In this document: positions 1-64,000 of the stretch, piece by piece | Numbering within the stretch: position 1 is the first letter of the stretch | Layout: the number at the start of each line of letters is the position of its first letter | Virus record (IMG/VR): IMGVR_UViG_3300020718_000007 | Span: 84,390-148,389 of that record | Source of the DNA: a virus | Taxonomy: Duplodnaviria > Heunggongvirae > Uroviricota > Caudoviricetes | Direction: 5' to 3' (one strand) | DNA: 64,000 bases | Position numbers and translations under genes: made by a program | The notes under the pieces: model-generated | Databases searched by the model: none | What the model saw: the letters and a program-made list of their open reading frames with translations, nothing else | Told to the model about the DNA's origin: nothing

Positions 1-61
1 TTCACCTAGTTTCTTTAGTGTTGGAAGGGATCCAAGGTTCTTTACTCATGAATGGTATCTT

Positions 62-2812
62 TTGGAAACACCAAGATTAGATTCCCCAGATACTCTAGTT
101 CAGAATTCTTTGAGCTATTGCTCCTCTAAATTAGATCTAACAAATTTAACAAATTCTGATCCTAGTAACGAAGACTATTTTTCTCAGTATTTTACTATTG
201 ATGGATCGGATTTTTATAATAATTTAGGAAAATTTCAATCTTCCGAGGGAAATCCAATATCAGAAAAGTATACCATATTTGAATATAACACCGCAACTGG
301 ATATTCTGAAACCCTATTTAGGGGAATTAAAGTTATAGTTAAAGGTAGGACTGATTCTTCTATACAAACAGGAACCAGAGGTGTATTTAAAACAAACGAT
401 ACTACTTATGATGGATATAAATTTTCTTGTATTATTAGACCAATAAACGATCCAGATCCATATTCTCCTACCCCGCCCGTTACTTATAAGGTTTATGAAA
501 ATAATACATTCAAAACTATTACATTTGTAATTAGCATTATTAATAATGATTCCAGATTTGTTGATGGAAATCTATTTTGGGGTGAAATTAATAGCAGCCC
601 AGCAGTAATGGGGGCAAGCTGGAATTTTAATCCGACCAGGATTTATGGTGGATTGGATTATATGAGCTTATATTCTATTGAAGATAAGTTAATACTTAGT
701 CCTGCACCAGTAAGTCCAGCAACAGAATATATTTCGGTAGTTTCTGATATTAAATTAAGTGCAAGTCTAAACTTCAGTTTTGATACGGGTCCATTAGGAA
801 TAACTCCACTTTTTAATGGATCTACTATTAATGGAAGTGGAGTTATTCCCGCTATATTAAATAATGAATATAATACGGATTTAAGGGATGAAATAAATAG
901 CTTCTATTTACCTTCTACCCCTGTTTTTGGTGCAGGATCCCCTTATGATTTAACAACGTCTCCTCCATTAACAATTAATGGGACAAATGAGGATGGATTA
1001 TTTAGTTTCTATTCCCCGAATCAAATAACATCTGATAATTGGTTTACTTTACCATGGCCAGTAGGAGCAGGAAAAACACAAATTTACTTTAATCAGGTAG
1101 ATCCTGCTCCTGTAACTGGTTCATATATGCCTAATTTTACAAATGTTGGATTTCCTCCTCCTATTTTTGCATTAGCTCCAGTAAATGTTGACTATAATGG
1201 TATAGCAGCAAAAGCGGTTTATCAAAAAGACGGAGGAAGTAGCTATTGGAAAAAGTTATTAGAAAAGATTTCCTTTGCGGATATAGCATTATTGTTAAGT
1301 GGAGAAGATCCTTATGTAAAATATTATTCATATGATTGGAATACAACAACACAGACAACAGTAGAATATGATGAAACATTTGTTATTAATGTTTCTCAGC
1401 CATCTGCTTTTATCCAAAATACAAATCTTTATCCAATAGAGGATTTAAACAAGCCCCAATCATTGGCAAAAGTTATTGTTGGATATAATATGGCTACTAG
1501 TAATTCACAGAACGAATATTATAGATATGGCGGAGGATATAATCCTAAATTTAGAGATATTGTACCATTTTCCTCGTTTAAAAATGATAGATTAGAGGAC
1601 GAAGAATTAGTATTAGGAATTACAATTGTTGAAAAAACTACATTATCTGAATTTGCTCATATTGGTTCTGATTATGAAATAGCAATAGATGGAATTATTA
1701 GAAGAGATTTAAGGGTTGTTAGGGGATTAACGTATAGATTTAATTATGAAAACTTCTTTTCAAATGGATTTGGTCCATCTCCTTCTACTGAATTACAGGG
1801 TGATATAGCAATTACTTCGGTACAAAATGATGGAACAACAGATAGCCTATTTACAAAAGGAGTTTCATATGACTTATCATTGGGTATTTCTATGACTTTT
1901 ACCGTTCCTTATGATGCACCAGATACATTATATTATGAAATAAAAGGAAAAAGATTTGCAGGTGCTAGTATAGCTGTCGAGGAGAATCTTTCTTTTAAAA
2001 ATGCTAAATTTGGTATAGAAAAGAATAATTTTGGGATAATGAGAAATATATCATATAACAAATATGCACTAAGTAATCCATTTACTATAGATGCTAATTC
2101 TGGCTACCAAACAGTTTATCCGTTAATAGGGGAATCCCCGTTTGATGTTAGAAATATGTTTATATTTGAAAGTACTTGGGATCCGGGAAGATATAGGAAT
2201 TATATAGGAAAGACTACATTTGAATTAATTCCAGGTACAAGATCTATGTTAGAAGAGAAAAATTATTTCGGAAGTAAAGTTATGAAAACCCCTAGTAGTA
2301 TGTTAATACAAACTCAAGTATTATATCCTACTTCTATTACTGATGTATTTGATACAAGTATAGAATTATATCCTAATATTGAACTCCTATGGGAGGAAAC
2401 ATCGACCCAAATAATGGCAGTACTTCTCGTAGACAGGAGTTTAATAAATTATTTTGACAATAATGGGGTAGGAGCAACCTTTAATAGGCTTTTATTACCA
2501 GATTTTGGTACTGGTGATAATTTATCCTTAACTGATGATATTAATAGTTATTTATCTTTAAATATAGTACCAACATTTAAAGCAGACAAAATTAATGTTT
2601 ATATTAAGAAAACAAAAATAGGAACAATAAGTAGCCCATTACCTACAATAGTAAGTAATTTAAGTGACCATGACAAAATAAGAAATGGGTTTTATATATT
2701 AGACCAAGTAAAAGTAATAGAAACTAATCATTTAGAGTATGAATTTACACTAACTAAGGATCCGGGGTATAATTACCAGGTAGCTTTCTCTTATAATCTA
2801 TCTAAAATATAA
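62..2812 (+). CDS. large virion structural protein (tail-fibre/baseplate-like), possibly 5'-truncated by window edge
   Basis: 916-aa ORF rich in Asn/Ser/Thr/Gly/Tyr with no catalytic motifs; the frame stays open to window position 2, so the true start may lie upstream; it is immediately followed by a tail-fibre gene. Confidence 0.4.
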   Translation: METPRLDSPDTLVQNSLSYCSSKLDLTNLTNSDPSNEDYFSQYFTIDGSDFYNNLGKFQSSEGNPISEKYTIFEYNTATGYSETLFRGIKVIVKGRTDSSIQTGTRGVFKTNDTTYDGYKFSCIIRPINDPDPYSPTPPVTYKVYENNTFKTITFVISIINNDSRFVDGNLFWGEINSSPAVMGASWNFNPTRIYGGLDYMSLYSIEDKLILSPAPVSPATEYISVVSDIKLSASLNFSFDTGPLGITPLFNGSTINGSGVIPAILNNEYNTDLRDEINSFYLPSTPVFGAGSPYDLTTSPPLTINGTNEDGLFSFYSPNQITSDNWFTLPWPVGAGKTQIYFNQVDPAPVTGSYMPNFTNVGFPPPIFALAPVNVDYNGIAAKAVYQKDGGSSYWKKLLEKISFADIALLLSGEDPYVKYYSYDWNTTTQTTVEYDETFVINVSQPSAFIQNTNLYPIEDLNKPQSLAKVIVGYNMATSNSQNEYYRYGGGYNPKFRDIVPFSSFKNDRLEDEELVLGITIVEKTTLSEFAHIGSDYEIAIDGIIRRDLRVVRGLTYRFNYENFFSNGFGPSPSTELQGDIAITSVQNDGTTDSLFTKGVSYDLSLGISMTFTVPYDAPDTLYYEIKGKRFAGASIAVEENLSFKNAKFGIEKNNFGIMRNISYNKYALSNPFTIDANSGYQTVYPLIGESPFDVRNMFIFESTWDPGRYRNYIGKTTFELIPGTRSMLEEKNYFGSKVMKTPSSMLIQTQVLYPTSITDVFDTSIELYPNIELLWEETSTQIMAVLLVDRSLINYFDNNGVGATFNRLLLPDFGTGDNLSLTDDINSYLSLNIVPTFKADKINVYIKKTKIGTISSPLPTIVSNLSDHDKIRNGFYILDQVKVIETNHLEYEFTLTKDPGYNYQVAFSYNLSKI

Positions 2813-2830
2813 CAGGGGTAAGAAATTATT

Positions 2831-2847
2831 GATATATAAAAATAAAA
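2831..2847 (+). promoter_or_regulatory. GATATATAAAAATAAAA upstream motif (late-promoter-like)
   Basis: located 5 nt upstream of the tail-fibre ATG at 2852. Confidence 0.3.
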
Positions 2848-2851
2848 GAGA

Positions 2852-5470
2852 ATGCCTAAAATTAACTTATTAACCATCCAATCTGGAGATAGTCAGGCAA
2901 CATTGATTGATAAAATTAACTACAATTACGATCAATTATTAACTGCAGGTGGGGGACCACAAGGAATTCAGGGTAGAATTGGAATAACCGGCCCTGTTGG
3001 ACCTCAGGGTGAGATTGGTGTTGCGGGGCCTCAGGGGCAGGAGGGATCAAAGTGGTTTGTTTCTTCGCTTAGTCCAACGGGGGGTAGTCCATTAGGTATT
3101 CCTATTGCGGGTGATTACTGGCTGAGAGATGGGGATAAAGAAATCCTTATATTTGGACCTTCTGGAGCAGGATTGGATTGGGTTGATTCTGGATATAATT
3201 TAAGAGCGGATCAAATCTTTTCTGTTACAGGAAGCAACTGGAATACAACAACATCTAATTTTGATTCAGATGTTGCATATTATAGTCAAAATGATGTAGG
3301 TGATTTTTCTTTACTACTATCTGATTGGGGAATACAAGGAACTGGAACAAATTATGCTGGTGCAACATTATATGGTCTAAACTCAGAAAAGTCTAAATTT
3401 AAAATAGCTACATCATTAACAACAACTTATAGTAACCTTATATCTTTTGGTCGTTCTGATTTGGATAGCTCAAACTATGGGTCCCCGACATTTTCAAATA
3501 CACATAATCCTGTAATAAAATGGTCTACATCTCCTGGTATTGGTGCTACCGCAGGAACACCAAATATATGGGATATTAGATTTTATAATCCTATTGGTAA
3601 TTGGGATATGATAACAACTGGAGGAAATATTGGATTTAATTCTAATGGATTAAATAAAATAGAAACAACAGGTCTAACAGGGGGAACAATAGTTAATTTT
3701 TCATCTGGTGGATATTTTCAGGTTCTTCCTGGAGGATCAACTGGTTCTTCTTCGTCCCCATATTTTGGAGTAAATTCCATCGGAGCTGGTATAAAAACAA
3801 CAGCAGTTGCCAATACATTAGCAGTTAAGGGATCTGCATCATTTGCCCTTAATGATAGTTATAATTCTTTTGGGCTTTCTGGTGGATATGTTGGTGTTGA
3901 AAGGGGATTAAGAATAGCAGCAACCGGAGCAGCAGCTAATAATTTAACAGTAAAAGGTAGTGGATCTATAGGACAAACTGATTCCTATAATTCATTTTCT
4001 ATGCCAGCTGGATATTTTGGAATAGAAAATGGACTTAGAGTTGGTGCAACTGGATTTAATCCTTATGGAATACCGACAGGTACTGGCCCTGGTGCAACTG
4101 GATACTTACTTGGTGCAACAGAAGCTTATACTTATACAGGAGCTACTGGTACTTTTGTAACTCCAATGGCATTAATTTCAGGACAAGGAAACGGAGCAGT
4201 ATTCCAAGCAAGATTAGATAATCCTACTGGGCCCAATGCTATATTGTCTTGGGGTGATTCTACAATCTATCCATTTAATAACCCAATTATAAATAATCTA
4301 TCGCAGGAATATATTTCTTCAACAGGACCGATTCCTGTTGGGACATTCTTTGCTGGATATTATCATGGTGCTGGTAATTCTACTGGTGCAGGAAGTTATA
4401 GTAGCGCTTCTCTTTCTACGCCAGATCCAATTACTCAATTCCAAATCGTTTCTCAATATGGAATTGGAACACATGTTACAACATATGGACAAGGAGATAC
4501 ATTAAATTTATTTTCTAGATTATGGGGTCCCCAAACAACAAGTGCTAAAGTAGTACTCGGAGTAAATGGAATAGGGGTAGTACAGGCATTTCAAACCGGC
4601 GTTAGAATAAATGCTCAAAATTCTACTGTTCCTGATGGGCATACAAATTTAAGTGTAGAAGATGATTATGCTGGTCAAGGTTCATATTTTGGCCCAAGGG
4701 CAACAACAACAGCAGCTTGGCAAACACCAAGTGCATTAACTTATTGGCCTTATGGATGTCAACCAACACCAGCACCGATGGGTACAGTAAATAGGATTAA
4801 AGTTATTGGAAATAGCTCCGGTGACGGAATGAATGGTATAAATATTGCCCAGGAATTTGATAGTACTCCGTCAGGAATAAGTATCGGTGTAGTTGGATGT
4901 TTTGAAGGAAGTACTTCTTCTCCAAAAGCATTAACTATTACTGATTATGACCATTATACCCATATTGGTAATGTATATAGTACAATAACCTGGGATGGTA
5001 AAATGACTCTTGGGAAAAGATCCAATTTGGTAGGTACAACAATTACTAATATCTCCTTTGATTCATCCTTATCATCCTATGGGCCAGATACTGCTTCCTT
5101 GTTTACATATGGGGATATTAGCTGTAATGGTGTTGTTAGATCTGTAGGTGGATTTGCTTCTTCTGGATATTTTTATCCATCAAGTAGGAAATTAAAAGAT
5201 GACATACAGCCATTAACTTTAGGCCTAGATAAATTATTAAAATTAAATCCAGTTAGTTTTAATTGGAAAAAGAACGGAAAGCATGATATTGGTTTTATTG
5301 CAGAAGAAGTATTTGAAATTATTCCAGAGGCTGTATCTATAAATAGTGATGGCGAGGTAGAAGGATATGACCCAGGTAAAATAATTCCATTATTAACAAA
5401 AAGTATACAAGAACTAATATCTCAGGTAGCAGATCTTAGAAAAGAAATTGAAGTACTAAAACAAAAATAA
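2852..5470 (+). CDS. tail fibre/tail spike protein with N-terminal collagen-like Gly-X-Y repeats and C-terminal intramolecular-chaperone (peptidase S74-like) autoprocessing domain
   Basis: Gly-X-Y run GGGPQGIQGRIGITGPVGPQGEIGVAGPQGQEGSK (about nt 2948-3052); C-terminal ~95 aa YPSSRKLKDDIQPL...ISQVADLRKEIEVLKQK matches the Ser-Lys dyad chaperone domain of tail fibres and endosialidases (about nt 5170-5467). Confidence 0.7.
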   Translation: MPKINLLTIQSGDSQATLIDKINYNYDQLLTAGGGPQGIQGRIGITGPVGPQGEIGVAGPQGQEGSKWFVSSLSPTGGSPLGIPIAGDYWLRDGDKEILIFGPSGAGLDWVDSGYNLRADQIFSVTGSNWNTTTSNFDSDVAYYSQNDVGDFSLLLSDWGIQGTGTNYAGATLYGLNSEKSKFKIATSLTTTYSNLISFGRSDLDSSNYGSPTFSNTHNPVIKWSTSPGIGATAGTPNIWDIRFYNPIGNWDMITTGGNIGFNSNGLNKIETTGLTGGTIVNFSSGGYFQVLPGGSTGSSSSPYFGVNSIGAGIKTTAVANTLAVKGSASFALNDSYNSFGLSGGYVGVERGLRIAATGAAANNLTVKGSGSIGQTDSYNSFSMPAGYFGIENGLRVGATGFNPYGIPTGTGPGATGYLLGATEAYTYTGATGTFVTPMALISGQGNGAVFQARLDNPTGPNAILSWGDSTIYPFNNPIINNLSQEYISSTGPIPVGTFFAGYYHGAGNSTGAGSYSSASLSTPDPITQFQIVSQYGIGTHVTTYGQGDTLNLFSRLWGPQTTSAKVVLGVNGIGVVQAFQTGVRINAQNSTVPDGHTNLSVEDDYAGQGSYFGPRATTTAAWQTPSALTYWPYGCQPTPAPMGTVNRIKVIGNSSGDGMNGINIAQEFDSTPSGISIGVVGCFEGSTSSPKALTITDYDHYTHIGNVYSTITWDGKMTLGKRSNLVGTTITNISFDSSLSSYGPDTASLFTYGDISCNGVVRSVGGFASSGYFYPSSRKLKDDIQPLTLGLDKLLKLNPVSFNWKKNGKHDIGFIAEEVFEIIPEAVSINSDGEVEGYDPGKIIPLLTKSIQELISQVADLRKEIEVLKQK

Positions 5471-5757
5471 TGACGACCAACGAGAAAGCATTTGTTATAG
5501 CATTAATACAGGAATATACAAAAATCCATTCCAATATTGATTATTACGAGGATCAACTAGATAAATTACAAAGTAAGTTAAAGACTAGTGATTCTGAGAA
5601 AATCTATGAAATGGAATATGATATAAAGGTCGAGGTAGAAAGATTAGCAACTTTTAGAAATGTGGAATTGGAATTTTGGGACGAGATAGAAAAAAAATAT
5701 GGGCCCGGCGAATTTGATTCGAATACACTAGAATATAAGGTAAAGAAAAATGTTTAA
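5470..5757 (+). CDS. hypothetical protein
   Basis: 95-aa ORF; its ATG overlaps the preceding stop (TAATG) and it is co-oriented in the operon. Confidence 0.4.
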   Translation: MTTNEKAFVIALIQEYTKIHSNIDYYEDQLDKLQSKLKTSDSEKIYEMEYDIKVEVERLATFRNVELEFWDEIEKKYGPGEFDSNTLEYKVKKNV

Positions 5758-6502
5758 GAGTATAAATCTAGTATTTATTTTAATAGTAATAAGTTTAGGA
5801 TTATTATTCCTAAACTTAAAACAGTGTAACGATAAAAAAGATACTAAATTAAAAAATGAGATCTATCTCTCTAATCTACAGGCTTTAAAAGATACGGTTA
5901 GAATAGAAAAAGATAAAAGAGGGGAAACTGAATTTACTAAACAGGCATTAATAGCAGAAAATGGATCACTAAAAGATCTAAATAAAGGATTAAATGATGA
6001 GGCAAATAAACAAAAGGGTAAAGTAATTTATATAGAAAAAGCTAGCGGAAATATAACTAAAGATACAACTAAACCAATAGGGGGAACAATAAAGGAAATA
6101 AATGATACTACCTATGAAGTTTCTGATAGTCTAATCATTAATTATGATAGTAATAATTATAAGAAATTCTTGGTTATTACAACTATAAAAATAGAAAAGG
6201 ATAGAAATGCAACGATTTTAAAAACAAGATTAGTAAATGATGTAATAGGATTTAATATTGTAACAGGATTACAAGAAGAGGATAAGAAATTAAGGATATT
6301 TTTAAGATCTGATTATCCAGATCTAGCATTTACTAAAATAGATGGTTCTTTAATAGACCCAAAAAAGTCCGAGGCGATAAAATCTTTCTTTCCGAGAAAG
6401 AAATGGGGGATAGGAATACAGGGAGGATATGGTATAAATTCTCAAATAAAGACGGGATTCTATATAGGTTTTGGTATTCAATATAATCTTTGGTCCTGGT
6501 AA
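5750..6502 (+). CDS. hypothetical membrane-anchored protein
   Basis: N-terminal hydrophobic segment INLVFILIVISLGLLFL, Lys-rich middle, aromatic-rich C-terminus (GFYIGFGIQYNLWSW). Confidence 0.4.
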   Translation: MFKSINLVFILIVISLGLLFLNLKQCNDKKDTKLKNEIYLSNLQALKDTVRIEKDKRGETEFTKQALIAENGSLKDLNKGLNDEANKQKGKVIYIEKASGNITKDTTKPIGGTIKEINDTTYEVSDSLIINYDSNNYKKFLVITTIKIEKDRNATILKTRLVNDVIGFNIVTGLQEEDKKLRIFLRSDYPDLAFTKIDGSLIDPKKSEAIKSFFPRKKWGIGIQGGYGINSQIKTGFYIGFGIQYNLWSW

Positions 6503-6506
6503 ATAG

Positions 6507-6519
6507 GGATATATAAAAA
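6507..6519 (+). promoter_or_regulatory. GGATATATAAAAA upstream motif
   Basis: immediately abuts the ATG at 6520; spacing is inconsistent with a classical T4 late promoter, so its function is uncertain. Confidence 0.25.
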
Positions 6520-8778
6520 ATGGCGAGTTACACATCAACCAGTAAATTTATAAGCATACTTCCTTATGTATTAATGGAGTATCAATATACTACTCTACCT
6601 ACGATAGAAGAGTATCCGGTTAATTTTGGTCCAACTAATATTGGGTATGAAAAAATTAGTAATGGGTATTATGGTAATGTACAAATCCTAAATAGATTAC
6701 AAGATTTACCAGTAACTGGAAATACCAGACAAAGAAGTGTTGTCCAAATAGCGGATAGTACCTTTGTTGATTTGGATATAAATTATTTTACCCAATATCT
6801 AGATTATGATAGTAAATTAACACCAACTGCAAGCCTTCCAGTAGTATTCCCATCTAATATTGTTGTACAATATGATACAGTTAGATTCCACTTTTTAAGT
6901 GGTTATAATTTCCCAAATATAGATGGTGTAATATTTCAAATAAAGTATAAGGAAAATAGTGGTATAAAAAGTGTTATTTCTCAAATATTAGTAGAAAATA
7001 GTAATACCGATATTATTGTAATGAATTATAATCCTATTTATTATAATGGATCAATATTTGACAAGTATGTAGAAGTTAAAATACCAGCATTATCTGATAT
7101 GTGCTATCAATTTGATACACAGTCTGGATCCCCTTCCCAAACAGAGACATTAGCTGCTCTTATAAGTTCAAATGGGGGAGGATTTTCTACCGGTGTACCT
7201 TTTAATATTACTTCTTACGAGGTATCTACAACAACACAGGTTAATGGTTATTATAATTTCATAGCTAATCAAGTAAATACTGCTGTTCTAAACCCTCTTG
7301 ACGAGTATGCTTATCTTGCTGCTACTCTAGTAGAAAATACCTCACTAAATTATTGGGAATATTACCCAACATGGCAAGGTGAATTTATAGATCAATTTAT
7401 TTATACTGAAAACTCATTGGGTAATATTTATTATGTAATTAATGAAATTACAATATCAGAACAGATAGGACTAAAATTAGTAGAAACATCAAGGTTTCAG
7501 AGTATACAGACCTCTGGATTTGATGCACCTTTAGTATTTAGACCTATTGTAATGAATTCTAGAGCTACTTGTTTTGTTATAGATTATACAGTTAGTTTGG
7601 TTAATAAAATTAATAATACAAGCATAGTTAGAACTGCGAGTATTACCTCAAATGAGGTTGCATTATACGGAGCGGGATTAAATACAATTCAATTAAGAAA
7701 TGAGCCTTTTCCTTTGAAGGTTTACAATAAAGTTGTAGAATCCTCAAAAATAACAAGTGCTTATAATATTAATGTTAATCCAATAAATAGTATAGTTACA
7801 AAATACGTCCCAGCATTTTTCGAGTCTGAGAATATTAGTGTGTCTGAGCAAGATTTAACAATAACAAATATTGGTACTAATACATCTCAGACAACTTCAA
7901 TAGATTCTACTATAGCTTTTGGACAGGGTAAACTACAAATAATAGTAAATCCTTTTGATAACTATTATAAGTTTAAAATATTTAACTCAAATACTGGTGC
8001 AGAAAATACAATACTTGATCTTGGAAATAATTCTAATTATTTTTTGGTATTTAATGGAGATTCTGGAAATGAAATAAGAGTTGCCAGTTTAACAGACTCT
8101 ACTTTCCAAAATCCTAGTGTAGGTGAAGTTGGATTTAGAGTTGTAGAAGCTGATTCTAAAACGATCCAATCTTTCTCTAATAGGGATTTCCATATAACTT
8201 CTGTTTCTCCAAATGGAATAGAAACTTCTGTATATTATGGAACTTGGCTTCTCCCTAGTGAAAGGTCAGTAAAATCAGCAGGAACTACTAGTAGTTCGGG
8301 TCTTGCTACATCTTCGGAGTTTTTTGTCCCTACAGCAATACAGGCATCTCCAAATATTTCAGCAGTAGCTGCTACAAATAATAATTTATTAGCTACTGCA
8401 AATGTTAACGTACTTACTAGCGATATTAAGACCTCGTTTAACGTGGCAACAGACAGTATATTTAAAAATATCTCGCCCGTGAGCGCGGCCATAGCAGCGG
8501 GAAGCTCAGGAGCTAGCTCTGGAAGTGCAAGCACTGCACCTCCAACCCCAAGTATAGACATAGTTGCATTAGCAAATTCTATATCTGGCGATACCGCATT
8601 AGGTAAATCCTATGAGGATATAGCAGATTACTATACAATACCAGGAAGGCCAGGATATAATACTTATAAGGGTATAACAAAACAAATATTCTTAACTGCA
8701 GTTAGAAGAGTATATCCAGATACTAATGGTATCCAACAAACTCAATATTTGAATTATGCTACTTACTTAGGAATTTGA
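6520..8778 (+). CDS. hypothetical virion-associated protein (Ser/Thr/Asn-rich, Ala/Ser-rich C-terminus)
   Basis: 752-aa ORF in the structural module with low-complexity composition typical of fibre/baseplate proteins. Confidence 0.4.
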   Translation: MASYTSTSKFISILPYVLMEYQYTTLPTIEEYPVNFGPTNIGYEKISNGYYGNVQILNRLQDLPVTGNTRQRSVVQIADSTFVDLDINYFTQYLDYDSKLTPTASLPVVFPSNIVVQYDTVRFHFLSGYNFPNIDGVIFQIKYKENSGIKSVISQILVENSNTDIIVMNYNPIYYNGSIFDKYVEVKIPALSDMCYQFDTQSGSPSQTETLAALISSNGGGFSTGVPFNITSYEVSTTTQVNGYYNFIANQVNTAVLNPLDEYAYLAATLVENTSLNYWEYYPTWQGEFIDQFIYTENSLGNIYYVINEITISEQIGLKLVETSRFQSIQTSGFDAPLVFRPIVMNSRATCFVIDYTVSLVNKINNTSIVRTASITSNEVALYGAGLNTIQLRNEPFPLKVYNKVVESSKITSAYNINVNPINSIVTKYVPAFFESENISVSEQDLTITNIGTNTSQTTSIDSTIAFGQGKLQIIVNPFDNYYKFKIFNSNTGAENTILDLGNNSNYFLVFNGDSGNEIRVASLTDSTFQNPSVGEVGFRVVEADSKTIQSFSNRDFHITSVSPNGIETSVYYGTWLLPSERSVKSAGTTSSSGLATSSEFFVPTAIQASPNISAVAATNNNLLATANVNVLTSDIKTSFNVATDSIFKNISPVSAAIAAGSSGASSGSASTAPPTPSIDIVALANSISGDTALGKSYEDIADYYTIPGRPGYNTYKGITKQIFLTAVRRVYPDTNGIQQTQYLNYATYLGI

Positions 8779-8825
8779 CCAAATGCAGGAGCATCGGTGG
8801 GTACAGTATAAAATAAAATAAAGTT

Positions 8826-9377
8826 ATGTTAATAAACGCCAGACAAAATTCATTCTTTTTTCAGTTCCCAAAGGGATTTTTTAGTGATAAGTTAGAGCAA
8901 AAATATATTGGATATGTAAAAAGAATGCCTATACCTTATGATACATTAAGGGATTTTATGAATTCTACTATTCAACAAATTTCATTTCCCACTCTAACTG
9001 CAATTGATCATGTAGAACAAATAAGGCCTGGTGGATTTAAACAAAGCTATAAATCTGCTACAACCTTACAAAATTTAATAAAGAGGGATTATACTATATC
9101 CTTTAAATTGGGGGAAGGATTTATTAATTATTGGATTATGTACGATTGTATGGTTGAATTTCTAGATTTTCAAAATAGGAATGAATACTTACCAGATATG
9201 ATACTAAGATTGATGGATAATAATGGAGTTGTTATGGCTTCTAATACTTTCCAGCAATCAATATTTACCTCTCTATCAGAGGTTCAATTAAACTATTCTT
9301 CTACTACCCCAGAATTTTCTATTTTCCAAGTTGGTTTTCGCTGCAATTACATTCAGACAACATTAGAAATCGGCTGA
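8826..9377 (+). CDS. hypothetical protein
   Basis: 183-aa ORF, co-oriented. Confidence 0.35.
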   Translation: MLINARQNSFFFQFPKGFFSDKLEQKYIGYVKRMPIPYDTLRDFMNSTIQQISFPTLTAIDHVEQIRPGGFKQSYKSATTLQNLIKRDYTISFKLGEGFINYWIMYDCMVEFLDFQNRNEYLPDMILRLMDNNGVVMASNTFQQSIFTSLSEVQLNYSSTTPEFSIFQVGFRCNYIQTTLEIG

Positions 9378-9515
9378 TTTCATGGCAAATAAAAAAGAAT
9401 ATATGAAGGAATATTATGCTCGTGTTAAGGATACTCGGGCTAAAGAATATTTGGAAAATAAAGGGAGAAGAGAATTATAAATTAGATAACATAAGAAAAG
9501 GAAACAAGATCAATT

Positions 9516-10208
9516 ATGGATTATAATTTAAATGTGATTGGAATAGATTTTTCCCTAAATAGTGCTGCATTTTGTTCTTTAAGCTCATCGGATATTTATT
9601 TAGGTTCTTTATATAGGTCCTCTGATTCATTAGAAAAATTAATGAATAGGAAAGATAGGTCTATAAAGGATCTAGGTGGATTTAAAAATCTTGATCTAAA
9701 CATCATAGAAAAAACCCAGCCCTCTGGTGAATACCACGAAGTAGAAAGAACAAAAATAGAATCATTTATAGAAAGGGCTGATACCTTTTTTGGAATGATG
9801 AAGCCATATCTTAGCAAAGGAAGCTATGTTTTCATGGAGGGTATAAGTTTTGGTAGTACTGGTAATTCATTAATAGATATTTCCATGGCCACTGCCTTAT
9901 TGAGAGAAAGAATAATGGATATAGTACCAGCTAAAAACTTTTATGTTTTTTCTCCATCATCTATTAAAAAATTTGCTTTGAAAGGTAATGCAAAAAAGAA
10001 TGAATTGTATGAAACAATTCTGCTCAGGAATGATATAAGATTAAAGAACTTTCAAGGAATTTTGAGCGAGAATAAGAGTATGTGGATAAAGGGTAGTAAA
10101 GACGTAGTAGCTCCTTGTAATGACTTAATAGACTCTATTTGGATCTCTTTATTTGGTGAAGATTTTCTTCAAAAACTCGAAAAAAATGAGAAGAAAAAAG
10201 ATATATAG
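9516..10208 (+). CDS. RuvC-like Holliday-junction resolvase
   Basis: NVIGIDFSLNSAAF (first catalytic Asp region), FMEGISFG..GNSLIDISMATALLRE (Glu region), FSPSSIKKFALKGNAKKNELYETI and DLIDSIWISLFG align by eye with RuvC catalytic segments. Confidence 0.5.
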   Translation: MDYNLNVIGIDFSLNSAAFCSLSSSDIYLGSLYRSSDSLEKLMNRKDRSIKDLGGFKNLDLNIIEKTQPSGEYHEVERTKIESFIERADTFFGMMKPYLSKGSYVFMEGISFGSTGNSLIDISMATALLRERIMDIVPAKNFYVFSPSSIKKFALKGNAKKNELYETILLRNDIRLKNFQGILSENKSMWIKGSKDVVAPCNDLIDSIWISLFGEDFLQKLEKNEKKKDI

Positions 10209-10285
10209 AGTATAAATTAATTTGAAACTTTAAGTGCACTTTGAAGTATAATTTAAAACAATTTTAAAAAAACATTTAGAAAATT

Positions 10286-11245
10286 ATGGAAAACAATTTT
10301 GACATCTTCAATTTAGACCATGAAGAATTTTTGAACCCGGTAGTTGAAAAAGGTGGTGCAGATGAGAACATCTACAAGCCTTACCCAGAGTTAGGTAAAG
10401 ACGGCGTCTATAAAGCGTTAATACGCTTCGTCCCTAACGTCTTCAATCTGAAAAAATCCAAAATCCACAAGTATTACGTTTGGTTAAAAGATCCAGTCGA
10501 CAACAAGACTTTTGTTGCTGATTGTCCAACAACTGTGGGTAAAAAGTCCATCCTGAAGGACATTTATTGGAAGTTGAAAAACTCTCCATCTGCAAAGGAT
10601 CAGGAATTATCAAAATCCTTCTCTCGTAAAGAAGATTATTATGCACTTATTCAGGTGATAGAAGACAAAAATCACCAGGAGCTGGAAAACAAGATTATGA
10701 TTTTCAAGTTCGGTAAGAAAGTGAATGATATGATCGAGCAGCAGATCAAGCCAGAATTTGGCAAACCTTGCAGCCCGTTTGATCCAATCAACGGTAAGAA
10801 TTTCTTCTTACATGTTAGGAAGGTAGGAGATTGGAACAACTATGACCTTTGCCAATTCGTTGGAGAAAGGGAACCAGTGAAAGTAAATGGTAAAGCCATC
10901 GAAAAAACTGAGGAAGGTAGCACAATGTTTACTGATTACCTGAAAACAGGACCAAGTGATCTTACTAAGTATGATTACAAGGAATGGTCTGACGAAGATA
11001 GGGAAAAGATAATGTCTATCATCCGTAATCTTGTACCAGATGGACGTGTCATCTCAGACATCCTATCATCTGCAGGTATGAGTAACAAAACATCTTATTC
11101 TTCTAAGGAAGAAGTATCCACCTCAAGGGAAGATATTTTATCTGGTGCAGGACTTGATGAAACCTCATTTGAAGAAGCAGCTCCTGCTAAGAAAGGTAAA
11201 ACTGCACCAACTTCAAGTTTGGAAGACCTTTACGCTGACCTTTAA
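10286..11245 (+). CDS. gp32: single-stranded DNA-binding protein, T4 gp32 family
   Basis: ALIRFVPN and KIMIFKFGKKVNDMI resemble gp32 AVIRFLPS and KVFKYRFGKKIW; acidic Ser/Asp/Glu C-terminal tail; GC content and codon usage differ from neighbouring genes. Confidence 0.8.
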   Translation: MENNFDIFNLDHEEFLNPVVEKGGADENIYKPYPELGKDGVYKALIRFVPNVFNLKKSKIHKYYVWLKDPVDNKTFVADCPTTVGKKSILKDIYWKLKNSPSAKDQELSKSFSRKEDYYALIQVIEDKNHQELENKIMIFKFGKKVNDMIEQQIKPEFGKPCSPFDPINGKNFFLHVRKVGDWNNYDLCQFVGEREPVKVNGKAIEKTEEGSTMFTDYLKTGPSDLTKYDYKEWSDEDREKIMSIIRNLVPDGRVISDILSSAGMSNKTSYSSKEEVSTSREDILSGAGLDETSFEEAAPAKKGKTAPTSSLEDLYADL

Positions 11246-11272
11246 TTGTTAACAATTTAAAAAGTATGGTGT

Positions 11273-12322
11273 ATGAGTTTCTCAACAGAGGATTTGAAGG
11301 GAATGGTCAAAAGAGTTCTCGAGAATGCCTTTCCAGGTAATACTCAGAAACAAAAAATCTACACAAGTAGTGGCCGTTTAAATTTCTCTTGTCCATATTG
11401 CGGAGACTCAGCGGAGGCACGAAAAAAGAGAGGCAATCTTTATATAGAGAGCCTCTCTTTTAAGTGCTATAATGGTGGGTGTAGTGTTTTCCGAGACCTA
11501 TATAGTTTCTTAAAAGATTTCGAACTGGGTAATATTATTAGTCCAGACCAAATATCCGAAATTATAGAGATTGGAAAAACAAAACGTAACACCAAAAAGA
11601 ACGCTGGGAGCATAGATGTTTTCTTATTGGAAATGTATAAAGAAATAATTCCAACAAGAGAACTACTCAAGAAGAAATTGGGTTTAATTGAACTTCCCCT
11701 AGGAGCAAAAGAATATCTAAAGAAAAGGTATCAAGAACCGGATGAAAGGTTTTTGTGGGAGCCTAGAAAGAAGTCAATGTTTTTATTGAATTTGACCGCT
11801 AATGGAGAACATGTACTTGGGCTCCAAATTAAAAATATGAACAAAGGTGCCGTTAACAAGTACTATACATATAGGCTTAGCGGTATTTATAAAAACTTAT
11901 TTAAGGAAAGAGATGCAGCCATCATAGAAAAGGCTAGTGAACTCGATCCAGTTTCTTGCGTCTTTGGATTTTCCACTTTAAATTTGGAGGATCCAATTAC
12001 TATTTTTGAAGGTCCCTTCGATAGTTTCCTTTATCGAAATTCGGTAGGACTGTGTTCTATCAATAATACATTTCCTTTTGATGTAATAGATAAAAGATAT
12101 TTCTTGGATAGTGATAGTTCAGGAAGGGAAAAATCTCAAAAACTATTAACAGATGGAGAAAGTGTTTTTCTGTGGAAGAAATTCTTACAAGAAAATGGAT
12201 TCCCGGAAAGGGATAAATGGGATTTAAATGATGTAGTAGTTTATGCTCATGCGAATGGGCTGAAAATTAAAAATCTGGAAGGTTATTTTTCAAAAGATAA
12301 ATGGGATATGATCCATGTATAA
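11273..12322 (+). CDS. gp61: DNA primase, T4 gp61 family
   Basis: Zn ribbon RLNFSCPYCGDSAEARKKRGNLY (T4: RFRCPVCGDSKTDQNKARGWYY) and toprim-like IFEGPFDSFLYRNSVGL (T4: VLEGPIDSLFIENGIA). Confidence 0.75.
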   Translation: MSFSTEDLKGMVKRVLENAFPGNTQKQKIYTSSGRLNFSCPYCGDSAEARKKRGNLYIESLSFKCYNGGCSVFRDLYSFLKDFELGNIISPDQISEIIEIGKTKRNTKKNAGSIDVFLLEMYKEIIPTRELLKKKLGLIELPLGAKEYLKKRYQEPDERFLWEPRKKSMFLLNLTANGEHVLGLQIKNMNKGAVNKYYTYRLSGIYKNLFKERDAAIIEKASELDPVSCVFGFSTLNLEDPITIFEGPFDSFLYRNSVGLCSINNTFPFDVIDKRYFLDSDSSGREKSQKLLTDGESVFLWKKFLQENGFPERDKWDLNDVVVYAHANGLKIKNLEGYFSKDKWDMIHV

Positions 12323-12980
12323 TAGAATAAAAGTAGAGGATTATAAAAAAGAAGTATATCTGGTTAAATATGGATTTAAAGGCTCTCCCTATCCATATTC
12401 TGCCGAAGAACAAATGAAGGTAACGAAGGAAGCTGTGTTAACTTCTACTAAAGGATATTCTGATATAAGACACGAAAATCAAACCATCTTTAGTAATAGA
12501 GAATTTATCTTTATAAAAGAGGATGATAGGAAAGGAATATCGGTGGAATTAATTTATCCTTATTCTGCAACCATGCCGGACTCTTTTTTGGATGATCTTG
12601 TACATAGATTTCCCTCTAAATTTCCAGACAAAAGTAAATTTGGTGAGGAAAGGGGAAAATTAATAGCTCATTTATCAGAATGGGGATGGAATCCTATATT
12701 AGCATTAGAAAAAACCATTAGTAGTATGACAATATATGGTAAGGATAAAATAACATATTGGATAACCTTACCAAGTTTTATGTGGGAATTCTGGTACAAC
12801 TACAAAGAGATACATAATATTCCACTGCATTCTGTGGATGCGAATGGATATACAACAAATGAAGTATTTGAACACTACTGTAAATGGGGGAAGGAATTCC
12901 AAGAATCTCATCCGGAATTTAATTTTGAAACTTGGCAGAACCAAAAAGAAACTATTGAGCAATGGCAAAGTATAAAGTAG
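12315..12980 (+). CDS. hypothetical protein
   Basis: 221-aa ORF overlapping the primase stop by 8 nt. Confidence 0.4.
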   Translation: MYNRIKVEDYKKEVYLVKYGFKGSPYPYSAEEQMKVTKEAVLTSTKGYSDIRHENQTIFSNREFIFIKEDDRKGISVELIYPYSATMPDSFLDDLVHRFPSKFPDKSKFGEERGKLIAHLSEWGWNPILALEKTISSMTIYGKDKITYWITLPSFMWEFWYNYKEIHNIPLHSVDANGYTTNEVFEHYCKWGKEFQESHPEFNFETWQNQKETIEQWQSIK

Positions 12981-13198
12981 GAGGATTATCTCTAAACGGA
13001 GGTGAAGATAAAGCAGATAAAAAAACAGGTATGCTAAAAGGAGATATAAAATTCCATTTTGAGTCATCCCTTGAAAGTTTGTCTCTTGATGGAATATTTG
13101 AAACAGAACCTATTATGGTGAAGAAGAAAGATATTTCCAAGAAAGTAACAGAAACAAGTTTTAAGAAACCCAAGAAAAAAGGTAACGAATTAATATAA
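12962..13198 (+). CDS. hypothetical small Lys-rich protein
   Basis: 78-aa ORF that fills the gap between flanking genes. Confidence 0.3.
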   Translation: MAKYKVGGLSLNGGEDKADKKTGMLKGDIKFHFESSLESLSLDGIFETEPIMVKKKDISKKVTETSFKKPKKKGNELI

Positions 13199-13635
13199 TG
13201 GAACAGAAAGATTTTAAAGAGGTATTTGCTAATGAAGCTAAGACTTGGTCTGCGAGGATCCAGGAATTATCTATGAGGATGAGAAATATTCGTGAATTAC
13301 CAGAGGTACAAATAGATCTATTTTCCGACAGGCAAAGATTATTAGAGCATAATCATAAACTTGGTCAGGCCTTGGCAAAACTTACTATGGAATATAGAAA
13401 AAAGAAAAAAGACCAATTAGTCCAAAGGTCCGAAAAAGAAAATAAATTATATGGAGCAAATGAGAAAAATGTTTTAATCGATGGGGATCTAGCAGAATTA
13501 AAAGATTTAGTTGAAATGGTTGATAGACAAATTAGTTATATAAATGATACTATCAAAACTGTTGACCACTGTCTCTATGGACTAAAAGAAAGGATCAGAC
13601 TTGAAGAACATCTGAGAGGGGATTCTATGAAATAA
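13198..13635 (+). CDS. hypothetical coiled-coil protein
   Basis: 145-aa ORF, Glu/Lys/Arg-rich. Confidence 0.4.
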   Translation: MEQKDFKEVFANEAKTWSARIQELSMRMRNIRELPEVQIDLFSDRQRLLEHNHKLGQALAKLTMEYRKKKKDQLVQRSEKENKLYGANEKNVLIDGDLAELKDLVEMVDRQISYINDTIKTVDHCLYGLKERIRLEEHLRGDSMK

Positions 13636-13636
13636 A

Positions 13637-14407
13637 ATGACTATGAATATTTATAAAATTACTAATTTACTAAATGGTAAAATTTATATAGGACAGGAAA
13701 AAAGAGATAATCCAAAATATTTTGGTAGTGGTAATCTTATAAAAGAAGCTATTAAAAATGAAGGTATAGAAAATTTTCGGAAGGATATCATAGAAATTTG
13801 TAATAGCGTGAAAGATCTGAATGAACGAGAAATATTTTGGATAAAAGAATTAAAATCACAGAGCAAAGAAATTGGATATAATATAGCTCCTGGTGGATCC
13901 TTATTTGTTATGAACGAAGAAATTGCCAAAAAAGTTTCTGATACATTAAAAGGAAAATATGTTGGTAAAAAAGCATTTAGACATGGATTGAAATTATCTG
14001 ATGAACATAAAAGAGCTATTTCCCTTAAAAATAAGGGTCTAAGATTATCTGAAGTAACTAGAAGAAAACTATCACAATCACATAAAGGTAAAAAAGTTAC
14101 GGATCTAACTAAAGAAAAATTATCACTATCACATAGAGGAAAAAGATTAACAGAAAATCATAAAAGTAAGATAGGAATAGGACTTTTGGGGAACAAGCAT
14201 AGTGTAGAAACTAAAGAAAAAATAAAAAAATCTAATATAAATAAAAAACAGAAACATTCTGTCTCTCTCGATGCTATAAATATAAATACTAAAGAAATAT
14301 TATATTTTAATAATATTTCTCAAGCTTCGAGATTACTGGGTTGTACGAGATTTCGTATTAAAAATAATTTGGTTATTGGATGGAAAATAATACTGAATAA
14401 TATGTAA
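13637..14407 (+). mobile_element. GIY-YIG homing endonuclease gene (Seg/I-TevI-like) with NUMOD3-like repeats
   Basis: N-terminal IYKITNLLNGKIYIGQ ... ENFRK (GIY-YIG motif); repeated basic motifs KRAISLKNKG / RRKLSQSHKGK / KEKLSLSHRGK / HKSKIGIGLLGNKHS. Confidence 0.75.
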
Positions 14408-14578
14408 AATGTATGTTAAATTTAAGAGTATCAGAAGATTTACAAAATTTAATTTTGTATGATTACACTGACGAGATTGAAAGGAAGCAATTAGAAATTT
14501 CTTTAACAAGAAAAATTCATAATTCGCACTTTAATCCGTTAGTTAAAAAAAAAAATATGGGATGGTAGTATTTGTTTT

Positions 14579-15940
14579 GTGGATAAGAAATCTCCAATAT
14601 GGAAAATACCAATCGGACTTTGGTCCGAAGTAATGGCAATTGCCGAGAAGTATAAACTTGAATTAGAAATAGAGGGTTTAGATAGAATAATTGATAAGGA
14701 ATTAACGCTCGAGGATTTCACCGCCTGGGCTAATGAATTTTTTGCGGATAAGAAATTCAAGCCATATGATTACCAATTAAAAGCAGCTTGGAATATAATT
14801 AGATTTAAGTTTTCCGTCTTGGAGATAGCAACTTCTAGTGGTAAAACATTAATAGCTTTTATCGTTCTTGCTTATTTAAAAATGGTAAAAGGTATTAATA
14901 AATTCCTAATGATAGTTCCTAATACTACCTTGATTATGCAAGGAGCAGAGGATTTTGAGGAATATGGTTTAGAGGAAGTAATGGGATGTGATTTACAAAT
15001 GATCCATGGGGGAAATAAGAATAAAAAATCCTCTGGTTTAATGATAGGTACTTATCAATCATTAGTAAAACAAGATGAGAGCTTCTATGAAGGAGTTGAA
15101 GCAGTATTTGTTGATGAAACCCATCAGGCATCTAGTAAATCTATTAAAGATGTAGTTTCAAAATGTAAAGAAGCCAAATATAGATTTGGTTTATCTGGAA
15201 CACTTACAAATAGAAAAACTGCAGAGTACCTAACAATCCAACAATTTTTGGGACCATTAGTAATGGAGATTAGCCCAGAATTTCTATTCAAGAATAACTA
15301 TGCAACCCCGGTTGCTATTAAGGTTGTTAAAATGGATTGGCTGGAAGAGGATATTAAACAAAAATTAGCAGAGCTAAAAAAGAACAAAACTGAGGTAGAA
15401 GGAAATGATGTTTTTAATATTGAAAGGAAATTAGTTGTTAGTTCTGATAAAAGACTAAATTTCGTGGTTAATTTTATCAAGAAGACCAGTAAAAATTCAC
15501 TAGTCCTATTTCAGTCAGTTGCAGACGGATATGGAAAAAGAATATATGAACAATTAAGAGAGGTACAAAACGAAAAAGAGGTTTATTATATTGATGGAGA
15601 TACCGATGCTAATCATAGGGATTATGTAAAGGGATTAATGGAGTCTGGGGAAAATAAGATATTAGTTGCTTCTTTTGGAACTCTTTCTACCGGGGTATCT
15701 ATTAAGAACTTACATAACATCTTTTTATGTGAATCTTATAAATCAGAGGTACTGATTAAACAAAGTTTAGGCAGGGGTATGAGAAAATTAGAAGGTAAGG
15801 AAAAAGTTAATATTATTGACTTTGTTGATGATTTTTCTTGGGGTAATACCATGAATTATCTTCTAAAACACTCCTTTGAACGTATAGAAATCTATAGAAG
15901 GGAGAGATTTGACTTCAAGATTTTTGAGGTCAAGTTTTAG
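14579..15940 (+). CDS. SF2 DNA helicase, UvsW-like (DExH)
   Basis: Walker A ATSSGKTLIAF, DExH box VFVDETHQAS, helicase C motifs (QSLGRGMR); GTG start as given by the ORF track. Confidence 0.55.
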   Translation: MDKKSPIWKIPIGLWSEVMAIAEKYKLELEIEGLDRIIDKELTLEDFTAWANEFFADKKFKPYDYQLKAAWNIIRFKFSVLEIATSSGKTLIAFIVLAYLKMVKGINKFLMIVPNTTLIMQGAEDFEEYGLEEVMGCDLQMIHGGNKNKKSSGLMIGTYQSLVKQDESFYEGVEAVFVDETHQASSKSIKDVVSKCKEAKYRFGLSGTLTNRKTAEYLTIQQFLGPLVMEISPEFLFKNNYATPVAIKVVKMDWLEEDIKQKLAELKKNKTEVEGNDVFNIERKLVVSSDKRLNFVVNFIKKTSKNSLVLFQSVADGYGKRIYEQLREVQNEKEVYYIDGDTDANHRDYVKGLMESGENKILVASFGTLSTGVSIKNLHNIFLCESYKSEVLIKQSLGRGMRKLEGKEKVNIIDFVDDFSWGNTMNYLLKHSFERIEIYRRERFDFKIFEVKF

Positions 15941-15949
15941 TAATTTGGT

Positions 15950-15966
15950 GATATATAAATAAAAAA
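15950..15966 (+). promoter_or_regulatory. recurrent upstream motif GATATATAAATAAAAAA (T4 late-promoter-like TATAAATA core)
   Basis: one of at least six similar ATATATAAA-containing elements just upstream of start codons. Confidence 0.3.
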
Positions 15967-15969
15967 CCA

Positions 15970-16671
15970 ATGAAGCACCTTGTATCATATCGTTTATTTG
16001 AAAAATCAACATCCACCTCTGGAACTACCCCTAAAATTGATGTTGATGCTATAGCACCGGCTACTGGTAAAAGAGTAAATCCAGATGCAAAAGATAAAGT
16101 GGAAAGTTATATGGGTGGTTGGTTTCAAAGTTTAGGCGATACTATAGAAAAATTGGGAGGTGATCTAATTAAGGACCCATCAAAATGGAAAGACGATTAT
16201 AAAAAAGAATTACCAGGTTATACCGTAACAAGTGCTGGTGGAAAAACGACTAAAATGAGGACAGACGCCGGATTTTCTGATATAGTAGGATTAGGTGTTA
16301 GTGCGACCAAAGGAATTTTGAGTAAGATGTTTGGTGGTCCTAGTGAAGCACCCCCAATAGATGAAGCTAATCCAGATATAACACCAGAGCACCAAAGAAT
16401 TTTTGTAAGCAAAAATAGGGATGAATTGGCTCATTATAAGTCACAGGATGATGTTAATAAGTGGGCTATTAATAAGTATAAGGATGCGGGATTAAAGCCG
16501 GGTGAAAATCAAGGATTTGATAGAAGCATACAGGCTTCTGAATTTGATTGGTTAAGTGGAAGTGGGGGTTCATCAGCAATTAGTGGTGCTGGAGAAGCTG
16601 TTACTGGAGTAGAAGCTGCAGAAGGTGGCGCAGGACTTGGTGAACTTGCTGAATTGGCTTTAGTTTTATAA
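15970..16671 (+). CDS. hypothetical protein (Gly/Ala/Glu-rich C-terminus)
   Basis: 233-aa ORF preceded by the TATAAATA-like motif. Confidence 0.4.
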   Translation: MKHLVSYRLFEKSTSTSGTTPKIDVDAIAPATGKRVNPDAKDKVESYMGGWFQSLGDTIEKLGGDLIKDPSKWKDDYKKELPGYTVTSAGGKTTKMRTDAGFSDIVGLGVSATKGILSKMFGGPSEAPPIDEANPDITPEHQRIFVSKNRDELAHYKSQDDVNKWAINKYKDAGLKPGENQGFDRSIQASEFDWLSGSGGSSAISGAGEAVTGVEAAEGGAGLGELAELALVL

Positions 16672-16679
16672 TAAACTTT

Positions 16680-17114
16680 TTGAATATGGACAGGAGCGAC
16701 GTAATGGTTCCGATGATAGAATACTATATAGGTTGTCCTGTAGATTCTATCGAAACAGTAGATTCAATTGTATTTTTTTCTTCTAGTGACGGAATAGGAA
16801 GAATATACCAAAATGAATACGGCGACTGGGAGGTGTACATGAATGAGCAGAAAGTAACCGAAATAGAGGGTAAAGTATTTAAAACTATCCTGGATTCTAG
16901 AGAATGTCTTGATTTTGAAAAATACTACATCGATTTAAGAGGTATGTTACAAGAAGGATTAACAAAAAGGAGTAGTCGTTTGATAAGAGATATAATGGGT
17001 TCACTAGAATATCTCTTATTAAATGAGGATGTTAAAATTAAGAATCCAATAAATATTGGGTCCTATTTTATTTTCTCTTTAGATAAAGGAAAGGAAATTA
17101 TTTGTTTAAATTAA
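16680..17114 (+). CDS. hypothetical protein
   Basis: 144-aa ORF. Confidence 0.4.
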   Translation: MNMDRSDVMVPMIEYYIGCPVDSIETVDSIVFFSSSDGIGRIYQNEYGDWEVYMNEQKVTEIEGKVFKTILDSRECLDFEKYYIDLRGMLQEGLTKRSSRLIRDIMGSLEYLLLNEDVKIKNPINIGSYFIFSLDKGKEIICLN

Positions 17115-17118
17115 GTAT

Positions 17119-19005
17119 ATGGCAGGGATAAAGTATCTAACGGACATTTATAGGAAGCAGGGTAAGGAATTTTTAGATAACCTTTTCAAGAAAACAGTGG
17201 TAATAACAGAAATGTTAAATGGATCCTCTTTTTCATTTGAAAGGAATATTAATGATGGAGAAATATCTTTTTATAAAAGGGACCAATTAAACCCCATAAC
17301 AAAAATCGATAGGACCTTAATGAGGTATTATGAACCACCAATTAGGTTCATAAATAATCTTCCTAACGAATTAAAAGATGAAATACCATTAGGGTGGAGA
17401 TTTGGAATGGAATATTTTATAAACAGTAATCCAATTTCTATAACTTATGATAGATTACCTAAAAATAATCTAGTACTAACCTATATCCTAGTTAAGGATG
17501 ATTTTGGAGAAGTAGAAAGGACCATTGTAGACAAAAAAGAGCTAGACCATTGGGCAGAACTCCTAGGTATAGAAAAACCACCAATTATCTTCCAGGGGAA
17601 GATGAACGACGAGCAGAAAGTTAAGATACAAGAGTTCTTAAGTGTGCCATTTGACACTTTAAGCTATCAATACGGCACGAATTCCTTTGCCAAATACATT
17701 ATATCAATACTTAATCCTGCGCTTAAAAAAACAACGTTAAACGACGATTTAGATAAGCCCATAGAAGGGATAGTATTTAAGTTTGGATCTTTAGATGGGC
17801 AGGGAGAAACAGTAAGTGCTAAAATGGTAGATCCTGTTTTTGCCGAGATTGCAAAAGAAAATGAGGTTAAGAGTGAAGGATTTTTCCCTAATGATATTTA
17901 TGGAATTACTGTACTAAATGTTATGAATTTCATTCTTGAAAAAGGATTGGAGCATTTTGAATATACTGGCGATGAAATAGAGGATAGGTATATCTCTTTT
18001 ATTTGTAATGTTTTTGAAAAATTTGTAGATGAGTATGGAGAGGATTATAGAGGAGTAGATTTTGAAGAACCCTCTTATTTAAAGGGTGAAGGATTCCAGG
18101 CTAATATAGATAACATATCTTCTGAAAAAACCAGAAAATTAGTCCAGGAAGAAGAAAGCTACGAATCTTTATTTAAACTAATACTATCTGCATTTAGAAA
18201 ACTAAAGAAAAAGACTGGTGGATTTTTTAATAGTGGATCAATCCAACAATTCAATATATTAGTTCGTGAAATAGCGGATTATTTGAATAACCTGCAAGAA
18301 GTAGTAGAAAGTGGCATACCAACATTTGGCGAATTTAGAAAGGAAAGCAAGAATATTCTTATTGAGGAAAGTGAAGAACCAGAAGAAGAGCCGGGTGATA
18401 ATGATGATGCTACTGATTTAATGGACCAAATTAAGGGAAGTATAGAAACCCCATTAGATAATAAGGATCCTGATGATAAAACAACTCATCATGACGAGAA
18501 AAAGATGGTCAATTTAGTAATAGGAGATTTCCAACCATTTAATAATGGTGATTTAAAAATAATCCAAAGAACTAAACAAGAGAACCATTTACCTATCGTA
18601 CTAGCAGTAGTAGAACCTCAAGAAGGTTCAAAGAAATATCTATTAGATTTAGATACTTTAAAGAAAAGTATGGTATCCGTAGCAACAGAATTCCAAGATC
18701 TGATAGAAGATGTTGTATACATCCCGAATAATTTATTGTCTACTGCATTAGATGCTTTAGGAGAAAAGTATAATGTGGTCGGATTAACTACCCAGAAGGA
18801 TGCTTTTGAAAACTATGTTCTACAGAAGAAAAGTTTAATTAAGAAGGGAAAGTTAACCCCTGAATTCCACATATATTCTACCCCCCAATGGAATAACTCT
18901 ACTGAAATTCGTGAGTTAATAAATCGTCAGGATTTTGTTAATTTCAAGAAAAATGCACCTAAATCTATTGTGTATCTTTGGCAGGAATTCATTAAATTTG
19001 CTTAA
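17119..19005 (+). CDS. hypothetical protein with Rnl1-like N-terminal region (motif-I Lys replaced by Met) and degenerate cytidylyltransferase/NMNAT-like C-terminal motif
   Basis: VVITEMLNGSSFSF versus T4 Rnl1 ILTKEDGSLVSTY; EGIVFKFGS resembles ligase motif IV EGYVAV; C-terminal VIGDFQPFNNGDLKII resembles the G.F.PFH.GH motif with both His residues replaced; acidic linker. Confidence 0.35.
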   Translation: MAGIKYLTDIYRKQGKEFLDNLFKKTVVITEMLNGSSFSFERNINDGEISFYKRDQLNPITKIDRTLMRYYEPPIRFINNLPNELKDEIPLGWRFGMEYFINSNPISITYDRLPKNNLVLTYILVKDDFGEVERTIVDKKELDHWAELLGIEKPPIIFQGKMNDEQKVKIQEFLSVPFDTLSYQYGTNSFAKYIISILNPALKKTTLNDDLDKPIEGIVFKFGSLDGQGETVSAKMVDPVFAEIAKENEVKSEGFFPNDIYGITVLNVMNFILEKGLEHFEYTGDEIEDRYISFICNVFEKFVDEYGEDYRGVDFEEPSYLKGEGFQANIDNISSEKTRKLVQEEESYESLFKLILSAFRKLKKKTGGFFNSGSIQQFNILVREIADYLNNLQEVVESGIPTFGEFRKESKNILIEESEEPEEEPGDNDDATDLMDQIKGSIETPLDNKDPDDKTTHHDEKKMVNLVIGDFQPFNNGDLKIIQRTKQENHLPIVLAVVEPQEGSKKYLLDLDTLKKSMVSVATEFQDLIEDVVYIPNNLLSTALDALGEKYNVVGLTTQKDAFENYVLQKKSLIKKGKLTPEFHIYSTPQWNNSTEIRELINRQDFVNFKKNAPKSIVYLWQEFIKFA

Positions 19006-19154
19006 TGGTAAACATCATTAAATATATTTAACGTTTTCTTAACAATATGAAATTTTTTAGTCAGAACTTTTTATGTACCTTTACATATATTTTCAATTAT
19101 ATATTATAGTGAGTGAATTCCTAATGTAACTATAATTTCACAAATATTTTCTAA

Positions 19155-20474
19155 ATGAGTCAAACCGTTCCGGTCAAAACAAAACAGCAGCTCCAAGAAG
19201 AAGAATGGAACTCCGTATCAGCACGGGCTGGTAGAAAAATGATGAGATGCAAGGTTCAACTTGGTAACAAGCAGCCATTTTTTGGTAATCTTATAATGCA
19301 CCTTAAGGTAGAAGAAAAACTTGGTCTTAAATATAAGACTATGGCTACCGATGGTAGACACTTATTTTATGATCCTGACTTTGTGATTTCCAAAACAGAG
19401 GAGGAAATAAAATGGGTAATCTGTCATGAAGTAATGCATTGTGTACTCAAACATTTTATGAGGAGACAGGCAAATCCAGATTATTGGAATGCTGCTGCAG
19501 ACTATGCCTTAAATCAATTAATTTCCGATCTTCCAGATGATTGTGGAAAAATGCCAGAAGAGGCATTATTGGAAAAGAAATACGAAGGTTGGACTGCAGA
19601 AATGATTTATCAATACCTTCTACAAAATAATATTGACTTACCGCCTGATTATGTTACTGGAAAAGGTAATTGTACATGGAGGCTTGGTGAAGTAGAAGAT
19701 CCGCCACCCCCGCCACCTGGTACTGAACCAGCGGAGGGCGAAGGAGAACCCGAAGAAGGAGATATGAAGGTTATTGAAAGTGATCTTAGTGACCCTGAAA
19801 AATTAGGGGATTACTGGGATGACGCATTAAAGGATAGTCTTAATAAGAATGCTGGTAATATGCCCGAAAATTTCCGGAGGAAATTGTTGAAATTATTACA
19901 GCCACAAATTGACTGGAAGAATGCACTGAGGAGGTTCATTATATCCCTCGGGGAAAAACACAAATATGATATTCCTCACAGGAGGTTTATTGGGAATGAT
20001 GATATTCAGTGGACAAGGACACCAACAAAATCAACCTTTGATAGTTTTGTATTGATAGCAGATACATCAGGATCAATAGGTCAAAAGGAATTAACCGGAA
20101 TGGTTAGTGAGGCATATGAAATAGTTAAAAATTTCAAGCCAAAACATATACATCTAATGTGGTGTGATGCTACTCTTCATTTACCAGTTGATGTTGTAAC
20201 TCCAAAAACCATGCATTTACTCCATGCACCAAAAGGCGGCGGAGGAACAGATTTTAGACCTCCATTTAAATGGATTAAAGAAAATCTCCTTGGTAAGAAA
20301 ACTTTAGGTCCAATAATATACTTTACCGATGGATTTGGTCCATTTCCAACAGAAAAGGAATTTGGTATCCCAATGTACAAGGACAAAGTAATTTGGGTAA
20401 TTGTAGGAACACAAGGATACATGAATGATAGTGTCAAAATACCATTTGGAACCAGACTTAATTTAATTTTGTAA
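19155..20474 (+). CDS. VWA-domain protein with N-terminal HExxH metallopeptidase-like domain (DUF2201/VWA type), MoxR partner
   Basis: HEVMH zinc-binding motif; C-terminal MIDAS-like FVLIADTSGSIG; followed by a MoxR ATPase gene. Confidence 0.6.
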   Translation: MSQTVPVKTKQQLQEEEWNSVSARAGRKMMRCKVQLGNKQPFFGNLIMHLKVEEKLGLKYKTMATDGRHLFYDPDFVISKTEEEIKWVICHEVMHCVLKHFMRRQANPDYWNAAADYALNQLISDLPDDCGKMPEEALLEKKYEGWTAEMIYQYLLQNNIDLPPDYVTGKGNCTWRLGEVEDPPPPPPGTEPAEGEGEPEEGDMKVIESDLSDPEKLGDYWDDALKDSLNKNAGNMPENFRRKLLKLLQPQIDWKNALRRFIISLGEKHKYDIPHRRFIGNDDIQWTRTPTKSTFDSFVLIADTSGSIGQKELTGMVSEAYEIVKNFKPKHIHLMWCDATLHLPVDVVTPKTMHLLHAPKGGGGTDFRPPFKWIKENLLGKKTLGPIIYFTDGFGPFPTEKEFGIPMYKDKVIWVIVGTQGYMNDSVKIPFGTRLNLIL

Positions 20475-20495
20475 TTTTTAAACACCCAAATAGAA

Positions 20496-21818
20496 ATGGC
20501 TAAAACCACGAACGAAGCAAAAACAACAGATGGATTAGGCGATCAAAAACTACTCGCCCATCTACGAAGCCCATGGAAAAGTGTACCAGACTTATCCGCG
20601 GAAGAAATCATGCAAGATCTAATGGATGATTATTCCATCTTAGTTGATACGGGATGGCAAAAACCTATGTTCATTTATGGTGCACCTGGTATTGGTAAGA
20701 CCGAGCTGGTTGCACAGGTCTGTGAAAAATTAGGAATCGGCTTTATGCCAGTAGAACTAAGATATTCACAACCGGTAGACCTTATCGGAGTACCTAAAGT
20801 AATTGAATCTGCTACTTCTAAGTCAGCTCATGGTAGTGGCGTAACAAGGTCAAATCCTCCTACCTTCTGGCCAAGAAGTAACTGGCCTGGTGGAATTATA
20901 CCAGAAGGAAAAACGGAGGAAGAAGGTCCGGGTGGAGCTATATTCTTTGATGAATTTAACCGTGCCGATCCATATGTTATGGATTCACTAATGCAATTCG
21001 TACAAACAAGAACACTTCCTGGTACTGATTATGTTCTTCCTTCCCGTTGGATGGTAGTAGCAGCCGGTAACAGACCGAAAGATGATCGTGCAGAAAAAAT
21101 CAGGGATTTAGGTTCAGCGATGATTGACCGGTTTACACTTGTAAACTATGTAGCTACACCAGAAGGCTTGTTAAGGCACATCGAAACTTATCCTAAGAAA
21201 ATAATGTATGATAAATGCCTTGGACAATTAGTAATTCCCGAACTTATCACATTTATCAAACATATGCCAGAATTTTTCCACGGCGCATTTAACGAGGATT
21301 CTGACGATATGGGTAATTTTACTCCACGTGGTTGGATTGATGCTTCTAAAAAGCTCGAAGGCTATCTTCAGCAGAGGATTAAGGATAAGAAAAAGAGGGT
21401 GATAACAGAAGACCAGCTTCGTAAAATCTTTACAAAAGAAATAGGAACAGCAGCTTCTAATGCCTTTTTGGAATATTATCAGCTTGCCCAGGAATTCTCA
21501 TTTGACGATATAGGCAAAGTATTTAAGGACCCTCAAAATGCACCTACTCCTGGTAAGAAAGGAAATAGCTTCATTCCTAATAGGATGTGGGCGTGGACAG
21601 CAGCAATTGTTAACCATGCAGAGAAATTAACTGCTGATCTTACACCGGAAGAATGGGCAAACTTCATCAAGTATTGGATAATGATTGATGCAGCCGATTA
21701 TGCCACTGCTGCCATGTCTATGATGCTTGTTCATGTACCTTATATCAGGAAGAAAAAGGTATACTACGAACAATTATCTCTTTGGGAGAAGCATTATAAG
21801 AAAATGATGCAGGAATAA
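20496..21818 (+). CDS. MoxR/CbbQ-type AAA+ ATPase (AAA_5)
   Basis: Walker A YGAPGIGKTEL; Walker B/sensor AIFFDEFNRADP; VGVPKV and AAGNRP segments typical of the MoxR family. Confidence 0.7.
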   Translation: MAKTTNEAKTTDGLGDQKLLAHLRSPWKSVPDLSAEEIMQDLMDDYSILVDTGWQKPMFIYGAPGIGKTELVAQVCEKLGIGFMPVELRYSQPVDLIGVPKVIESATSKSAHGSGVTRSNPPTFWPRSNWPGGIIPEGKTEEEGPGGAIFFDEFNRADPYVMDSLMQFVQTRTLPGTDYVLPSRWMVVAAGNRPKDDRAEKIRDLGSAMIDRFTLVNYVATPEGLLRHIETYPKKIMYDKCLGQLVIPELITFIKHMPEFFHGAFNEDSDDMGNFTPRGWIDASKKLEGYLQQRIKDKKKRVITEDQLRKIFTKEIGTAASNAFLEYYQLAQEFSFDDIGKVFKDPQNAPTPGKKGNSFIPNRMWAWTAAIVNHAEKLTADLTPEEWANFIKYWIMIDAADYATAAMSMMLVHVPYIRKKKVYYEQLSLWEKHYKKMMQE

Positions 21819-21836
21819 CAAATTTAGCCATTATAT

Positions 21837-21866
21837 AAAATCCTCGAGAAATCGAGGATTTTTTAG
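21837..21866 (+). terminator. rho-independent terminator
   Basis: 8-bp stem ATCCTCGA/TCGAGGAT with GAAA tetraloop followed by TTTTTT. Confidence 0.5.
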
Positions 21867-21886
21867 TGGGAATTTCTAAATAATGG

Positions 21887-21898
21887 AATATATAAAAG
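21887..21898 (+). promoter_or_regulatory. ATATATAAAAG upstream motif (late-promoter-like)
   Basis: GGAATATATAAAAGAAAAAAG lies 10 nt upstream of the ATG at 21908. Confidence 0.25.
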
Positions 21899-21907
21899 AA
21901 AAAAGTT

Positions 21908-22450
21908 ATGGAATTTTTAAAGTATTTCAAAGCCTATATGTTGAACGAGGAAGAAGGACTTGGTAATAACTATTTCCATGTAAAGAAAATGGACAAGTCT
22001 TATGATTACTTCTTTAAGATAGGTGATAAAAGTGAGCATGAAAGGGCATTTATAATCAAAATAGGTAAGTTTTCTAAAAACGATATTATAAATGATACCG
22101 AACAATCTTATGCTGTCCTTTCTATTGAGGAAATATCTCCAGAATCTATGGATGCTTTTCTGATAGACGAAGCACCATTTAAGTCAACTGAAAATGAGAT
22201 GATTAGTGTTACAATGGATGAACTAACTAAGATTTCGAATATTTTAGAAAGGGCATTGGATGATTATTTAGAGAAAAGTCCTAAAGTTACTAAAATTTAT
22301 GACGAATTTCTAGAAAATATTGAGATAGGAACAGAGGAATATGTTAATTTTACTAAGAACACAATAAGCATTTGGTCAAAAGGAAGATGGAATACTCAAA
22401 GCGGTTCTAATCCTAAGTCTATCCTACATACTAAGTTATCCCATAATTAA
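21908..22450 (+). CDS. hypothetical protein
   Basis: 180-aa ORF. Confidence 0.4.
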   Translation: MEFLKYFKAYMLNEEEGLGNNYFHVKKMDKSYDYFFKIGDKSEHERAFIIKIGKFSKNDIINDTEQSYAVLSIEEISPESMDAFLIDEAPFKSTENEMISVTMDELTKISNILERALDDYLEKSPKVTKIYDEFLENIEIGTEEYVNFTKNTISIWSKGRWNTQSGSNPKSILHTKLSHN

Positions 22451-22523
22451 TCCTTGTAATTCTTTAACGAAACAAAAAGCAGGGGTTTGTGTATAATAAT
22501 AAATTAAAAACACAAAATCAAAT

Positions 22524-22700
22524 ATGGAGACTTACAACAAAATTGCAGAATTAGTGCAATCAATGAAATCAGAAGCAGACAAATTTTTTGGAAGGGGAAA
22601 TAAGGCAGCAGGAACAAGACTTCGGGCTCAGTGTCAGGAACTTAAAGAATTAACCCAGTCATTAAGGGTGGAAGTACAAGAAGCCAAAAAATTAGAATAA
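22524..22700 (+). CDS. small basic histone-H1-like DNA-binding protein (Bacteroidota type)
   Basis: 58-aa ORF absent from the ORF track: METYNKIAELVQSMKSEADKFFGRGNKAAGTRLRAQCQELKELTQSLRVEVQEAKKLE; the GNKAAGTRLRA core resembles Bacteroides histone-H1-like proteins. Confidence 0.5.
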   Translation: METYNKIAELVQSMKSEADKFFGRGNKAAGTRLRAQCQELKELTQSLRVEVQEAKKLE

Positions 22701-22730
22701 GTATATTTTTAATCATCCAAAATAGGAAAA

Positions 22731-22946
22731 ATGAGCTATTATCTTTGTAAAATTACCTTCGATTCTGGAGAGGTAAGTAAATCCGGTAAACCAATAGTAA
22801 CTAAGACACAGATCTTAGTAGAAGCAGAGAGTGTAACCCATGCGGAAGCATTAGCAACCGAACATGTAGGAACTGGTATTTCTACCGCAGAAGTCACCTC
22901 GATAAACAAGTCACAGATAGAATCTGTCTTGAAATTGAATGACTAA
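22731..22946 (+). CDS. hypothetical protein
   Basis: 71-aa ORF. Confidence 0.35.
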   Translation: MSYYLCKITFDSGEVSKSGKPIVTKTQILVEAESVTHAEALATEHVGTGISTAEVTSINKSQIESVLKLND

Positions 22947-22949
22947 ACT

Positions 22950-23186
22950 ATGAAAAAGGCAAAAAAAAGCAAAGGTGCAGATATAAGTAACTATACTCCT
23001 CCTGATAATTCTGTAAAAATACAGGACGGGGACACCGGTTTTGCTTTAGTTAAGAAAAATTATCACAGATTTATCTGGACTTGGAATGATTACGCCAAGA
23101 AAGGTAAAAAGAAATAAACAATTTGTTTGTTTGTTTACATTGTGTGGCCCCGAGGTTTCTACCTTGGGGTTTTTTCTATTTATCTG
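22950..23186 (+). CDS. possible small ORF (Lys-rich N-terminus, hydrophobic C-terminus)
   Basis: 78 codons by manual translation; not in the supplied track; its 3' part reads through a terminator hairpin, so it is doubtful. Confidence 0.2.
23147..23175 (+). terminator. rho-independent terminator
   Basis: stem CCCCGAGG/CCTTGGGG with loop TTTCTA followed by TTTTTTC. Confidence 0.55.
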
Positions 23187-23200
23187 ATATATAGATATAA

Positions 23201-23410
23201 ATGAGGTCAAGAAGGATAAATAGATTGCGTATTAGTAAAGGCCCAGGTAATCTTGGTTCTAATTATACATATTTACCAACTGGGAAGAAGAAAAGGATTA
23301 ATACTATTACCAATATTTTAGATCCAGAATCATTATATGATCCATCTAGAAAGAAAGGTAGAACCCTTCAGAACCTAGTAGATTATAGGGAATTTATAAA
23401 AAGGAAATAA
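23201..23410 (+). CDS. hypothetical Arg/Lys-rich protein
   Basis: 69-aa ORF. Confidence 0.35.
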   Translation: MRSRRINRLRISKGPGNLGSNYTYLPTGKKKRINTITNILDPESLYDPSRKKGRTLQNLVDYREFIKRK

Positions 23411-23411
23411 T

Positions 23412-23915
23412 ATGAAAATCAAGAGACTAAACGAAGATTGCGGATGTGGCGGTAAAGCAGGTTCTGAACCCGTGAATAGACCAGTATCTAAGAATATTAG
23501 TGATCCTAATGTAGGTAAGGTAGCAACTCTGTTTGATGGTAGACAAGCATTAGTTGATGATTCTATTAGAAATTCCGATGGACAAACAATAGGCTATGTA
23601 TTGAATAGTGGTAAAATGGCTTTTAGGGTTTTTAAGGATAAAATCCAAAATTTCTCTGAGAGCGAAGGTGGCCTTTCCTCTTTGGATGCTACTAATGGAA
23701 TGGGAAATGTATCTTTTCCTACTGCAAACCATGATGGTTCCGGTGATATGTTCCCTACTATTGGTGGTGGGGTCGAAGGAAGAGGGGGTGTATCTAAAAA
23801 GAAAACTGCTGCTGGTAAAAAGAAAAATCAATTTACATATCAGTTAATGGGCTTTATGGATTTCGCAAAGACCATGAAAGGATTTCAGCAACCTGACAAA
23901 ACAAATAAGAAATAA
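23412..23915 (+). CDS. hypothetical protein
   Basis: 167-aa ORF. Confidence 0.35.
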   Translation: MKIKRLNEDCGCGGKAGSEPVNRPVSKNISDPNVGKVATLFDGRQALVDDSIRNSDGQTIGYVLNSGKMAFRVFKDKIQNFSESEGGLSSLDATNGMGNVSFPTANHDGSGDMFPTIGGGVEGRGGVSKKKTAAGKKKNQFTYQLMGFMDFAKTMKGFQQPDKTNKK

Positions 23916-23967
23916 TAAATTATTTTATAGTCGAAACACTTACTGCCGTAGCATCATATAATTTAAT

Positions 23968-25386
23968 ATGATAATCGACATTGAAAATTTAGGAGAATCG
24001 CTAAGAGTTTCCCATTATACGACAGAAGGGGATGTTGCTTTCTTAGATCTTCCAATCCCAGAGAGAGACCGATATGTTTGGAAAAGAGCATCTCCCGGAG
24101 ATAGAGGAGTTATTAAGGATTGGAAAACCTGGGATAAACAACCAGTAAAAGTCCAAAAGACACAAAAATATGATAAGTTTAGAATTACAGAAATTCTGGA
24201 ACAGTATGACAAAAAGGTAACCAAACCTTTATGGGAATATCAGACTCCACGAAAATATTGGGTGGATATAGAAGTTGAAGTTACCGATAATAAAGCGGAT
24301 TCCCTAGATACTTCAAAGGCAGCAAACAAAATACTAACATTAGCTATTGCATCTTCCTCTGGAAAGATACTTGCCTTAGGTTTAAAGAAATTAGAGCCCG
24401 ACCAAATCCTAAAAATAGAAAAGAAAGTAAACGAGCATTTCAAAAAATTTGATGCTAAGTGGACTTTTAATTATAGGAGTTTTGATAGCGAGTTTGATAT
24501 GATCTATACCTTCATGTCAAAACTAATGCACAAGATGCCATTAATAAGTGGATGGAACTGGTTTGGATATGACTGGCCTTATTTATTATCCAGAGCAAAA
24601 AGGTTAGGTATAGATCCTAAGATTTGTTCTCCAAGCGGAGTATTGTTAACTAAGCAACAAATCCCAATGCATGGTCTTATGGTCGATTACATGGAGATCT
24701 ATAAGAAATGGGATAGGGTAATAAAAGTTAGAGAAGCAAACTCTCTGGAATATGTTAGCCAAGCAGCATTCGGAGTAGGTAAAGTAAAATATAATGGTAA
24801 TTTAAAATCTCTTTATGAGGATGATTTTGAAAACTATGTATTCTATAATGCAGTTGACTCCTGCCTCTTAGATTATATTGACCACAAACTAAATACATTA
24901 TCAACTTTCTTTAAAATAGCATTGGTAACTGGTGTAGAAATTAATAGGGCACTATCTCCTGTATGGACAACAGAGGTTCTAATGTTAAGAGAATTCTTAT
25001 CCAGAAAGAGAGTTATTCTATACGAACAAAAGGACGAAGATACAAGAAAATTTGAAGGAGCGATTGTTAAAAATCCAATCAAAGGATTACATGAATGGAT
25101 TTCTCTTTATGACTATGCTTCTCTGTATCCAAATGCAATGATCCAGTTTGGTATCTCTCCTGAAATCTATATCGGCAAGGATTTAGAAAATCCGCCACCA
25201 GGATCATGGAAAACAGCATCCGGAGCATATTTCTGTCCAGAACCAGGTGAAGAGCCTGTATTGAGAAAAGTATTACAGACCTTATATGGTATGCGTAAAA
25301 CTACCAAAAGTAAGTATATGGATTGCGAAATGAAAATTGAAGAACTAAACAAAATATTAAAAAATAAAAAAACTCAAGTAGTATGA
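23968..25386 (+). CDS. gp43-N: family-B DNA polymerase, N-terminal fragment (3'-5' exonuclease motifs plus polymerase motif A), T4 gp43-like
   Basis: Exo I region DIEVEV, Exo II region FYNAVDSCLLDYID (T4: ISYNIIDVESVQAID), motif A LYDYASLYPNAMIQ (T4: FDLTSLYPSIIRQ); the ORF stops about 70 aa after motif A, with no motif B or C. Confidence 0.8.
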   Translation: MIIDIENLGESLRVSHYTTEGDVAFLDLPIPERDRYVWKRASPGDRGVIKDWKTWDKQPVKVQKTQKYDKFRITEILEQYDKKVTKPLWEYQTPRKYWVDIEVEVTDNKADSLDTSKAANKILTLAIASSSGKILALGLKKLEPDQILKIEKKVNEHFKKFDAKWTFNYRSFDSEFDMIYTFMSKLMHKMPLISGWNWFGYDWPYLLSRAKRLGIDPKICSPSGVLLTKQQIPMHGLMVDYMEIYKKWDRVIKVREANSLEYVSQAAFGVGKVKYNGNLKSLYEDDFENYVFYNAVDSCLLDYIDHKLNTLSTFFKIALVTGVEINRALSPVWTTEVLMLREFLSRKRVILYEQKDEDTRKFEGAIVKNPIKGLHEWISLYDYASLYPNAMIQFGISPEIYIGKDLENPPPGSWKTASGAYFCPEPGEEPVLRKVLQTLYGMRKTTKSKYMDCEMKIEELNKILKNKKTQVV

Positions 25387-25883
25387 AATCAGGAAATTTG
25401 TATTTTACAAAAACAAGAACAGTTAAAACACCGGCAAGGGGAACATCATCGTCGGCAGGAATAGATTTTTATGTACCAGAGGACTTTATCGAAGTTATGT
25501 TAGGTCCAGGTGATGATGTTTTAATTCCTTCTGGAATTAGAGTTAGAATTCCTGGAGGCTGCGTATTAACAGCATTTAATAAATCAGGAATAGCTACAAA
25601 AAAGAAATTGATTGTTGGTGCATGTGTAATAGATGAGGACTACACTGGCGAAATCCATTTACACTTAATAAACGCAGGAAAGGGAAATGTATCAATAAAG
25701 GCCAATGATAAAATAGCTCAGTTTATTTTGTCTCCTGTATTTTATACAGAACCAGAAGAAATTAATCAGGAGTCATATGAGTCTTTTGGTGAAACTTCTA
25801 GAGGAGCTGGTGGATTTGGTTCTACTGATAATGCCCCAACACTAAGTGGAGTTTCTGGGGTTTGTGGTTATCAAGGAACTTAA
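25383..25883 (+). CDS. dut: dUTPase
   Basis: SAGIDFYVP, RVRIPGGCVLTAFNKSGIA, GACVIDEDYTGEIHLHLIN and C-terminal RGAGGFGSTD match dUTPase motifs I-V; ATGA overlap with the polymerase fragment. Confidence 0.8.
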   Translation: MKSGNLYFTKTRTVKTPARGTSSSAGIDFYVPEDFIEVMLGPGDDVLIPSGIRVRIPGGCVLTAFNKSGIATKKKLIVGACVIDEDYTGEIHLHLINAGKGNVSIKANDKIAQFILSPVFYTEPEEINQESYESFGETSRGAGGFGSTDNAPTLSGVSGVCGYQGT

Positions 25884-25905
25884 AATAATCCTTTACTAAT
25901 CATTA

Positions 25906-25933
25906 AAAAGGCACCTTTTGGTGCCTTTTTTTA
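25906..25933 (+). terminator. rho-independent terminator
   Basis: AAAAGGCACC-TTTT-GGTGCCTTTTTTT. Confidence 0.55.
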
Positions 25934-25955
25934 TTACTCCTATGTAACTTAATTT

Positions 25956-28900
25956 GTGGATTATTCTATAATCAGTATAAATAAGCAGGTAATGAAGAAG
26001 AAAATAATTTATATTGCTCCTCACCTCTCTACTGGAGGACTTCCCCAATATCTTTTCAAAAAAATCGACCTATTAAAGGATAAACTTGAAATATATTGTG
26101 TGGAATATAACGATATAACAGGAGGACAACTTGTAGTACAAAAGAATAGGATTCAGTCTATATTGGATGGTAAACATTTTATTACACTTGGCAGTGATAA
26201 GAATGAACTTATTAGACTAATAGAAAGGATTAAACCTGATTATGTCCATCTGGAAGAAATTCCAGAGGATGGTGGATGGGGTTGGGCGAAGGGTACGTTG
26301 GAAAAAATATATTCTCTGGATAGAACTTATAAAATATTTGAAACTAGCCACGATTCATCATTTGAACCAGACACAAGAAAAATATATTTTCCCGACGCAT
26401 TTTTCTTTGTTAGTAAATGGCAAATAGATCAGTATAAGAATATTAATGTTCCTAAGTATTTGGCAGAATATCCTATAGAATATAGGGAAAGACCAGATAG
26501 GAATTCTTCACTAATTAGCCTGGGATTAGACCCATCCAAAAAACACATTCTTAATGTTGGCCTATTTACACCAAGAAAAAACCAGGGTGAAATATTTGAA
26601 ATTGCTAGATCTTTTGGAGAAGATGTACAATTTCATTTTCTTGGAAACCAGGCAGGTAATTTTGAATCTTATTGGAAACCTTTAATGGCAAATATACCAA
26701 AAAACTGTAAATGGTGGGGTGAAAGAAATGATGCAGATAGATTCTATTCCTGTATGGATCTTTTCTTGTTTACCTCGGAAGGTAATCCAGGAAACAAAGA
26801 AACAATGCCATTAGTTCTAAGGGAAGCCATAGGATGGAAAATGCAAATCCTATTGTATAATCTTGATGTGTATCAGAATTATTTCAATAGATTTAATAAT
26901 GTTACCTATTTAAATGAAGGAAATAAAAAAGCTAATGTAGAGCTTGTTAAAAAAATGATAAGCTCTAATTATATAGAATTTGTAGAAATTGAGGAGGGGC
27001 CAAACGTAAAATATTTTTCTGGTAATTATGACAGGGAGAAAAATATAATTTACTTTGAGGTAATAAATGAGCATCCAACTTTAAAAAAATTCAATTATCG
27101 GCTTAGAGATTTTGTTAATGGATTAACATTTCAACCAATTGGAAGAGATTATGATTTCAAAAAAGGTATAACATTTAATGTTGGCCCTAATGCTCGTAAT
27201 GATGACCATAATGGGCTTATCCTAGAATTGTTTGATGGTAATGAAAATATTATTGAAACCCATACATACGAATCTTGGGGTAAAGTTAAAGGAAGTTGGG
27301 ACCCTTTAAGATACCCCAAAACAGAATTATGGATTAACGATAAACTCGTGAAGCTACATAGTCATCCAAATGATCATTCATCTTTTTGGAGCTATTACGA
27401 ATGTGTTCTTCGTGGGGATTATAAGGGCATAGAATCTGGTGATATAATAGTTGATGTTGGTGCAAATCTCGGATTTTTCAGCCTTAGCGCAATTAAGCAA
27501 GGTGCTTCTAAAGTATATGCTATAGAACCTTTTCCAGAAACATTCGATTATTTAACTAAAAACATAGAGGGATTACCTATAATCCCATTAAATTATGGAA
27601 TAGGAGATTCAGAAAAAGAAGCTGTATTTGTTGGAGGTGAAGTTACTTCTATCACACGTCTAGCCGAACTGGAAGAAAAACAAAATGATGGATTTTATGG
27701 AATTAATAAAACACTTACAAAAGTAAAATTAAAGCCATTTAACCAAATTATAAAAGAACAAAATATACAATTTATTGATTATCTAAAGATAGATTGTGAA
27801 GGAGGTGAAGAAGCTTTATTTAATACGATAGATCCTGAATATTTAAAATATAGGATTAAAAAAATAACAGGAGAATTACATTTACGATTAATTGGTGTTG
27901 ATGTGTATAATAAAATAAAATCTCAGCTTATCGAAGCTGGATTTGATTACAATGACGATTATACTCAGAATAAAGATATGGTTATCTTTTATGCAGAAAG
28001 GAAGCCAAAAATTAAATTAGTTCATATAATAAATAATCCAGAAGGGGAAAGAGAAAAATTATCTACTAAATCCTTATCTGAATTAACCAAATATGGAATA
28101 GAATATGAAAGACATATCACTCCATTATACACAAAAACTCCGCCTGCTGAAAATTGTAATAGACCATCCCAAGTTTCTCCTGTTCCCGGTGATTATTTAT
28201 TATCTCCTGGACATTATGGATGCTATTTAGGACATAAGGATGCAGTTTGCAATACCTTCGGTGATTTTGATGGATTATTAGTTTCTGAATGTGATGCTAT
28301 AATACAAATTCCTGCTAAGGAAATGGCAGAAAAAATAAAACAAACCTATTTCGATAATATTAAAAACGATCTAATACTTACAAGTTATGGAAAGTCTCTT
28401 CCTGGTTATCCTCATACTCATGTCACTGAGGATCTTTTCTGTTCGCAGAAAATAGTAGAAGCTCATTTGTATTTAATCTCTAGGCCTCATTTAGATACTC
28501 TAAAAGAATTATTTGCAACTAAGCCATGGGATGTATCAGATCTATGGTATGATACGTTCCTTTCTTCTTATAAAAGAGGAATTTATAAAAAACCATATGC
28601 TCTTCAGGCTAGAGGAGAATCATATTTGGATAAAACATACAAGGATGGCTATATAATCCATGACCATAGTGTTATTTATGATCCAAATTTTATCGATAAC
28701 GATATAACCGTTATTATTCAGACCTGTGATAAGTATAGAAATTTTTGGAATGGCTGGTATTTGGCATGGAAAAATAATTGGAATTGGGATTTGAAATGGC
28801 CAGTCGTATTTTGTAATGAGGAAATGGATTTACCTTTTAATGATCCAAGGATAGGTCAAATAAAATCCCCTGTTTCGAAAGATAAGAATGGATTTTCAAA

Positions 28901-29402
28901 TAGACTGAGTGATATTTTAGAAAAGGTTAAAACAAAGTATGTTCTTTATATTCAGGATGATATGTGGCTTACAAATAGTGTTAATTTTTCTACATTTAAG
29001 GAAGCACTTTATAAGGTAAGATATAATGATTGGAATTGTTTAAGATTACATGAAAAGATTTGGTTAAATTATACATTGGAAAAAACTAGGCATTTTGTAA
29101 ACGAGAAAAGAGTATTGAAAATGAAGAGTACTAGTGAATGGTTACTTACTCATAATGCGGCTATTTGGAATAAACAATTTTTAATGGAATCTATATTACC
29201 TGATGAGGACCCTTGGACAAATGAAGTAGAAGGTGGAGTCAGGATTTCTAAAAAATATACTGATCCTAAAATTTATCATCTCAATGAGAGATGGTATTAT
29301 CAACCAGGAGCATCCCAGAATGGTATCATAAATTCATTTATGGAACAATATCAAAGGTACCTGCAATACGCAGAAGATTTAAAACAAGAAATGGACATAT
29401 AA
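25956..29402 (+). CDS. giant multi-domain glycosyltransferase (GT4-like, FkbM-type methyltransferase, GT25-like, C-terminal unknown domain)
   Basis: GT4-type E..G..EA.A.G motif (NPGNKETMPLVLREAIGWKMQ); FkbM methyltransferase motif DVGANLGFFSLSAIKQGASKVYAIEPFPETF; GT25-like HYGCYLGHKDA; 1148 aa. The TATAAATA at 25975 suggests the real start may be the internal Met at 25992. Confidence 0.6.
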   Translation: MDYSIISINKQVMKKKIIYIAPHLSTGGLPQYLFKKIDLLKDKLEIYCVEYNDITGGQLVVQKNRIQSILDGKHFITLGSDKNELIRLIERIKPDYVHLEEIPEDGGWGWAKGTLEKIYSLDRTYKIFETSHDSSFEPDTRKIYFPDAFFFVSKWQIDQYKNINVPKYLAEYPIEYRERPDRNSSLISLGLDPSKKHILNVGLFTPRKNQGEIFEIARSFGEDVQFHFLGNQAGNFESYWKPLMANIPKNCKWWGERNDADRFYSCMDLFLFTSEGNPGNKETMPLVLREAIGWKMQILLYNLDVYQNYFNRFNNVTYLNEGNKKANVELVKKMISSNYIEFVEIEEGPNVKYFSGNYDREKNIIYFEVINEHPTLKKFNYRLRDFVNGLTFQPIGRDYDFKKGITFNVGPNARNDDHNGLILELFDGNENIIETHTYESWGKVKGSWDPLRYPKTELWINDKLVKLHSHPNDHSSFWSYYECVLRGDYKGIESGDIIVDVGANLGFFSLSAIKQGASKVYAIEPFPETFDYLTKNIEGLPIIPLNYGIGDSEKEAVFVGGEVTSITRLAELEEKQNDGFYGINKTLTKVKLKPFNQIIKEQNIQFIDYLKIDCEGGEEALFNTIDPEYLKYRIKKITGELHLRLIGVDVYNKIKSQLIEAGFDYNDDYTQNKDMVIFYAERKPKIKLVHIINNPEGEREKLSTKSLSELTKYGIEYERHITPLYTKTPPAENCNRPSQVSPVPGDYLLSPGHYGCYLGHKDAVCNTFGDFDGLLVSECDAIIQIPAKEMAEKIKQTYFDNIKNDLILTSYGKSLPGYPHTHVTEDLFCSQKIVEAHLYLISRPHLDTLKELFATKPWDVSDLWYDTFLSSYKRGIYKKPYALQARGESYLDKTYKDGYIIHDHSVIYDPNFIDNDITVIIQTCDKYRNFWNGWYLAWKNNWNWDLKWPVVFCNEEMDLPFNDPRIGQIKSPVSKDKNGFSNRLSDILEKVKTKYVLYIQDDMWLTNSVNFSTFKEALYKVRYNDWNCLRLHEKIWLNYTLEKTRHFVNEKRVLKMKSTSEWLLTHNAAIWNKQFLMESILPDEDPWTNEVEGGVRISKKYTDPKIYHLNERWYYQPGASQNGIINSFMEQYQRYLQYAEDLKQEMDI

Positions 29403-29403
29403 T

Positions 29404-32400
29404 ATGGTAACGAAAGATAATTTACTGATTTGCTCTGTTAGGTGGAGCGAAGATTCACCTGGATTTAAGAACGCATTCTATACTCCAATTGAGCAATATA
29501 ATAATACAGGCTTAACCTATAAAATTTTCCAATACGAAAAGGAGCCTGAAATGGAAGCTCTATTTATTCAACGATATGGTTGGTTGGGTGAATATATTTA
29601 TTATAGGGTTTTTAAGTTATACGAATCTTTAAGGAAAGAGATAAAGGAAAATAATTATGACTATATCTTATTTATAGATTATAATGATACTATGTTTGTT
29701 GGTAATGCCAGAGAATTACTAATGAAGCTCAATCAGGTTAAAGCTGCCACCCTTCTGGGTGGAGAAATAACTAAATTTCCAGATGAGAAGATAACAGACC
29801 TTTGGCCAAATCCTATAACATTTGGTGAAGGTCCACATCTAAATGCTGGTATGCTATTTTCTAAATCATTAGACCTATTAATAATACTTAGAGATGCTAA
29901 AGAATTAATCGAAAAGCAACATATCCCATATACTAGTTGTCAAGGAGTATGGCAAATAATGTACCATTCTAATAAGTACGATATTCAAATTGATGAGAAT
30001 AATGAAATATTTTATAATTTGTATGGTAGAGAATTGAATAGGGATTATGGAATAATGAAAAATCATAGATTGGTTGTTTCTAATTCTACGATATGTCCAT
30101 TATTTATACATCAAAATGGTTGGCCCCATACGAGAGGATTAATAGATTTATTTGGTGAACCATTTAAAGAATATAATGAGTCCAGAAAGAAATTATCCTC
30201 CACAAAATTATCCATCGTAACTTCTTATTATAATTGTGAGAAATTCATAGAGGAACAAGCAAAATCTATATTGAGCCAAACATATACTAATTGGGAATGG
30301 ATTATTTGTGACGATTTTTCAACAGATGGTACTAAGAAAAAACTAATAGAGCTTGCTAAATCTGATTCCCGAATTAAATTAGTGGAGCAGAAACACAAGA
30401 AAGAGGTTTGGTGGAATCCACAAATTCATGCAACTGGTTCTATAGTATGTCCGATAGATGGTGATGATAAGATATTACCCAAGACTTTTGAAAAGATAGT
30501 CTATTATTTTAACAAATTTCCTGATATTGTATTACTACATTTCAATGCCAATAAATATAATGATGTCCTTCCACAGAGAAAAGAAGACATTATAGACAAA
30601 TTCCTTGATAATGTTTATATTTCAAGGGACAATATTTCTTTCTTGGATGCTTTTGAAAGGTTATGGCATCAAAGGTCTTGTATTTTTGGATATTTACGTA
30701 TTTTTAGAAATTTACCAGGATTAAATTTCAAAGTTCATCCTGATGGTGATGCCTGTTCGTCTAATGATGGTCAGTGGCTTTTATATTTAGAAGAAAGGGG
30801 AAAATGCTTGGCTATACCCAGAACTACTTATATAGCTAGGAATCATGGAAACTCTGAGAACTATCGAAATTGGAACATTAGGGGTGAGGCTAATCTAGTT
30901 ACTGATACGCAAAAAAGAAGGCAAGGAATGGACCTAGAAATGCCTAGAATCAGTGATTATTTCAATGAGGTATATGTAGCTGCAGAATCTACATATCTGA
31001 GCCAATTGAATTGGGAATCCGAGAGTAAAAAGATTTGTTTCTTTAACTATCAATACTCCGAAAGACAAAAGTTAAAGTTGAAAGAATTGTTCTTCGACCA
31101 TGAAATTTTCTTTGATGGAAATGATAAAATGTATGATTATTGCTTTATTCGGATAAGGCAAGATAGTGTTGAATCCGAGATAATGGAAATAATGGAACGT
31201 GTTTCGGGAAGAGTTAATCTTTATTGTGATAATGTTCATTTGCACCAGAATAATAGAACTGGTAAAAATACGCTCAATGAGATCAGGGATTCATTGGCTA
31301 AGAAATATAATTTCTATTGGAACATTCAAGAGAATAGAGGGATAATCTATGTTTTTGATAGTATTAAAGGAGATAAAATAGATAAGAAGATAATGGATGA
31401 TGTTTTATTAAAAGGGTATGAAGAAACTCCACTAGTAGTTAAAGAAACTAAAGAAGTAGGAAATGAGTGCTTCTTTACTTTTATTGATGGACCAAAAGTA
31501 ACAATCAATGGACCAAAGGATGCTGAATATTTGGTAAAATTTATAGACCTAGATACCCAAAAAGAAGTCTTCACTTCAATAATTAGGAACAACCACTGGA
31601 CAGCATGTTCGGTTAAGTATTGTATGCCTTGGGTGATAGAAGTATATGAAAATAATATCCTCTGGCAAACTCATAAATTTGACCCCAAGGGTAAGAGAGT
31701 CTATATACATTTAGATTCTAATTCTCTCGGGGATACACTTGCATGGGCACCATATGCAGAAGAGTTTAGAAAAAAATGGGATTGTAATGTTATTTTTTCT
31801 ACTCATCGTAACTATTTCTTTGAAGGACAATATCCGGAAATAGAAATGGTTAAACCTGGCACGATTGTTAATAACCTTTATGCAAGTTTTGGCATAGGTT
31901 GGTATTATGATCAAGCAGGTAATGTAGAAAGATATAAAAATCCTTATGATTTTAAAAGCTATCCCCTACAACAGACTGCTACTGATATTCTAAATATGGA
32001 TTTTGAAGAAGTCAAACCAAAACTTAAGATTAAGGATAAAGGTAGAAAAGTTCCTGGTAAAAGGCCATATGTTTGTATAGCTCCCCATGCATCGGCACTA
32101 GCAAAATATTGGAATCTACCGAATGGATGGCAAGGCCTAGTTAATCATTTAAGGAATGAGGGATATGATGTTGTTATGATTACTCAGGAAAAATTGGGTA
32201 ATCCATGGGATGATGGAAAAATAGGTGGAAAACTAACAGGGGTAATAGATAAAACTGGGGATCGCCCATTAGAGGAAAGGATTAATGATATTAAACATGC
32301 CGCTGCTTTTATTGGTGTTGGTAGTGGATTAAGTTGGTTAGCATGGGCAATAGATACCCCAGTATTAATGATTTCAGGATTTAGCGAAGAATGGACAGAG

Positions 32401-32601
32401 TTTACAAAAAATTGTGTTAGAGTAATTAATGAAACTGGTTGTAGAGGATGCTTTAATCGTGCAAGGTTAGATGCTGCAGATTGGAGGTGGTGTCCTGACC
32501 ATAAGGATACGGATAGACAATTTGAATGCACTAAATTAATATCATTGGAACAAGTTATAAATTCATTTAATAAACTAGAAATCAAAAGAAATGAGCAATA
32601 A
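29404..32601 (+). CDS. giant multi-domain glycosyltransferase (GT2 domain plus GT9 heptosyltransferase-like C-terminal domain)
   Basis: GT2 signature LSIVTSYYNCEKFIEEQAKSILSQTYTNWEWIICDDFSTDGT; C-terminal CIAPHASALAKYW...IGVGSGLSWLAWAIDTPVLMISG resembles GT9; 1065 aa. Confidence 0.6.
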   Translation: MVTKDNLLICSVRWSEDSPGFKNAFYTPIEQYNNTGLTYKIFQYEKEPEMEALFIQRYGWLGEYIYYRVFKLYESLRKEIKENNYDYILFIDYNDTMFVGNARELLMKLNQVKAATLLGGEITKFPDEKITDLWPNPITFGEGPHLNAGMLFSKSLDLLIILRDAKELIEKQHIPYTSCQGVWQIMYHSNKYDIQIDENNEIFYNLYGRELNRDYGIMKNHRLVVSNSTICPLFIHQNGWPHTRGLIDLFGEPFKEYNESRKKLSSTKLSIVTSYYNCEKFIEEQAKSILSQTYTNWEWIICDDFSTDGTKKKLIELAKSDSRIKLVEQKHKKEVWWNPQIHATGSIVCPIDGDDKILPKTFEKIVYYFNKFPDIVLLHFNANKYNDVLPQRKEDIIDKFLDNVYISRDNISFLDAFERLWHQRSCIFGYLRIFRNLPGLNFKVHPDGDACSSNDGQWLLYLEERGKCLAIPRTTYIARNHGNSENYRNWNIRGEANLVTDTQKRRQGMDLEMPRISDYFNEVYVAAESTYLSQLNWESESKKICFFNYQYSERQKLKLKELFFDHEIFFDGNDKMYDYCFIRIRQDSVESEIMEIMERVSGRVNLYCDNVHLHQNNRTGKNTLNEIRDSLAKKYNFYWNIQENRGIIYVFDSIKGDKIDKKIMDDVLLKGYEETPLVVKETKEVGNECFFTFIDGPKVTINGPKDAEYLVKFIDLDTQKEVFTSIIRNNHWTACSVKYCMPWVIEVYENNILWQTHKFDPKGKRVYIHLDSNSLGDTLAWAPYAEEFRKKWDCNVIFSTHRNYFFEGQYPEIEMVKPGTIVNNLYASFGIGWYYDQAGNVERYKNPYDFKSYPLQQTATDILNMDFEEVKPKLKIKDKGRKVPGKRPYVCIAPHASALAKYWNLPNGWQGLVNHLRNEGYDVVMITQEKLGNPWDDGKIGGKLTGVIDKTGDRPLEERINDIKHAAAFIGVGSGLSWLAWAIDTPVLMISGFSEEWTEFTKNCVRVINETGCRGCFNRARLDAADWRWCPDHKDTDRQFECTKLISLEQVINSFNKLEIKRNEQ

Positions 32602-33190
32602 GGATTGGATAGGAGATCAAAGAAGTATTTATACAACACTAGGAGCTAGTAACCACGTAGAACATGATAGGGAAACAAATGACTATTATGCAACAGAGCC
32701 AAAAGCTACGGAATTGTTAATGGGATTGGAAAAATTTTCTGATAATATATTGGAGCCTGCATGTGGATCTGGTCACATGTCAAAAGTTTTAGAAGCTAAT
32801 GGCTATAATGTAACTAGTACTGATTTAATTGATAGGGGATATGGAAAGGATTTTGGGGATTTCCTATTAAGAGAAGAACCTTTTGATGGTGACATTATAA
32901 CCAATCCTCCTTATAAATTTGCACAGGAATTTATAGAAAAATCACTCGAATTAGTAAAGGATGGTAGTAAAGTAGCTATGTTTTTAAAAATCCAATTCTT
33001 AGAAGGACAGAAAAGAAAGAAGTTATTTAAAAAATATCCTCCAAAAGTAATATACGTTTCCAGCTCCCGATTACTCTGTGCAATAAATGGAAATTTTGAT
33101 AGCATTAACGGTAGTGGTGCAGTTTCTTATGCGTGGTATATTTGGGAAAAAGGATTTACTGGTGATACAATAATTAAATGGTTCAATTAA
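32591..33190 (+). CDS. small amino-methyltransferase (N6-adenine/N4-cytosine type, NPPY motif)
   Basis: motif I ILEPACGSGHM followed by motif IV DIITNPPYKF; 199 aa; overlaps the preceding gene by 11 nt. Confidence 0.5.
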   Translation: MSNKDWIGDQRSIYTTLGASNHVEHDRETNDYYATEPKATELLMGLEKFSDNILEPACGSGHMSKVLEANGYNVTSTDLIDRGYGKDFGDFLLREEPFDGDIITNPPYKFAQEFIEKSLELVKDGSKVAMFLKIQFLEGQKRKKLFKKYPPKVIYVSSSRLLCAINGNFDSINGSGAVSYAWYIWEKGFTGDTIIKWFN

Positions 33191-33777
33191 TGGAAAATAA
33201 AGAAAAGAAACCCTGCGTTATTATAGCAGGTCCTCCGGGAAGTGGAAAAGGTACACAATCTTCCTACATTAAAAAACAAACTGGATTTGTTCATATCTCA
33301 ACAGGAGATATAATTAGGAATTCTGGTAATAAAAAGTTAATGGATACAGCAGCTAGTGGAACGTTTATTTCTGATGAGGATGCTATTGTATTAGTTGATG
33401 AGTTTATTAAAAATAATAGTGATGCCAAAGGATTTATTTGGGATGGGTATCCACGTTCAGTTTCCCAGATTAAAGGATTTAATAAAGTTCTAAAAGAGAA
33501 TAATTTAGATCCAACTACTCTAATAATCTTAGAGGCAGACCAAAAACTTCTAATGGGAAGAATATTGGAAAGGGCCAAGAAGGAAAAAAGGCAAGATGAT
33601 GAGATAGAAAAAATTAAAAAAAGGTTTGAAATTTATAAAAATCAAACCGAGCCCTGCTTGGATAAGCTATCCATTATGATGATTGAGAAGACAATTTTTA
33701 CAGTGGAAACTAATGGAGGGATAGATAAAATAAATTCTGAAATCCACAAAATTTTGGATGAAATCAATCTTCTGTAG
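33178..33777 (+). CDS. adk: adenylate kinase family NMP kinase
   Basis: P-loop IIAGPPGSGKGTQ, NMP-binding HISTGDIIRN, GFIWDGYPRSVSQ, RQDDEIEKIKKRFEIY. Confidence 0.8.
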   Translation: MVQLMENKEKKPCVIIAGPPGSGKGTQSSYIKKQTGFVHISTGDIIRNSGNKKLMDTAASGTFISDEDAIVLVDEFIKNNSDAKGFIWDGYPRSVSQIKGFNKVLKENNLDPTTLIILEADQKLLMGRILERAKKEKRQDDEIEKIKKRFEIYKNQTEPCLDKLSIMMIEKTIFTVETNGGIDKINSEIHKILDEINLL

Positions 33778-33805
33778 TTCGCTATAAGAATAAAATACAA
33801 AATTT

Positions 33806-34024
33806 ATGGGGCAAGAAACAAAACTATACCAAGAAGACGAGGATATATTTCAACGTGTTGATAAGTTCGAAAAATACGTGGATTATTTAAGTCAATCCTT
33901 AGAACAAACTATAGCCTACGCAGAGTACTTAGCATCTAAAATGGATCCGGTTTATATGGTATTAATAAAAGCTGGATATGAGCTTCCGAGTGATAAAAAT
34001 AAAATAGAAGATGAACGAAAATAA
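33806..34024 (+). CDS. hypothetical protein
   Basis: 72-aa ORF. Confidence 0.3.
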   Translation: MGQETKLYQEDEDIFQRVDKFEKYVDYLSQSLEQTIAYAEYLASKMDPVYMVLIKAGYELPSDKNKIEDERK

Positions 34025-35237
34025 AAATAGTAAGCCCAGTATTTGTCTGGTGATGATAGTTAAGAATGAGTCGGAAGTAATCCGTAGATGTTTGGATTCA
34101 GTTTCAAAGTATATTGATTATTGGGTAATCGTAGATACTGGTTCTACTGACGGAACACAGGATATTATTAAGACTCATATGAATGATCTGGGAATTCCTG
34201 GATCTTTATATGAAAGGCCTTGGCAGGACTATGGAACTAATAGAACAGAAAGCTTACAATTAGCAGCTGGTAAATGTGACTATAGATTAGTTATAGATGC
34301 GGATGATGTATTGGAGGTCAAAGATCCTGAAGTGTTTAATAATTTAACAGCCGATGCTTATAGGGTAGGAATTATATTAGGCGATATTACCTATTTTAGA
34401 ATTCAACTTGTCAAGTCTTCCCAAAAATGGAAATATGTAGGAGTACTACATGAGTATATTAGTTATGATGGAGAAGGAACTAATACAGAAGATGATCTAC
34501 ATGGTGTAATGATGATTGCAGGGGTTAGTGGAGATAAGAGAGATTTAAAAGGTGCAGAAAAATATTACAATGACGCACTAATTTTTGAAAGGGAACTTAT
34601 CAATAATAAAACCCTAGAGGAAGGATTAATAAGCAGATATTGGTTCTATTGTGCTCAAAGTTATAAAGATGCAGGAATGTATGAAAGAGCATTAGTAGCA
34701 TATCAGAAAAGGGTAGATCTTGGGGGATGGCCAGAGGAAGTTTATGTTTCTCTTTTCAATATAGCTAAAATGAAAGGGGCTCTTCAGAAACCAATAGAAG
34801 AAATTGAAAGGTCCCTTTTAAATGCTTGGGAATATAGACCTGTTAGGTTGGAAGCTGCGTACGAATTAATACGTATCTTGATTCACCAAAAGAGGTTTTT
34901 CCTGGCATTTTCTATTGGAAATATCTGTTTGAGAATGGGCGGATGCGTCGACGTTCTATTTGTAGAACATGATATATGGAAATGGAAATTTATTTATGCT
35001 TATTCCATAACATGTTTCAATACAGGAAACCTAGATGAGGCTTTAAGGTGTAGTAAATCGTTAATAGCATCTCCAGAATGGGATAATATTCCAGAAAAGG
35101 ATAGGGAAGGTATTAAAGCTAATAATGATGTATTCCAAAAAGCTGTTGATGAAAGGGACAAAAATTCTCAAGAGGAAGGAGATCAGCCAATTCAACCACC
35201 AGTTGATAATGACCTTCCAAAATTAGGTGATATATAA
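34011..35237 (+). CDS. GT2-family glycosyltransferase with C-terminal TPR-like helical region
   Basis: PSICLVMIVKNESEVIRRCLDSVSKYIDYWVIVDTGSTDGT (GT2 N-terminal signature). Confidence 0.6.
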   Translation: MNENKNSKPSICLVMIVKNESEVIRRCLDSVSKYIDYWVIVDTGSTDGTQDIIKTHMNDLGIPGSLYERPWQDYGTNRTESLQLAAGKCDYRLVIDADDVLEVKDPEVFNNLTADAYRVGIILGDITYFRIQLVKSSQKWKYVGVLHEYISYDGEGTNTEDDLHGVMMIAGVSGDKRDLKGAEKYYNDALIFERELINNKTLEEGLISRYWFYCAQSYKDAGMYERALVAYQKRVDLGGWPEEVYVSLFNIAKMKGALQKPIEEIERSLLNAWEYRPVRLEAAYELIRILIHQKRFFLAFSIGNICLRMGGCVDVLFVEHDIWKWKFIYAYSITCFNTGNLDEALRCSKSLIASPEWDNIPEKDREGIKANNDVFQKAVDERDKNSQEEGDQPIQPPVDNDLPKLGDI

Positions 35238-35240
35238 CTT

Positions 35241-35618
35241 ATGATTTCAAAGTACGTAAAAAACTATAATGATTTTTTCGGGAATGGTGATACTGTTCCC
35301 GTTAATATCATGGATCATATGTTTAAAATGGAAATTTGTAAAGTACCATCGGAGGGATTGATTGGAAGAGATATAAAGTATGATGGTATGATATTTCAAT
35401 TTGAGAAAGCTCAACCATTATCGTTTCATACGAAAGGTTGTATAACATCTATAGATATAGTATTTATTTTAAATGGCCAAATAGTAAAGATAGAAGAGAA
35501 CTGTGAGCCAAATACACCAAATAATTTTGAGTGTATAAAGGCCGATACTGTTTTGGAATTTCCTGCTGGAACTTGTAAAAAATTGGGGATTGAAACTGGC
35601 TTATTTTGTAATATTTAA
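35241..35618 (+). CDS. hypothetical protein
   Basis: 125-aa ORF. Confidence 0.35.
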   Translation: MISKYVKNYNDFFGNGDTVPVNIMDHMFKMEICKVPSEGLIGRDIKYDGMIFQFEKAQPLSFHTKGCITSIDIVFILNGQIVKIEENCEPNTPNNFECIKADTVLEFPAGTCKKLGIETGLFCNI

Positions 35619-35741
35619 TAAAATAATAAATATATGATTAATGTATATTTAAAAGATACTAATAGAATGAGGAATTTAGGGAATCTTAAAATTGCATTGG
35701 ATGGATGTAATATACAAGACCAATTTAATAGAATTAAATAA

Positions 35742-36992
35742 TTATAATATTTTTAAATTTTCCTTATTATCAAATATCCAAAATTCAAACAATAATCCTT
35801 TATTGATACAAGAATCTCTTTTAATTAAATTTATTTCTAAATTTCTAATAAGTGTAAACTCTGATTTAACTTCTATAACTTTATTATCGGGTATTATATA
35901 AATATCTATTAGATATTGTCTTTCCTTATTCTCGTATTTATCGAAGTATGTAATTTTACCTATTTTATTTCTTATTTCTTTATCTATAATAAGTAAATCT
36001 TCTTCTTTATAAGTTTTTAAAAGGATATCCAGAGCATAATTTTCATACCCTTGTATTTTAACAATTCTACCAGATGGTAATACATAATCTTTATATTTTC
36101 CATGAAATGGATATTCAATACTCCATTTTTCGAGCATAAATTTTATGTGTTCTTTTGATCCTAAATAGGATTTAAATTGATATCTATCCATACAGGTATT
36201 CTCCCTTCTTATTTTAACACCTTCATTAGAAGAAGGATATTCTGTCCCATACTTTAATAATGAGTAATCTTTGAATTTTCTTTTAAATTCCTCTGTTTCT
36301 GTATACCAATCTTTATTATATCTTTCTTTTATTGTATTTGATATTTTTTCTCTAACACTAGGATTTTTAAATTGATGATCAACTCCATACTTTTTTAAGT
36401 TAGTTTCTTTTAATTTATCTTTAAATGCTTGAGATTGTGTTACGTGTTCTACTCCGTATTTTTCTAATGATGTGGATTTTATTTTATCTCTAAATTCTTG
36501 TGTTTGTGAGTAACTTTCTACCCCATACCTTTCCAAATTTAATTTCTTACAATGTTTTTTAAATTCTTTAGATTGAGTATTATACTCAACCCCAATATTT
36601 TTTAAATTAGTTTCTTTAATTTTTTCTTTAATTGTTTCACTTTGATATACATTTTCTACCCCATATCTTTCTAAATTGGTAGTTATGGTTTTAATAGATC
36701 TTTCCGGATGATTAGCTCCACATTTAATTGAACATGTTTTATTATAACCCCATTTATTAGGATTAAATTTTAACTTATTTGTATTGCAGATTGAACAAAT
36801 AGGAGTAGAAAGTAAGTTATTAATTATATGAAATATTCTCTCTGAATATGTTTCATTATCTATTAAATAATTTGTTTCTAATAAAATAAAATTCTGGATT
36901 ACTTTTGAATTTCTTATACTAGCATTCAATGATGATCTACCTTTATTATCTAATATTTTAGTAGCCCAATTTTTTAATTCGCATCTATTCAT
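35742..36992 (-). mobile_element. putative homing-type endonuclease gene (N-terminal Zn finger, four to five ~35-aa tandem repeats, C-terminal PD-(D/E)XK-like motif)
   Basis: the only sizeable minus-strand gene in a + strand block; CSICN...CSIKCG zinc finger; repeats LERYGVENVYQSE / LERYGVESYSQTQ / LEKYGVEHVTQSQ / LKKYGVDHQFKNP; C-terminal IDIYIIPDNKVIEVKSEF (PD...EVK). Confidence 0.4.
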
Positions 36993-37131
36993 AATACTTT
37001 TTTATATTATATTATTTGTTTTAGGAAAGTTCCTATTTATATTGTTGATCCTTATTTTATATATCTGATTAAATTTACATTTTGAAACTTTTTTTTGGTT
37101 TTATCTAAAATATACATAATTTGTAACAAAC

Positions 37132-38931
37132 ATGAAAGAAAACAACAAAGAAATAGAGGTGTTATCGGAGCGGGACCACATCAGGCTCAGACCAACGGTG
37201 TATGTTGGCAGCGTAAGACCTACCGAAGAGAAAATACCAATCATTAAAGACTGTAGAATATTTATAGAGCCAAAGACTATTTCTGTTGGCCTCTATAAAC
37301 TTTTTGATGAGGTGTTTTCCAATTCCTTAGATGAAGCAAAAAGGATGAAAGGTAAGATGAAATCTATAACTGTAAGTATAGATTCCAAAAAGAATTCCGT
37401 TACAGTAAAGGATACTGGTAATGGATTTTATAAGGGTAGTTCAAAAAATAAAGTATCTGGGCTTTCCAATATTGAAACTGCAGTTTCTCAATTAAGAGCA
37501 GGAACAAATTTTAAAAATGGCGAAGTTGAAGAAGCATTAGTTGGAACTAATGGTATGGGAGTAAGTCTTGTTAACGTACTCTCCAGAAAATTTTCAATAG
37601 TAACTACAAACGTTGAACATAAGTATGAACAACATTGGGATGATTACGAAAGGAGAGAGCCAATAATAACAAAGAATGAGGGTAATATTCCATTAGGAAC
37701 AGAGGTTACATTTGAACCTATAACAGATGCAAGTGTTTTTGGTAGGTCTAAATGGGATATGGAAATTATAAAAACCCAGCTTATTTTTAAATTACGCTTA
37801 ATCAAAAAAGATCCGGTTATTAATAATTTAAGTATAGATTTTTATTGGGATGGTATTAAAATACCTCTTGATATTTCTCTATATCCCAAAGGTTCGTTTT
37901 CATTAGAAACACCAATTGGAGAAGTAATTATTTGGGAAAAATATGAAGGTAGCGGTTCTATAAGTTTTGTTAACTCTGCGATGTGTACTGGTATACATCA
38001 AAGGATAGTAAATGAATTTATTAATGCTAAATTGGAAGATAGTTTAGGTCATCACTTTTATGATACCTTTATTTCTTTAAATCTTCAACCTAAACTAGTT
38101 CATTTTGGGGATCAAAATAAGACCAAGTTTATAACACCAAGGGAAGAAGTAGAACCAACTATATCCAGAACGATTCTTAGTAAGTTAGGAGCATTTTTCA
38201 AAACCGAATTATTTGCTTCTATACAAACAAAGGTAGAAGAAAGGAGAACAGAAGGACATGTTAAGAAATTAAGGGCAGAAAAGAGAAAGGTTAATGTTAA
38301 AAATTCTCATAAGTATTTCCCAGCAGGAAAGAATAATGCAGAAAACTTATTTATAGTGGAAGGATTATCAGCGATGGGCTCAATACTTCAAAAGAGGGAT
38401 CCAGATAGAGATGGCATCTATGCACTAAAAGGTAAGATTAAGAATTGTAGGAACCTTGGGGATCTTTCCGAAAACAAGGAAATTTTGGAGCTAATGCAAA
38501 TTCTTAATTTGGATCCTACACTTAAAACAGTCCACAGCATTTCCGGGTATAGAAGGGTGATAATAGCAACAGATGCTGACCCTGATGGTGCACACATTAC
38601 TTCGCTATTGATAAATATGTTCTTTAAATGGTTTCCTGGAGTAATTTCTTATGGTCAATTAAATACCTTAAGGACCCCTCTTGTTTCTGTAGGAGATAAG
38701 GCAAAAAGGAAGTATTTCTTTGAGCTGGATGATTTTAAGAAAGCTAAACCAGCTGGAAATGTTAGATACTTAAAAGGTCTTGGTTCATTGGATATTGCCG
38801 ACTGGGAATATGTAATGGCAAATAAGGATTTAGCAGTAATAACCTATGATCCTAAAGCAAAAGAATATTTGGATATGGCATTCGGAGATTCATCAGATCT
38901 ACGTAAAAAATGGTTAGCAGGTAAAATATAG
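37132..38931 (+). CDS. gp39: DNA topoisomerase II large subunit (GyrB-like ATPase plus toprim; T4 gp39/gp60 equivalents in one gene)
   Basis: GHKL ATPase region; toprim motifs VEGLSAMGS and ATDADPDGAHI. Confidence 0.8.
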   Translation: MKENNKEIEVLSERDHIRLRPTVYVGSVRPTEEKIPIIKDCRIFIEPKTISVGLYKLFDEVFSNSLDEAKRMKGKMKSITVSIDSKKNSVTVKDTGNGFYKGSSKNKVSGLSNIETAVSQLRAGTNFKNGEVEEALVGTNGMGVSLVNVLSRKFSIVTTNVEHKYEQHWDDYERREPIITKNEGNIPLGTEVTFEPITDASVFGRSKWDMEIIKTQLIFKLRLIKKDPVINNLSIDFYWDGIKIPLDISLYPKGSFSLETPIGEVIIWEKYEGSGSISFVNSAMCTGIHQRIVNEFINAKLEDSLGHHFYDTFISLNLQPKLVHFGDQNKTKFITPREEVEPTISRTILSKLGAFFKTELFASIQTKVEERRTEGHVKKLRAEKRKVNVKNSHKYFPAGKNNAENLFIVEGLSAMGSILQKRDPDRDGIYALKGKIKNCRNLGDLSENKEILELMQILNLDPTLKTVHSISGYRRVIIATDADPDGAHITSLLINMFFKWFPGVISYGQLNTLRTPLVSVGDKAKRKYFFELDDFKKAKPAGNVRYLKGLGSLDIADWEYVMANKDLAVITYDPKAKEYLDMAFGDSSDLRKKWLAGKI

Positions 38932-38934
38932 AAT

Positions 38935-39186
38935 ATGAAATGTGTATGTATACAAGCCTCTAGATGGTATAATATTGTAGAATCCCAAAATTTTGGAGGT
39001 GGATCATCTGGAGCATATGAATTTATACCAGGAGAGGTATATGAGGTCGTAATTGAGAGGGATGGGTTTTGGGGTGACTATTATGTGGTTAAAAATCCTC
39101 CACACCAGACATCTTTTGGCGTTAAAGACCATGAAAATACTCCTCCTGGAAGGGCATTTTCTGACTTTTTTCGAATAATAAGTTAG
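38935..39186 (+). CDS. hypothetical protein
   Basis: 83-aa ORF. Confidence 0.3.
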   Translation: MKCVCIQASRWYNIVESQNFGGGSSGAYEFIPGEVYEVVIERDGFWGDYYVVKNPPHQTSFGVKDHENTPPGRAFSDFFRIIS

Positions 39187-39243
39187 AACTATGTTAAATT
39201 CTTTAAACCCACGAAAACAATTGGGGTGGTTGTCATATAAAGA

Positions 39244-40002
39244 ATGACCGATAAATCGAAGATATATAAACAAATGATAACTAGACTATCCGAGTATTTG
39301 TTCGAAGGGGAGGAAGATATAGCAGCCATACCTAGTAAGAAGCTCCATATTAAATGGGCAAAACCTGACTTGGGCGGAGAAATTCTCCATTACGATGCGG
39401 CAGCTAAACTAGAATTCTATCAGCATAACATCGATATTACCAATAAAGATATAGGTAAAGTCGAAGCTAAGTCTACTAAATTCTATAAATACCTATTTAA
39501 GCCCTTCAATAAAGGGGAATTAATAGATTTACCACTTACTTCTTCGGAGGATGAATTCCAAGTTACCAGAATTCAGAACCTGGATTCATACGAATACGAG
39601 AATATTGTAGCAGGAGCATATGGTAGAGGCTATGGTGATATTCTAATAGAAGTTACCAAAGCATTAAAAAAGAATGGTAGTTTAACATTACCAGCACCAA
39701 TTATAATTAGGTTCATCAATTTTGGTGAAACTAGAAGAAGTTCAGAGTCTAGTTACTTTCTATTTTCTGGAAATAGAAGAATTAATCTAGCACTACACTA
39801 TGGAATACCAATTAAAGCGTGGGTAGTGGATTTAATTCCATCTAGAAGAGACGTTAGAGATTTCGCAGAGAAAAATGGAGTACTAAGAAAGGGTGAATCT
39901 TTCTTTAGAGACCTTATACACAAAACTGTTGGAAAGGATAATCTGGAAGAATTAAGTGCCAGGGAACGTTTTAAAATTATACAAGCAATAAAGAACTCTT
40001 AA
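39244..40002 (+). CDS. hypothetical protein
   Basis: 252-aa ORF. Confidence 0.35.
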   Translation: MTDKSKIYKQMITRLSEYLFEGEEDIAAIPSKKLHIKWAKPDLGGEILHYDAAAKLEFYQHNIDITNKDIGKVEAKSTKFYKYLFKPFNKGELIDLPLTSSEDEFQVTRIQNLDSYEYENIVAGAYGRGYGDILIEVTKALKKNGSLTLPAPIIIRFINFGETRRSSESSYFLFSGNRRINLALHYGIPIKAWVVDLIPSRRDVRDFAEKNGVLRKGESFFRDLIHKTVGKDNLEELSARERFKIIQAIKNS

Positions 40003-40012
40003 ACTCAATAAA

Positions 40013-40213
40013 ATGGAAGAGAATAACACGTATCCAAAAAGCTATAGCTTGGATTACGAATTGAAATCTAAAATAGCGTACGAAGCCCTCTGTGAAAATT
40101 ATTCCAAACAACTTATTAATGACTTGATGAGTTATCTTCATATAGAAATAGAGGACCTTGCCGATGAGGAAGTAGTTAAAAAGATTTTAGGACTTTTTAA
40201 AATTAATAATTGA
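40013..40213 (+). CDS. hypothetical protein
   Basis: 66-aa ORF. Confidence 0.3.
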   Translation: MEENNTYPKSYSLDYELKSKIAYEALCENYSKQLINDLMSYLHIEIEDLADEEVVKKILGLFKINN

Positions 40214-40377
40214 TAATTTATGTTTAGTAAATTTTTTAAAGTAATAGGGGAGCTCCTCTATATGGTTGTTCTTTTAACAGGAACAACACTTGTAGTAATA
40301 CTTTCTGGTATATTTGTATTAAGTTTAATGGCAAGGGACAGATTTTATAAGCTCATAGGTAAAAACAAAAAAAAGTA

Positions 40378-41538
40378 ATGGCGGCAGCAACGACTAAAAA
40401 CTACTATACCGCTCTTGGTGTAGAAAAAAATGCTAGTCTAGATGAGATTAAAAAAGCTTATAGAAAATTAGCAATGGAGTTACATCCGGATAGAAATCCT
40501 GGTGATAAAAAATCTGAAGAGAAATTTAAAGAAGTAGCAGAGGCTTATGAAACCTTATCTGATATAGATAAGAAAAGTAAATATGATAAGTCTTGGTCCC
40601 CTGGCTATGGATATGGAACACCACCGTCACCGCCAAAACCAGAATCTCCCTATGACGAATACGTAAGAAGGTCAGGTAAAAGGGAATCATATAATCCAAA
40701 TCCTTTCGGAGGTGGATGGGATGATCCTTTTAGTGATTTTGATACTTTCTTTAATGCCAGAACCTCTAAACAACCACCTCCAAAGAAAAAGAAAGGTCAG
40801 GGAATATCTATTAATATTCCTATAACTGTTGCTGAGATGGTAACTGGTGTACAAAAGAAAATCAAACTGAAACGTAATGTTAAGTGTGGACCATGTAAAG
40901 GTACAGGAGCGCAGGATGGAAAATCATTCCAGAAATGTGGACGTTGCGGTGGATCTGGTTGGGTAAGAAGAATAGAGGATTTTAGTTATGGTGGAAGTGG
41001 AAAACAAACCAGATGTGATCAGTGTAATGGAGAAGGAAAAGTAGTACTTGAATCTTGCCATGTATGTAATGGAGGAAAAACAGAACTAAAAGAGGATATT
41101 ATTGATATCAATATACCAGCAGGTTCTATTGCTGGTATGCAATTTATTATTGCAGGAAAAGGACATGAAGAAAATGGAGCAGCGGAACCAGGAGATTTAA
41201 TAGTTTTTATTAAGGAACTTAATGAAGATGAGTTTATTAGATCTGGAACAAATCTAAGAGTTATACACGAAATACCTTTATTAGATGCTATATTAGGTTG
41301 TAAGATCAAAGTGAAAATGCCAATGGGGGAAATAATACAAACTATTGTAGAGCCTGGTACTACCCATGGAACTATTTTACAATTTCCGGGTAAAGGAATA
41401 CCTGATATAGGTGCAGGAACTAAGGGTGACTTTTTGGTAGAAGTTCGTATTAAAATTCCTATACCAAAAACTAAAGAAGACTATGATTTATTAAGTGACT
41501 TGAAAAAGACTAAATTGTTTGGAAATGATAATGACTAA
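40378..41538 (+). CDS. dnaJ: DnaJ (Hsp40) co-chaperone, type I
   Basis: J domain [35 protein letters not shown] (HPD motif); Gly/Pro-rich linker; four CxxCxGxG Zn-finger repeats ([31 protein letters not shown]); C-terminal substrate-binding domains. Confidence 0.8.
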
Positions 41539-41833
41539 TTTAATTTTATTTATTCTAGCCTCTTGGGGGCTTACCCACATCTTAGTATCCGGTAAAATTT
41601 TCGAAACCCCTCGCAACTGGATCATTATAAAAAACGAATTTCTTGGTGGAATACTTACATGCTATCAATGTACTGGATTTTGGTCTGGTATGTTTATAGC
41701 AGGATGTTTTACAAGAAATTATTTTTACATATTCCTATTAGGTCTTATAGCATCCGGAACATGCTCCTTTCTAAACTCTATCTATGTTGCTATTAGCACC
41801 TATATCAGAAAAAACCAAGATAATATATCTTAA
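41519..41833 (+). CDS. hypothetical integral membrane protein
   Basis: 104 aa with three hydrophobic segments. Confidence 0.35.
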
Positions 41834-41891
41834 AAAATCACAGAAATAAAACCTGTGGTTTATTCTATAATACTTAGAATATCAATCGTTT

Positions 41892-43319
41892 ATGAGCACA
41901 AAGAAAACAATCACAATCCCTGAACAAATCAATCAGGACTATCGAAAGTATGCCTTGTACGTAATACAAAGTAGGGGTATACCAAATTTTTATGACTGTA
42001 TAACTCCTGTACAACGACTCATTTTACAAAATGCACCATCTACGTTTTCAAAAACTCCTGGTGTAATTGGTAGTGTATTTAGTACTGGATTATATCACCA
42101 CGGAGATTCCTCGTTGGCTTCCGCAATTTCTAAGTTGGCTAGACCATTTGGATGTTCGGAACAGATAATGGAGGGTGACGGATTCTTCGGAACTCCAGTA
42201 AATCCTAGACCAGCAAGTGCAAGGTATACCATGGTGAAAATTGTTCCTAAATATAGAAATATGTTAGAGGAATATAAGGATCTAAATATGCCCAATGAAG
42301 AAGGTGGATATGATTGGCTTAATGTAACATATCCGATTGGATTATCAACACATATTGTTGGTATTGCAGTAGGATATAGTTCTAACATCCTTCCAAGAAA
42401 ACAGGAAGAGGTAGAAGCTTATTTACAAGGAGATACTACTAAGAAATTAAAACCTTACTTCAAAGGATTTAGGGGTAAAATATCAAAGATAGAAGGACTT
42501 AAATCTTCCTGGTTAATAGAAGGAGAATTCTCGGTTAATAAGCCAAACAAAACTATTCAAATAATGAGCCTTTCTCCATTAGCTCGTTATGATAGTTTTA
42601 TTACTAAGATAGGTTTACTTCTTGATAATAAAGGTGTAGATTATCGTATAGAGAATAGATCAAAAGATGAAGTAGAAGTAACCATTAAATTAAAATGTTC
42701 CGATACCGAATTTGATGAAATTGCTACTAGAATCCAAAGAGAAACACAAAAAATAGTAACGGAAAATATAGTTTTTGTTAAAGATGGGTTAGTAATGGAA
42801 TATGAAAGTATCCAAGAATACTTAGACCAATTTAGAGTTCATAGAGAAGAAGTTACTTATAAAAGGTTAGTAAAGGATCTTTATTATAATGATAGGGAAT
42901 TAGCATTTCAGGAAGCTAAATTAAAGTTTCTGGTATTCATGCAAGCTAAGAAAAGGCTTAATGATGAAATAATGGAATTTCTAAAGCCTTATGATACCTG
43001 GATAAAATCACGATTGGAAGCTATTACGTTAGTTAAGTTGTCCGAGAAGGAAATAGAAATAACAAAACTAAAGATAGAAGAATTAAAAGCCACTGCTCTT
43101 GAAATTAAGGCAGCTATGAAGAATCAGGCTAATAAATGGGCAGCGATTAAAAAGGCATGGGAACAAGCAGCAAAATCTAAACCTAAACAATCTACTTTAA
43201 TGTTAGAAACAGCAGGTGAGGCTTTTGATGGTATTGAAATTTGGAATCCAGAAGAAGCAATGATACCAGAAGAAGATGAAGCAAGTATTCTTGATGACGA
43301 AGAAGGAATAGAAAACTAA
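41892..43319 (+). CDS. gp52: DNA topoisomerase II medium subunit (GyrA-like breakage-reunion domain), T4 gp52 family
   Basis: active-site Tyr context PASARYTMVKI (GyrA: AMRYTE); winged-helix region ITPVQRLIL. Confidence 0.75.
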   Translation: MSTKKTITIPEQINQDYRKYALYVIQSRGIPNFYDCITPVQRLILQNAPSTFSKTPGVIGSVFSTGLYHHGDSSLASAISKLARPFGCSEQIMEGDGFFGTPVNPRPASARYTMVKIVPKYRNMLEEYKDLNMPNEEGGYDWLNVTYPIGLSTHIVGIAVGYSSNILPRKQEEVEAYLQGDTTKKLKPYFKGFRGKISKIEGLKSSWLIEGEFSVNKPNKTIQIMSLSPLARYDSFITKIGLLLDNKGVDYRIENRSKDEVEVTIKLKCSDTEFDEIATRIQRETQKIVTENIVFVKDGLVMEYESIQEYLDQFRVHREEVTYKRLVKDLYYNDRELAFQEAKLKFLVFMQAKKRLNDEIMEFLKPYDTWIKSRLEAITLVKLSEKEIEITKLKIEELKATALEIKAAMKNQANKWAAIKKAWEQAAKSKPKQSTLMLETAGEAFDGIEIWNPEEAMIPEEDEASILDDEEGIEN

Positions 43320-43346
43320 AACTAAAATAACAAAACAAATTCAGAG

Positions 43347-44117
43347 ATGAAAAATAACGAAACCAAATTGAAATTTAGAATTACTAATTCTGGTAATTTA
43401 ATATCATTCCTAAACAAAATAAAGTCTGTAGACAAATCTGTTATTTTGGAATTAGATGGAACACAATTTTTTGCAAAGGTTAGAACTGCAGATAAATCGG
43501 TTATTAAATATGTTAGTATTGATACTTCAGACTTCATGGAAGGAGAAGTTCCTAAGGGTAGAGTAAAAATCGGAATTATGGAACTCAATAAGATTATTAA
43601 TGCGTTCAAATATTTTGGACCAGAGGAGGAATCTTATATTGAGCTAACAGTAGAACCGGTTGACAAAAATATATTGGCAACTTCTATGAAGATTTTCTCT
43701 AAGTCTATCAAGATTAATATTCGATGTGCTGATATAGACTTACTAACCTACATGGATGATAATATCCAGAAAACAATTCATTCCACAGAAGGATATTTAA
43801 TAGGATTTCCAGTTACCAAGGAAGCCTTTACAAAAATAGTTTCTTTAAGTGGGATGGAAAACAATTCGGAGGAGTTGTTAAATTTTGATGTTTATAGCAA
43901 TAGGCTAGTTGTTAGGGGTAATTCGTTTGAATATAACCTAATAAGGGAGCAAGATATACAAGGCTATAAAGAGGATGGAACTTATACAATTTATAAGAAC
44001 CAGTTTTCCAGTATTGACCAAGAAAATTCTATGTTCTATATCCACGAAAATAGAGTAATAGTTTTATCACAAGAGTCCGAGTCACAAATAGCAATTGGAC
44101 GTGTAGAAATGGAGTAA
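43347..44117 (+). CDS. hypothetical protein, possibly sliding clamp (gp45-like) by position and size
   Basis: 256 aa; sits immediately upstream of the polymerase C-fragment as gp45 sits near gene 43 in T4; only weak N-terminal resemblance. Confidence 0.25.
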   Translation: MKNNETKLKFRITNSGNLISFLNKIKSVDKSVILELDGTQFFAKVRTADKSVIKYVSIDTSDFMEGEVPKGRVKIGIMELNKIINAFKYFGPEEESYIELTVEPVDKNILATSMKIFSKSIKINIRCADIDLLTYMDDNIQKTIHSTEGYLIGFPVTKEAFTKIVSLSGMENNSEELLNFDVYSNRLVVRGNSFEYNLIREQDIQGYKEDGTYTIYKNQFSSIDQENSMFYIHENRVIVLSQESESQIAIGRVEME

Positions 44118-44119
44118 TT

Positions 44120-45286
44120 ATGAATCAAGACTATAATAACCTTTCCATAGAGGAAATTGAAGCAGAAATAGCTAGGTTACAGGCACTTTCTAAAGACTAC
44201 AAAAATGAGGAACAAGGAATTAAATTAACCCTTAACTCAATATATGGAGCGCTTGGAAATCAATGGTTTGCATTATTTAACCTAGAAGTAGCAGAAGCTG
44301 TAACAATGCAAGGCCAGGATCTATGGAAATATGCAGAAAAAATCATTAACAGGTATTTCCACCAACACTGGCACCTGGATACAGAGCTACACGAAAAGTT
44401 AGGACTTAAAAATGTCAAACCAATAACAGTAGATATGGTTATCTACGGAGATACCGATAGTAACTATGTGAATATTGGTGCAGCATTAGATTCCTGTGAT
44501 TTTGAAGGTAATCCTTTGGACTTTGTATTGAAATTAGATGAATATAGGCTAAGGGGCTATATTAAGAAATGTTTGGACTTATATGCAGAAAAATGGAATA
44601 CTCAGAATTATCAGGATTTTGAATTAGAAAGTATTTCCAAAAATGGTATATTTCTTGGTAAAAAGAAAAACGTATTAAATGTTGCATGGGAATCTTCAGG
44701 ACATGACCAATTAGAAGATTTAAGTAAGGTAAAATATACAGGAGTAGAAATGGTAGTCGGCGGAACTGCACCCTTCGCCAGACTTCACTTAAAAAGTCTT
44801 GTAAACCACTTCTTTAAAAGGGGTAAGTCTTTTGACCTTCGGGAATTTGTGAAAATGCTAAGAGTAATCAAGTCGGATTTTAAATTACAAAAACCAGAAG
44901 ATATTTCAGTATCCATGAACGTAAATAATATGGAACAATATATCCTTTGTGATACATCCAGATTTGAAGTGGCTTCTAAATGTCCAATGCACGTAAGAGC
45001 TGCAGGGTATCATAATTTTATCCTAAACAACTCTAAATACAAGCAAAAATACACGCTAATTCGTTCTACAGATAAGATTAAGTTTTATTACGTAAAGGTC
45101 GGTAGCAAGCTCGAAAACAATGTTTTCGGTTATCTTGTAGGGGCTTATCCTTACGAGTATGCTCTGCCAATTGATATGGAGGAACAATTTAATCGTACAA
45201 TTTTGGACCCTATTAATAGGTTTTTAGAAGCTATGGGTTATCCCCCATTGAATTCAAATCTACTATTAGTGCATGCTTTATTTTAA
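44120..45286 (+). CDS. gp43-C: family-B DNA polymerase, C-terminal fragment (motifs B and C plus thumb), T4 gp43-like
   Basis: motif B KLTLNSIYGALGN (T4: KILINSLYGALGN), motif C IYGDTDSNYV; the ORF begins about 35 aa before motif B. Confidence 0.8.
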   Translation: MNQDYNNLSIEEIEAEIARLQALSKDYKNEEQGIKLTLNSIYGALGNQWFALFNLEVAEAVTMQGQDLWKYAEKIINRYFHQHWHLDTELHEKLGLKNVKPITVDMVIYGDTDSNYVNIGAALDSCDFEGNPLDFVLKLDEYRLRGYIKKCLDLYAEKWNTQNYQDFELESISKNGIFLGKKKNVLNVAWESSGHDQLEDLSKVKYTGVEMVVGGTAPFARLHLKSLVNHFFKRGKSFDLREFVKMLRVIKSDFKLQKPEDISVSMNVNNMEQYILCDTSRFEVASKCPMHVRAAGYHNFILNNSKYKQKYTLIRSTDKIKFYYVKVGSKLENNVFGYLVGAYPYEYALPIDMEEQFNRTILDPINRFLEAMGYPPLNSNLLLVHALF

Positions 45287-45297
45287 TGGAATGAAGT

Positions 45298-45310
45298 GGA
45301 TATATAATAC
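45298..45310 (+). promoter_or_regulatory. GGATATATAATAC upstream motif (weaker copy of the recurrent ATATATAAA element)
   Basis: located 24 nt upstream of the ATG at 45334. Confidence 0.2.
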
Positions 45311-45333
45311 AATATATTATCCCGTTTCTCTTC

Positions 45334-45933
45334 ATGAAAAATTTTAACGAATATAGGAAAATTAAATCTGGCAGTGGCTTAATTACAGAACAACAGTTCA
45401 TGTCTGATAAAGGCCCGGAAAATTTAGAGGTGGAATTAGTAGGCCCGGACGAGCAACCAATTGGTGCACCGACTACGATTCCACTTTCTCCTGTTAAGTT
45501 GAAGAAGCCAAGTGATATGGGAGCTGGGGTAGCACCTGCACCAGAGCAAGCTTTAATAGAAGCACCAGAAGGTGAGGTAACACAGGATTCATTCATTACT
45601 AAATTAATGAATGCACAGGTCCAATTGAGAATAGTCCATTTTGGAACAGAAGAATATCCTTTACATGTTGCGAGTGGAGTAACATATGAAGCATTGGATG
45701 AATTAATGGACAAATTTGTTGAAACCTATCAGGGATATTTTCCAAGGGTTAAGTTTTGTGATTGTTTCAATATTAGAAATGTATGCGATTTGGTAATAGA
45801 AGAATGGATTTGTTCCGTAGAAGGGGATATTGATAGTTTAAGGAGTATGTGTCCACAAACAGATCTCCAAAACATTTTAGATGAAATTAAAGGATTATTT
45901 GGAAAATTAAAATACCTACTTACCCTAAAATAA
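45334..45933 (+). CDS. hypothetical protein
   Basis: 199-aa ORF. Confidence 0.35.
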   Translation: MKNFNEYRKIKSGSGLITEQQFMSDKGPENLEVELVGPDEQPIGAPTTIPLSPVKLKKPSDMGAGVAPAPEQALIEAPEGEVTQDSFITKLMNAQVQLRIVHFGTEEYPLHVASGVTYEALDELMDKFVETYQGYFPRVKFCDCFNIRNVCDLVIEEWICSVEGDIDSLRSMCPQTDLQNILDEIKGLFGKLKYLLTLK

Positions 45934-45946
45934 CTCATATGGTTTC

Positions 45947-46333
45947 ATGTCATTTCACAAAAGATTTCTTAGCTTAGGTTTAATAGTTGCTGCAGCAAAG
46001 AGTTCAGGAGATTTTCCTGTCTTTGAAAAATTTATGACGAATATTGCAGTTTATACATATCTAGACGAGGAAGCTAAATCTATACATGAAATGTTTGGAC
46101 AAAAAGAAGAACTAAGGAGAAATCTTTGGTTAATTCTAGGAACCCAAGAATTTAAAAATTACCACCCTTCTATAGCAGTAAAAGCCCTTTGCAAATGTTG
46201 GAATGTTATAAATAACAAATCCAACGAGGATAAGCACCTAACAGGAATTACTAATTATGCCCATCTAGTGGAAAAATGCGAGCCAAAATATAAAGTGGTT
46301 CTTTCAGAAATTGTTCAAGCCATCATAAACTAA
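45947..46333 (+). CDS. hypothetical protein
   Basis: 128-aa ORF. Confidence 0.35.
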   Translation: MSFHKRFLSLGLIVAAAKSSGDFPVFEKFMTNIAVYTYLDEEAKSIHEMFGQKEELRRNLWLILGTQEFKNYHPSIAVKALCKCWNVINNKSNEDKHLTGITNYAHLVEKCEPKYKVVLSEIVQAIIN

Positions 46334-46394
46334 ATTTTTTTATTCAGAAACTTATCTTTACATTTGTGTATAAAGTGAGTTATAACTCAATTCT

Positions 46395-46736
46395 ATGAAT
46401 AAAGAGGAAACAAAAAAATCAATAGACGACTTTATAAAGGAGTGGGAAGACTATAAAAACGAGTCAGAGGATGGCAAATTGAGGTTTTTCAAAAGTTATT
46501 GGTTTATAACGGATTATAGTAAACCAGCACCCAATATTGAATCTTTGGGCTCTACTGGTGAATCAGATCCGACAATAGATTATTTTACTTGGGCTATGAA
46601 AAAACAGTCCAAAATACCATTTAAACAATTTAAAAATGAGTTACGTAGTAGTGGACTGCGAGAGCGATGGTCCAATTCCTGGAAAATATTCCTTGGTAAG
46701 CTTTGGTGCGGTAATAGTAGAAAAAAGCTTAACTAA
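46395..46736 (+). CDS. hypothetical protein (its 3' 100 nt overlap the next gene in another frame)
   Basis: 113-aa ORF; the unusually long overlap suggests a frameshift or fusion with the exonuclease gene. Confidence 0.3.
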   Translation: MNKEETKKSIDDFIKEWEDYKNESEDGKLRFFKSYWFITDYSKPAPNIESLGSTGESDPTIDYFTWAMKKQSKIPFKQFKNELRSSGLRERWSNSWKIFLGKLWCGNSRKKLN

Positions 46737-47154
46737 GACATTTTATGCCGAAACTAAACCGATTTCGGATATTTGGATACCAGAAGCATTAGCAATATCT
46801 GGATTTACCAGAGAGCAACATTTAGCATTTCCTGAGCCCAAGGAAGCAATGATACGATTTAAAAAGTGGCTGCAAGAAAATAGTAAAGGACATCCCGTCT
46901 TTATCTCCGACAATTTGGCATACGACTGGCAATGGATTAATTGGTATTTCCATACTTATTTAGAGGAAACCCCCCTTGGCTTTTCTGGTAGAAGAATTGG
47001 TGATATTTATTGTGGCCTCGTTAGTGATTCTCGAGCAAAATGGAAACATTTAAGGAAAACATATCATGATCATAATCCGGTCAATGATGCTAAAGGTAAT
47101 GCAGAAGCTCTTTTACGGATGCAAGAAATGGGCTTAAAAATTAAATTTGAGTGA
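46636..47154 (+). CDS. DEDDh 3'-5' exonuclease (DnaQ/RNase T-like)
   Basis: Exo I VVVDCESDGP, Exo II ISDNLAYDW, Exo III HDHNPVNDAKGNAEAL. Confidence 0.6.
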   Translation: MSYVVVDCESDGPIPGKYSLVSFGAVIVEKSLTKTFYAETKPISDIWIPEALAISGFTREQHLAFPEPKEAMIRFKKWLQENSKGHPVFISDNLAYDWQWINWYFHTYLEETPLGFSGRRIGDIYCGLVSDSRAKWKHLRKTYHDHNPVNDAKGNAEALLRMQEMGLKIKFE

Positions 47155-47228
47155 GATCTATTATAATTTTAATAGGATTCCGGTATTTAATGGTTTGAAG
47201 AATAAATAGATGTATAAAATACTATTCT

Positions 47229-47600
47229 ATGAAACTGACTAAGACCTTTAACCTAAAAATGTATGAGCTGGATATAAAATTTATTATTTGTCCAGATATG
47301 CAGGCAGAATTTGATCGTATTTCTAAAAAGAAAAAAGAAAATGGGAAATTTAATATTACCTTTCGCGGTGATGCTGGTGGACTAGCATTTTCTTCAAGTA
47401 TACATGAATGTTATATTATATTAAAGGATGATTCGATAGCTCATTCATATATAGCGCATGAAATTTTACATACAGTGGAAAAAATAACACGAGATAGAGG
47501 AATAAAGGACGAGGAAGCAAGGGCTTATTTATGTGGACATATTACTAAAATGATTTACCAGTATTTAGAAAAAAGAAAAGTAGAGATTTATAATGGATAA
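47229..47600 (+). CDS. hypothetical protein (contains an HEILH motif)
   Basis: 123-aa ORF; the HExxH may be coincidental. Confidence 0.35.
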   Translation: MKLTKTFNLKMYELDIKFIICPDMQAEFDRISKKKKENGKFNITFRGDAGGLAFSSSIHECYIILKDDSIAHSYIAHEILHTVEKITRDRGIKDEEARAYLCGHITKMIYQYLEKRKVEIYNG

Positions 47601-47835
47601 AAAGAAACCCAAAATTAAAGTAGAAACCAATTATAATTCTTTAAGGATATTTATAAATGGGATCTTACATTTATCCATAAAAAAGAATGAGCTAATCTCC
47701 GTACAATCTTGGCTTATTGAAAACCTTTATATAATAGAATACACAACAAAAGATACCGAAATATTAACAGAATATGTTGATAGGGAAACATGGGAAACAA
47801 TATTAAAGGGCTTAGTAGAAACAAATATTATATAA
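47593..47835 (+). CDS. hypothetical protein
   Basis: 80-aa ORF. Confidence 0.3.
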   Translation: MDKKKPKIKVETNYNSLRIFINGILHLSIKKNELISVQSWLIENLYIIEYTTKDTEILTEYVDRETWETILKGLVETNII

Positions 47836-48057
47836 TAATTAAAAATGTTCTTAAAAGTCAAAAATAAATTTTTTTAGTCTGAAATCTTTTATTACATTTG
47901 CTGTATAAATAACAAATAATAAATTCTTAACGAGATATATATAACAACAATGAGACAGGTATTCTTTATATTCGATGTAGTCGTGGCAGAGGAAGTAGTT
48001 TTCTGGGCGGATGAAAATTGGACATAAGAATTCTGGACTTAATAACCTTTTATAAAA

Positions 48058-48086
48058 GGAGCTTCCAGATAACTGGAAGCTTTTTT
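48058..48086 (+). terminator. rho-independent terminator
   Basis: GAGCTTCCAG-ATAA-CTGGAAGC followed by TTTTTT. Confidence 0.5.
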
Positions 48087-48095
48087 AATTTATAT

Positions 48096-48124
48096 CGTTA
48101 ATGATCTTTAACAAGTCATTAACG
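48096..48124 (+). other. 9-bp inverted repeat hairpin upstream of the tRNA cluster
   Basis: CGTTAATGA ... TCATTAACG with an 11-nt loop. Confidence 0.3.
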
Positions 48125-48145
48125 AAAAAATCAGAAACGATTTAT

Positions 48146-48153
48146 TATTTTTG
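48146..48153 (+). promoter_or_regulatory. TATTTTTG, resembles the Bacteroidota sigma-A -7 element (TAnnTTTG), upstream of the tRNA cluster
   Basis: sequence match only; about 60 nt upstream of the first tRNA. Confidence 0.2.
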
Positions 48154-48212
48154 TAAATATAACAATGAGTGATAACTCAAAGAAATGGTCTTTGAAATAT
48201 TGGATTTTAATT

Positions 48213-48285
48213 GGTGAGGTAGCTCAGTTGGTAGAGCGCAGCCCTGAAGAGGCTGGCGTCGGGGGTTCGAGTCCCTCCTTCACCA
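48213..48285 (+). tRNA. tRNA-Phe (anticodon GAA)
   Basis: manual cloverleaf: acceptor GGTGAGG/CTTCACC, D arm GCTC-AGTTGGTA-GAGC, anticodon stem CAGCC/GGCTG with loop CTGAAGA, T arm GGGGG-TTCGAGT-CCCTC. Confidence 0.8.
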
Positions 48286-48326
48286 CTCAAGACGGGAAAA
48301 GTACTGATACCCGCCGTGAACAAAGT

Positions 48327-48345
48327 CCTCGGTTCGTAACCGAGG
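48327..48345 (+). other. inter-tRNA spacer hairpin
   Basis: CCTCGGTT-CGT-AACCGAGG, 8-bp stem. Confidence 0.3.
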
Positions 48346-48351
48346 CAAACT

Positions 48352-48422
48352 ACGGGCGTAGTTCAATGGTAGAATATCGGTCTCCAAAACCGCAGATGGG
48401 GGTTCGAGTCCTTTCGCCCGTG
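48352..48422 (+). tRNA. tRNA-Trp (anticodon CCA)
   Basis: acceptor ACGGGCG/CGCCCGT, anticodon stem CGGT/ACCG with loop CTCCAAA, T arm GGGGG-TTCGAGT-CCTTT. Confidence 0.7.
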
Positions 48423-48430
48423 CCGCGAAA

Positions 48431-48470
48431 CTTTTGCACTTTTCTTGGATATATAGAATAAAACACTATT
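48431..48470 (+). repeat. direct repeat copy 1 (~40 nt, CTTTTGCACTTTTCTTGGATATATAGAATAAAACACTATT) upstream of the GIY-YIG gene
   Basis: near-identical copy at 49769-49809; contains an ATATATAgAATAAAA late-promoter-like core. Confidence 0.7.
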
Positions 48471-49109
48471 ATGCCAAGGGAAAGAAAAGTTTACAAATAT
48501 CATTTTATTTATAAAACTACAAACATTAAGAATGGTAAATTTTATATTGGAATGCACTCCACTGATAACTTAGATGATGGTTATTTAGGAAGTGGAGAAA
48601 AATTAAGAAGTTCTATAAGACATTATGGAAAAGAGAATCATCATAGGGAAATATTAGAATTTTTACCTAATAGGAAAGAATTATCTAATAGAGAAGAGGA
48701 AATAATAAATGAGAAATTTTTGGAAAATCCTCTTTGTTTAAATTTAGCAATTGGAGGCGAAGGATCAGGTGATAGCTTTAATTATGTTAATAGTATCTAT
48801 TGGAAATTACCAGAAAACAAAGAAAGAATTAGCAAATTAGTTAGTGAATTTAATATCAAAAATTGGAATAATTTAGATTCTAATAAAAAGAAGGAGAGAT
48901 TAAAAAATCTTAATTTTTCTAATAAAAGTCATACTAAAGAAGCTAAAGAACAGATAGGTAAGAGTAATTCAATAAAACAAAAAGGAGAGAAAAATTCCCA
49001 ATTTGGTAAAATTTGGATTACTAAAGAAAATGAAGAGAAGAAAATTATCCAATCAGAATTTGAAAATTATTCTAAGATAGGTTGGATAAGAGGAAGAAGG
49101 GGGAGGTAG
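48471..49109 (+). mobile_element. GIY-YIG homing endonuclease gene (copy A) inserted between tRNA genes
   Basis: KYHFIYKTTNIKNGKFYIGMHST...DGYLGSG; the stop codon (49107-49109) lies inside the 5' acceptor/D region of the following tRNA-like gene. Confidence 0.7.
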
Positions 49110-49185
49110 CTCAGTTGGTTAGAGCATGTAATGTTCCGGGATCCTGGACTTACGCCGGTCGCTGGTTCGAGTCCAGCCCTCCCCA
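49100..49185 (+). tRNA. 86-nt tRNA-like gene with canonical acceptor, D and T arms but an 18-nt segment in place of the 7-nt anticodon loop (isotype unassigned)
   Basis: acceptor GGGGAGG/CCTCCCC, D arm GCTC-AGTTGGTTA-GAGC, T arm GCTGG-TTCGAGT-CCAGC; anticodon stem TGTAA/TTACG encloses TGTTCCGGGATCCTGGAC, which folds into a further 4-bp helix with a 9-nt loop; no U33 register available. Confidence 0.4.
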
Positions 49186-49277
49186 CTAGGAAATTGAAGA
49201 TCCAGGTGAGCACTCTTGGTGTGTTTGAAAGAGTAACACAAAGCATGGTTTGCATAATGCGTCAGTTTCCTTAAATC

Positions 49278-49361
49278 GGTAATGTAGCTGAGTTGGTTGC
49301 GAAAGCATATAGCGCTTGGTCTGAAAAACCAGAGACGTCGGTTCGATCCCGATCATTACCA
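49278..49361 (+). tRNA. 84-nt tRNA-like gene with a Phe-type anticodon arm (GAA) and a ~12-nt GNRA-hairpin insertion in the D loop
   Basis: acceptor GGTAATG/CATTACC, anticodon stem TTGGT/ACCAG with loop CTGAAAA, T arm GTCGG-TTCGATC-CCGAT; the D region GCTG-AGTTGGTTGCGAAAGCATA-TAGC contains the mini-hairpin TGC-GAAA-GCA. Confidence 0.4.
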
Positions 49362-49366
49362 CATAT

Positions 49367-49439
49367 TCTCCTTTAGCTCAGTTGGTAGAGTGGAGGCACT
49401 ACAAGCCTTAGGTCGTTGGTTCGAGTCCAGCAGGGAGAA
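49367..49439 (+). tRNA. tRNA with anticodon UAC (Val-like) and noncanonical C33
   Basis: acceptor TCTCCTT/AGGGAGA, anticodon stem GAGGC/GCCTT with loop ACTACAA, T arm GTTGG-TTCGAGT-CCAGC. Confidence 0.5.
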
Positions 49440-49447
49440 CATTAAAA

Positions 49448-49522
49448 GCACCTTTAGCTCAGTTGGTTCAGAGCAACGCCCTTACAAGGCGTGGGTCACT
49501 GGTTCGAATCCAGTAAGGTGCA
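49448..49522 (+). tRNA. tRNA-Val (anticodon UAC)
   Basis: acceptor GCACCTT/AAGGTGC, D arm GCTC-AGTTGGTTCA-GAGC, anticodon stem ACGCC/GGCGT with loop CTTACAA, T arm ACTGG-TTCGAAT-CCAGT. Confidence 0.8.
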
Positions 49523-49528
49523 CAATAA

Positions 49529-49601
49529 GGTCCGGTGGACAAGCGAGCAAGTCGTTTCCCTTTCACGGAAAAGATCACGGGTTTGAATCCCGTCCGGATC
49601 A
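49529..49601 (+). tRNA. tRNA-Glu (anticodon UUC)
   Basis: acceptor GGTCCGG/CCGGATC, anticodon stem TTTCC/GGAAA with loop CTTTCAC, T arm ACGGG-TTTGAAT-CCCGT. Confidence 0.75.
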
Positions 49602-49608
49602 CAAATAA

Positions 49609-49680
49609 CACCCATTGGACAAGTGGTTAAGTCGTCTCCCTTTCACGGAGGAGACAGGGGTTCGAATCCCCTATGGGTGA
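49609..49680 (+). tRNA. tRNA-Glu (anticodon UUC), second divergent copy
   Basis: acceptor CACCCAT/ATGGGTG, anticodon stem TCTCC/GGAGG with loop CTTTCAC, T arm AGGGG-TTCGAAT-CCCCT. Confidence 0.7.
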
Positions 49681-49690
49681 CAATTAAAAA

Positions 49691-49762
49691 GGTACCGTAT
49701 TTCAGCGGTAGAATGGCAGCTTGTCAAGCTGCAGGTCACGGGCTCGAATCCCGTCGGTACCT
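49691..49762 (+). tRNA. tRNA-Asp (anticodon GUC)
   Basis: acceptor GGTACCG/CGGTACC, anticodon stem GCAGC/GCTGC with loop TTGTCAA, T arm ACGGG-CTCGAAT-CCCGT. Confidence 0.75.
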
Positions 49763-49768
49763 CGCTAC

Positions 49769-49809
49769 GATTTCGTACTTTTTCTTGGATATATAGAATA
49801 AAACACTAT
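49769..49809 (+). repeat. direct repeat copy 2 (GATTTCGTACTTTTTCTTGGATATATAGAATAAAACACTAT) upstream of the second GIY-YIG gene
   Basis: matches 48431-48470 with a few substitutions; the homology continues into both ORF starts (ATGCCAAG). Confidence 0.7.
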
Positions 49810-50466
49810 ATGCCAAGAAAAAAACACGAATATCATTATATTTACAAAACTACAAACATCCTAAATAACCGATATTATATAGGAATGCACTCTACCTCTA
49901 ATTTAGAGGATGGGTATTTAGGATCTGGTAGGAGAATAAGGGATTCAATAAATAAGTATGGTAAAGATAATCATATTAAGGAGATTTTGGAATTTTTACC
50001 AAATAGGAAGTTCTTAACTTTACGGGAGGAAGAAATAGTAAATAATGAATTATTAATTGATCCGTTATGTATGAACCTTAGAATAGGAGGAGATCCAGGA
50101 GCTACTGAATGGACGATAGAACAAAGAATATTGGGAGGTAAAAATGGTGGATTTAATACAGCTAAGAGTGAAAAGGAAAATCCGGTAATAGCTAAAAATC
50201 AATGGAATAATAGGTCTTTAATTATGAAAGAATGCCATCGTTTAGGTAAAATAAAATATGATACTTTTACTGGTAAAAAACATAACGAAGAATCTAAGAA
50301 ATTGATAGGAACTAAAAATTCAAATAAACAAAAAGGAATAAAAAATTCTCAATATGGAACAATTTGGATTAACAAAGATGGTATTGATAAAAAAGTAAAA
50401 AAAGAATACTTCTCTAATTATTTAGAAGAAGGATGGGTAAAAGGAAGAAATAAAAAGGTCTTGTAG
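49810..50466 (+). mobile_element. GIY-YIG homing endonuclease gene (copy B, paralog of 48471-49109)
   Basis: EYHYIYKTTNILNNRYYIGMHST...DGYLGSG; same N-terminal and C-terminal architecture as copy A; its stop codon (50464-50466) lies inside the 5' end of the following tRNA-Asp. Confidence 0.7.
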
Positions 50467-50531
50467 GGGAGTTGGCCGTCCCCGTCGCCCTGTCACGGCG
50501 AAGATCGCGGGTTCAAATCCCGTCGAGACCG
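50457..50531 (+). tRNA. tRNA-Asp (anticodon GUC), second divergent copy
   Basis: acceptor GGTCTTG/CGAGACC, D arm GGGG-AGTTGGCCGT-CCCC, anticodon stem TCGCC/GGCGA with loop CTGTCAC, T arm GCGGG-TTCAAAT-CCCGT. Confidence 0.7.
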
Positions 50532-50539
50532 CTAAATTT

Positions 50540-50610
50540 GGAGTGTTAGTTTAATTGGCTCGAATACCCTTGCGATCGGGGGAGATGAGGTTCAAGTCCT
50601 CTACATTCCG
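50540..50610 (+). tRNA. tRNA-like element (good acceptor and T arm; D and anticodon arms do not fold canonically; isotype unassigned)
   Basis: acceptor GGAGTGT/ACATTCC, T arm GAGG-TTCAAGT-CCTC; a possible loop TTGCGAT (GCG) lacks a proper stem. Confidence 0.3.
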
Positions 50611-50840
50611 CAAATAGAGTAGAAATGGCAAAGATTATTTTCCAAAAGAAAAAGGCATAGAAATTATTAGAAGATAAGAAATCTAGATTTTCTCTATTCG
50701 TTAAGAAGAATAACGAATTAAAGACTTTGGGAAGGGACTACATAGAAGGTGAAGTAGAAGAACTATATGTATTTTTCCAAAGCGGAATAGACCCAGAATG
50801 GGAGGGAAGGATGGGGACATTATTATAATAAGGTTAGTCA

Positions 50841-50872
50841 TCGCACGCGTGCGCTCACGCACACGCTCGCAC
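50841..50872 (+). repeat. GC-rich palindromic element TCGCACGCGTGCGCTCACGCACACGCTCGCAC
   Basis: 12-nt perfect palindrome CGCACGCGTGCG plus CGCAC-type repeats in an AT-rich intergenic region 26 nt upstream of the 50899 gene. Confidence 0.5.
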
Positions 50873-50898
50873 TTCTTATTATTATACAAAAATAAAAA

Positions 50899-51498
50899 AT
50901 GCCGGTAGGGAACTTCAAATGTAGTTATTGTAATAAACTATTCAATAATGGAAAATCCTTAGGAGGACATAAAACTTGGTGTGAAAGTAATCCTTTAAAT
51001 AAAGAAACCAGGAAAAAATTATCAGATATAGCAAAAAACCAAACTTGGACTAAAGAAAGTAGAGAAAAAGCATCTATAAAAAGAATTACTGTTATTGAAA
51101 AATCTGGTATAATTGGAGGATTCAAAGGTATAAAATGCTTTAATGTTAAATGTGAATCCACTGGAATTAATTATATAGTTAGAGGAACTTGGGAATTAAG
51201 AGTTGCAATGTTTTTGAATAGAAATGGTATAATTTGGGAAAATAAAAATAGAATCAGTTATAACGATAACGGAATACTCAGAAATTATTTACCTGATTTT
51301 TATTTACCTTTTGAGAAAATATATTTGGAAGTAAAAGGATACTTTAAGATTAAAGATAAAATTAAAATGAACTTAGTTAAGGAACAAACAAATTTAAATA
51401 TCTATATTATTGATAAGTATATTATATCAAAAATAGAAAATACTAATAATTTAGAATCCATATTAACTAAAAAATATCAGGGGAATGGGACTGCATAG
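50899..51498 (+). mobile_element. putative endonuclease gene with N-terminal C2H2-like Zn finger and C-terminal PD-(D/E)XK-like motif (paralogous C-terminus to the 35742-36992 gene)
   Basis: CSYCNKLFNNGKSLGGHKTWC zinc finger; LPDFYLPFEKIYLEVKGYF matches IDIYIIPDNKVIEVKSEF in the minus-strand gene. Confidence 0.4.
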
Positions 51499-51932
51499 GA
51501 GTGGTCACCTCACTTGCACTGAGGAAAACAGAGGGAATCGTTCTCCCTATTCTCCACCAAAAATAACTCAATATGAGAGAACTAACACCAGAAATACTAA
51601 TTGAATTAGGTTATAAAAGATGGAACAATGGTAGTCCATATAACGTTGGCACTAGGGAAAACAAAAAAGAAAACCGACAAATAAAAAACCAATACAATGG
51701 AACAGAATAAAGGAGGGACCACGCCGGTCGCACAAAAGACCAGAAATTAAAAGAGATTTCTGGTCGTGTAGGAACAAGACACCAGAGGAAACTAAGGAAG
51801 TACTCTGAAGGATTTAATGAGAAATTCCATTTCTTTTTTAAGTCATATCGAACAGGCATTTTAACTTTCTGTGGAGAAGCAGTAGAACCCCAATTCAATA
51901 TTAATGAGGTTAATGCAAAAGAAGGCTTTAGA

Positions 51933-52280
51933 TTGTACGATGATGGACATTACAGTATGGGTAAGAATAAAATGGTTACCTGCCATCCAAATGTACTTAA
52001 AGCGGTAGTAACAGGCAAAAAAGCTTGGGGACTTTGGCTTGATCAATGGACAGATGGAATAGTAGAATGGAGTTTTACCGTAGAAGAAATTCTTGGTGAA
52101 TTTAAAATCCAGGGAATTAAAATTCCAGAATCGTTTTTAAAAGATTTCCATAATAGACTACAAAAGAAGAAGGATAAAAGAGACCTAGCTTACTTAGATC
52201 AACTAAGAAAAGAAAGAATAGGAAAGGTCTACGAATATCCAGGATGCAATTGTAGAGTAAAAATAAAATCATTGAAATGA
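51933..52280 (+). CDS. hypothetical protein
   Basis: 115-aa ORF. Confidence 0.3.
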   Translation: MYDDGHYSMGKNKMVTCHPNVLKAVVTGKKAWGLWLDQWTDGIVEWSFTVEEILGEFKIQGIKIPESFLKDFHNRLQKKKDKRDLAYLDQLRKERIGKVYEYPGCNCRVKIKSLK

Positions 52281-52455
52281 GCAACAGATCAAACAGAGAA
52301 ATAGCCGACATCGATACCCTGTTAAGTACCGGTCACCTATTAAGTAAGTACATTGAAAAAATGAATGCTATTAAAAAACTAGCTGCAGATTATCCAAATG
52401 ATTTAGAATTTGGAACTAAAGTAAGGGCTTTGATAGAAGGTAAAATTATCCAATA

Positions 52456-52653
52456 ATGACAAAGGAAGAATTTCTCTCGCTTAAAAAAGGTGAGTCCGTA
52501 TTTTACTGCGGATCCTCCTATACTATTTTTGATTTACATCCAAGGTGTAATACCATTGTATTATTTCAGAAATGCTATAGGAGGAAGAAAGGATTTCACA
52601 ATATGGAGGTTAAATACACATTTTGTAATAGATTCGGTAGCTCAGTTGGTTAG
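52456..52653 (+). CDS. hypothetical small protein whose 3' end overlaps tRNA-Val
   Basis: 65-aa ORF; its last 23 nt overlap the tRNA 5' end. Confidence 0.3.
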   Translation: MTKEEFLSLKKGESVFYCGSSYTIFDLHPRCNTIVLFQKCYRRKKGFHNMEVKYTFCNRFGSSVG

Positions 52654-52704
52654 AGTATTACCATGACAAGGTAAGGGTCGGGAGTTCGAATCTCCCCTGG
52701 ATCA
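52631..52704 (+). tRNA. tRNA-Val (anticodon GAC)
   Basis: acceptor GATTCGG/CTGGATC (two G-U pairs), D arm GCTC-AGTTGGTTA-GAGT, anticodon stem TTACC/GGTAA with loop ATGACAA, T arm GGGAG-TTCGAAT-CTCCC. Confidence 0.7.
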
Positions 52705-52723
52705 CATTAATAAAACAATTTTT

Positions 52724-53047
52724 ATGAGTAACAGTAGAAGATATTATGTCTATATGAAGAGCGGAAGGAAATTCTGCGTAGAAGAATATGGTGATCCTCA
52801 TATAAAATGGGGTAATATTGATCCTGCTACAAAGAGGCTGGAAATAGTTAAATCCAAGGATGATGAGATTATAGACAAAACTAATACTTTCATTACCAAA
52901 GAAAATGGTTTCCGTAATATTTGTATGTTGGAAATGGGAACATCGCCAATGGCTTATATTGAAGCCTTAGATGACAGTGGAGTGGAAAGGTTCGAAGGAG
53001 CCGATTTTGTAACTTATGAAGATCCAATATTAATAGGAGAGGGATAA
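52724..53047 (+). CDS. hypothetical protein
   Basis: 107-aa ORF. Confidence 0.35.
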   Translation: MSNSRRYYVYMKSGRKFCVEEYGDPHIKWGNIDPATKRLEIVKSKDDEIIDKTNTFITKENGFRNICMLEMGTSPMAYIEALDDSGVERFEGADFVTYEDPILIGEG

Positions 53048-53054
53048 ATATAGC

Positions 53055-53525
53055 ATGTGCTTAAATCCATCTAATAAATATTGTCCTCTTTGTAAAAAAG
53101 ATCTGGATATATCAAATTTCAAAATAAGAAAACAATATGGTAAAAATCATTATAACTCATATTGTAATACTTGTAAGAGAGATAAATTAACCAATTACAA
53201 GAATAATAAAAGATCTACAAAGGAAGGAATTTTATATTACAATTTATCCAATTATAAAAATACAGATAAGAGGAGAGGATTTAACTTTGATTTAGATTTG
53301 AAATTTCTTATTGAACTTTGTAGTAAACCATGTATATATTGCGGGGATACAGAAAAAATAGGAGCGGATAGAATTGATAATAATAAAGGGCACACGAAAG
53401 ATAATGTAGTTCCCTGTTGTTTTAGTTGTAATAAAACTAGATTAGACCTTTATTCATTTGAGGAGATGCTAATTTTAGGAAAGGCAATACGGGAAATTAA
53501 ACTTAGAAGAAGATGTACTACTTAA
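53055..53525 (+). mobile_element. HNH homing endonuclease gene
   Basis: N-terminal CxxC...CxxC Zn ribbon; HNH core CIYCGDTEKIGADRIDNNKGHTKDNVVPCCFSCNK. Confidence 0.65.
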
Positions 53526-54289
53526 TACAAAAAAACACCTGGGGAGAAAGGAACTACGATCGAATGATCGAAGGCCTCGAAAGGTTGGGTATGGGGTACG
53601 AAATCTGTAGATTTATACCTTTCATACACGAAGTTGAATTTGAAACTGACAGAAAGGACATTTGGTGTTTTGGTGCATATTCTATGACCAATACGGCACA
53701 GAAGTACGGATGGACTCCTGGTACTATGGCTAATGAAAATCATGACCTTGAAGTATATGGACCTAAGTATGGAGAGCATATGTTGAACCACGAAGGTATT
53801 TGTATGGAATTTACAGATCCTTTGCCAGATAGCGAAGAGTATGATATGTTTTTTGCTCGTCCAACAAAGGACACTAAAATGTTTTCTGGTCAAGTATTTA
53901 TGAGAGATGCTTGGGATGCTTATGTAGCAAAAACCAAAGCTAATGATACCAGTGCCCTAATCTCTGCCGAAAGTAGGATTTTGATAAGCCCACTGAAAAA
54001 TATCCACCAGGAAATTCGTTGTTGGGTAGTAAATGGAAAGGTAATTACTATTAGTCAATATAAATTAGGCTATAGAGTTACTTATCAAAATTTGGACCAT
54101 GACGAAGAAGCAATGGCATTCGCACAAAAGATGGTTGATATATTTCAACCAGCAAAAGCATTTGTTATTGATATTTGTAGGACAAGTGAAGGAATGAAAG
54201 TCGTAGAAGTTAACTGTATTAATAGTGCAGGATTTTATGATATGAATTTCCAAAAACTGATAATGGCATTGGAAGAAGAATTTAATTAG
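53513..54289 (+). CDS. ATP-grasp-fold protein (phage R2K-like clade?)
   Basis: C-terminal EIRCWVVNGKVITISQY ... AFVIDICRTSEGMKVVEVNCINSAGF fits the ATP-grasp catalytic strands. Confidence 0.4.
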   Translation: MYYLIQKNTWGERNYDRMIEGLERLGMGYEICRFIPFIHEVEFETDRKDIWCFGAYSMTNTAQKYGWTPGTMANENHDLEVYGPKYGEHMLNHEGICMEFTDPLPDSEEYDMFFARPTKDTKMFSGQVFMRDAWDAYVAKTKANDTSALISAESRILISPLKNIHQEIRCWVVNGKVITISQYKLGYRVTYQNLDHDEEAMAFAQKMVDIFQPAKAFVIDICRTSEGMKVVEVNCINSAGFYDMNFQKLIMALEEEFN

Positions 54290-54510
54290 TATGGGACCAG
54301 GAACACGAGTTAAAATGTCAAAGAAGTTAAAAAGATGCTACGTTCTAATGGCTCTGGTGATCACGTAAAAGAGTTTGGAAGGTGCGAAGGAATTGTAGGA
54401 GAGCATCTCTCACACAATGGAATAGATTGGCCAGAAGTAAATGTAAAATGGGAACCATCTGGACTTAGATACGGGTATTTACCAGAGTACTTAGAAGTAG
54501 TAAAATAAAT

Positions 54511-54583
54511 ACCCTGTTGGTGCAACGGCTAAACATAACGGCTTCCAACCCCGCAGATACAAGTTCGAATCTTGTACAGGGTT
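54511..54583 (+). tRNA. degenerate tRNA-like element (Gly-UCC-type loop CTTCCAA, weak anticodon and D stems)
   Basis: perfect acceptor ACCCTGT/ACAGGGT and T arm ACAAG-TTCGAAT-CTTGT; internal direct repeat AACGGCT x2; alternative pairing GTTGG/CCAAC. Confidence 0.35.
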
Positions 54584-54599
54584 CAATTATAAACAAACT

Positions 54600-54740
54600 A
54601 AAAGTCTACAGGAACTTTACCCTGTGTGCAGTAGAGATTAACTAGATAGGATTAACCAGGCTGGGCTTGATAAGCCGGCATTCCGGGTGCAAACCCCAGG
54701 CGTCCCCCGAAACATGATGCGGATGTAATGGTAATAGTTA
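54600..54740 (+). ncRNA. GC-rich structured non-coding region, candidate small stable RNA (analogous to the T4 species 1 and 2 RNAs in its tRNA region)
   Basis: no ORF; composition departs from the AT-rich background; nested helices CTGGG...CCCAG enclosing GCCGG-CATT-CCGGG. Confidence 0.25.
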
Positions 54741-54777
54741 ATCGGCAGTATTATTAAGTGAACTAAACTTTTTAATT

Positions 54778-54927
54778 ATGTGTAAGATCAGACCCGGAAA
54801 CAAGATCAACTCCTGGCTAAATGGAGAATGGGCAAAACATGGCAAACCTTTTGGAAAGAAAAAGGCAGCCAGTAAAAGAAGAATGCTGGATAAGAAAATT
54901 ATCCGGGATTCTCTGCAGGAAGAATAA
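54778..54927 (+). CDS. possible small basic protein (49 aa)
   Basis: MCKIRPGNKINSWLNGEWAKHGKPFGKKKAASKRRMLDKKIIRDSLQEE; below the ORF-track size cut-off. Confidence 0.25.
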   Translation: MCKIRPGNKINSWLNGEWAKHGKPFGKKKAASKRRMLDKKIIRDSLQEE

Positions 54928-54931
54928 AATT

Positions 54932-55016
54932 ACGGGGATAGCTTAATTGGTAGAGCGGCCTCTCGCAAAGGGGTAGGTGTTTAAGCTGCAGCTTGGTTCG
55001 AATCCGTCTCCCCGTG
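54932..55016 (+). tRNA. 85-nt tRNA-like element (Cys-type loop TCGCAAA with C33; palindromic insert AAGCTGCAGCTT; T stem only 3 bp), possible pseudogene
   Basis: acceptor ACGGGGA/TCCCCGT, D arm GCTT-AATTGGTA-GAGC, anticodon stem GCCTC/GGGGT; T loop TTCGAAT present but poorly paired. Confidence 0.3.
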
Positions 55017-55033
55017 CTATTAAATAAACAAAA

Positions 55034-55507
55034 ATGGAAAACACAACGACTCCTTCAATCAAGGATTTAATTAAAAACAACACTGCATCATTCTCACACA
55101 TGTTGGCAGCACATGACATATTAGTTTACAAATTAAACTATATGGGATTTACGTATGAATTTGGTATTCCTGTTTCCGACCTAGGAGAAGCAACCGTTTC
55201 CCGCGAGGAAAAAGCCATTACTCTTATGAGGTATCTCCGTAAGGCTATGGAAAAAGACCAGCTTACAAAACATACGGCTTGTTTTCCTGGTGGATATGAG
55301 CCTACATCATATGCGATCTATTCACATTATCGTGCAGGTGTTTTATATTACCAAATTAACGAAGATGGAAAGAATTATAGCTTTCCCATTCGTAAGGAGG
55401 ATCTCGCCGAAATAGGAGAAGATAAACTTTACTGGAATGAAAGTAAGGATATACTATCAAATGTTATTAAAAAGGCCAAAGAGGCTAATGAATTCCACCT
55501 ATGTTAA
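55034..55507 (+). CDS. hypothetical protein
   Basis: 157-aa ORF. Confidence 0.35.
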   Translation: MENTTTPSIKDLIKNNTASFSHMLAAHDILVYKLNYMGFTYEFGIPVSDLGEATVSREEKAITLMRYLRKAMEKDQLTKHTACFPGGYEPTSYAIYSHYRAGVLYYQINEDGKNYSFPIRKEDLAEIGEDKLYWNESKDILSNVIKKAKEANEFHLC

Positions 55508-55582
55508 TTATTCGCAAGAGTTAAAAAACGGGCAGAATTTTTTAATCTGGTTTTTCATATAATTATAAATCAAAATTCCAAA

Positions 55583-56002
55583 ATGTACAATTTATTCTTG
55601 GATGATATTAGAACCCAGCATATGTGTGAATATATGCCAAATGCTTCTTTCTATCGAAAGACTGACTGGGTTATTGTTAGGGATTATCCACAATTTTGTG
55701 AGGTAATTACTAAGAAATGGCACGAAGAAAAAGAATGGCCAGAGGTTGTTTCTTTTGACCATGATCTGGGTGTTAGTCATTACAAAGATTCCTTCATTAC
55801 AGAGGAACAATATGATGAACACTATGTTGGTTTAGAAGAAAAGACTGGTATGGATTGTGCAAAATGGCTGGCAAATTTCTGTATGGAAAATGGATTAGTG
55901 TTACCTCGTTGCATGGTGCATAGTCAAAATACAGTTGGTGCAAAAAATATCCAGAGTTTCTTAGAAAGCTTTATGAGACACCAAACAAGTGAAAAATTAT
56001 AA
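55583..56002 (+). CDS. hypothetical protein with conserved DDxR / DHDLG / TGxDxAKWL / HSxN motif pattern
   Basis: 139-aa ORF; the motif pattern suggests a small enzyme, but I cannot identify the family. Confidence 0.35.
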   Translation: MYNLFLDDIRTQHMCEYMPNASFYRKTDWVIVRDYPQFCEVITKKWHEEKEWPEVVSFDHDLGVSHYKDSFITEEQYDEHYVGLEEKTGMDCAKWLANFCMENGLVLPRCMVHSQNTVGAKNIQSFLESFMRHQTSEKL

Positions 56003-56097
56003 ACCATTCATATTCAAAAAACAAATATTCATCAAAGGATTTTTTAATCAGATTTTTTTCTTTATATTTGTAATGTGAAAATTTATTTAATAACGAA

Positions 56098-57165
56098 ATG
56101 AACTTACGGGAACTAGAAAATAGCGGGCATATAATATTTGAAGGCGTAGTAGGATCTCAGGCTTATGGGATTTCTACTCCTACTTCAGATATTGATACTA
56201 AAGGAGTCTTCATACAACCAATTGAAGATATTCTTGGTTTTGGATATGTGGAGCAAGTAAGTGATGCAAAGAATGATAGGACATTTTTTGAAATTCGTAG
56301 GTTCTTACAATTGTTACAAACAGCTAATCCTACAATGCTTGAACTCCTGAACCTTCCTGATGATTGTATCCGATATAAACATCCAATTATGGATCTTGTA
56401 ATGGTACACAAGGAAAGGTTCATTACAAAAGTTTGCAGGAATAGTTACGGTGGATATGCAGTAGAGCAAATCAAAAAAGCCCGTGGGTTGAATAAGAAGA
56501 TAGTAGAGGTGGGTGAAAAAATACCAGTTCGCAAAACCGTATTAGATTTTTGTTTCACCATAGAAAATTCCAGAAGTATTCCTTTAATGTTATTTTTGGA
56601 TAATAAAGGTTTGGACGTAAATAAATGCGGGCTTGCTAAAATTCCACATGGACATGATTTATACTCTTTATACTATTCAGAAGAACATACTTATAGGGGT
56701 ATTGCAGATGAAGATTCTGACGAGGTTAGATTAACATCTATACCAAAAGGAGAAGTACCGATTGCTAGCTTGAACTTCAACAAGGATGCTTATAGCAAGC
56801 ATTGTAAACAATATAAGGAAGAAGTAGAATGGATTGAAAATCGTAATCCTGCTCGATTTGCAGACAATCTGCTACATGGCAAAGGTTATGATGGTAAAAA
56901 TCTTGCACACTGCCACAGATTACTGGACATGGCTACAGAGATTGGAGAAGGAAAGGGAGTAGTAGTAAGAAGGCCCAACCGAGAACAACTATTAAGCATC
57001 CGTAGGGGTGAATATGATTATGACCAGTTAGTAACAGAAGCAGAGGATAAGATAAAGAGAATGGATGAGATCTTTGAAAAATCGGAGCTTCCGGGTGCAT
57101 TAGATAGGGAATTCGTAGACGAGTTGCTTATCAAAATGAGGAAGCAATATTATGGATTAGGCTAA
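56098..57165 (+). CDS. Pol-beta-superfamily nucleotidyltransferase (NTP_transf_2/Cid1-like GS...SDxD motif)
   Basis: GVVGSQAYGISTPTSDIDTKGV matches the hG[GS]x9-13DhD NTase signature; 355 aa, much larger than MNT antitoxins. Confidence 0.5.
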   Translation: MNLRELENSGHIIFEGVVGSQAYGISTPTSDIDTKGVFIQPIEDILGFGYVEQVSDAKNDRTFFEIRRFLQLLQTANPTMLELLNLPDDCIRYKHPIMDLVMVHKERFITKVCRNSYGGYAVEQIKKARGLNKKIVEVGEKIPVRKTVLDFCFTIENSRSIPLMLFLDNKGLDVNKCGLAKIPHGHDLYSLYYSEEHTYRGIADEDSDEVRLTSIPKGEVPIASLNFNKDAYSKHCKQYKEEVEWIENRNPARFADNLLHGKGYDGKNLAHCHRLLDMATEIGEGKGVVVRRPNREQLLSIRRGEYDYDQLVTEAEDKIKRMDEIFEKSELPGALDREFVDELLIKMRKQYYGLG

Positions 57166-57226
57166 GCGTAAACGCTAAGTCTATATAGGCTAAGGAAATG
57201 TATTAACTCATAAATTTATAACTTGT

Positions 57227-57481
57227 ATGGCATTAGTTAAAGAAAGGCTAAAGAGACTGGAAGACATTAAATCAGGAGAACGCACCTTGTTACAAGAAGC
57301 TCATGAAATGGTAGTCAACGAGGATTACCCGGATATTCCAGAAGCACTGGATTCCATTACAGATCAGGAGAATGTGGATTCTCTGATGCACTTGATGATA
57401 GAAGAAGAAAACTATGAACGATGTGCAGAAATTTTAAGGGAAAAAGAAGAGATCTTAACGACCATCGATGATGACGAGTAG
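57227..57481 (+). CDS. hypothetical acidic protein
   Basis: 84-aa ORF. Confidence 0.3.
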   Translation: MALVKERLKRLEDIKSGERTLLQEAHEMVVNEDYPDIPEALDSITDQENVDSLMHLMIEEENYERCAEILREKEEILTTIDDDE

Positions 57482-57525
57482 GTAAACCGATTTTTTAACA
57501 CAATCTAAACAACAAAGCAAAGCAA

Positions 57526-58119
57526 ATGGGACTAAATTTCTTACAGAGACTATTTTTTAAAGAGGTGCCAGAAAAGCCGGCACCTAAACAAAATGTAGTT
57601 ATTCCGAGCAGACAATCTGTACCAGCTCCAACATTACGGCCAGGGGCTACATTGAATAAATCGCCTCAACCGAGCGCGAGTAATTTAGTAACATCTAAAC
57701 CGAGAAGGGCGTTTGGTAACGACCTACGTAAGAAATACCGGTACAGAGGAAGAAATTATAGCTATAACGCTGCCGGATCATTAATAGACGATCTTGGGGA
57801 TCTGATTACGGACCTTGTTCTTTTGGATGATATTTTTGGTAATGGTCAAATGTATTACGATGATGGAATCGATCCAAATGTAATTCAACAGGATCAGCCA
57901 GTATATCAGGACCAGCCAGTGCAGCAGCCGGATCCAGTAGAAAACATTATAGAGCAAGCTTATACTACTGCTCCTACTGAAACATATACTTATACTGCAC
58001 CGGAGCCCGAAGCAGAAATATACAGTGCACCGGAGCCATCATATAGTTATAATAGCAATAGCAATAGCAACGATAATAATGATGATGATTCAGATGATTC
58101 AGATGATTCAGATGATTAA
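57526..58119 (+). CDS. hypothetical low-complexity protein (Pro/Gln-rich, Ser/Asn/Asp-repeat C-terminus)
   Basis: 197-aa ORF ending SNSNSNDNNDDDSDDSDDSDD. Confidence 0.35.
   Translation: MGLNFLQRLFFKEVPEKPAPKQNVVIPSRQSVPAPTLRPGATLNKSPQPSASNLVTSKPRRAFGNDLRKKYRYRGRNYSYNAAGSLIDDLGDLITDLVLLDDIFGNGQMYYDDGIDPNVIQQDQPVYQDQPVQQPDPVENIIEQAYTTAPTETYTYTAPEPEAEIYSAPEPSYSYNSNSNSNDNNDDDSDDSDDSDD
58036..58116 (+). repeat. short tandem codon repeats (AGCAAT x3; GATGATTCA x3)
   Basis: agcaatagcaatagcaac ... gatgattcagatgattcagatgattca. Confidence 0.5.
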
Positions 58120-58148
58120 TAATAATTGGTTATACATTCAATATTATT

Positions 58149-58180
58149 TAAGGAAGCTATTATTACACATAGCTTCCTTA
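58149..58180 (+). other. 11-bp perfect hairpin after the low-complexity gene (terminator-like, no U tract)
   Basis: AAGGAAGCTAT-TATTACAC-ATAGCTTCCTT. Confidence 0.35.
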
Positions 58181-58310
58181 AATAGTAGGGATACAAAATT
58201 GGTAGAGTAAAAACCCGAAAATACGATGAGTGTAGCACATTACGGTGGGACAACTAGGATAACATTGACCATTAATATGGTATGAAGATAACTTTTAAAC
58301 AAACAGCTCA

Positions 58311-59024
58311 ATGAACACAGAAATTATCAGTACTAAAGATTATAGTGTTTTTAAAACACTCAAGGGAAATCGTATTATTAACCAAAAGAATCTTCGTAGG
58401 ATTATAGCATCTATGCGAAAGAAAGTTCATCGATCCCCCATCCAGGTAAACGAAAGAATGGAAATTATTGACGGGCAACATCGATTGGAAGCTAGAAAAG
58501 AATTGGGTTTACCTGTTGAATACTATATTTCTAAGGGTGCCGATTTAACTACTGTTCAGGATTTAAATACCAATACAGAAAATTGGAAAATTGACGATTA
58601 TCTTAATAGCTACATTGAAAAGGGTCTTAAGGATTATATTATATACAAACAATTTCTAGATGCTTATAAATTTAATCATAGGATTACGATGTATTTGTTA
58701 ACAGGAGATACGCGAATTAATGAAGCAATCTTTAAAGAAGGTACATTTAAAATAAAAGACATCCAGCAAGCCTCAGAAATAGCTTCCAAAATAAATTTAG
58801 TTGGGGCTTATTATGACGGATATAAAAGAAGGACATTCTGTTATGCCTTCGTTGGTTGTTTAAAAAACAAAAAGTTTGTTTTTGAGGAATTCCTCAATAA
58901 ACTTTCTTACCAAAGGTCGAAACTGTTTGATTGTGCCAGAGTAGATCAATATCTGGAAATAATTGAAGAAATTTATAACTATAAACGATCTGCTAAAGAC
59001 AAGATCGTTTTAAGAAACCTATAA
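58311..59024 (+). CDS. ParB-like nuclease-domain protein
   Basis: IQVNERMEIIDGQHRLEARKELGL (ParB/sulfiredoxin-fold GxxR...DGxHR motif). Confidence 0.6.
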   Translation: MNTEIISTKDYSVFKTLKGNRIINQKNLRRIIASMRKKVHRSPIQVNERMEIIDGQHRLEARKELGLPVEYYISKGADLTTVQDLNTNTENWKIDDYLNSYIEKGLKDYIIYKQFLDAYKFNHRITMYLLTGDTRINEAIFKEGTFKIKDIQQASEIASKINLVGAYYDGYKRRTFCYAFVGCLKNKKFVFEEFLNKLSYQRSKLFDCARVDQYLEIIEEIYNYKRSAKDKIVLRNL

Positions 59025-59051
59025 TAGGGGGAATAGCCTATTAACTATTTT

Positions 59052-59375
59052 ATGGAAGATTTACAGGATTTTTTGCCACTTATAGTGGGCATCGCAATTG
59101 GTATAGTGATAATAGGTTTTGTTCTGCGAGGTACCATGCGAAAATTAAAGGGTAGTAGTCCGGTGCTTCCCATAGAAGAGGCAATGCATGGTCTATATGA
59201 TCAAATATCGTGGATAAAGGATATAGTCGGTATTCATAAAGAAGGTGGAGATATAGTGGTATATCTTGAATACTACCCGAATGTTGATAAGTTATCATTC
59301 ATACCCTTAATCTACGAAGGGTATAAAGTACAAATCAAACTTTTTGATGAAGTAGAATCAATAAGATTAAAATAA
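59052..59375 (+). CDS. hypothetical membrane-anchored protein
   Basis: N-terminal TM LPLIVGIAIGIVIIGFVL; 107 aa. Confidence 0.35.
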   Translation: MEDLQDFLPLIVGIAIGIVIIGFVLRGTMRKLKGSSPVLPIEEAMHGLYDQISWIKDIVGIHKEGGDIVVYLEYYPNVDKLSFIPLIYEGYKVQIKLFDEVESIRLK

Positions 59376-59387
59376 GAAATTAGTTAT

Positions 59388-60719
59388 ATGTATCAGGCAT
59401 CAGTGCTTAAAATTAAGAATGTAAGAGTACACACAAACGCGGATAAAGTATTATTAGGTACATGTCAGGGGAATCAGGTGGTCGTAGGTCTCGACACAAA
59501 GGAAGACGACTTAGGGGTTTATTTTCCATCTGATGGTGTTTTGAGTGCAGAATTTTGTAAAAATAATAACCTGTACAGGCACCCAGAATTAAATAAAAAT
59601 CCTGACGCTAAACCTGGAATGTTTGATTCCAATGGTAGGGTTCGTGCACAAAAGTTCAGAGGCGAAATATCTGATGGTTTTTTCGTACCATTTAGTTATT
59701 TCAGTTTCTTAAAAAGGAGCGAACAGGAACTTTTGAAAGAAGGTTTTGATTTCGATACTCTTGGTAAAACAGAAATTTGTTCTAAATATATTAACAAGGA
59801 AACTGCAAGAATTCTTAGAGAAACCAAAGCTAAGAAAACCAAAACTGCTAAATCCTCTGTAATGTTTAAGGAGCACTTTGATACCTCTCACTTTGGTGCA
59901 AATGTCCACAAATTTGGTAAGGGACAGTGGTTAATTGAAACCGAAAAGGTTCACGGAACTAGCTTCAGAGTTGGACACGTTCAAACAGACAGAAGGCTTA
60001 AGTGGTATGAAAAGTTCTTAACAACTATGGGTGTTAAGATCGACGCAAAAACTTGGGAATACCTAAATGGTACACGTAGGGTTGTAATAGAAGAAAGTTC
60101 TGGAAAACAATTCCATGATCCTACAATCCGTGAAAAGGCTTTCTTACTTTTCAAAGATAACCTAAGAAAAGGTGAAACTATCTACGGGGAAATTGTAGGA
60201 TTCGAATCAACGGGTGCACATATCATGCCACCAGCGGATACAACCAAAATGAAGGATAAGGCTTTCACTAAACAATATGGTGAAGTTATGGCTTACTCAT
60301 ATGGCTGTGCACCTGCCCAAAGTGATGTCTACGTTTATAGGATTACTTTTACAAACGAAGATGGACATTCTATTGATTATTCATGGGATGACGTTGTTAG
60401 ACGTTGTGCAGAACTTGGGGTTAAAACAGTTCCATTAATCAGAAAAATTACCTTTGAAGAATTAGCATTGAAGGGTATTCTTGAAACAGGAAAAGAAACT
60501 GTTGATGATAGGGATACTCAAGCAGCTTTTGTAAAAATGGTAGAAGAAGATGCTAAAGGAGCATCTGTAATAGATCCACGTCATATTAAGGAAGGTGTGT
60601 GTGTAAGAATTGAAGGTGGATTAAATAACCAGACTTTTAAATTTAAGAGTTTCGAGTTTAAGTTCTTAGAAGGTATTATTAAAGATTCTGGTGTAGTTGA
60701 TATGGAAGAATCAAGTTAA
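59388..60719 (+). CDS. ATP-dependent RNA ligase, Rnl2-like
   Basis: motif I IETEKVHGTSFRVG (KxHGxxF), motif III ETIYGEIVGF, motif IV EGVCVRIEGG, motif V FKFKSFEFK. Confidence 0.6.
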   Translation: MYQASVLKIKNVRVHTNADKVLLGTCQGNQVVVGLDTKEDDLGVYFPSDGVLSAEFCKNNNLYRHPELNKNPDAKPGMFDSNGRVRAQKFRGEISDGFFVPFSYFSFLKRSEQELLKEGFDFDTLGKTEICSKYINKETARILRETKAKKTKTAKSSVMFKEHFDTSHFGANVHKFGKGQWLIETEKVHGTSFRVGHVQTDRRLKWYEKFLTTMGVKIDAKTWEYLNGTRRVVIEESSGKQFHDPTIREKAFLLFKDNLRKGETIYGEIVGFESTGAHIMPPADTTKMKDKAFTKQYGEVMAYSYGCAPAQSDVYVYRITFTNEDGHSIDYSWDDVVRRCAELGVKTVPLIRKITFEELALKGILETGKETVDDRDTQAAFVKMVEEDAKGASVIDPRHIKEGVCVRIEGGLNNQTFKFKSFEFKFLEGIIKDSGVVDMEESS

Positions 60720-60725
60720 AGACAT

Positions 60726-61070
60726 ATGGAAAATAATGGTTTAAGTAACGAGGAAATCGACGTAGTAAATCAGTTAACGAATATTCCCGAGGAATATAGA
60801 AACTCTTTACTCGCTTGTAAGACTCATGAAGAGTTTACTCAAAAACTTGACGAAATTACGAAAGTGGGGGAAAACCTTCTACGAGCATCTCTGAATCAAT
60901 TTAAAGCGACCAGAAATGAAATTCGTAGAAGGTTATCTTTGATGGGTCTGACTGAAGAGGATCTAATAAATAAACTCGCAGAGGAAGAAAATTACGAGGC
61001 TGCGGATAAGTTTGTTAAGGCAAACGATTTAATAAAAAGAACCGAAGAATTATTAAAAAAGGAAAACTAA
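60726..61070 (+). CDS. hypothetical coiled-coil protein
   Basis: 114-aa ORF. Confidence 0.35.
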   Translation: MENNGLSNEEIDVVNQLTNIPEEYRNSLLACKTHEEFTQKLDEITKVGENLLRASLNQFKATRNEIRRRLSLMGLTEEDLINKLAEEENYEAADKFVKANDLIKRTEELLKKEN

Positions 61071-61186
61071 CTGTTTAGTAGCTCCTGTACCCTTGTATGG
61101 CCTAGCCAGAAACTCGGATAAGTTCAGCAGGATGCGACGAATAAAAGGGTAAAAATAAGTTGGGCAGTTGGTATAAAGATAATAGT

Positions 61187-61387
61187 ATGGAAGAATCTGT
61201 TAATGAGAAGAATTCAAGAATGATGCGGGAATTATTGGAGGCTAAGAAGATAGCAACCAAAATGGATAATAAATTTGCTAAAAATAACAAAAACAAAAAA
61301 CCCAGCACTATAAAAAAATTAAATAAACAAATAACAAAAGCTGCCCATAAATCTGAAGATGGTTCTGATATATGGGGGATGCTATAA
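61187..61387 (+). CDS. hypothetical Lys-rich small protein
   Basis: ATG at 61187 inside the track ORF 61160-61387 (which has a TTG start); the antisense hydrophobic ORF is rejected. Confidence 0.3.
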   Translation: MEESVNEKNSRMMRELLEAKKIATKMDNKFAKNNKNKKPSTIKKLNKQITKAAHKSEDGSDIWGML

Positions 61388-61397
61388 AATACTAAAT

Positions 61398-61652
61398 ATG
61401 CCAAGAAAGTACACACAGCCAAAATTAGAAAAAGGAACTTCCCACATCAAAAAATTTACGGAAGAAGATTTGATGGAAATCTATAACAAGAAAAGTTGGC
61501 CTTATAAGGTCAAGATTCTTGAAAAGGCTTTAAAGGAGGCATTATTGGGTCAAAGAGATCCACTGATTCAATTCTTAGCCAATGCTATGGATTACGAATA
61601 CGCATCCGGTGAAGATGAAACAACTAAATGGACAAAAAAACAAACCAAATAA
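61398..61652 (+). CDS. hypothetical protein (IYNKK..KVKILEK domain, paralog of 61815-62348)
   Basis: internal Met of track ORF 61359-61652 chosen to avoid overlap; shares EIYNKKSWPYKVKILEKALKE with the downstream gene. Confidence 0.35.
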   Translation: MPRKYTQPKLEKGTSHIKKFTEEDLMEIYNKKSWPYKVKILEKALKEALLGQRDPLIQFLANAMDYEYASGEDETTKWTKKQTK

Positions 61653-61653
61653 A

Positions 61654-61818
61654 ATGGCAAAGATAGAAAAACCAAAAATCAGGATTACATTCGTTCCGAA
61701 CGGAAAAGTTATTTGTGAATCCTATGAAAGGACAGATAATGGTATCCATTGGGTAAATGGTACTATTCATGGGTATTGTACCCATGAATTGATTAAGAAA
61801 ATCGAAGAAAATATATGA
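61654..61818 (+). CDS. hypothetical small protein
   Basis: MAKIEKPKIRITF...; this start immediately follows the preceding stop. Confidence 0.3.
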   Translation: MAKIEKPKIRITFVPNGKVICESYERTDNGIHWVNGTIHGYCTHELIKKIEENI

Positions 61819-62348
61819 GGTTAGAAAAGAAATATTTAGGCGAGCCTGTATTAAAAACAGTTACTTACTTAGCTCCCTGGCAACGGAATGAAGAAAGGCC
61901 TCTATCTGATCCTGAGGTCTACACCAAATTCTTCAGGAAAAAGATTAAGATTCAACATTACCATAAACCCTATGAATGGAATTTTTATGTCTATTTTATA
62001 GACGAGTCGAAAGGTAATATTGCATCCAATCGGATTATTTGGTATGGATATAATTTTATTAGTGATAGGAAAATGTCCAATGAACAAAAATCCTATAATG
62101 ATAAATTTCGCAGGAAGCCAAAGAAAGTAGTTACTTCTTCTAAAATTGTTTGGCCAAAACATTACAACGAAAAGGAAATAATGGGGATCTATAATAAGAA
62201 AACTCCTGAACAAAAAGTAAAGATACTCGAAAAGTCAATGGAAGTAAAAGGTGCAAAGGTTCACAAACTTGCAGTGGCCATGGGATATTACTATACCGAT
62301 GATTATGACGAATTAACCTGGGTAAAAAATAAATTGGAAATAAGATGA
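61815..62348 (+). CDS. hypothetical protein (C-terminal IYNKK..KVKILEK domain)
   Basis: EIMGIYNKKTPEQKVKILEKSMEVKG...LTWVKNK parallels 61398-61652. Confidence 0.35.
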   Translation: MRLEKKYLGEPVLKTVTYLAPWQRNEERPLSDPEVYTKFFRKKIKIQHYHKPYEWNFYVYFIDESKGNIASNRIIWYGYNFISDRKMSNEQKSYNDKFRRKPKKVVTSSKIVWPKHYNEKEIMGIYNKKTPEQKVKILEKSMEVKGAKVHKLAVAMGYYYTDDYDELTWVKNKLEIR

Positions 62349-62477
62349 TTTTATTAAAACCGACAACCGCTCTAATACATAAAGTAATTATTAGAGACGC
62401 GCGCGTAGACACAACCAAAATATTTAAACTAATTAAAGATTAACCTTTCGGTGCAGGTCAACCGATATAACAAACAA

Positions 62478-64000
62478 ATGGTAGCACATATCTTGAGTTA
62501 CTGGTGGCTGATAGTCCCACTATTATTAATTGTACTGTACAAGTTTACCTTGCGGGTACTACTAGGAATGATCATCGTTCCTGAAGACAAAATTGGTCTG
62601 GTGACCAAAAAATTCGTTCTGTTAGGTGCAAACCGAACACTCCCCGAAGGACGAATAGTAGCATTAAATGGGGAAGCAGGATATCAGGTAGATCCTCTAG
62701 CACCTGGTATCTATTGGGGTTACTGGGTCTGGCAGTATACCGTCAATTATGAAATCTTTACCGAGGTGCCAATTGGGCAGGTAGGATTGATAGAAGCAAA
62801 GGACGGAGCAACTTTACCAACCGGTGCGATGTTAGCACAAAGCGTAGAGTGTAACAATTTCCAGGATGGAAGATTATTCCTAAACAACGGCGGACAAAAA
62901 GGTAAGCAGAGACGCTACATTACCGCTGGTAAATATAGGATTAATACCCTTCTGTTCAAAGTTTCGATGGATGATATACAGGTTGTCCCTGCCGGTCAAA
63001 TCGGTATTATTACTGCACTGGATGGAGCACCATTAACACCAGGACAAATTGCGGGTGAGGAAGTAACTGGTCATAATAACTACCAGGATTTCGATGCTTT
63101 TATTAAGGCTGGCGGACAAAGGGGTTTACAAATTCAGCCAATTCTTTCCGGCTCCTATTCCCTTAACAAGTGGGCAGTAAAGGTTGATTTGGATAATATG
63201 ACTGAAGTGCCGATTGGCCACGTAGGTGTTGTTATCTCTTATGTCGGTAAAGATGGAGTAGATACTTCCGGTGTTGGATTTAAACACGGTAATATAGTAT
63301 CTCCTGGCGAAAAGGGTGTATCTAGCAAAGGATTTGATCCGGGTCTTTATGCTATCAATAAAAGGACGCATAAGGTTCAAAATATCCCGACTACAAACAT
63401 TGTCCTTAACTGGGCAGATGCTAAAAACGAAAGCCACAATTTAGATAAGAACCTTTCAACAATTACTGTTCGTTCTTCCGAAGGATTTCCCTTCAATTTG
63501 GATGTTGCACAAATCATCCATATTCCAGCAGATCAGGCGCCATATGTTACTGCACGTTTCGGATCGGTAGAAAACCTTGTAAGCCAGGTGTTAGAGCCTA
63601 CGATCGGTAACTACTTCCGTAACTCGGCTCAAAAATCTGGGGTTATTGACTTTCTTAATTCCCGTGTCGACAGGCAGAATGAAGCGAAAGCTACTATCTC
63701 TGAAGCCCTGAAGGAGTACAACGTAAATGCAGTGGATACCTTGATTGGTGACATCGTTCCGCCTCCTGAATTAATGAAACCTTTGACCGATCGTAAGATA
63801 GCGAAGGAGCAGGAAATAACCTATGATAGCGAAATGAAAGCCCAGAAAATCAGACAACAACTGGAAAGTGAAACTGCGTTGGCCAACATGCAGGGACAAA
63901 TCGTTACTGCTGATCAATCGGTTAATATAGCAGCCAAGAAAGCGGATGCAGCGGTTAAGGAAGCAGACGGTAAGGCGAAATCAGTAGTATTGGCAGCGGA
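62478..64000 (+). CDS. SPFH/band-7 (flotillin-like) membrane protein, 3'-partial at window end
   Basis: ORF open to the window end (not in the track); N-terminal TM ILSYWWLIVPLLLIVLY; SPFH-like segments QVVPAGQIGIITALDG and VPIGHVGVVISYVGKDG; C-terminal Ala/Glu/Lys-rich coiled coil typical of flotillins; GC content visibly higher than upstream. Confidence 0.55.
   Translation, partial: MVAHILSYWWLIVPLLLIVLYKFTLRVLLGMIIVPEDKIGLVTKKFVLLGANRTLPEGRIVALNGEAGYQVDPLAPGIYWGYWVWQYTVNYEIFTEVPIGQVGLIEAKDGATLPTGAMLAQSVECNNFQDGRLFLNNGGQKGKQRRYITAGKYRINTLLFKVSMDDIQVVPAGQIGIITALDGAPLTPGQIAGEEVTGHNNYQDFDAFIKAGGQRGLQIQPILSGSYSLNKWAVKVDLDNMTEVPIGHVGVVISYVGKDGVDTSGVGFKHGNIVSPGEKGVSSKGFDPGLYAINKRTHKVQNIPTTNIVLNWADAKNESHNLDKNLSTITVRSSEGFPFNLDVAQIIHIPADQAPYVTARFGSVENLVSQVLEPTIGNYFRNSAQKSGVIDFLNSRVDRQNEAKATISEALKEYNVNAVDTLIGDIVPPPELMKPLTDRKIAKEQEITYDSEMKAQKIRQQLESETALANMQGQIVTADQSVNIAAKKADAAVKEADGKAKSVVLAA

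Follow-up and report, generated by a model that had tools for sequence, protein, structure and literature searches.

A dnaJ-like gene in the DNA replication block of a huge freshwater phage likely encodes a functional class A J-domain co-chaperone, which appears to have been carried in that block for a long time by a large freshwater phage lineage probably infecting Bacteroidota. The gene lies in a 64-kb window, the whole stretch of DNA that was analysed, taken from a metagenomic contig of 473,921 bp. As read from its sequence, the gene product is no J-domain fragment but an entire DnaJ/Hsp40 of the cellular class A (type I) kind, with the following features.

40378..41538, + strand: dnaJ-like gene for a class A J-domain protein of 386 aa (ATG-to-TAA ORF; Pfam, TIGR02349, PDB, AF2 and Foldseek).
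40399..40587, + strand: J domain, residues 8-70 (Pfam PF00226), with the HPD codons at 40483-40491.
40588..40806, + strand: linker, residues 71-143, Pro-rich and Gly-poor in place of a G/F region (composition, linker alignment, low pLDDT at 76-116).
40807..41460, + strand: client-binding β-sandwich domains CTD I and CTD II, residues 144-361, the zinc-finger region being inserted in CTD I (Pfam PF01556, Foldseek).
40885..41079, + strand: zinc-finger-like region, residues 170-234, with four CxxCxGx[GK] repeats (regular expression, Pfam PF00684).
41473..41505, + strand: predicted C-terminal helix, residues 366-376, where DnaJ has its dimerisation helix (AF2 model with DSSP, TIGR02349).

The Pfam profiles DnaJ (PF00226), DnaJ_CXXCXGXG (PF00684) and DnaJ_C (PF01556) matched residues 8-70, 170-233 and 144-361 with 94.1, 44.6 and 116.1 bits against gathering cut-offs of 27.8, 32.7 and 26.6, respectively, the DnaJ_C match covering profile positions 2-152 of 152. 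The initial annotation, made from the sequence alone, had described a cellular-type Hsp40 with a complete J domain and C-terminal domains and had named this search as a check; the description holds, as all three domains pass their gathering scores, the HPD tripeptide occupies residues 36-38, and the zinc-finger and C-terminal domains set the protein apart from a J-like fragment. The J domain and its E. coli DnaJ counterpart aligned gap-free at 56% identity. Four CxxCxGxG repeats had also been described, and four repeats with 8/8 cysteines are present (CGPCKGTG at residue 170, CGRCGGSG at 187, CDQCNGEG at 213 and CHVCNGGK at 227), but the last ends in lysine, so that strictly there are three CxxCxGxG repeats and one CxxCxGxK. 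In a phmmer search against the PDB, the protein matched full-length S. pneumoniae DnaJ (6jzb) over residues 8-362 with an E value of 1e-49, as well as human DNAJA2 and yeast Ydj1. The NCBIfam model DnaJ_bact (TIGR02349) aligned from end to end, at positions 1-353 of 354, with a score of 309.6 bits that stays below the equivalog cut-off of 377.2 bits, suggesting a diverged homologue rather than a straightforward equivalent of housekeeping DnaJ.

The AlphaFold (AF2) model of the phage DnaJ had a pLDDT of 86.8, and its predicted fold matches solved class A DnaJ structures, with target-normalised Foldseek TM-scores of 0.82 (6jzb), 0.75 (1nlt, Ydj1) and 0.71 (7zhs, DNAJA2). The modelled J domain superimposed on the DnaK-bound J domain of 5nro_B with a TM-score of 0.90 and an r.m.s.d. 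of 1.1 Å, and the C-terminal helix of the model is a putative dimerisation helix. Across 62 sequences, H36, P37 and D38 were invariant, as were seven of the zinc-finger cysteines, while the eighth, C170, was conserved in at least 90%. The residues that would contact Hsp70 are thus among those kept. The dN/dS ratio was 0.081 overall (0.13 in the J domain, 0.058 in the linker and 0.075 in the CTD), and by this measure dnaJ is under strong purifying selection.

The disordered 73-residue linker contains 18% Pro, 12% Gly and 7% Phe, compared with 25-39% Gly and 0-3% Pro in Bacteroidota DnaJ, which makes the earlier label of a G/P-rich linker a fair one. In the linker alignment, a DIF-like motif or core was retained, and the Gly-rich G/F stretches were swapped for a Pro-rich segment carrying a subclade-specific P[YF]DEY[VM]R motif. 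Such a Gly-poor, Pro-rich linker with a DIF-like motif suggests an Hsp70 cycle tuned differently from that of cellular DnaJ, and the loss of most of the Gly/Phe-rich region, which aids DnaK activation by cellular DnaJ, could alter or narrow the activity. The lineage provides a natural set of linker variants (Pro-rich, short, Gly-poor) for probing the role of the G/F region.

The gene is flanked by the two topoisomerase II subunit genes, in the following order.

37132..38931, + strand: topoisomerase II large subunit of the fused gp39+gp60 type, the upstream block boundary (Pfam Toprim/HATPase_c; PHROG 543, E=8.5e-101).
38935..40213, + strand: three conserved ORFs of 83, 252 and 66 aa without a known family (ORF list, synteny).
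40220..40378, + strand: hydrophobic ORF of 52 aa (ORF list; called as a gene in L001-L003, L004 and L008).
41531..41833, + strand: DUF1360 family membrane protein of ~100 aa (Pfam PF07098, 27.2 bits against a cut-off of 21; gene call L001 11154-11456).
41892..43319, + strand: topoisomerase II small subunit, gp52-like, the downstream block boundary (Pfam DNA_topoisoIV, 126 bits; PHROG 551).
43347..45286, + strand: ORF256, which may encode a sliding clamp, together with the C-terminal part of a split family B DNA polymerase (Pfam DNA_pol_B, PHROG 1918).

The stop codon of the 52-aa ORF overlaps the dnaJ ATG by one base (TAATG), and the start of the DUF1360 ORF overlaps the end of dnaJ by 8 bases, an operon-like arrangement with both neighbours. 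The 83-, 252- and 66-aa ORFs matched no Pfam or PHROG family, and PDB sequence searches returned no credible relative of the 252-aa ORF and only weak PCNA matches (E ~0.7) for ORF256. Between 36.9 and 45.4 kb, a promoter-consensus scan found 26 sites against 35.7 in shuffled sequence, using a sigma-70 consensus that probably does not suit a Bacteroidota host; terminators were at chance level, and no enrichment of the Bacteroidota -7 motif TAnnTTTG was seen 5' of genes.

The survey of related phages proposed with the initial annotation found the same gene block in 16/16 contigs (L004-L006, L008-L011 and nine IMG/VR contigs), down to 32% DnaJ identity. From 85% to 32% identity, dnaJ keeps its place, flanked by the topoisomerase II genes with the PolB fragment downstream, and ORF256 and the PolB C-terminal fragment are collinear with it in all relatives, as is the whole stretch from a glycosyltransferase gene to PolB. 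A DUF1360 homologue lies directly 3' of dnaJ in 15/16 loci, the exception being L039, which gave no match. The pair persists while UvdE, homing endonucleases and inteins vary across the relatives' blocks; the window has no counterpart of the UvdE gene that relatives carry between the topoisomerase II large subunit gene and dnaJ. DnaJ identity tracked that of the neighbours, with Spearman coefficients of 0.92 for the topoisomerase II large subunit, 0.88 for the small subunit and 0.98 for the PolB C-terminal part. Gene order and co-divergence mark dnaJ as a long-standing member of a collinear replication block, passed on by vertical descent. Its description as inserted between the topoisomerase II subunit genes is accurate as to the flanking genes, but dnaJ is one of six ORFs there (83, 252, 66, 52, 386 and ~100 aa) in an arrangement ancestral to the lineage, and a recent insertion is contradicted by the collinearity in 16 related contigs, the co-divergence with neighbours and the low dN/dS.

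In neighbour-joining trees, the phage DnaJ clade was monophyletic in 60/60 and 99/100 bootstraps, and the nearest cellular DnaJ came from Bacteroidota (99/100 bootstraps) at no more than 37-40% identity. The sister group of the clade varied with taxon sampling, being either a GrpE-linked viral group or a syntenic IMG/VR group followed by Bacteroidota, and the clade of the window and the deeper syntenic group joined in just 44/100 bootstraps. A single acquisition for the syntenic lineage is therefore suggested mainly by synteny and not by the tree.

The host of the lineage is probably a member of the Bacteroidota; genes lack Shine-Dalgarno motifs and have A-rich leaders. The initial annotation had viewed the locus against T4, a frame that does not fit: strictly T4-like phages (Straboviridae) have genomes of ~170 kb and replication genes close to T4 relatives, whereas this contig exceeds 470 kb, its topoisomerase II large subunit is ~28-31% identical to counterparts in T4-like phages, and megablast of positions 37000-45300 against 50,697 phage records gave no nucleotide-level match. 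The phage has distant T4-type replication genes in a genome unlike T4 in size and sequence. A MoxR-vWA chaperone pair is also encoded in the window, at 19155-21818.

Taking the architecture and the locus together, we propose that DnaJ would be produced alongside the replication genes, that its CTD I/II and zinc-finger domains would hold non-native or newly made phage proteins, and that its J domain would dock on Hsp70 via the HPD and the basic face of helix II (K25, K26, R29 and K30) and trigger ATP hydrolysis, thereby locking the client onto Hsp70. The outcome would be an added, phage-controlled co-chaperone capacity to fold and assemble the very large proteome of a ~470-kb phage, possibly with an extra role in remodelling replication complexes. 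The Hsp70 in question is most likely host DnaK, given that none is encoded in the ~84 kb inspected, and we infer that the phage DnaJ may actively remodel the host DnaK system.

Alternatively, the partner DnaK, perhaps with GrpE, might be encoded elsewhere in the 474-kb genome, leaving the phage largely independent of host chaperones. We regard this as unlikely. In its favour, DnaK accompanies DnaJ in 8/25 moraphages (PMC12619734), a separate group of viral contigs in IMG/VR (the longest of those checked being 385 kb) encodes DnaK, GrpE and DnaJ within a few kb, and phage DnaK genes that are close relatives sit on contigs of 344-508 kb. The Pfam gene tables, covering the window and ~10 kb at each end (~84 of 474 kb, and hence ~18% of the genome), listed no DnaK or GrpE, and tblastn found neither in the 64-kb window nor at up to 8 kb from dnaJ in the 16 syntenic loci. 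An IMG/VR scan with phage DnaK, which carries little weight as it reaches close relatives only, placed 0/9 syntenic contigs (four of them 208-290 kb long) among the 80 DnaK-bearing contigs listed of 155 relatives. Moreover, lineages with DnaK keep dnaJ beside the DnaK gene and outside the replication block.

A second alternative is that the protein gives no folding help and serves host takeover or counter-defence, either diverting host DnaK from its clients in the manner of Rki or displacing host DnaJ and thereby blinding DnaJ-dependent immune sensors such as bNACHT25. Rki, a phage J-domain protein, binds DnaK, is toxic and is required for full phage growth (PMC3486835), a counter-defence option citing the need of bNACHT25 for DnaJ has been offered for moraphages (PMC12619734), and the altered linker could separate ATPase stimulation from productive folding. 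However, Rki consists of a J domain only, whereas here the zinc finger and both CTDs are kept under constraint (dN/dS ~0.075, invariant cysteines), which speaks against a pure DnaK titrator that would not need them. No defence-related genes were seen in the block, and overall we find this reading quite improbable.

The position of dnaJ raises a third alternative, a factor dedicated to assembling or remodelling the topoisomerase II holoenzyme, the split PolB and, in relatives, the intein-containing subunits, or a protein working at the membrane alongside DUF1360, to which it is translationally coupled. The fixed position between the topoisomerase II genes despite wide DnaJ divergence, the start and stop codons overlapping with neighbours and the persistence of the dnaJ-DUF1360 pair amid variable genes would fit such a role, and a part for DnaJ/DnaK in lambda replication is established, where they drive the release of DnaB from lambda P. 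Against it, nothing in the sequence points to client specificity, dnaJ occurs in unrelated contexts in other phage lineages, and with the whole glycosyltransferase-PolB region collinear in all relatives, its position may merely reflect frozen gene order; we judge this alternative very unlikely. We give correspondingly little credence to its most specific form, in which a lineage-specific DnaJ with a Pro-rich linker and a DUF1360 partner would be a dedicated, possibly membrane-associated replisome or topoisomerase assembly or remodelling factor and no generic co-chaperone; if true, the phage would have built its own version of the host DnaJ/DnaK step on which lambda draws for replication.

Full-length DnaJ, defined by a match over 80% or more of its length, was found in 26/50,697 phage records, so that the claimed rarity of phage-encoded full DnaJ holds for cultured phages; these records are mostly Lak or other megaphages, and several resemble contamination (bacterial contigs, for example Salmonella, or very short records). 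Although such records exist and DnaJ is universal in bacteria, we reject as hardly conceivable a non-phage origin of the gene, be it a recently captured, functionless and drifting host gene or misassembled bacterial DNA, because the identical DnaJ protein and flanks occur in independent assemblies from ENA, JGI and Logan, 185,579 GTDB species genomes contained no relative above 37% identity, phage genes (tail fibre, gp32 SSB, primase, PolB) lie on both sides, GC content is even across the gene, and dN/dS is 0.08 with synteny in 16 related phage contigs.

A phage co-chaperone working with host DnaK, the reading we favour, would suit very large phages, which have hundreds of proteins of their own to fold and assemble while dismantling the cell, and for which an Hsp70 co-chaperone of their own is one route. 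That a widespread freshwater lineage has long kept a complete, constrained DnaJ at a fixed place speaks for a genuine contribution to fitness rather than a host gene picked up by accident.

Compared with bacterial class A DnaJ (E. coli; S. pneumoniae 6jzb), the phage protein has the same order of domains, from the J domain with its HPD through a DIF-like linker, a four-repeat zinc finger and CTD I/II to a C-terminal helix. It differs in its identity of at most 37-40% to any cellular DnaJ found, in its score below the TIGR02349 cut-off, in its Pro-rich linker and in the lysine that ends its fourth zinc repeat, and its gene lies in a replication block instead of beside grpE/dnaK. To our knowledge, RB43 Rki is the only phage J-domain protein that has been studied by experiment, and we know of no full-length phage DnaJ among those so studied. 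Rki, from a T4-related phage, is likewise phage-encoded, with a functional HPD J domain that works through host DnaK (PMC3486835). Through it the heat-shock sigma factor is stabilised, and it is reported to be an ORFan J-domain protein without generic co-chaperone function in vivo or in vitro (Perrody et al. 2012, PMC3486835), whereas the window protein adds the zinc finger and DnaJ_C to the J domain in a complete class A architecture.

The presence of DnaJ in jumbo and huge phages is already documented for Atu_ph07 in 2018, by Iyer in 2021 and for freshwater moraphages in 2025 (PMC6102473, PMC7824862, PMC12619734), and relatives are encoded by at least 533 viral stretches in IMG/VR; the locus described here thus adds detail and no new concept. 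For jumbo-phage DnaJ, a role in enlisting host HSP70 to help with folding and assembly has been predicted (PMC7824862). Atu_ph07 gp293 (from an Agrobacterium phage), group 2.2 jumbo phages, Lak megaphages and the LR7565xx huge phages share with the window full-length or DnaJ-domain proteins in very large genomes, read as host Hsp70 recruiters, and a MoxR-vWA chaperone pair co-occurs in DnaJ-bearing jumbo and megaphages as it does here. Their DnaJ proteins, however, are 26-38% identical to the window protein and lie in other genomic contexts, with dnaJ and topoisomerase II ~28 kb apart in LR745206, and these low identities and differing contexts suggest separate acquisitions.

In gene content, habitat and host signal, as compared by published description, the phage resembles the moraphages, freshwater jumbo phages of 200-307 kb with predicted Bacteroidota hosts and genes for DnaJ, DnaK and Hsp20 (Perez-Hernandez et al. 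2025, PMC12619734). For moraphage DnaJ, a recent transfer from Flavobacteriales has been described, and a placement by topoisomerase II is not mentioned (PMC12619734), whereas the window DnaJ appears old and is highly diverged; the window contig and its close relatives, at 401-474 kb, also exceed the reported maximum of 307 kb. Both have a freshwater metagenomic origin, a Bacteroidota affinity, a DnaJ common in the lineage, and a distant T4-type core with SSB, a uvsW-type helicase, dUTPase, several glycosyltransferases and two DNA polymerase orthologous groups.

The dnaJ gene encoded a complete protein carrying all three Pfam modules of DnaJ.

40378-41538, plus strand: dnaJ ORF, ATG start, 386 residues

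Pfam searches placed a J domain at residues 8-70 (94.1 bits), a CxxCxGxG central domain at residues 170-233 (44.6 bits) and a DnaJ_C domain spanning its whole profile length at residues 144-361 (116.1 bits), each above its curated threshold, confirming the initial annotation of a full-length DnaJ rather than a mere J-like fragment. The HPD tripeptide occupied residues 36-38, and the 73-residue linker was G/P-rich as described (18% Pro, 12% Gly, with 7% Phe). The four CxxCxGxG repeats previously proposed were found with all eight cysteines ([24 protein letters not shown] and CHVCNGGK), except that the fourth ended in K rather than G. Alignment to TIGR02349, the NCBIfam bacterial DnaJ model, covered positions 1-353 of 354 at 309.6 bits, nearly end to end and below the equivalog cut-off of 377.2 bits, and thus describes a complete yet diverged DnaJ. 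Among solved structures, the nearest was that of full-length DnaJ from S. pneumoniae (6jzb, E=1e-49 over residues 8-362), with human DNAJA2 and yeast Ydj1 next. An AlphaFold2 model built from a 62-sequence alignment had a mean pLDDT of 86.8, with low confidence confined to the linker, and Foldseek gave target-normalised TM-scores of 0.82 to 6jzb (r.m.s.d. of 3.0 Å), 0.75 to Ydj1 and 0.71 to DNAJA2.

The J domain was 56% identical to the E. coli J domain without gaps, and that of the model superposed (Foldseek) at 1.1 Å on the E. coli J domain bound to DnaK in 5nro. Its sequence retains the basic face of helix II (K25, K26, R29, and K30) and the HPD-R-N loop, positions that contact DnaK in the 5NRO complex. 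In the 62-sequence alignment, H36, P37, D38 and seven zinc-finger cysteines were invariant, and C170 was kept in at least 90%. Against an 85%-identical orthologue, dnaJ had a dN/dS of 0.081, with 0.13 in the J domain, 0.075 in the C-terminal domain and zinc finger, 0.10 in the tail, and 0.06 in the linker, which is thus also under purifying selection. Judged from its sequence, the phage protein is probably a bona fide class A co-chaperone.

The initial annotation regarded dnaJ as an insertion between the two topoisomerase II subunit genes. Six ORFs lay between these genes, of 83, 252, 66, 52, 386 (DnaJ) and ~100 (DUF1360) aa, and features in and around the block were as follows.

41531-41833: DUF1360 small membrane protein with a CxxC motif, its start overlapping the end of dnaJ
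43347-44117: ORF256, immediately preceding the PolB C-terminal gene and conserved there
44120-45286: family B DNA polymerase (PolB), C-terminal polymerase part, 388 aa
23968-25386: family B DNA polymerase, N-terminal exonuclease and part of the polymerase, 472 aa
35742-36992, minus strand: DUF7487 gene, among the very few minus-strand genes

The stop of the 52-aa ORF overlapped the dnaJ ATG by one base (TAATG), and the DUF1360 gene started 8 bases upstream of the dnaJ stop; these overlaps suggest that the three genes are co-transcribed and coupled in translation. The order of large topoisomerase II subunit, ~240 aa, (UvdE), ~66 aa, DnaJ, DUF1360-like, (variable inserts), small subunit, 256 aa and PolB C-terminal part was kept in all seven relatives examined, with DnaJ identities of 85% (401-kb contig), 55% (453 kb), 54%, 50%, 43% (189 kb), 41% (271 kb) and 41% (122 kb). 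Nine IMG/VR contigs (50-290 kb) kept it too, with 32-37% identity in DnaJ and 53-57% in the large topoisomerase II subunit, so that dnaJ held the same position throughout this survey. Homing endonucleases, inteins and UvdE were gained or lost within the block while dnaJ was constant, its DUF1360 neighbour was retained in 15 of 16 loci, and DnaJ identity tracked that of the neighbours (Spearman 0.92, 0.88, and 0.98 over 15 loci). The conserved order, the constancy of dnaJ and the tracking of identities argue that dnaJ is an old, vertically inherited part of a collinear replication block and not a recent insertion.

UvdE (UV damage endonuclease, PF03851) lay between the ~240-aa and ~66-aa ORFs in all relatives examined (contigs L004, 6730-7671, L005, L006 and L008-L011), but was absent upstream of dnaJ in the window (39244-40213) and its identical copies, which looks like a lineage-specific loss. 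The family B polymerase was split into two genes ~19 kb apart, its C-terminal fragment directly following ORF256 in every relative; inteins occurred in the PolB and topoisomerase II genes of some of them (L006, L009). ORF256 may be a phage sliding clamp, as its residues 11-139 gave weak but consistent matches (E ~0.7) to four archaeal PCNA clamps and its length fits. Homologues of DUF7487 were present, absent or moved (between ORF256 and PolB) in relatives, a pattern expected of a mobile homing-endonuclease-like element.

A similarity search of 5.8 billion proteins placed the phage DnaJ clade as the first 52 of the best 120 matches together with sequence P0070 (neighbour-joining bootstrap 60/60), and all members examined were on syntenic phage contigs. 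Every named cellular match among these 120 was from Bacteroidota, at 37-40% identity, and the top matches among 185,579 GTDB species genomes were four Bacteroidota MAGs (35-37%), the rest reaching at most 33%. We then used a broader tree of IMG/VR sequences, a Salmonella outgroup, and GTDB sequences from ~20 taxa, a sample not unbiased because it was selected by peptide patterns. In this tree, the window clade was recovered in 99/100 bootstraps and a deeper syntenic group in 87/100; the two were joined in the best tree, with support of only 44/100. The first cellular sequences outward from the window clade were exclusively Bacteroidota in 99/100 replicates. With Bacteroidota as the nearest cellular source, the phylogeny fits an ancient capture of dnaJ from Bacteroidota and a present host in that phylum.

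The linker departs from this cellular relative. Bacteroidota DnaJ reads M-[DE]-D-I-F-S-x-F-G-D-I-F followed by runs rich in Gly and Phe (linker Gly 25-39%, Pro 0-3%), whereas linkers throughout the phage clade were Gly-poor (5-17%, a few members above). The linker was short in a large subclade (37-48 residues). In the window's own subclade it was long and Pro-rich, with the private motif P[YF]DEY[VM]R, a [12 protein letters not shown] junction and a retained DIF-like core ([12 protein letters not shown]).

Which Hsp70 would such a co-chaperone serve? With the DnaK of Salmonella and a phage-encoded GrpE as queries, tblastn found neither protein in the window or any syntenic locus, and Pfam gene tables for the window and ~10 kb past each end, together ~84 kb of the ~474-kb genome, listed no HSP70, GrpE or GroEL. 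On another group of IMG/VR viral contigs (L015, 6727-9059; L016-L019, L023, L025, L026, L053), which shared just a few distant genes with the window, DnaK, GrpE and DnaJ were encoded a few kb apart at most. Scanning with one such phage DnaK returned, among the matches listed, 80 viral contigs, the largest of 508 kb (L177-L256), and closely related DnaK genes (74-83% identical) lay on contigs of 344-508 kb; complete phage-encoded Hsp70 systems therefore appear widespread in huge aquatic phages. None of the nine syntenic-lineage contigs was among these 80, a result that counts only weakly against a phage DnaK in this lineage, since such a scan reaches close relatives alone. That a phage-encoded DnaK is the real partner is a possible but unlikely reading.

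Less likely still is a takeover or counter-defence factor resembling Rki of phage RB43, the sole phage J-domain protein with experimental work and not a generic co-chaperone (PMC3486835), a reading disfavoured by the conserved client-binding domains. A dedicated replisome or membrane factor, for a gene set in a replication block beside a membrane-protein gene, is slightly more doubtful again, and an artefact or passenger gene is scarcely credible at this level of purifying selection. The class A co-chaperone reading is preferred. The DUF1360 protein may act as a DnaJ partner or be one of its clients; other phage groups that carry DnaJ lacked the pair.

The viral nature of the window is clear: it encodes a Peptidase_S74-domain tail-fibre protein, a gp32-type SSB, primase, helicases, RNA ligases, dUTPase and very large glycosyltransferases, with nearly all genes on one strand. 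The identical protein with identical flanks occurred on one 473,921-bp ENA contig and two JGI freshwater contigs, and a megablast search with 37000-45300 found no nucleotide-level match among 50,697 phage records. The T4 frame of the initial annotation does not suit a genome of this size, and the large topoisomerase II subunit shares only ~28-31% identity with its counterparts in T4-like phages. A Shine-Dalgarno-like tetramer preceded 5 of the 48 genes in the whole window against a 17% background, and leaders were 51% A. Such Shine-Dalgarno depletion with A-rich leaders is the Bacteroidota pattern, supporting the host inferred from the DnaJ phylogeny. Fourteen tRNA genes mixed with small ORFs spanned 48213-55017 (Val, Glu, Asp, and Trp duplicated), including an odd tRNA-Tyr call with anticodon ATA (49278-49362) and an 87-nt tRNA-Gly (49100-49186), longer than the others. 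Other features were as follows.

25956-32601: two neighbouring multi-domain glycosyltransferase genes of very large size (1148 and 1065 aa)
19155-21818: DUF2201_N/DUF2201 protein (metallopeptidase-vWA type, 439 aa) and adjacent AAA_5 MoxR-like ATPase (440 aa)
13091-18724 of L014 (contig stretch over the downstream end), just past the window end, up to ~10 kb: Band_7 (SPFH) protein of 608 aa, Glu_synthase-domain protein and PspA/IM30 homologue

The glycosyltransferase pair, with Glycos_transf_1/2/9, GT_PLOD and Methyltransf_21 domains, was conserved in relatives. The DUF2201_N/DUF2201 family is labelled 'HNH endonuclease' in PHROGs. Band_7 and PspA/IM30 families are membrane-associated and unusual in phage.

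DnaJ in large phages is already known, and the observation and domain call made here are correct; the rarity first claimed is overstated for large uncultured phages, with at least 533 DnaJ relatives in IMG/VR. Two details are modestly new: dnaJ and the DUF1360 gene form a pair at a fixed place in the replication block, and the DnaJ linker is non-canonical. Atu_ph07 encodes DnaJ as gp293 (PMC6102473), and Iyer et al. (2021) described DnaJ-domain co-chaperones scattered over jumbo phages and predicted to recruit host HSP70, together with a MoxR-vWA chaperone pair in group 2.2 jumbo phages (PMC7824862), the same pair as at 19155-21818. The freshwater moraphages of Perez-Hernandez et al. (2025), with genomes of 200-307 kb and predicted Bacteroidota hosts, commonly carry DnaJ, with DnaK in 8 of 25 genomes (PMC12619734). 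Their core gene set, including its glycosyltransferase richness, agrees with that of the window, whose lineage may be the moraphage lineage or a larger-genome sister.

Follow-up and report, generated by a model that had tools for sequence, protein, structure and literature searches.

A replicative family B DNA polymerase (PolB) of the T4 gp43 type is encoded by two unlinked genes within the 64,000-nucleotide stretch of viral DNA analysed here (hereafter referred to as the window). The two 'partial' PolB genes represent one replicative polymerase, and not pseudogenes or duplicates. The enzyme is very probably a non-covalent two-subunit polymerase, made as separately translated polypeptides of 472 aa (N half) and 388 aa (C half), with the break in the variable loop at the fingers tip, the C half being presumably coupled in translation to the upstream clamp gene and the N half belonging to another unit together with a dUTPase gene. 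The two chains would assemble at a ratio of 1:1, presumably through the same contacts as are made within a single-chain PolB, that is, between the antiparallel helices of the fingers and across the shared palm.

Organization of the two polymerase genes

The two halves and their immediate neighbours carry the following features.

23968..25386, + strand, N-terminal half of PolB, 472 aa, ending in ...KIEELNKILKNKKTQVV
24262-24276, + strand, motif ExoI (VDIEV) of the N half
24550-24582, + strand, motif ExoII of the N half
24844-24861, + strand, motif ExoIII of the N half
25111-25134, + strand, motif A (DYASLYPN) of the N half
25258..25374, + strand, tail helix of the N half (residues 431-469, DSSP of the model), first helix of the fingers hairpin
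25294-25308, + strand, fingers R..K of the N half
25383..25883, + strand, dUTPase gene (PF00692, E 1e-23), its start overlapping the N-half stop (ATGA)
25905..25930, + strand, terminator-like hairpin closing the N-half/dUTPase unit (11-bp stem, then T run)
43347..44117, + strand, gene for a sliding clamp of 256 aa with the gp45/PCNA fold, 2 nt before the C half
44111..44114, + strand, GGAG, putative Shine-Dalgarno-like element within the end of the clamp gene, 5 nt before the C-half ATG (sequence GAAATGGAGTAATTATG)
44120..45286, + strand, C-terminal half of PolB, 388 aa, starting with ATG and with its own stop inside these coordinates
44147..44263, + strand, head helix of the C half (residues 10-48, DSSP of the model), second helix of the fingers hairpin, with motif B inside
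44222-44257, + strand, motif B, KLTLNSIYGALG, residues 35-46 of the C half
44444..44461, + strand, motif C (YGDTDS, with the catalytic aspartates), residues 109-114 of the C half, unbroken in the window
45257..45283, + strand, C-terminal tail NLLLVHALF of the C half, candidate clamp-binding peptide, aligned with the RB69 tail SLFDMFDF

The N half consists of the N-terminal and 3'-5' exonuclease domains, followed by the first of the palm segments, which carries motif A, and the first fingers helix. In Pfam it matched PF03104 (exonuclease) and profile positions 16-145 of PF00136, and its residues 169-465 were aligned with residues 185-501 of T4 gp43. The C half supplies the second fingers helix and palm segment, with motifs B and C respectively, together with the thumb and the C-terminal tail; it matched positions 150-237 of the PF00136 DNA_pol_B profile (E 7e-16), and its residues 12-299 matched residues 537-812 of RB69 gp43 in a phmmer search of PDB (E 5e-15). 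The preliminary description of the C half as the part of PolB with motifs B and C, beginning about 35 aa before motif B and read from its own ATG directly after the upstream gene, agreed with these assignments: both motifs were located, motif B from residue 35, and the clamp stop codon TAA (44115-44117) is followed by tt and then by the ATG at 44120.

The N half lies upstream of the C half on the same strand, with a gap of 18,733 nt between the two. When the window was searched by tblastn with RB69 gp43, residues 188-510 were found at 24472-25380 and residues 514-812 at 44120-45016. Among PHROG profiles, each half matched a half-size family (phrog_2062 for the N half, phrog_1918 for the C half) and also the full-length profile phrog_262, of whose 856 positions 70-501 are covered by the N half and 492-839 by the C half. 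When RB69 gp43 was aligned by MAFFT with both halves of the window and with 43A and 43B of Aeromonas phage 44RR, whose split has been validated experimentally, the junction was placed after RB69 residue 511 in the window and after residue 512 in 44RR. ExoI-III, motif A and the fingers Arg/Lys are all located in the N half and motifs B and C in the C half, all being present. The C half had been proposed to be the complement of an N-terminal fragment, and by tblastn, phrog_262 and MAFFT the halves tile without overlap or loss, together forming one PolB fold. No further PolB was detected by tblastn with RB69 gp43 in the 64-kb window of this genome of about 474 kb; as to a full-length gene 43 elsewhere, complete relatives hold one N place and one C locus.

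RB69 gp43 was used for location of the break within the fold, with its published domain boundaries, 469-572 for the fingers and 383-468 plus 573-729 for the palm. With these boundaries, a junction at RB69 residue 511 places the break at the tip of the fingers hairpin, and each half supplies one fingers helix and part of the palm. The residues left unaligned to gp43 at the junction are seven in the N half and 11 in the C half, as against about 32 in RB69, whose fingertip is the longer of the two. An AlphaFold model (m9c45c21699c3) was made of the direct concatenation of the N and C halves, from 30 sequences of N halves and 61 of C halves, aligned without pairing, and gave a pLDDT of 75.8 and a pTM of 0.60. 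By DSSP, two helices of 39 residues each, 431-469 and 482-520, flank the junction, which lies in a low-confidence loop between them; the former corresponds in the MAFFT alignment to RB69 residues ~470-508. The best PDB matches of the joined model were all full-length RB69 or T4 gp43 over the whole length (E from 3e-32 to ~1e-28, TM 0.54-0.58). The model was poor in the palm segments 359-399, 518-536 and 653-686, which may reflect the unpaired alignment. Since the alignment was unpaired and the halves were joined in a single chain, the model is not an independent prediction of the interface between the halves or of their association.

The helices on both sides of the junction accord with the earlier suggestion that the contact termini are helical, and both the N-half tail and the C-half head are amphipathic. 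With respect to the further suggestion that these charged termini act as a 'split-protein zipper', the precedent splits (43A/43B and Pfu, see below) indicate that the idea is partly right: the termini are helical and amphipathic as proposed, but they form the ordinary antiparallel fingers pair of PolB and not an added dimerisation module. As for charge, the C-half head is acidic in all relatives, but the complementarity is modest, the mean net charge among relatives being -2.5 for the C-half head and +0.8 for the N-half tail. Much of the interface must presumably be given by the palm, which is built from both halves.

Neighbouring genes and conservation of the split

The gene at 43347..44117, for which a clamp-like product had been supposed, encodes a protein that folds as a sliding clamp with the two-domain clamp fold. 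From the sequence, the C half would be translationally coupled to this gene. By the biology of T4 and RB69, the C-terminal tail of the C half would bind the clamp, and its pattern L[LF][LM][VI]x[AST]L[FY] is nearly invariant among 120 C-half homologues. The motif equivalent to KKRY reads KKKN in the window and KKKY in 115 of 120 homologues. No clamp-loader gene was recognised among the scanned ORFs of the 64-kb window. The order of clamp and C-half genes is kept down to 60% identity, and also in the phage PAU; by BLAST, the window clamp matched neither PAU gp109 nor any sequence of LR756500, LR756504 or Lak-A2, so that PAU is the single instance of the clamp/C-half pair outside the freshwater group. 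In LR756504, just an ORF of 125 aa precedes the C half.

The N-half unit is flanked by terminator-like hairpins at 23146-23171 and 25905-25930, the sub-threshold Rfam matches at the latter being all to terminator-bearing sRNAs. The C half ends a long run of same-strand genes starting at 37132, within which no convincing terminator was found. The two halves are thus probably carried on different transcripts, and being in different transcription units, they are not guaranteed equal expression. A sigma-70 promoter scan yielded fewer matches than in shuffled sequence. The 18.7 kb between the halves is filled with same-strand genes, and the approximately 18 kb of other genes between the dUTPase and clamp genes includes those for two giant glycosyltransferase/methyltransferase proteins, adenylate kinase, two topoisomerase II subunits and DnaJ.

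An identical C-half protein with the same neighbours occurs on an assembled ENA contig of 473,921 bp, in two freshwater metagenomes from JGI and in a Logan assembly. The same context in four independent assemblies is due neither to chance nor to an assembly artefact. Lengths and motifs are tightly kept among the relatives: the best 120 C-half homologues are all 366-392 aa long with at least 59% identity, and the best 120 N-half homologues all 449-480 aa with at least 52% identity. Motif B and DTDS are present in all 120 of the C-half homologues, while in the 120 N-half homologues ExoII and ExoIII are found in 100%, motif A in 99% and ExoI, by a strict pattern, in 91%. Across hundreds of homologues the catalytic motifs are kept down to ~33% identity. 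As stand-alone proteins, both halves recur in metagenomic relatives numbering in the hundreds, and also in PAU and the Lak-type megaphages. A total of 267 matches below 1e-30 were obtained by an exhaustive search of 1.84 billion cluster representatives; the nearest 150 of these 267 (50%-identity representatives) include 126 stand-alone complete C halves, eight fused full-length forms and 16 fragments. In the fused relatives, the site of the window junction is occupied precisely by an unbroken loop that varies in length, and 27 stand-alone C halves of the nearest clusters carry insertions of 80-400 aa, mostly near motif C.

Among sequenced phages, the best matches were LR756500-LR756504 and LR745206 (462-735 kb) and the Prevotella Lak megaphages. 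In these huge-phage genomes the N and C matches lie at separate places, with one N place each and also one place for the C half, except for LR756500, in which the C half is in the two pieces of a break at motif C. The distances between the N and C halves in the relatives are as follows.

Closer relative, 271 kb contig: 15.4 kb, same strand
Closer relative, 453 kb contig: 22.9 kb, same strand
LR756500: ~10 kb, same strand
LR745206: 101 kb, opposite strands
LR756501: 115 kb, opposite strands
LR756502: 132 kb, opposite strands
Lak-A2: 221 kb, opposite strands
LR756504: 281 kb, opposite strands

The order of N-half and dUTPase genes is found also in PAU and in the relative with the 453 kb contig.

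Alternatives to the proposed non-covalent enzyme

Under the head ALTERNATIVES, the alternatives weighed were a split intein, introns, stop-codon recoding, pseudogenes or a separate function of the halves, and another polymerase. Ligation of the halves after translation by a split intein (protein trans-splicing) is the arrangement in 'fractured genes', among which is the PolB of Nanoarchaeum, and such genes resemble the window in having an essential polymerase in separated pieces. A split intein was indeed found in the same polymerase of Lak-A2 and LR756500, but at motif C, near which most of the insertions of 80-400 aa in the 27 stand-alone C halves are also located. These two genomes served as the positive control: the break lies between DTD and S (...DTD/S...), block B reads TGDHS, and the C piece, some 43 aa long, ends in ...ANDIL(A/V)HN, followed by Ser. 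At the window junction, in contrast, an intein was rejected, as neither the N-intein blocks A and B nor the C-intein blocks F and G (HN) were found. The seven and 11 unaligned residues leave no room for intein halves, Pfam identified PolB domains alone in both halves and no Hint/intein domain, and the C-half head has no properly placed HN followed by Ser, Thr or Cys, one being present in three of 120 homologues, consistent with chance. Besides, the known fingertip-split gp43 enzymes function without splicing. Protein splicing at the fingertip is thus highly improbable. Equally improbable is the joining of the halves at the level of RNA or DNA, by trans-splicing intron halves or programmed rearrangement, or a separation that arose as an assembly artefact. 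Group I introns and homing endonucleases often interrupt the polymerase genes of huge phages (PMC12880540), and GIY-YIG endonuclease ORFs are present in the window. Against this, a scan of the whole window at Rfam gathering thresholds detected 14 tRNAs and nothing else, and permissive scans of both junctions gave no relevant match, so that an intron or trans-splicing at the junctions was rejected. Both halves have a start and a stop of their own, the N-half stop overlapping the dUTPase start and the C half being preceded by GGAG and starting with ATG; the 18.7 kb of same-strand genes lies between, in the same layout in the ENA, JGI and Logan assemblies, and the spacings in the closer relatives differ (15.4 kb and 22.9 kb).

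Stop-codon recoding of the Lak type (TAG = Gln) was rejected as the cause of the fragmentation: TAA, TAG and TGA end 41, nine and six long ORFs, respectively, ORFs of at least 60 aa on the + strand cover 87% of the window with code 11, and 18.7 kb separates the halves in any event. Improbable, if less so than any joining of the halves, is that they are decaying remnants or serve a function of their own, such as that of a free-standing exonuclease, with replication left to another polymerase. The window covers 64 kb of a genome of about 474 kb, the KKRY-equivalent motif reads KKKN, and a split minimal Pol III alpha-like second polymerase has been reported in related jumbo phages (Iyer et al., PMC7824862). 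Against this reading stand the catalytic motifs conserved to ~33% identity and tight lengths among hundreds of homologues, and the retention in the C half, beside the clamp gene, of a putative clamp-binding-type tail. Motif A (N half) is moreover separated from motifs B and C (C half), which leaves neither half with a complete active site, and each complete relative genome has one N place and one C locus (the C half of LR756500 being in two pieces). Since the junction contains no intein, no intron and no spare residues, a non-covalent two-subunit polymerase is the best explanation.

Relation to known split polymerases

A gp43 split at the fingertip is described for the T4-like Acinetobacter phage 133 and Aeromonas phages 44RR, 31, 25 and 65, with the two cistrons 2 bp to 3 kb apart (Petrov et al. 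2006, 2010, as summarised in PMC3061061), and 43A and 43B of phage 25 are stated to co-purify with polymerase activity (Petrov et al., as summarised in PMC2988022). The likeness to the window is close: both are gp43-type PolB from two cistrons without an intein, the lengths are 498 plus 391 aa in 44RR and 472 plus 388 aa in the window, and the break, after RB69 residues 512 and 511, respectively, falls in the loop between the fingers helices. The window enzyme has those features of a fingertip-split gp43 that could be tested here, namely, ORFs of its own for each half, tiling, the break in the loop, the motifs and the absence of intein and intron, but not adjacency: the T4-like cistrons are adjacent in these summaries (2 bp to 3 kb), whereas those of the window are 18,733 nt apart in separate units. 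In addition, regA and the clamp-loader genes 62 and 44 intervene between gene 45 and 43A in 44RR, whereas the clamp gene of the window directly precedes the C half. By analogy with these phages, the two halves of the window polymerase would associate physically and be active as a polymerase.

The gp43 of 44RR is 52.8% identical to the unsplit RB69 enzyme and 25% identical to the window protein. Being closer to unsplit RB69 than to the window, it suggests that the T4-like and window splits most likely arose independently. A neighbour-joining tree of C halves, in which the few fused forms are scattered among the split ones, agrees with this independence, in a qualitative sense only as the tree is star-like and without support values.

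A compact arrangement is found in the cultured Sphingomonas jumbo phage PAU, in which the N half gp105 (487 aa) is followed by the dUTPase gp106, three genes ending with the clamp gp109, and the C half gp110 (404 aa). Both pairings, N half with dUTPase and clamp with C half, are kept in the window, but the halves of PAU are just 2.4 kb apart and its proteins are 26-28% identical to those of the window. The GenBank annotation of both PAU ORFs is polymerase. Chryseobacterium phage MA9V-1 likewise has two PolB ORFs, ORF135 and ORF138, about 2.2 kb apart (PMC10537231). PAU and MA9V-1 probably share the lineage-specific split of the window; in the available portions of the literature on these two phages, both ORFs are called polymerase and a split enzyme is not described.

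Outside the phages, the split PolB of Methanothermobacter thermautotrophicus is reported to be encoded by two genes 85 kb apart, from whose products a two-subunit enzyme was reconstituted (Kelman et al. 1999, as summarised in PMC3061061). It resembles the window in drawing one PolB from two distant genes, but it is an archaeal cellular enzyme, and its break, according to that summary, is a palm break lying about 83 residues farther towards the C terminus than the fingers position, whereas that of the window precedes motif B, in the fingers. A Pfu polymerase with an accidental break in its fingers forms a stable 1:1 complex that is fully active with wild-type kinetics (PMC3061061), indicating that a break in the fingers needs no extra joining device. 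This split differs from the window split in being artificial, in its coupled translation via an ATGA overlap, and in its position inside helix O instead of the tip loop.

The mechanism of a two-piece polymerase was thus already known, and the window provides a further example in a giant freshwater phage. Distinctive are the unlinked genes, the conservation throughout a clade, and the presumed coupling to the clamp gene. The enzyme of this group was described as a 'classic family B polymerase' (Iyer et al., PMC7824862), and the polymerase is not mentioned in the main text of the Lak paper. Within the incomplete literature covered, no explicit account was found of a divided PolB for the lineage of PAU, Lak and huge phages. 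A tentative and rather unlikely wider reading is that an old large clade of jumbo phages and megaphages, comprising PAU-like phages, Lak and the ~474 kb freshwater phages, replicates with an obligate two-gene PolB, the halves of which have lost all linkage. Across this clade the spacing between the halves ranges from 2.4 kb to ~280 kb, with opposite strands in some, while in the PAU-like and freshwater members examined the C half would, as judged from gene order, stay translationally coupled to the clamp. If this reading is true, the separation might be functional and not neutral: the thumb/palm half could assemble on the clamp first, with the exonuclease half recruited later or regulated separately, and the looser fingers might accept modified nucleotides, in the way that split Pfu accepts gamma-phosphate analogues.

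The annotation of the two genes is settled, and bears on gene calling, on PolB-based phylogenies and on completeness checks of megaphage bins. At least two phage lineages have a broken gp43-type fingertip, most likely through independent events, and after such a break the two halves can move away from each other in the genome. The two breaks known in this group of polymerases form a natural contrast, that at the fingertip being tolerated without repair and that at motif C in Lak-type relatives needing protein splicing.

A second break of the polymerase at motif C

[quoted passage not shown]

Lak-A2, 3959-4780 and 5136-6110: PolB C-half pieces
LR756500, 15401-16186 and 17863-18816: PolB C-half pieces

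In both genomes a split-intein signature was identified on each side of the break, block B 'TGDHS' on the first piece, and on the second a stretch of about 43 aa that terminates in '...YDIEVDD(N)THTF(F/I)ANDIL(A/V)HN' and is followed by Ser. From the motif C break with these signatures, PolB of Lak-A2 and LR756500 is predicted to be a three-gene polymerase, in which the fingertip break between N and C halves would stay unrepaired and the motif C break would be mended by protein splicing. Among the nearest 150 representative clusters, 27 stand-alone C halves (including P0348, P0356, P0359, P0370, P0382, and P0387) contain inserted segments of 80-400 aa, in most cases at motif C (query positions 110-114). 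These insertions are probably contiguous inteins at the same site as the Lak-A2 split.

Fused polymerases and the KKRY-equivalent motif

A total of eight relatives, P0349, P0360, P0375, P0403, P0412, P0422, P0461, and P0482 (29-46% identity), are fused full-length PolBs. Each is placed singly amid split forms in a distance tree without support values, and this scattered placement suggests that either re-fusion or splitting has occurred repeatedly. In the C half encoded by the window, GKKKNV (44657-44674) stands at the KKRY-equivalent motif. Among the best 120 C-half homologues (366-392 aa), 115 have KKKY at this site, including the position of RB69 Tyr708, and Asn is present there in only four.

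Genes surrounding the polymerase halves

Three glycosyltransferase (GT) genes are located between the PolB halves, and together look like a large phage glycan-modification cassette.

25956-29402: giant multidomain protein, GT1 and FkbM methyltransferase, 1148 aa
29404-32601: giant multidomain protein, PLOD-GT, GT2, and GT9, 1065 aa
34011-35237: additional GT2 enzyme

The genes for two topoisomerase II subunits are separated by about 3 kb, within which a full-length DnaJ is encoded.

37132-38931: GyrB-like subunit, 599 aa
40378-41538: DnaJ with zinc-finger domain
41892-43319: GyrA/gp52-like subunit, 475 aa

A cluster of 14 tRNA genes (48213-55017) is interspersed with two paralogous GIY-YIG-type ORFs; elsewhere, a homing-endonuclease-like ORF is flanked by genes without assigned function and by a UvsW-like helicase gene.

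13637-14407: free-standing GIY-YIG and NUMOD3 ORF
14579-15940: UvsW-like helicase
48471-49109 and 49810-50466: GIY-YIG-type ORFs
49278-49362: tRNA-Tyr with the unusual anticodon ATA (ARAGORN call)

A small exonuclease gene lies 1.3 kb downstream of the PolB C half, and further replication and repair genes include a homologue of RlaP, an RNA-repair nucleotidyltransferase.

10286-11245: SSB (gp32-like)
17119-19005 and 56098-57165: RNA-ligase-domain proteins
46636-47154: DnaQ/RNase T-like exonuclease, 172 aa (phrog_192, 'DNA polymerase exonuclease subunit')
59388-60719: RlaP homologue

The predicted SSB, both RNA-ligase-domain proteins, and the RlaP homologue indicate a putative T4-like replication module together with an RNA-repair gene set.

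Follow-up and report, generated by a model that had tools for sequence, protein, structure and literature searches.

A tRNA cluster in the window (the whole 64,000-nt stretch of phage DNA analysed here) very probably holds two separately inserted, free-standing homing cassettes of the SegB family of GIY-YIG endonucleases, each filling one inter-tRNA spacer in the genome of a T4-like giant phage of ~474 kb. We propose a scheme in four steps, namely insertion beside a tRNA, silencing early in infection by an RNA hairpin, late expression from a box within that hairpin, and termination inside the next tRNA. The first of these steps builds on direct sequence comparison, while the other three we infer.

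Two SegB-like endonuclease genes between tRNAs

Gene A (48471..49109, plus strand) and gene B (49810..50466, plus strand) encode predicted SegB-like GIY-YIG endonucleases of 212 and 218 amino acids, respectively, which are 45% identical to each other (E 1e-61). That both are GIY-YIG homing endonucleases, as stated in the initial annotation, is borne out by their matches to PHROG 314 (‘homing endonuclease’; E 9e-33 and 1.5e-29), by a fold match to I-TevI and by their segB relatives. In Pfam, gene A matched the GIY-YIG family (PF01541) with 20.5 bits, below the curated cut-off of 22.6, and gene B gave only weak matches to SegE_GIY-YIG and NUMOD3; among 30 family members searched at E <1e-3, PF01541 was found in 14, PF19835 in 11 and NUMOD3 in 9. 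An AlphaFold model of the gene A protein (pLDDT 87.3, with residues 10-90 above 90) had the I-TevI catalytic domain (1MK0/1LN0) as its top three PDB matches, with a probability of 1.00, a target TM-score of 0.63 and 23-26% identity, and the next PDB match had E >1. A sequence-profile search of the PDB returned nothing at E ≤0.01.

Alignment of the family revealed the motifs (F/Y)IYK at positions 12-15 and (F/Y)YIGMHS at 24-30, with E75 and N91 invariant and Y14, Y25 and G27 at least 90% conserved; A and B retain all 21 invariant positions, and both open reading frames are intact and full length. The best annotated relatives of the two genes are T-even segB genes. Specifically, a tblastn search matched the segB annotated in Yersinia phage PST at ~37% identity (95% query coverage, E 3e-25) and gave the same figures for the orthologous ORF of phage T6, and the proteins can be aligned along their entire length. 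A near-identity search of GenBank phages yielded a sole match, 49 nt of tRNA-Phe. Judged by their sequences, A and B are members of the T4/T6 SegB family and a clear example of a known system.

Each gene lies between two genes of the tRNA cluster on the same strand. Cassette A is flanked on its 5′ side by tRNA-Trp(CCA) (48352..48424, plus strand; ARAGORN, and Rfam at 62.7 bits) and on its 3′ side by a tRNA-like gene (49100..49186, plus strand; ARAGORN and Rfam), in which the acceptor, D and T arms are intact, whereas the anticodon arm is extended by an 11-nt insertion and lacks a 7-nt loop. Cassette B is flanked by two copies of tRNA-Asp(GTC) predicted by ARAGORN on the plus strand, namely copy 1 upstream (Asp1, 49691..49763; T-loop GGCTCGAATCC) and copy 2 downstream (Asp2, 50457..50532). 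The distance from the end of the upstream tRNA to the ATG is exactly 46 nt in both cassettes, a spacing that the initial annotation had not mentioned.

Origin and state of the two cassettes

We compared the window with two syntenic relatives, L097 and L012, with which the shared tRNAs of the cluster are 91-100% identical. L097, which was retrieved by scanning JGI metagenomes for an odd Phe/Tyr tRNA pattern (exact scans of IMG/VR with this pattern and with the anticodon arm of the tRNA-like gene gave no match), has neither gene: at site A, its tRNA-Trp is followed by 8 nt (TATTTATA) and the tRNA-like gene, and at site B, Asp1 is followed by 7 nt (ACTAAAA) and by an Asp2 that is 100% identical to that of the window. 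L012 carries an orthologue of A (72% identical to A) and no B, and its copy of the tRNA-like gene differs by three compensatory pair changes. The empty sites in these relatives thus point to two separate insertions. They also lie at exactly the junctions where the initial annotation had suspected a mobile cassette, and the wider family likewise lies just 3′ of tRNAs. Specifically, in a sample of 80 metagenomic relatives, 72 loci contained tRNAs and 64 had a same-strand tRNA upstream, the end of which was 19-75 nt from the ATG in 59 of the 64 cases (38-60 nt in 50).

While the presence or absence of each gene is directly observed, the route of insertion that we propose is homing: the endonuclease, like T4/T6 SegB, would cleave the DNA of relatives that lack the gene, within the conserved T-arm and 3′ end of a tRNA or immediately beyond, and repair from a gene-carrying genome would copy the cassette, sometimes together with neighbouring tRNAs, into the spacer. 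The recognition sequence of SegB itself is GGTTCRANTCC, with cleavage at the 3′ end of the tRNA (PMC2330249), and the position of the cassettes' 5′ junction, directly behind the 3′ end of the tRNA, would fit SegB-like cleavage at the T-arm or 3′ end (GGTTCRANTCC ... CCAR). By analogy with SegB, the T-arm and 3′ end of tRNA-Trp are the likely homing site of cassette A. We considered two further patterns and rejected both. A protective mutation in the T-loop of Asp1 (GGCTCGAATCC vs. GGTTCGAATCC in L097) was ruled out as a family trend, as the canonical GGTTCRANNC was present in 41 of 58 adjacent tRNAs and in 424 of 600 others (Fisher p = 1.0). Insertion was not preferentially found between same-amino-acid tRNAs, nor did it preferentially create such pairs (9/34 vs. 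a background of 56/322, p = 0.24).

The two genes had also been described as paralogous, duplicated copies, and of this description the homology stands while duplication in situ does not, given closer relatives on other contigs and the separate empty sites. Such a duplication could have resembled the SegB-driven amplification of a tRNA-plus-endonuclease unit in T6, with the repeat upstream of each gene as its trace, and a 718-bp tRNA-Tyr+segB unit is indeed known to have been amplified in tandem by SegB (PMC13096335). We nevertheless consider it very unlikely here. Although both cassettes share the layout of a tRNA, 46 nt and an ATG, that layout is a family-wide trait, and although their 5′ modules are almost identical, the proteins are only 45% identical, with several proteins of other contigs closer to A (49-50%) or to B (up to 52-53%) and with the L012 orthologue much closer to A. 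The flanks also differ, being Trp and the tRNA-like gene for A and Asp and Asp for B. Finally, the cluster does hold the Val, Glu, Asp and Trp isoacceptors twice, but Asp1 and Asp2 are only 64% identical and stand next to each other in L097 with no endonuclease gene between them, so the Asp pair predates B. Comparison of these sequences therefore indicates that A and B are separate insertions and not a recent duplication.

A different question is whether the genes are still active. They might be decaying or domesticated remnants, either inactive or kept for amplifying or exchanging tRNA genes against tRNA-targeting host defences, a role for which the documented adaptive function of T6 SegB in tRNA-Tyr amplification and the redundant tRNAs of the cluster could be cited. 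Neither ORF retains a stop codon of its own; in B, the tail (GGAAGAAATAAAAAG) is a single base off the family-typical GRK-stop. In the L012 orthologue, 11 nt of the leader are deleted between box and ATG, and a frameshift in the tail places the stop 23 nt inside the tRNA-like gene. The missing stops of A and B and the leader deletion in L012 could be early signs of decay. Still, we think it unlikely that the genes are remnants: the ORFs are uninterrupted, every invariant position and the control module have been kept, copies identical to the window genes are present in several independent metagenome assemblies, and their presence or absence among close relatives has the look of ongoing mobility.

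The 5′ module: repeat, predicted hairpin and promoter-like box

Upstream of each gene lies a copy of a 31-nt repeat (48439..48469 for A and 49779..49809 for B, both on the plus strand) with one mismatch between the copies. These are the sole two copies in the window, and the 30/31 identity is beyond chance (matches in 0/100 shuffles, 0 expected). With a 1-nt indel, the identity continues past the repeat into ATGCCAAG, the coding sequence of the family-conserved N-terminus MPR(K/E), so that the nearly identical upstream block running into the start codon, as initially noted, is upheld by the alignment. An exact scan of IMG/VR for TTCTTGGATATATAGAATAAAA found only L011, an unrelated match in a coding region of an AT-rich contig without tRNAs.

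We found that the repeat supplies the 5′ arm and loop of a predicted regulatory hairpin, whose pairing takes in the start codon along with codons 2-7. For A, the hairpin (48428..48492, plus strand) has a folding energy of -16.0 kcal/mol (z -3.2; 0/200 shuffles as stable), its 5′ arm being AACTTTTG...CTTTTCTTGG and its 3′ arm, which corresponds to codons 2-7, CCAAGGGAA...AAAAGTTT, with the start codon within the structure. For B (49769..49834, plus strand), it reaches -21.7 kcal/mol (z -7.8; 0/200 shuffles as stable) through the pairings ATTTCGT/ACGAAT, TTTTTCTTGG/CCAAGAAAAA and ATATATAG/CTATATG. Among the 67 ORF starts in the window, hairpin A ranked fifth and hairpin B third. RNA beginning at position -12 folded at 0.0 kcal/mol (family median -1.0, n=61).

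The same organisation recurs across the family. In 61 unique cassettes, the hairpins had a median dG of -20.6 and a median z of -4.1, and in 50 of them an upstream arm paired with 8 or more of the 22 nt surrounding the ATG. The arm sequences themselves are wholly different between loci (e.g., L049, L085 and window B), and the outer stems differ even between the two window cassettes (CTTTTG/AAAAG in A vs. TTTCGT/ACGAA in B). As the arms were out of register in a MAFFT alignment of 25 5′ modules, we judged covariation sequence by sequence, by folding and shuffles in place of a formal pair test. We conclude that conservation of the repeat mainly reflects its role as one arm plus the loop of an RNA hairpin predicted to sequester the start codon, a structure that the initial annotation had not recognised.

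The repeat also contains a promoter-like box, GATATATAGAATAAAA, which in cassette A (48448..48463, plus strand) falls within the inner part of the 5′ hairpin arm and the loop, is found at 49788..49803 (plus strand) in cassette B, and resembles the T4 late promoter TATAAATA. Its core, GATATATA, occurs 11 times on the plus strand of the window and once on the minus strand, with 9 of the 11 located 12-35 nt before an ORF start. The total of 12 is not above chance (7.9 expected), meaning that the bias is one of strand and position only. When the two endonuclease genes were excluded, ATATATA was the top enriched upstream 7-mer in the window (p 2.6e-7), and GATATATA and ATATATA were the 7-mers most enriched 5′ of the other genes, in agreement with the late-promoter-like core proposed in the initial annotation. 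A scan for a sigma-70-type consensus gave 13 sites against 11.7 expected, none of which matches the repeat.

The match between the box and the motif most enriched 5′ of other genes leaves room for a reading in which the repeat works at the DNA level only, as a promoter or as an operator to which the endonuclease itself binds for autorepression, with the hairpin being incidental; in I-TevI, for example, the protein represses its own late promoter via an operator similar to its homing site (PMC2988022). However, a promoter alone does not explain the conservation of CTTTTCTTGG and CACTAT, which pair with CCAAGAAAAG and ATATAG, nor the compensating outer stems of A and B, nor a start-sequestering hairpin built from unrelated arms in 50 of 61 family members, and by eye the module shows no resemblance to the presumptive homing sites in L097. 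We hence regard a purely DNA-level role as quite improbable and favour the RNA hairpin as the main reason for the conservation of the repeat.

If the hairpin acts as predicted, each cassette would bring its own 5′ control module. Early in infection, folding predictions suggest that on read-through RNA from a tRNA-cluster promoter the leader would pair with the start codon and codons 2-7, so that the endonuclease gene would stay untranslated and the downstream tRNA would fold undisturbed. Late in infection, as the box motif suggests, transcripts starting from GATATATAGAATAAAA within the hairpin would lack the 5′ arm and may thus be unstructured and translatable.

Gene ends within tRNAs and comparison with known systems

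Both genes end inside the next tRNA or tRNA-like gene. The starts of these downstream genes (49100 and 50457) are agreed on by ARAGORN and Rfam, with Rfam scores of 50.2 and 58.7 bits (gathering score, 29), and the TAG stops (49107-49109 in A and 50464-50466 in B) correspond to nucleotides 8-10 of the respective gene. This gives an overlap of 10 nt each, matching the roughly 10 nt that had been noted before. TAG occupies positions 8-10 in most tRNAs of the window cluster, so an ORF running into one of them would use it with a chance of ~1 in 3, and two such uses, expected ~1 in 9, are not statistically remarkable. A 65-aa ORF at 52456-52653 also extends 23 nt into a tRNA.

The overlap is most likely a by-product of tight packing. 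One may ask whether it is instead a selected regulatory device, which would make tRNA 5′ maturation and endonuclease translation mutually exclusive on any one RNA molecule. The overlap is present at both A and B, the 65-aa ORF runs into its tRNA as well, an unrelated small nuclease ORF in L012 likewise stops on T8-A9-G10 of tRNA-Ser, and cleavage of the T4 segB mRNA at its stop codon has been reported to accompany tRNA-Arg maturation. Yet across the family, just 5 of the 63 downstream tRNAs share sequence with the ORF, usually 2 nt, and distances extend to 2 kb. In the L012 orthologue of A, a 1-nt change puts the stop at another TAG, and the precise overlap is thus not maintained. Together with the frequency of TAG at positions 8-10, this makes a selected device unlikely.

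In the packing by-product that we prefer, both ORFs lack a stop of their own and borrow the U8-A9-G10 TAG of the tRNA or tRNA-like gene that follows, and a cut by RNase P at the tRNA 5′ end is predicted to leave a stop-less endonuclease mRNA. It is a doubtful, more elaborate idea that the overlap acts as a two-way switch. Early on, the hairpin would block ribosomes, the tRNA would fold, and RNase P would cut 7 nt before the TAG, sending a stop-less mRNA to ribosome rescue and decay; later, ribosomes would enter the acceptor/D stem and block maturation of that tRNA copy, and the conserved tRNA-like RNA at A, which has no anticodon loop, could be kept purely as a processing handle.

For specialists, these results are mainly added evidence for something already described. 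They indicate that SegB-type endonucleases colonise tRNA clusters far beyond T-even phages, with a portable module that would allow translation only late, and the series of three genomes with both, one or neither cassette supplies exact predicted homing sites. The 61 cassettes, which retain the hairpin despite divergent sequences, provide material on how selfish genes adjust their expression to new hosts that do not use Shine-Dalgarno sequences. For annotation, a point to bear in mind is that ORFs in phage tRNA clusters may legitimately stop inside the next tRNA.

Several known systems bear comparison with the window cassettes. Further homing-type endonuclease ORFs known from phage tRNA clusters occupy the same niche, with transcript processing proposed to lower their expression, and we liken them to A and B by niche only. 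A scheme in which a late promoter lies within a hairpin and delays translation to late infection has been described for I-TevI, I-TevII, I-TevIII, segB and mobE (PMC2988022). As in I-TevI-type late control, early read-through RNA from the window cassettes would fold and hide the translation start, while RNA from an internal promoter, without the 5′ arm, would be translatable; the fold of the catalytic domain is also the same. In I-TevI, this control is explained by the need to prevent ribosomes from entering a structured intron, for which the counterpart in the window would be the downstream tRNA. The window cassettes are free-standing and not intron-encoded, the RNA at risk is a tRNA instead of a group I intron, and they show no sign of an operator or of autorepression like those known for I-TevI.

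The closest comparison is with SegB of T4 and T6. SegB homologues co-localise with tRNAs (PMC13096335), and in published work on segB a hairpin covers the gene start, while maturation of tRNA-Arg involves a cut in the mRNA at the stop codon (PMC2330249). The window cluster differs in holding two diverged copies, and its host phage is uncultured and known from metagenome assemblies only. Its ORFs enter the tRNA by 10 nt, whereas SegB stops before it (e.g., segB of the T4-type phage PST, located between tRNA-Tyr and tRNA-Arg, ends 5 nt before tRNA-Arg). The window genes have no Shine-Dalgarno sequence, and the hairpin therefore pairs with the AUG and codons 2-7 instead, while the box GATATATAGAATAAAA is a variant of the phage's own upstream motif. 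In common with SegB, they combine an N-terminal GIY-YIG domain with a C-terminal GW.(K/R)GR ending, lie between two same-strand tRNAs with the gene ending at the 5′ end of the next one, have a predicted hairpin over the start region and an mRNA 3′ end exposed to tRNA maturation, and are present in some related phages and absent from others.

Two SegB-like endonuclease genes in the tRNA cluster

The plus-strand tRNA cluster of the window (48200-50620, confirmed by Rfam), which lies just downstream of a strong terminator-like hairpin (48055-48086), is interrupted by two ORFs, A (48471-49109, 212 aa) and B (49810-50466, 218 aa). A tRNA ends 46 nt before each start, namely tRNA-Trp (48352-48424) for A and Asp1 (49691-49763), the first of two tRNA-Asp(GTC) copies, for B. 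Each ORF is preceded by a 31-nt block, (C/T)TTTTCTTGGATATATAGAATAAAACACTAT (48439-48469 and 49779-49809), and its stop codon is a TAG at nucleotides 8-10 of the following tRNA, whose start (49100 and 50457, respectively) was called concordantly by ARAGORN and Rfam. The two copies of the block agree at 30 of 31 positions; the window has no further copy, and 100 shuffles yielded none. The initial annotation had thus described this layout accurately, and the repeat is homologous beyond chance.

The two proteins are 45% identical and both match PHROG 314 ‘homing endonuclease’ (E 9e-33 for A and 1.5e-29 for B). Pfam hits to GIY-YIG and SegE_GIY-YIG fell slightly below thresholds for A, and only SegE_GIY-YIG and NUMOD3 were hit by B (E above 0.04); about half of their close relatives pass these thresholds. 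An alignment of 30 members of the SegB-like family of A and B showed the motifs (F/Y)IYK ... (F/Y)YIGMHS, an invariant Glu, an invariant Asn and the conserved C-terminal sequence GW.(K/R)GR. The sole meaningful PDB match of an AlphaFold model (pLDDT 87) was the I-TevI catalytic domain (probability 1.00, TM 0.63), and among GenBank phages the best annotated relatives were T-even homing endonucleases, one of them segB (~37% identity, 95% length coverage). The window also has a third GIY-YIG gene of the homing endonuclease type (13637-14407, 256 aa; PHROG 314, E 7.5e-42), ~40% identical to A across the catalytic domain; it adjoins a helicase gene outside the tRNA cluster and has no 5' hairpin module.

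Filled and empty sites in related phages

A 473,921-bp ENA contig, as well as several from JGI and Logan, encodes a protein identical to A, and the window is therefore part of an uncultured T4-like giant phage; its matches include topoisomerase II, helicase and tail-fibre proteins. Two syntenic relatives provided alternative states of the junctions, which in the window read Trp-A-tRNA-like gene and Asp1-B-Asp2. L012 (a 401,578-bp contig with ~80% nucleotide identity and the same gene order) carries an orthologue of A (72% amino-acid identity) but neither B nor Asp2, and has a small PD-(D/E)xK-like ORF in its Asp/Ser spacer (~11190-11532). L097 (a 56,974-bp JGI contig), with the same tRNA order and an Asp2 100% identical to that of the window, lacks both genes: its junctions are Trp-8 nt-tRNA-like gene and Asp1-ACTAAAA-Asp2, so that cassette B appears as a ~684-bp insertion between ...CCTC(G/A)CTA and AAAAGGTCTTG. 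Identity between the window and L012 is 91-100% for the shared Phe, Trp, tRNA-like, odd Phe/Tyr, Val1 and Ser genes. The stretch surrounding B has been replaced, as expected if flanking markers were co-converted.

The initial annotation had called A and B paralogous, each behind a duplicated repeat. A is closer to its L012 orthologue (72%) and B to proteins of other contigs (up to 52-53%) than they are to each other (45%), and their empty sites are independent. Both points favour two independent insertions of diverged family members over a local duplication.

To place these cassettes in a wider context, we collected 80 IMG/VR loci with the family profile and called their tRNAs with ARAGORN. 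tRNAs were present at 72 loci, and 64 had an upstream tRNA on the same strand, whose end lay 19-75 nt from the ATG in 59/64 cases and 38-60 nt in 50/64. By contrast, the distance to the downstream tRNA ranged from -37 to ~2,000 nt (15 nt or less in 19/63, overlapping in 5/63), meaning that the 5' junction is set relative to the 3' end of a tRNA, whatever its isotype, and the 3' junction is free. Together with the filled and empty sites, this location behind tRNAs supports the earlier interpretation of a mobile cassette at tRNA junctions. The fixed 5' junction also fits published work: the T-psi-C motif GGTTCRANTCC is the recognition sequence of SegB, whose cleavage falls close to the 3' end of the tRNA (PMC2330249), and co-localisation of SegB homologues with tRNAs is significant (PMC13096335).

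The tRNA region contains further nuclease ORFs (50899-51498 and 53055-53525), one in which a C2H2 zinc finger is joined to a domain resembling phage endonuclease I and another endonuclease VII/HNH-like, and the cluster resembles a general landing site for mobile nucleases. A GC-rich element, TCATCGCACGCGTGCGCTCACGCACACGCTCGCAC (50838-50875), closely precedes the zinc-finger ORF in an otherwise AT-rich genome; it is identical in L012. Asp1 beside B has a C (GGCTCGAATCC) at T54, a universally conserved tRNA position, where Asp1 of both L097 and L012 has a T (GGTTCGA). This change could protect against the endonuclease, but no such rule held across the family (p = 1).

Stop codons and unusual RNAs among the tRNAs

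The conserved GW.(K/R)GR end is followed by the tRNA after 2 nt in A and 8 nt in B and, because neither ORF has a stop codon of its own, both continue as far as the TAG that occupies tRNA positions 8-10; the B tail (GGAAGAAATAAAAAG) would be a single base from the family-typical GRK-TAA ending. The L012 orthologue of A, having lost one G, passes this TAG and stops at the D-loop TAG (GGTTAG) after a 23-nt overlap. The same D-loop TAG ends an ORF of the window (52456-52653, 65 aa) that extends 23 nt into tRNA-Val(GAC) (52631-52705), and the unrelated PD-(D/E)xK-like ORF of L012 likewise stops on T8-A9-G10 of tRNA-Ser. As TAG is common at tRNA positions 8-10, two stops there are not significant, and since overlaps are also rare across the family, we read them as a consequence of tight packing. 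RNase P cuts at 49099/49100 and 50456/50457 are predicted to remove the stop codons from the A and B mRNAs; a loss of this kind has been proposed for T4 segB, the mRNA being cut between its last codon and its stop codon as tRNA-Arg matures.

The tRNA-like gene downstream of A (49100-49186; L012 10650-10736; L097 1541-1427, minus strand) has intact acceptor, D and T arms. The anticodon arm lacks a 7-nt loop and instead forms an extended hairpin (stem, internal loop, stem, GATC loop). Three compensatory pair changes in L012 indicate that this arm is under selection; the L097 copy, missed by ARAGORN, has a ~55-nt insertion at the extension. This RNA is the least understood side observation of the set, and could be a processing handle, an unusual intron or a decaying tRNA. 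An 85-nt tRNA (49278-49362), called Tyr(ATA) with a long variable arm by ARAGORN and Phe(GAA) with a 12-nt D-loop insertion by Rfam, is 100% identical in L012 and has an exact 33-nt match in L097. Two inter-tRNA spacers (48287-48351, 65 nt, absent from L097; 49187-49277, 91 nt) are almost identical in L012, compared with ~80% for protein-coding DNA, and have predicted closed structures (z about -2 each); they may be small stable RNAs like the T4 species 1 and 2 RNAs. A nucleotidyltransferase ORF (56098-57165; PHROG 388, E 4e-51; Pfam RlaP in the L012 orthologue) lies beside the cluster. A non-coding stretch of higher G+C (54600-54770), flanked by tRNA-Trp (54511-54584) and a small ORF, has no match to any Rfam family.

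A predicted start-codon hairpin with a promoter-like box

We folded the read-through RNA from the upstream tRNA end to +35. For B, a hairpin of -21.7 kcal/mol (z -7.8) is predicted, with an outer stem pairing ATTTCGT with ACGAAT (codons 6-8), a middle stem pairing TTTTTCTTGG with CCAAGAAAAA (codons 2-5) and an inner stem pairing ATATATAG with CTATATG, which includes the AUG. The predicted A hairpin (-16.0 kcal/mol, z -3.2) has the same architecture; its outer stem is unlike that of B in sequence yet also paired, since A uses AACTTTTG/CAAAAGTT-type pairing. Among the 67 start regions of the window, A ranks 5th and B 3rd in stability, the two above B being a terminator and a wrongly called start. 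For 61 unique family cassettes the median was -20.6 kcal/mol (median z -4.1), and 50/61 pair 8 or more of the 22 nt surrounding the AUG with an upstream arm. RNA from -12 onward is essentially unstructured (median -1.0 kcal/mol; 0.0 for A and B). Many loci have arms of unrelated sequence (e.g., ATTTTGTACTTCCGTTTG...AAACGGAAGTACAAAATG in L049, another family locus), and a family-wide motif, TTTTGTAC, ~10 nt past the tRNA, forms the outer 5' arm by pairing with ACAAAA(G) in codons 5-7 or directly before the AUG.

Inside the hairpin is an A/T box, GATATATAGAATAAAA in the window and ATATTTATAA, GATAAATAA or TATAAATAA in relatives. The window has 11 plus-strand copies of GATATATA and a single one on the minus strand (positions include 2831, 6508, 15950, 23186, 35229, 45299, 47934, 48448 and 49788), and 9 of the 11 lie 12-35 nt ahead of an ORF start, including that of a tail-fibre-like gene at 2852. 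When 7-mers were compared at -40 to -5 of 65 ORFs (excluding the two endonuclease genes), ATATATA was the most enriched (p 2.6e-7) and GATATAT third (p 1e-5). Given this strand and position bias and enrichment, the box agrees with the upstream motif of the phage itself and is similar to the late promoter of T4, TATAAATA; GATATATA/ATATATA is probably the core of a late-type promoter. This supports the late-promoter-like core noted initially. The predicted folds suggest that the repeat works mainly as a control element at the RNA level. Pairing, the promoter box or conserved N-terminal codons constrain almost all positions of the 31-nt block; within-genome gene conversion may also have contributed to the near-identity of its copies. 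In the L012 orthologue of A (9990-10003), 11 nt (AATAAAACACT) are missing between the box and the ATG and the hairpin persists (-16.9 kcal/mol); as the box is just 3 nt from the start codon, late expression may have been lost in this phage.

On early transcripts, the hairpin would delay translation and keep ribosomes off the downstream tRNA, a rationale that follows the precedent of I-TevI, where late translation protects the folding of the enclosing intron. The main value of the present data lies in a clean filled/empty allelic series and a 61-member hairpin set. The niche of A and B is that of segB in the T4-type phage PST, which lies between tRNA-Tyr and tRNA-Arg and stops 5 nt short of tRNA-Arg. 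Their predicted arrangement is that of T4 I-TevI, I-TevII, I-TevIII and segB and of Aeh1 mobE, in which a late promoter sits within a hairpin masking the translation start on early read-through transcripts (PMC2988022; PMC2330249). A and B are homing endonucleases of the SegB type with a predicted late-translation hairpin like that of T4, an already known system.
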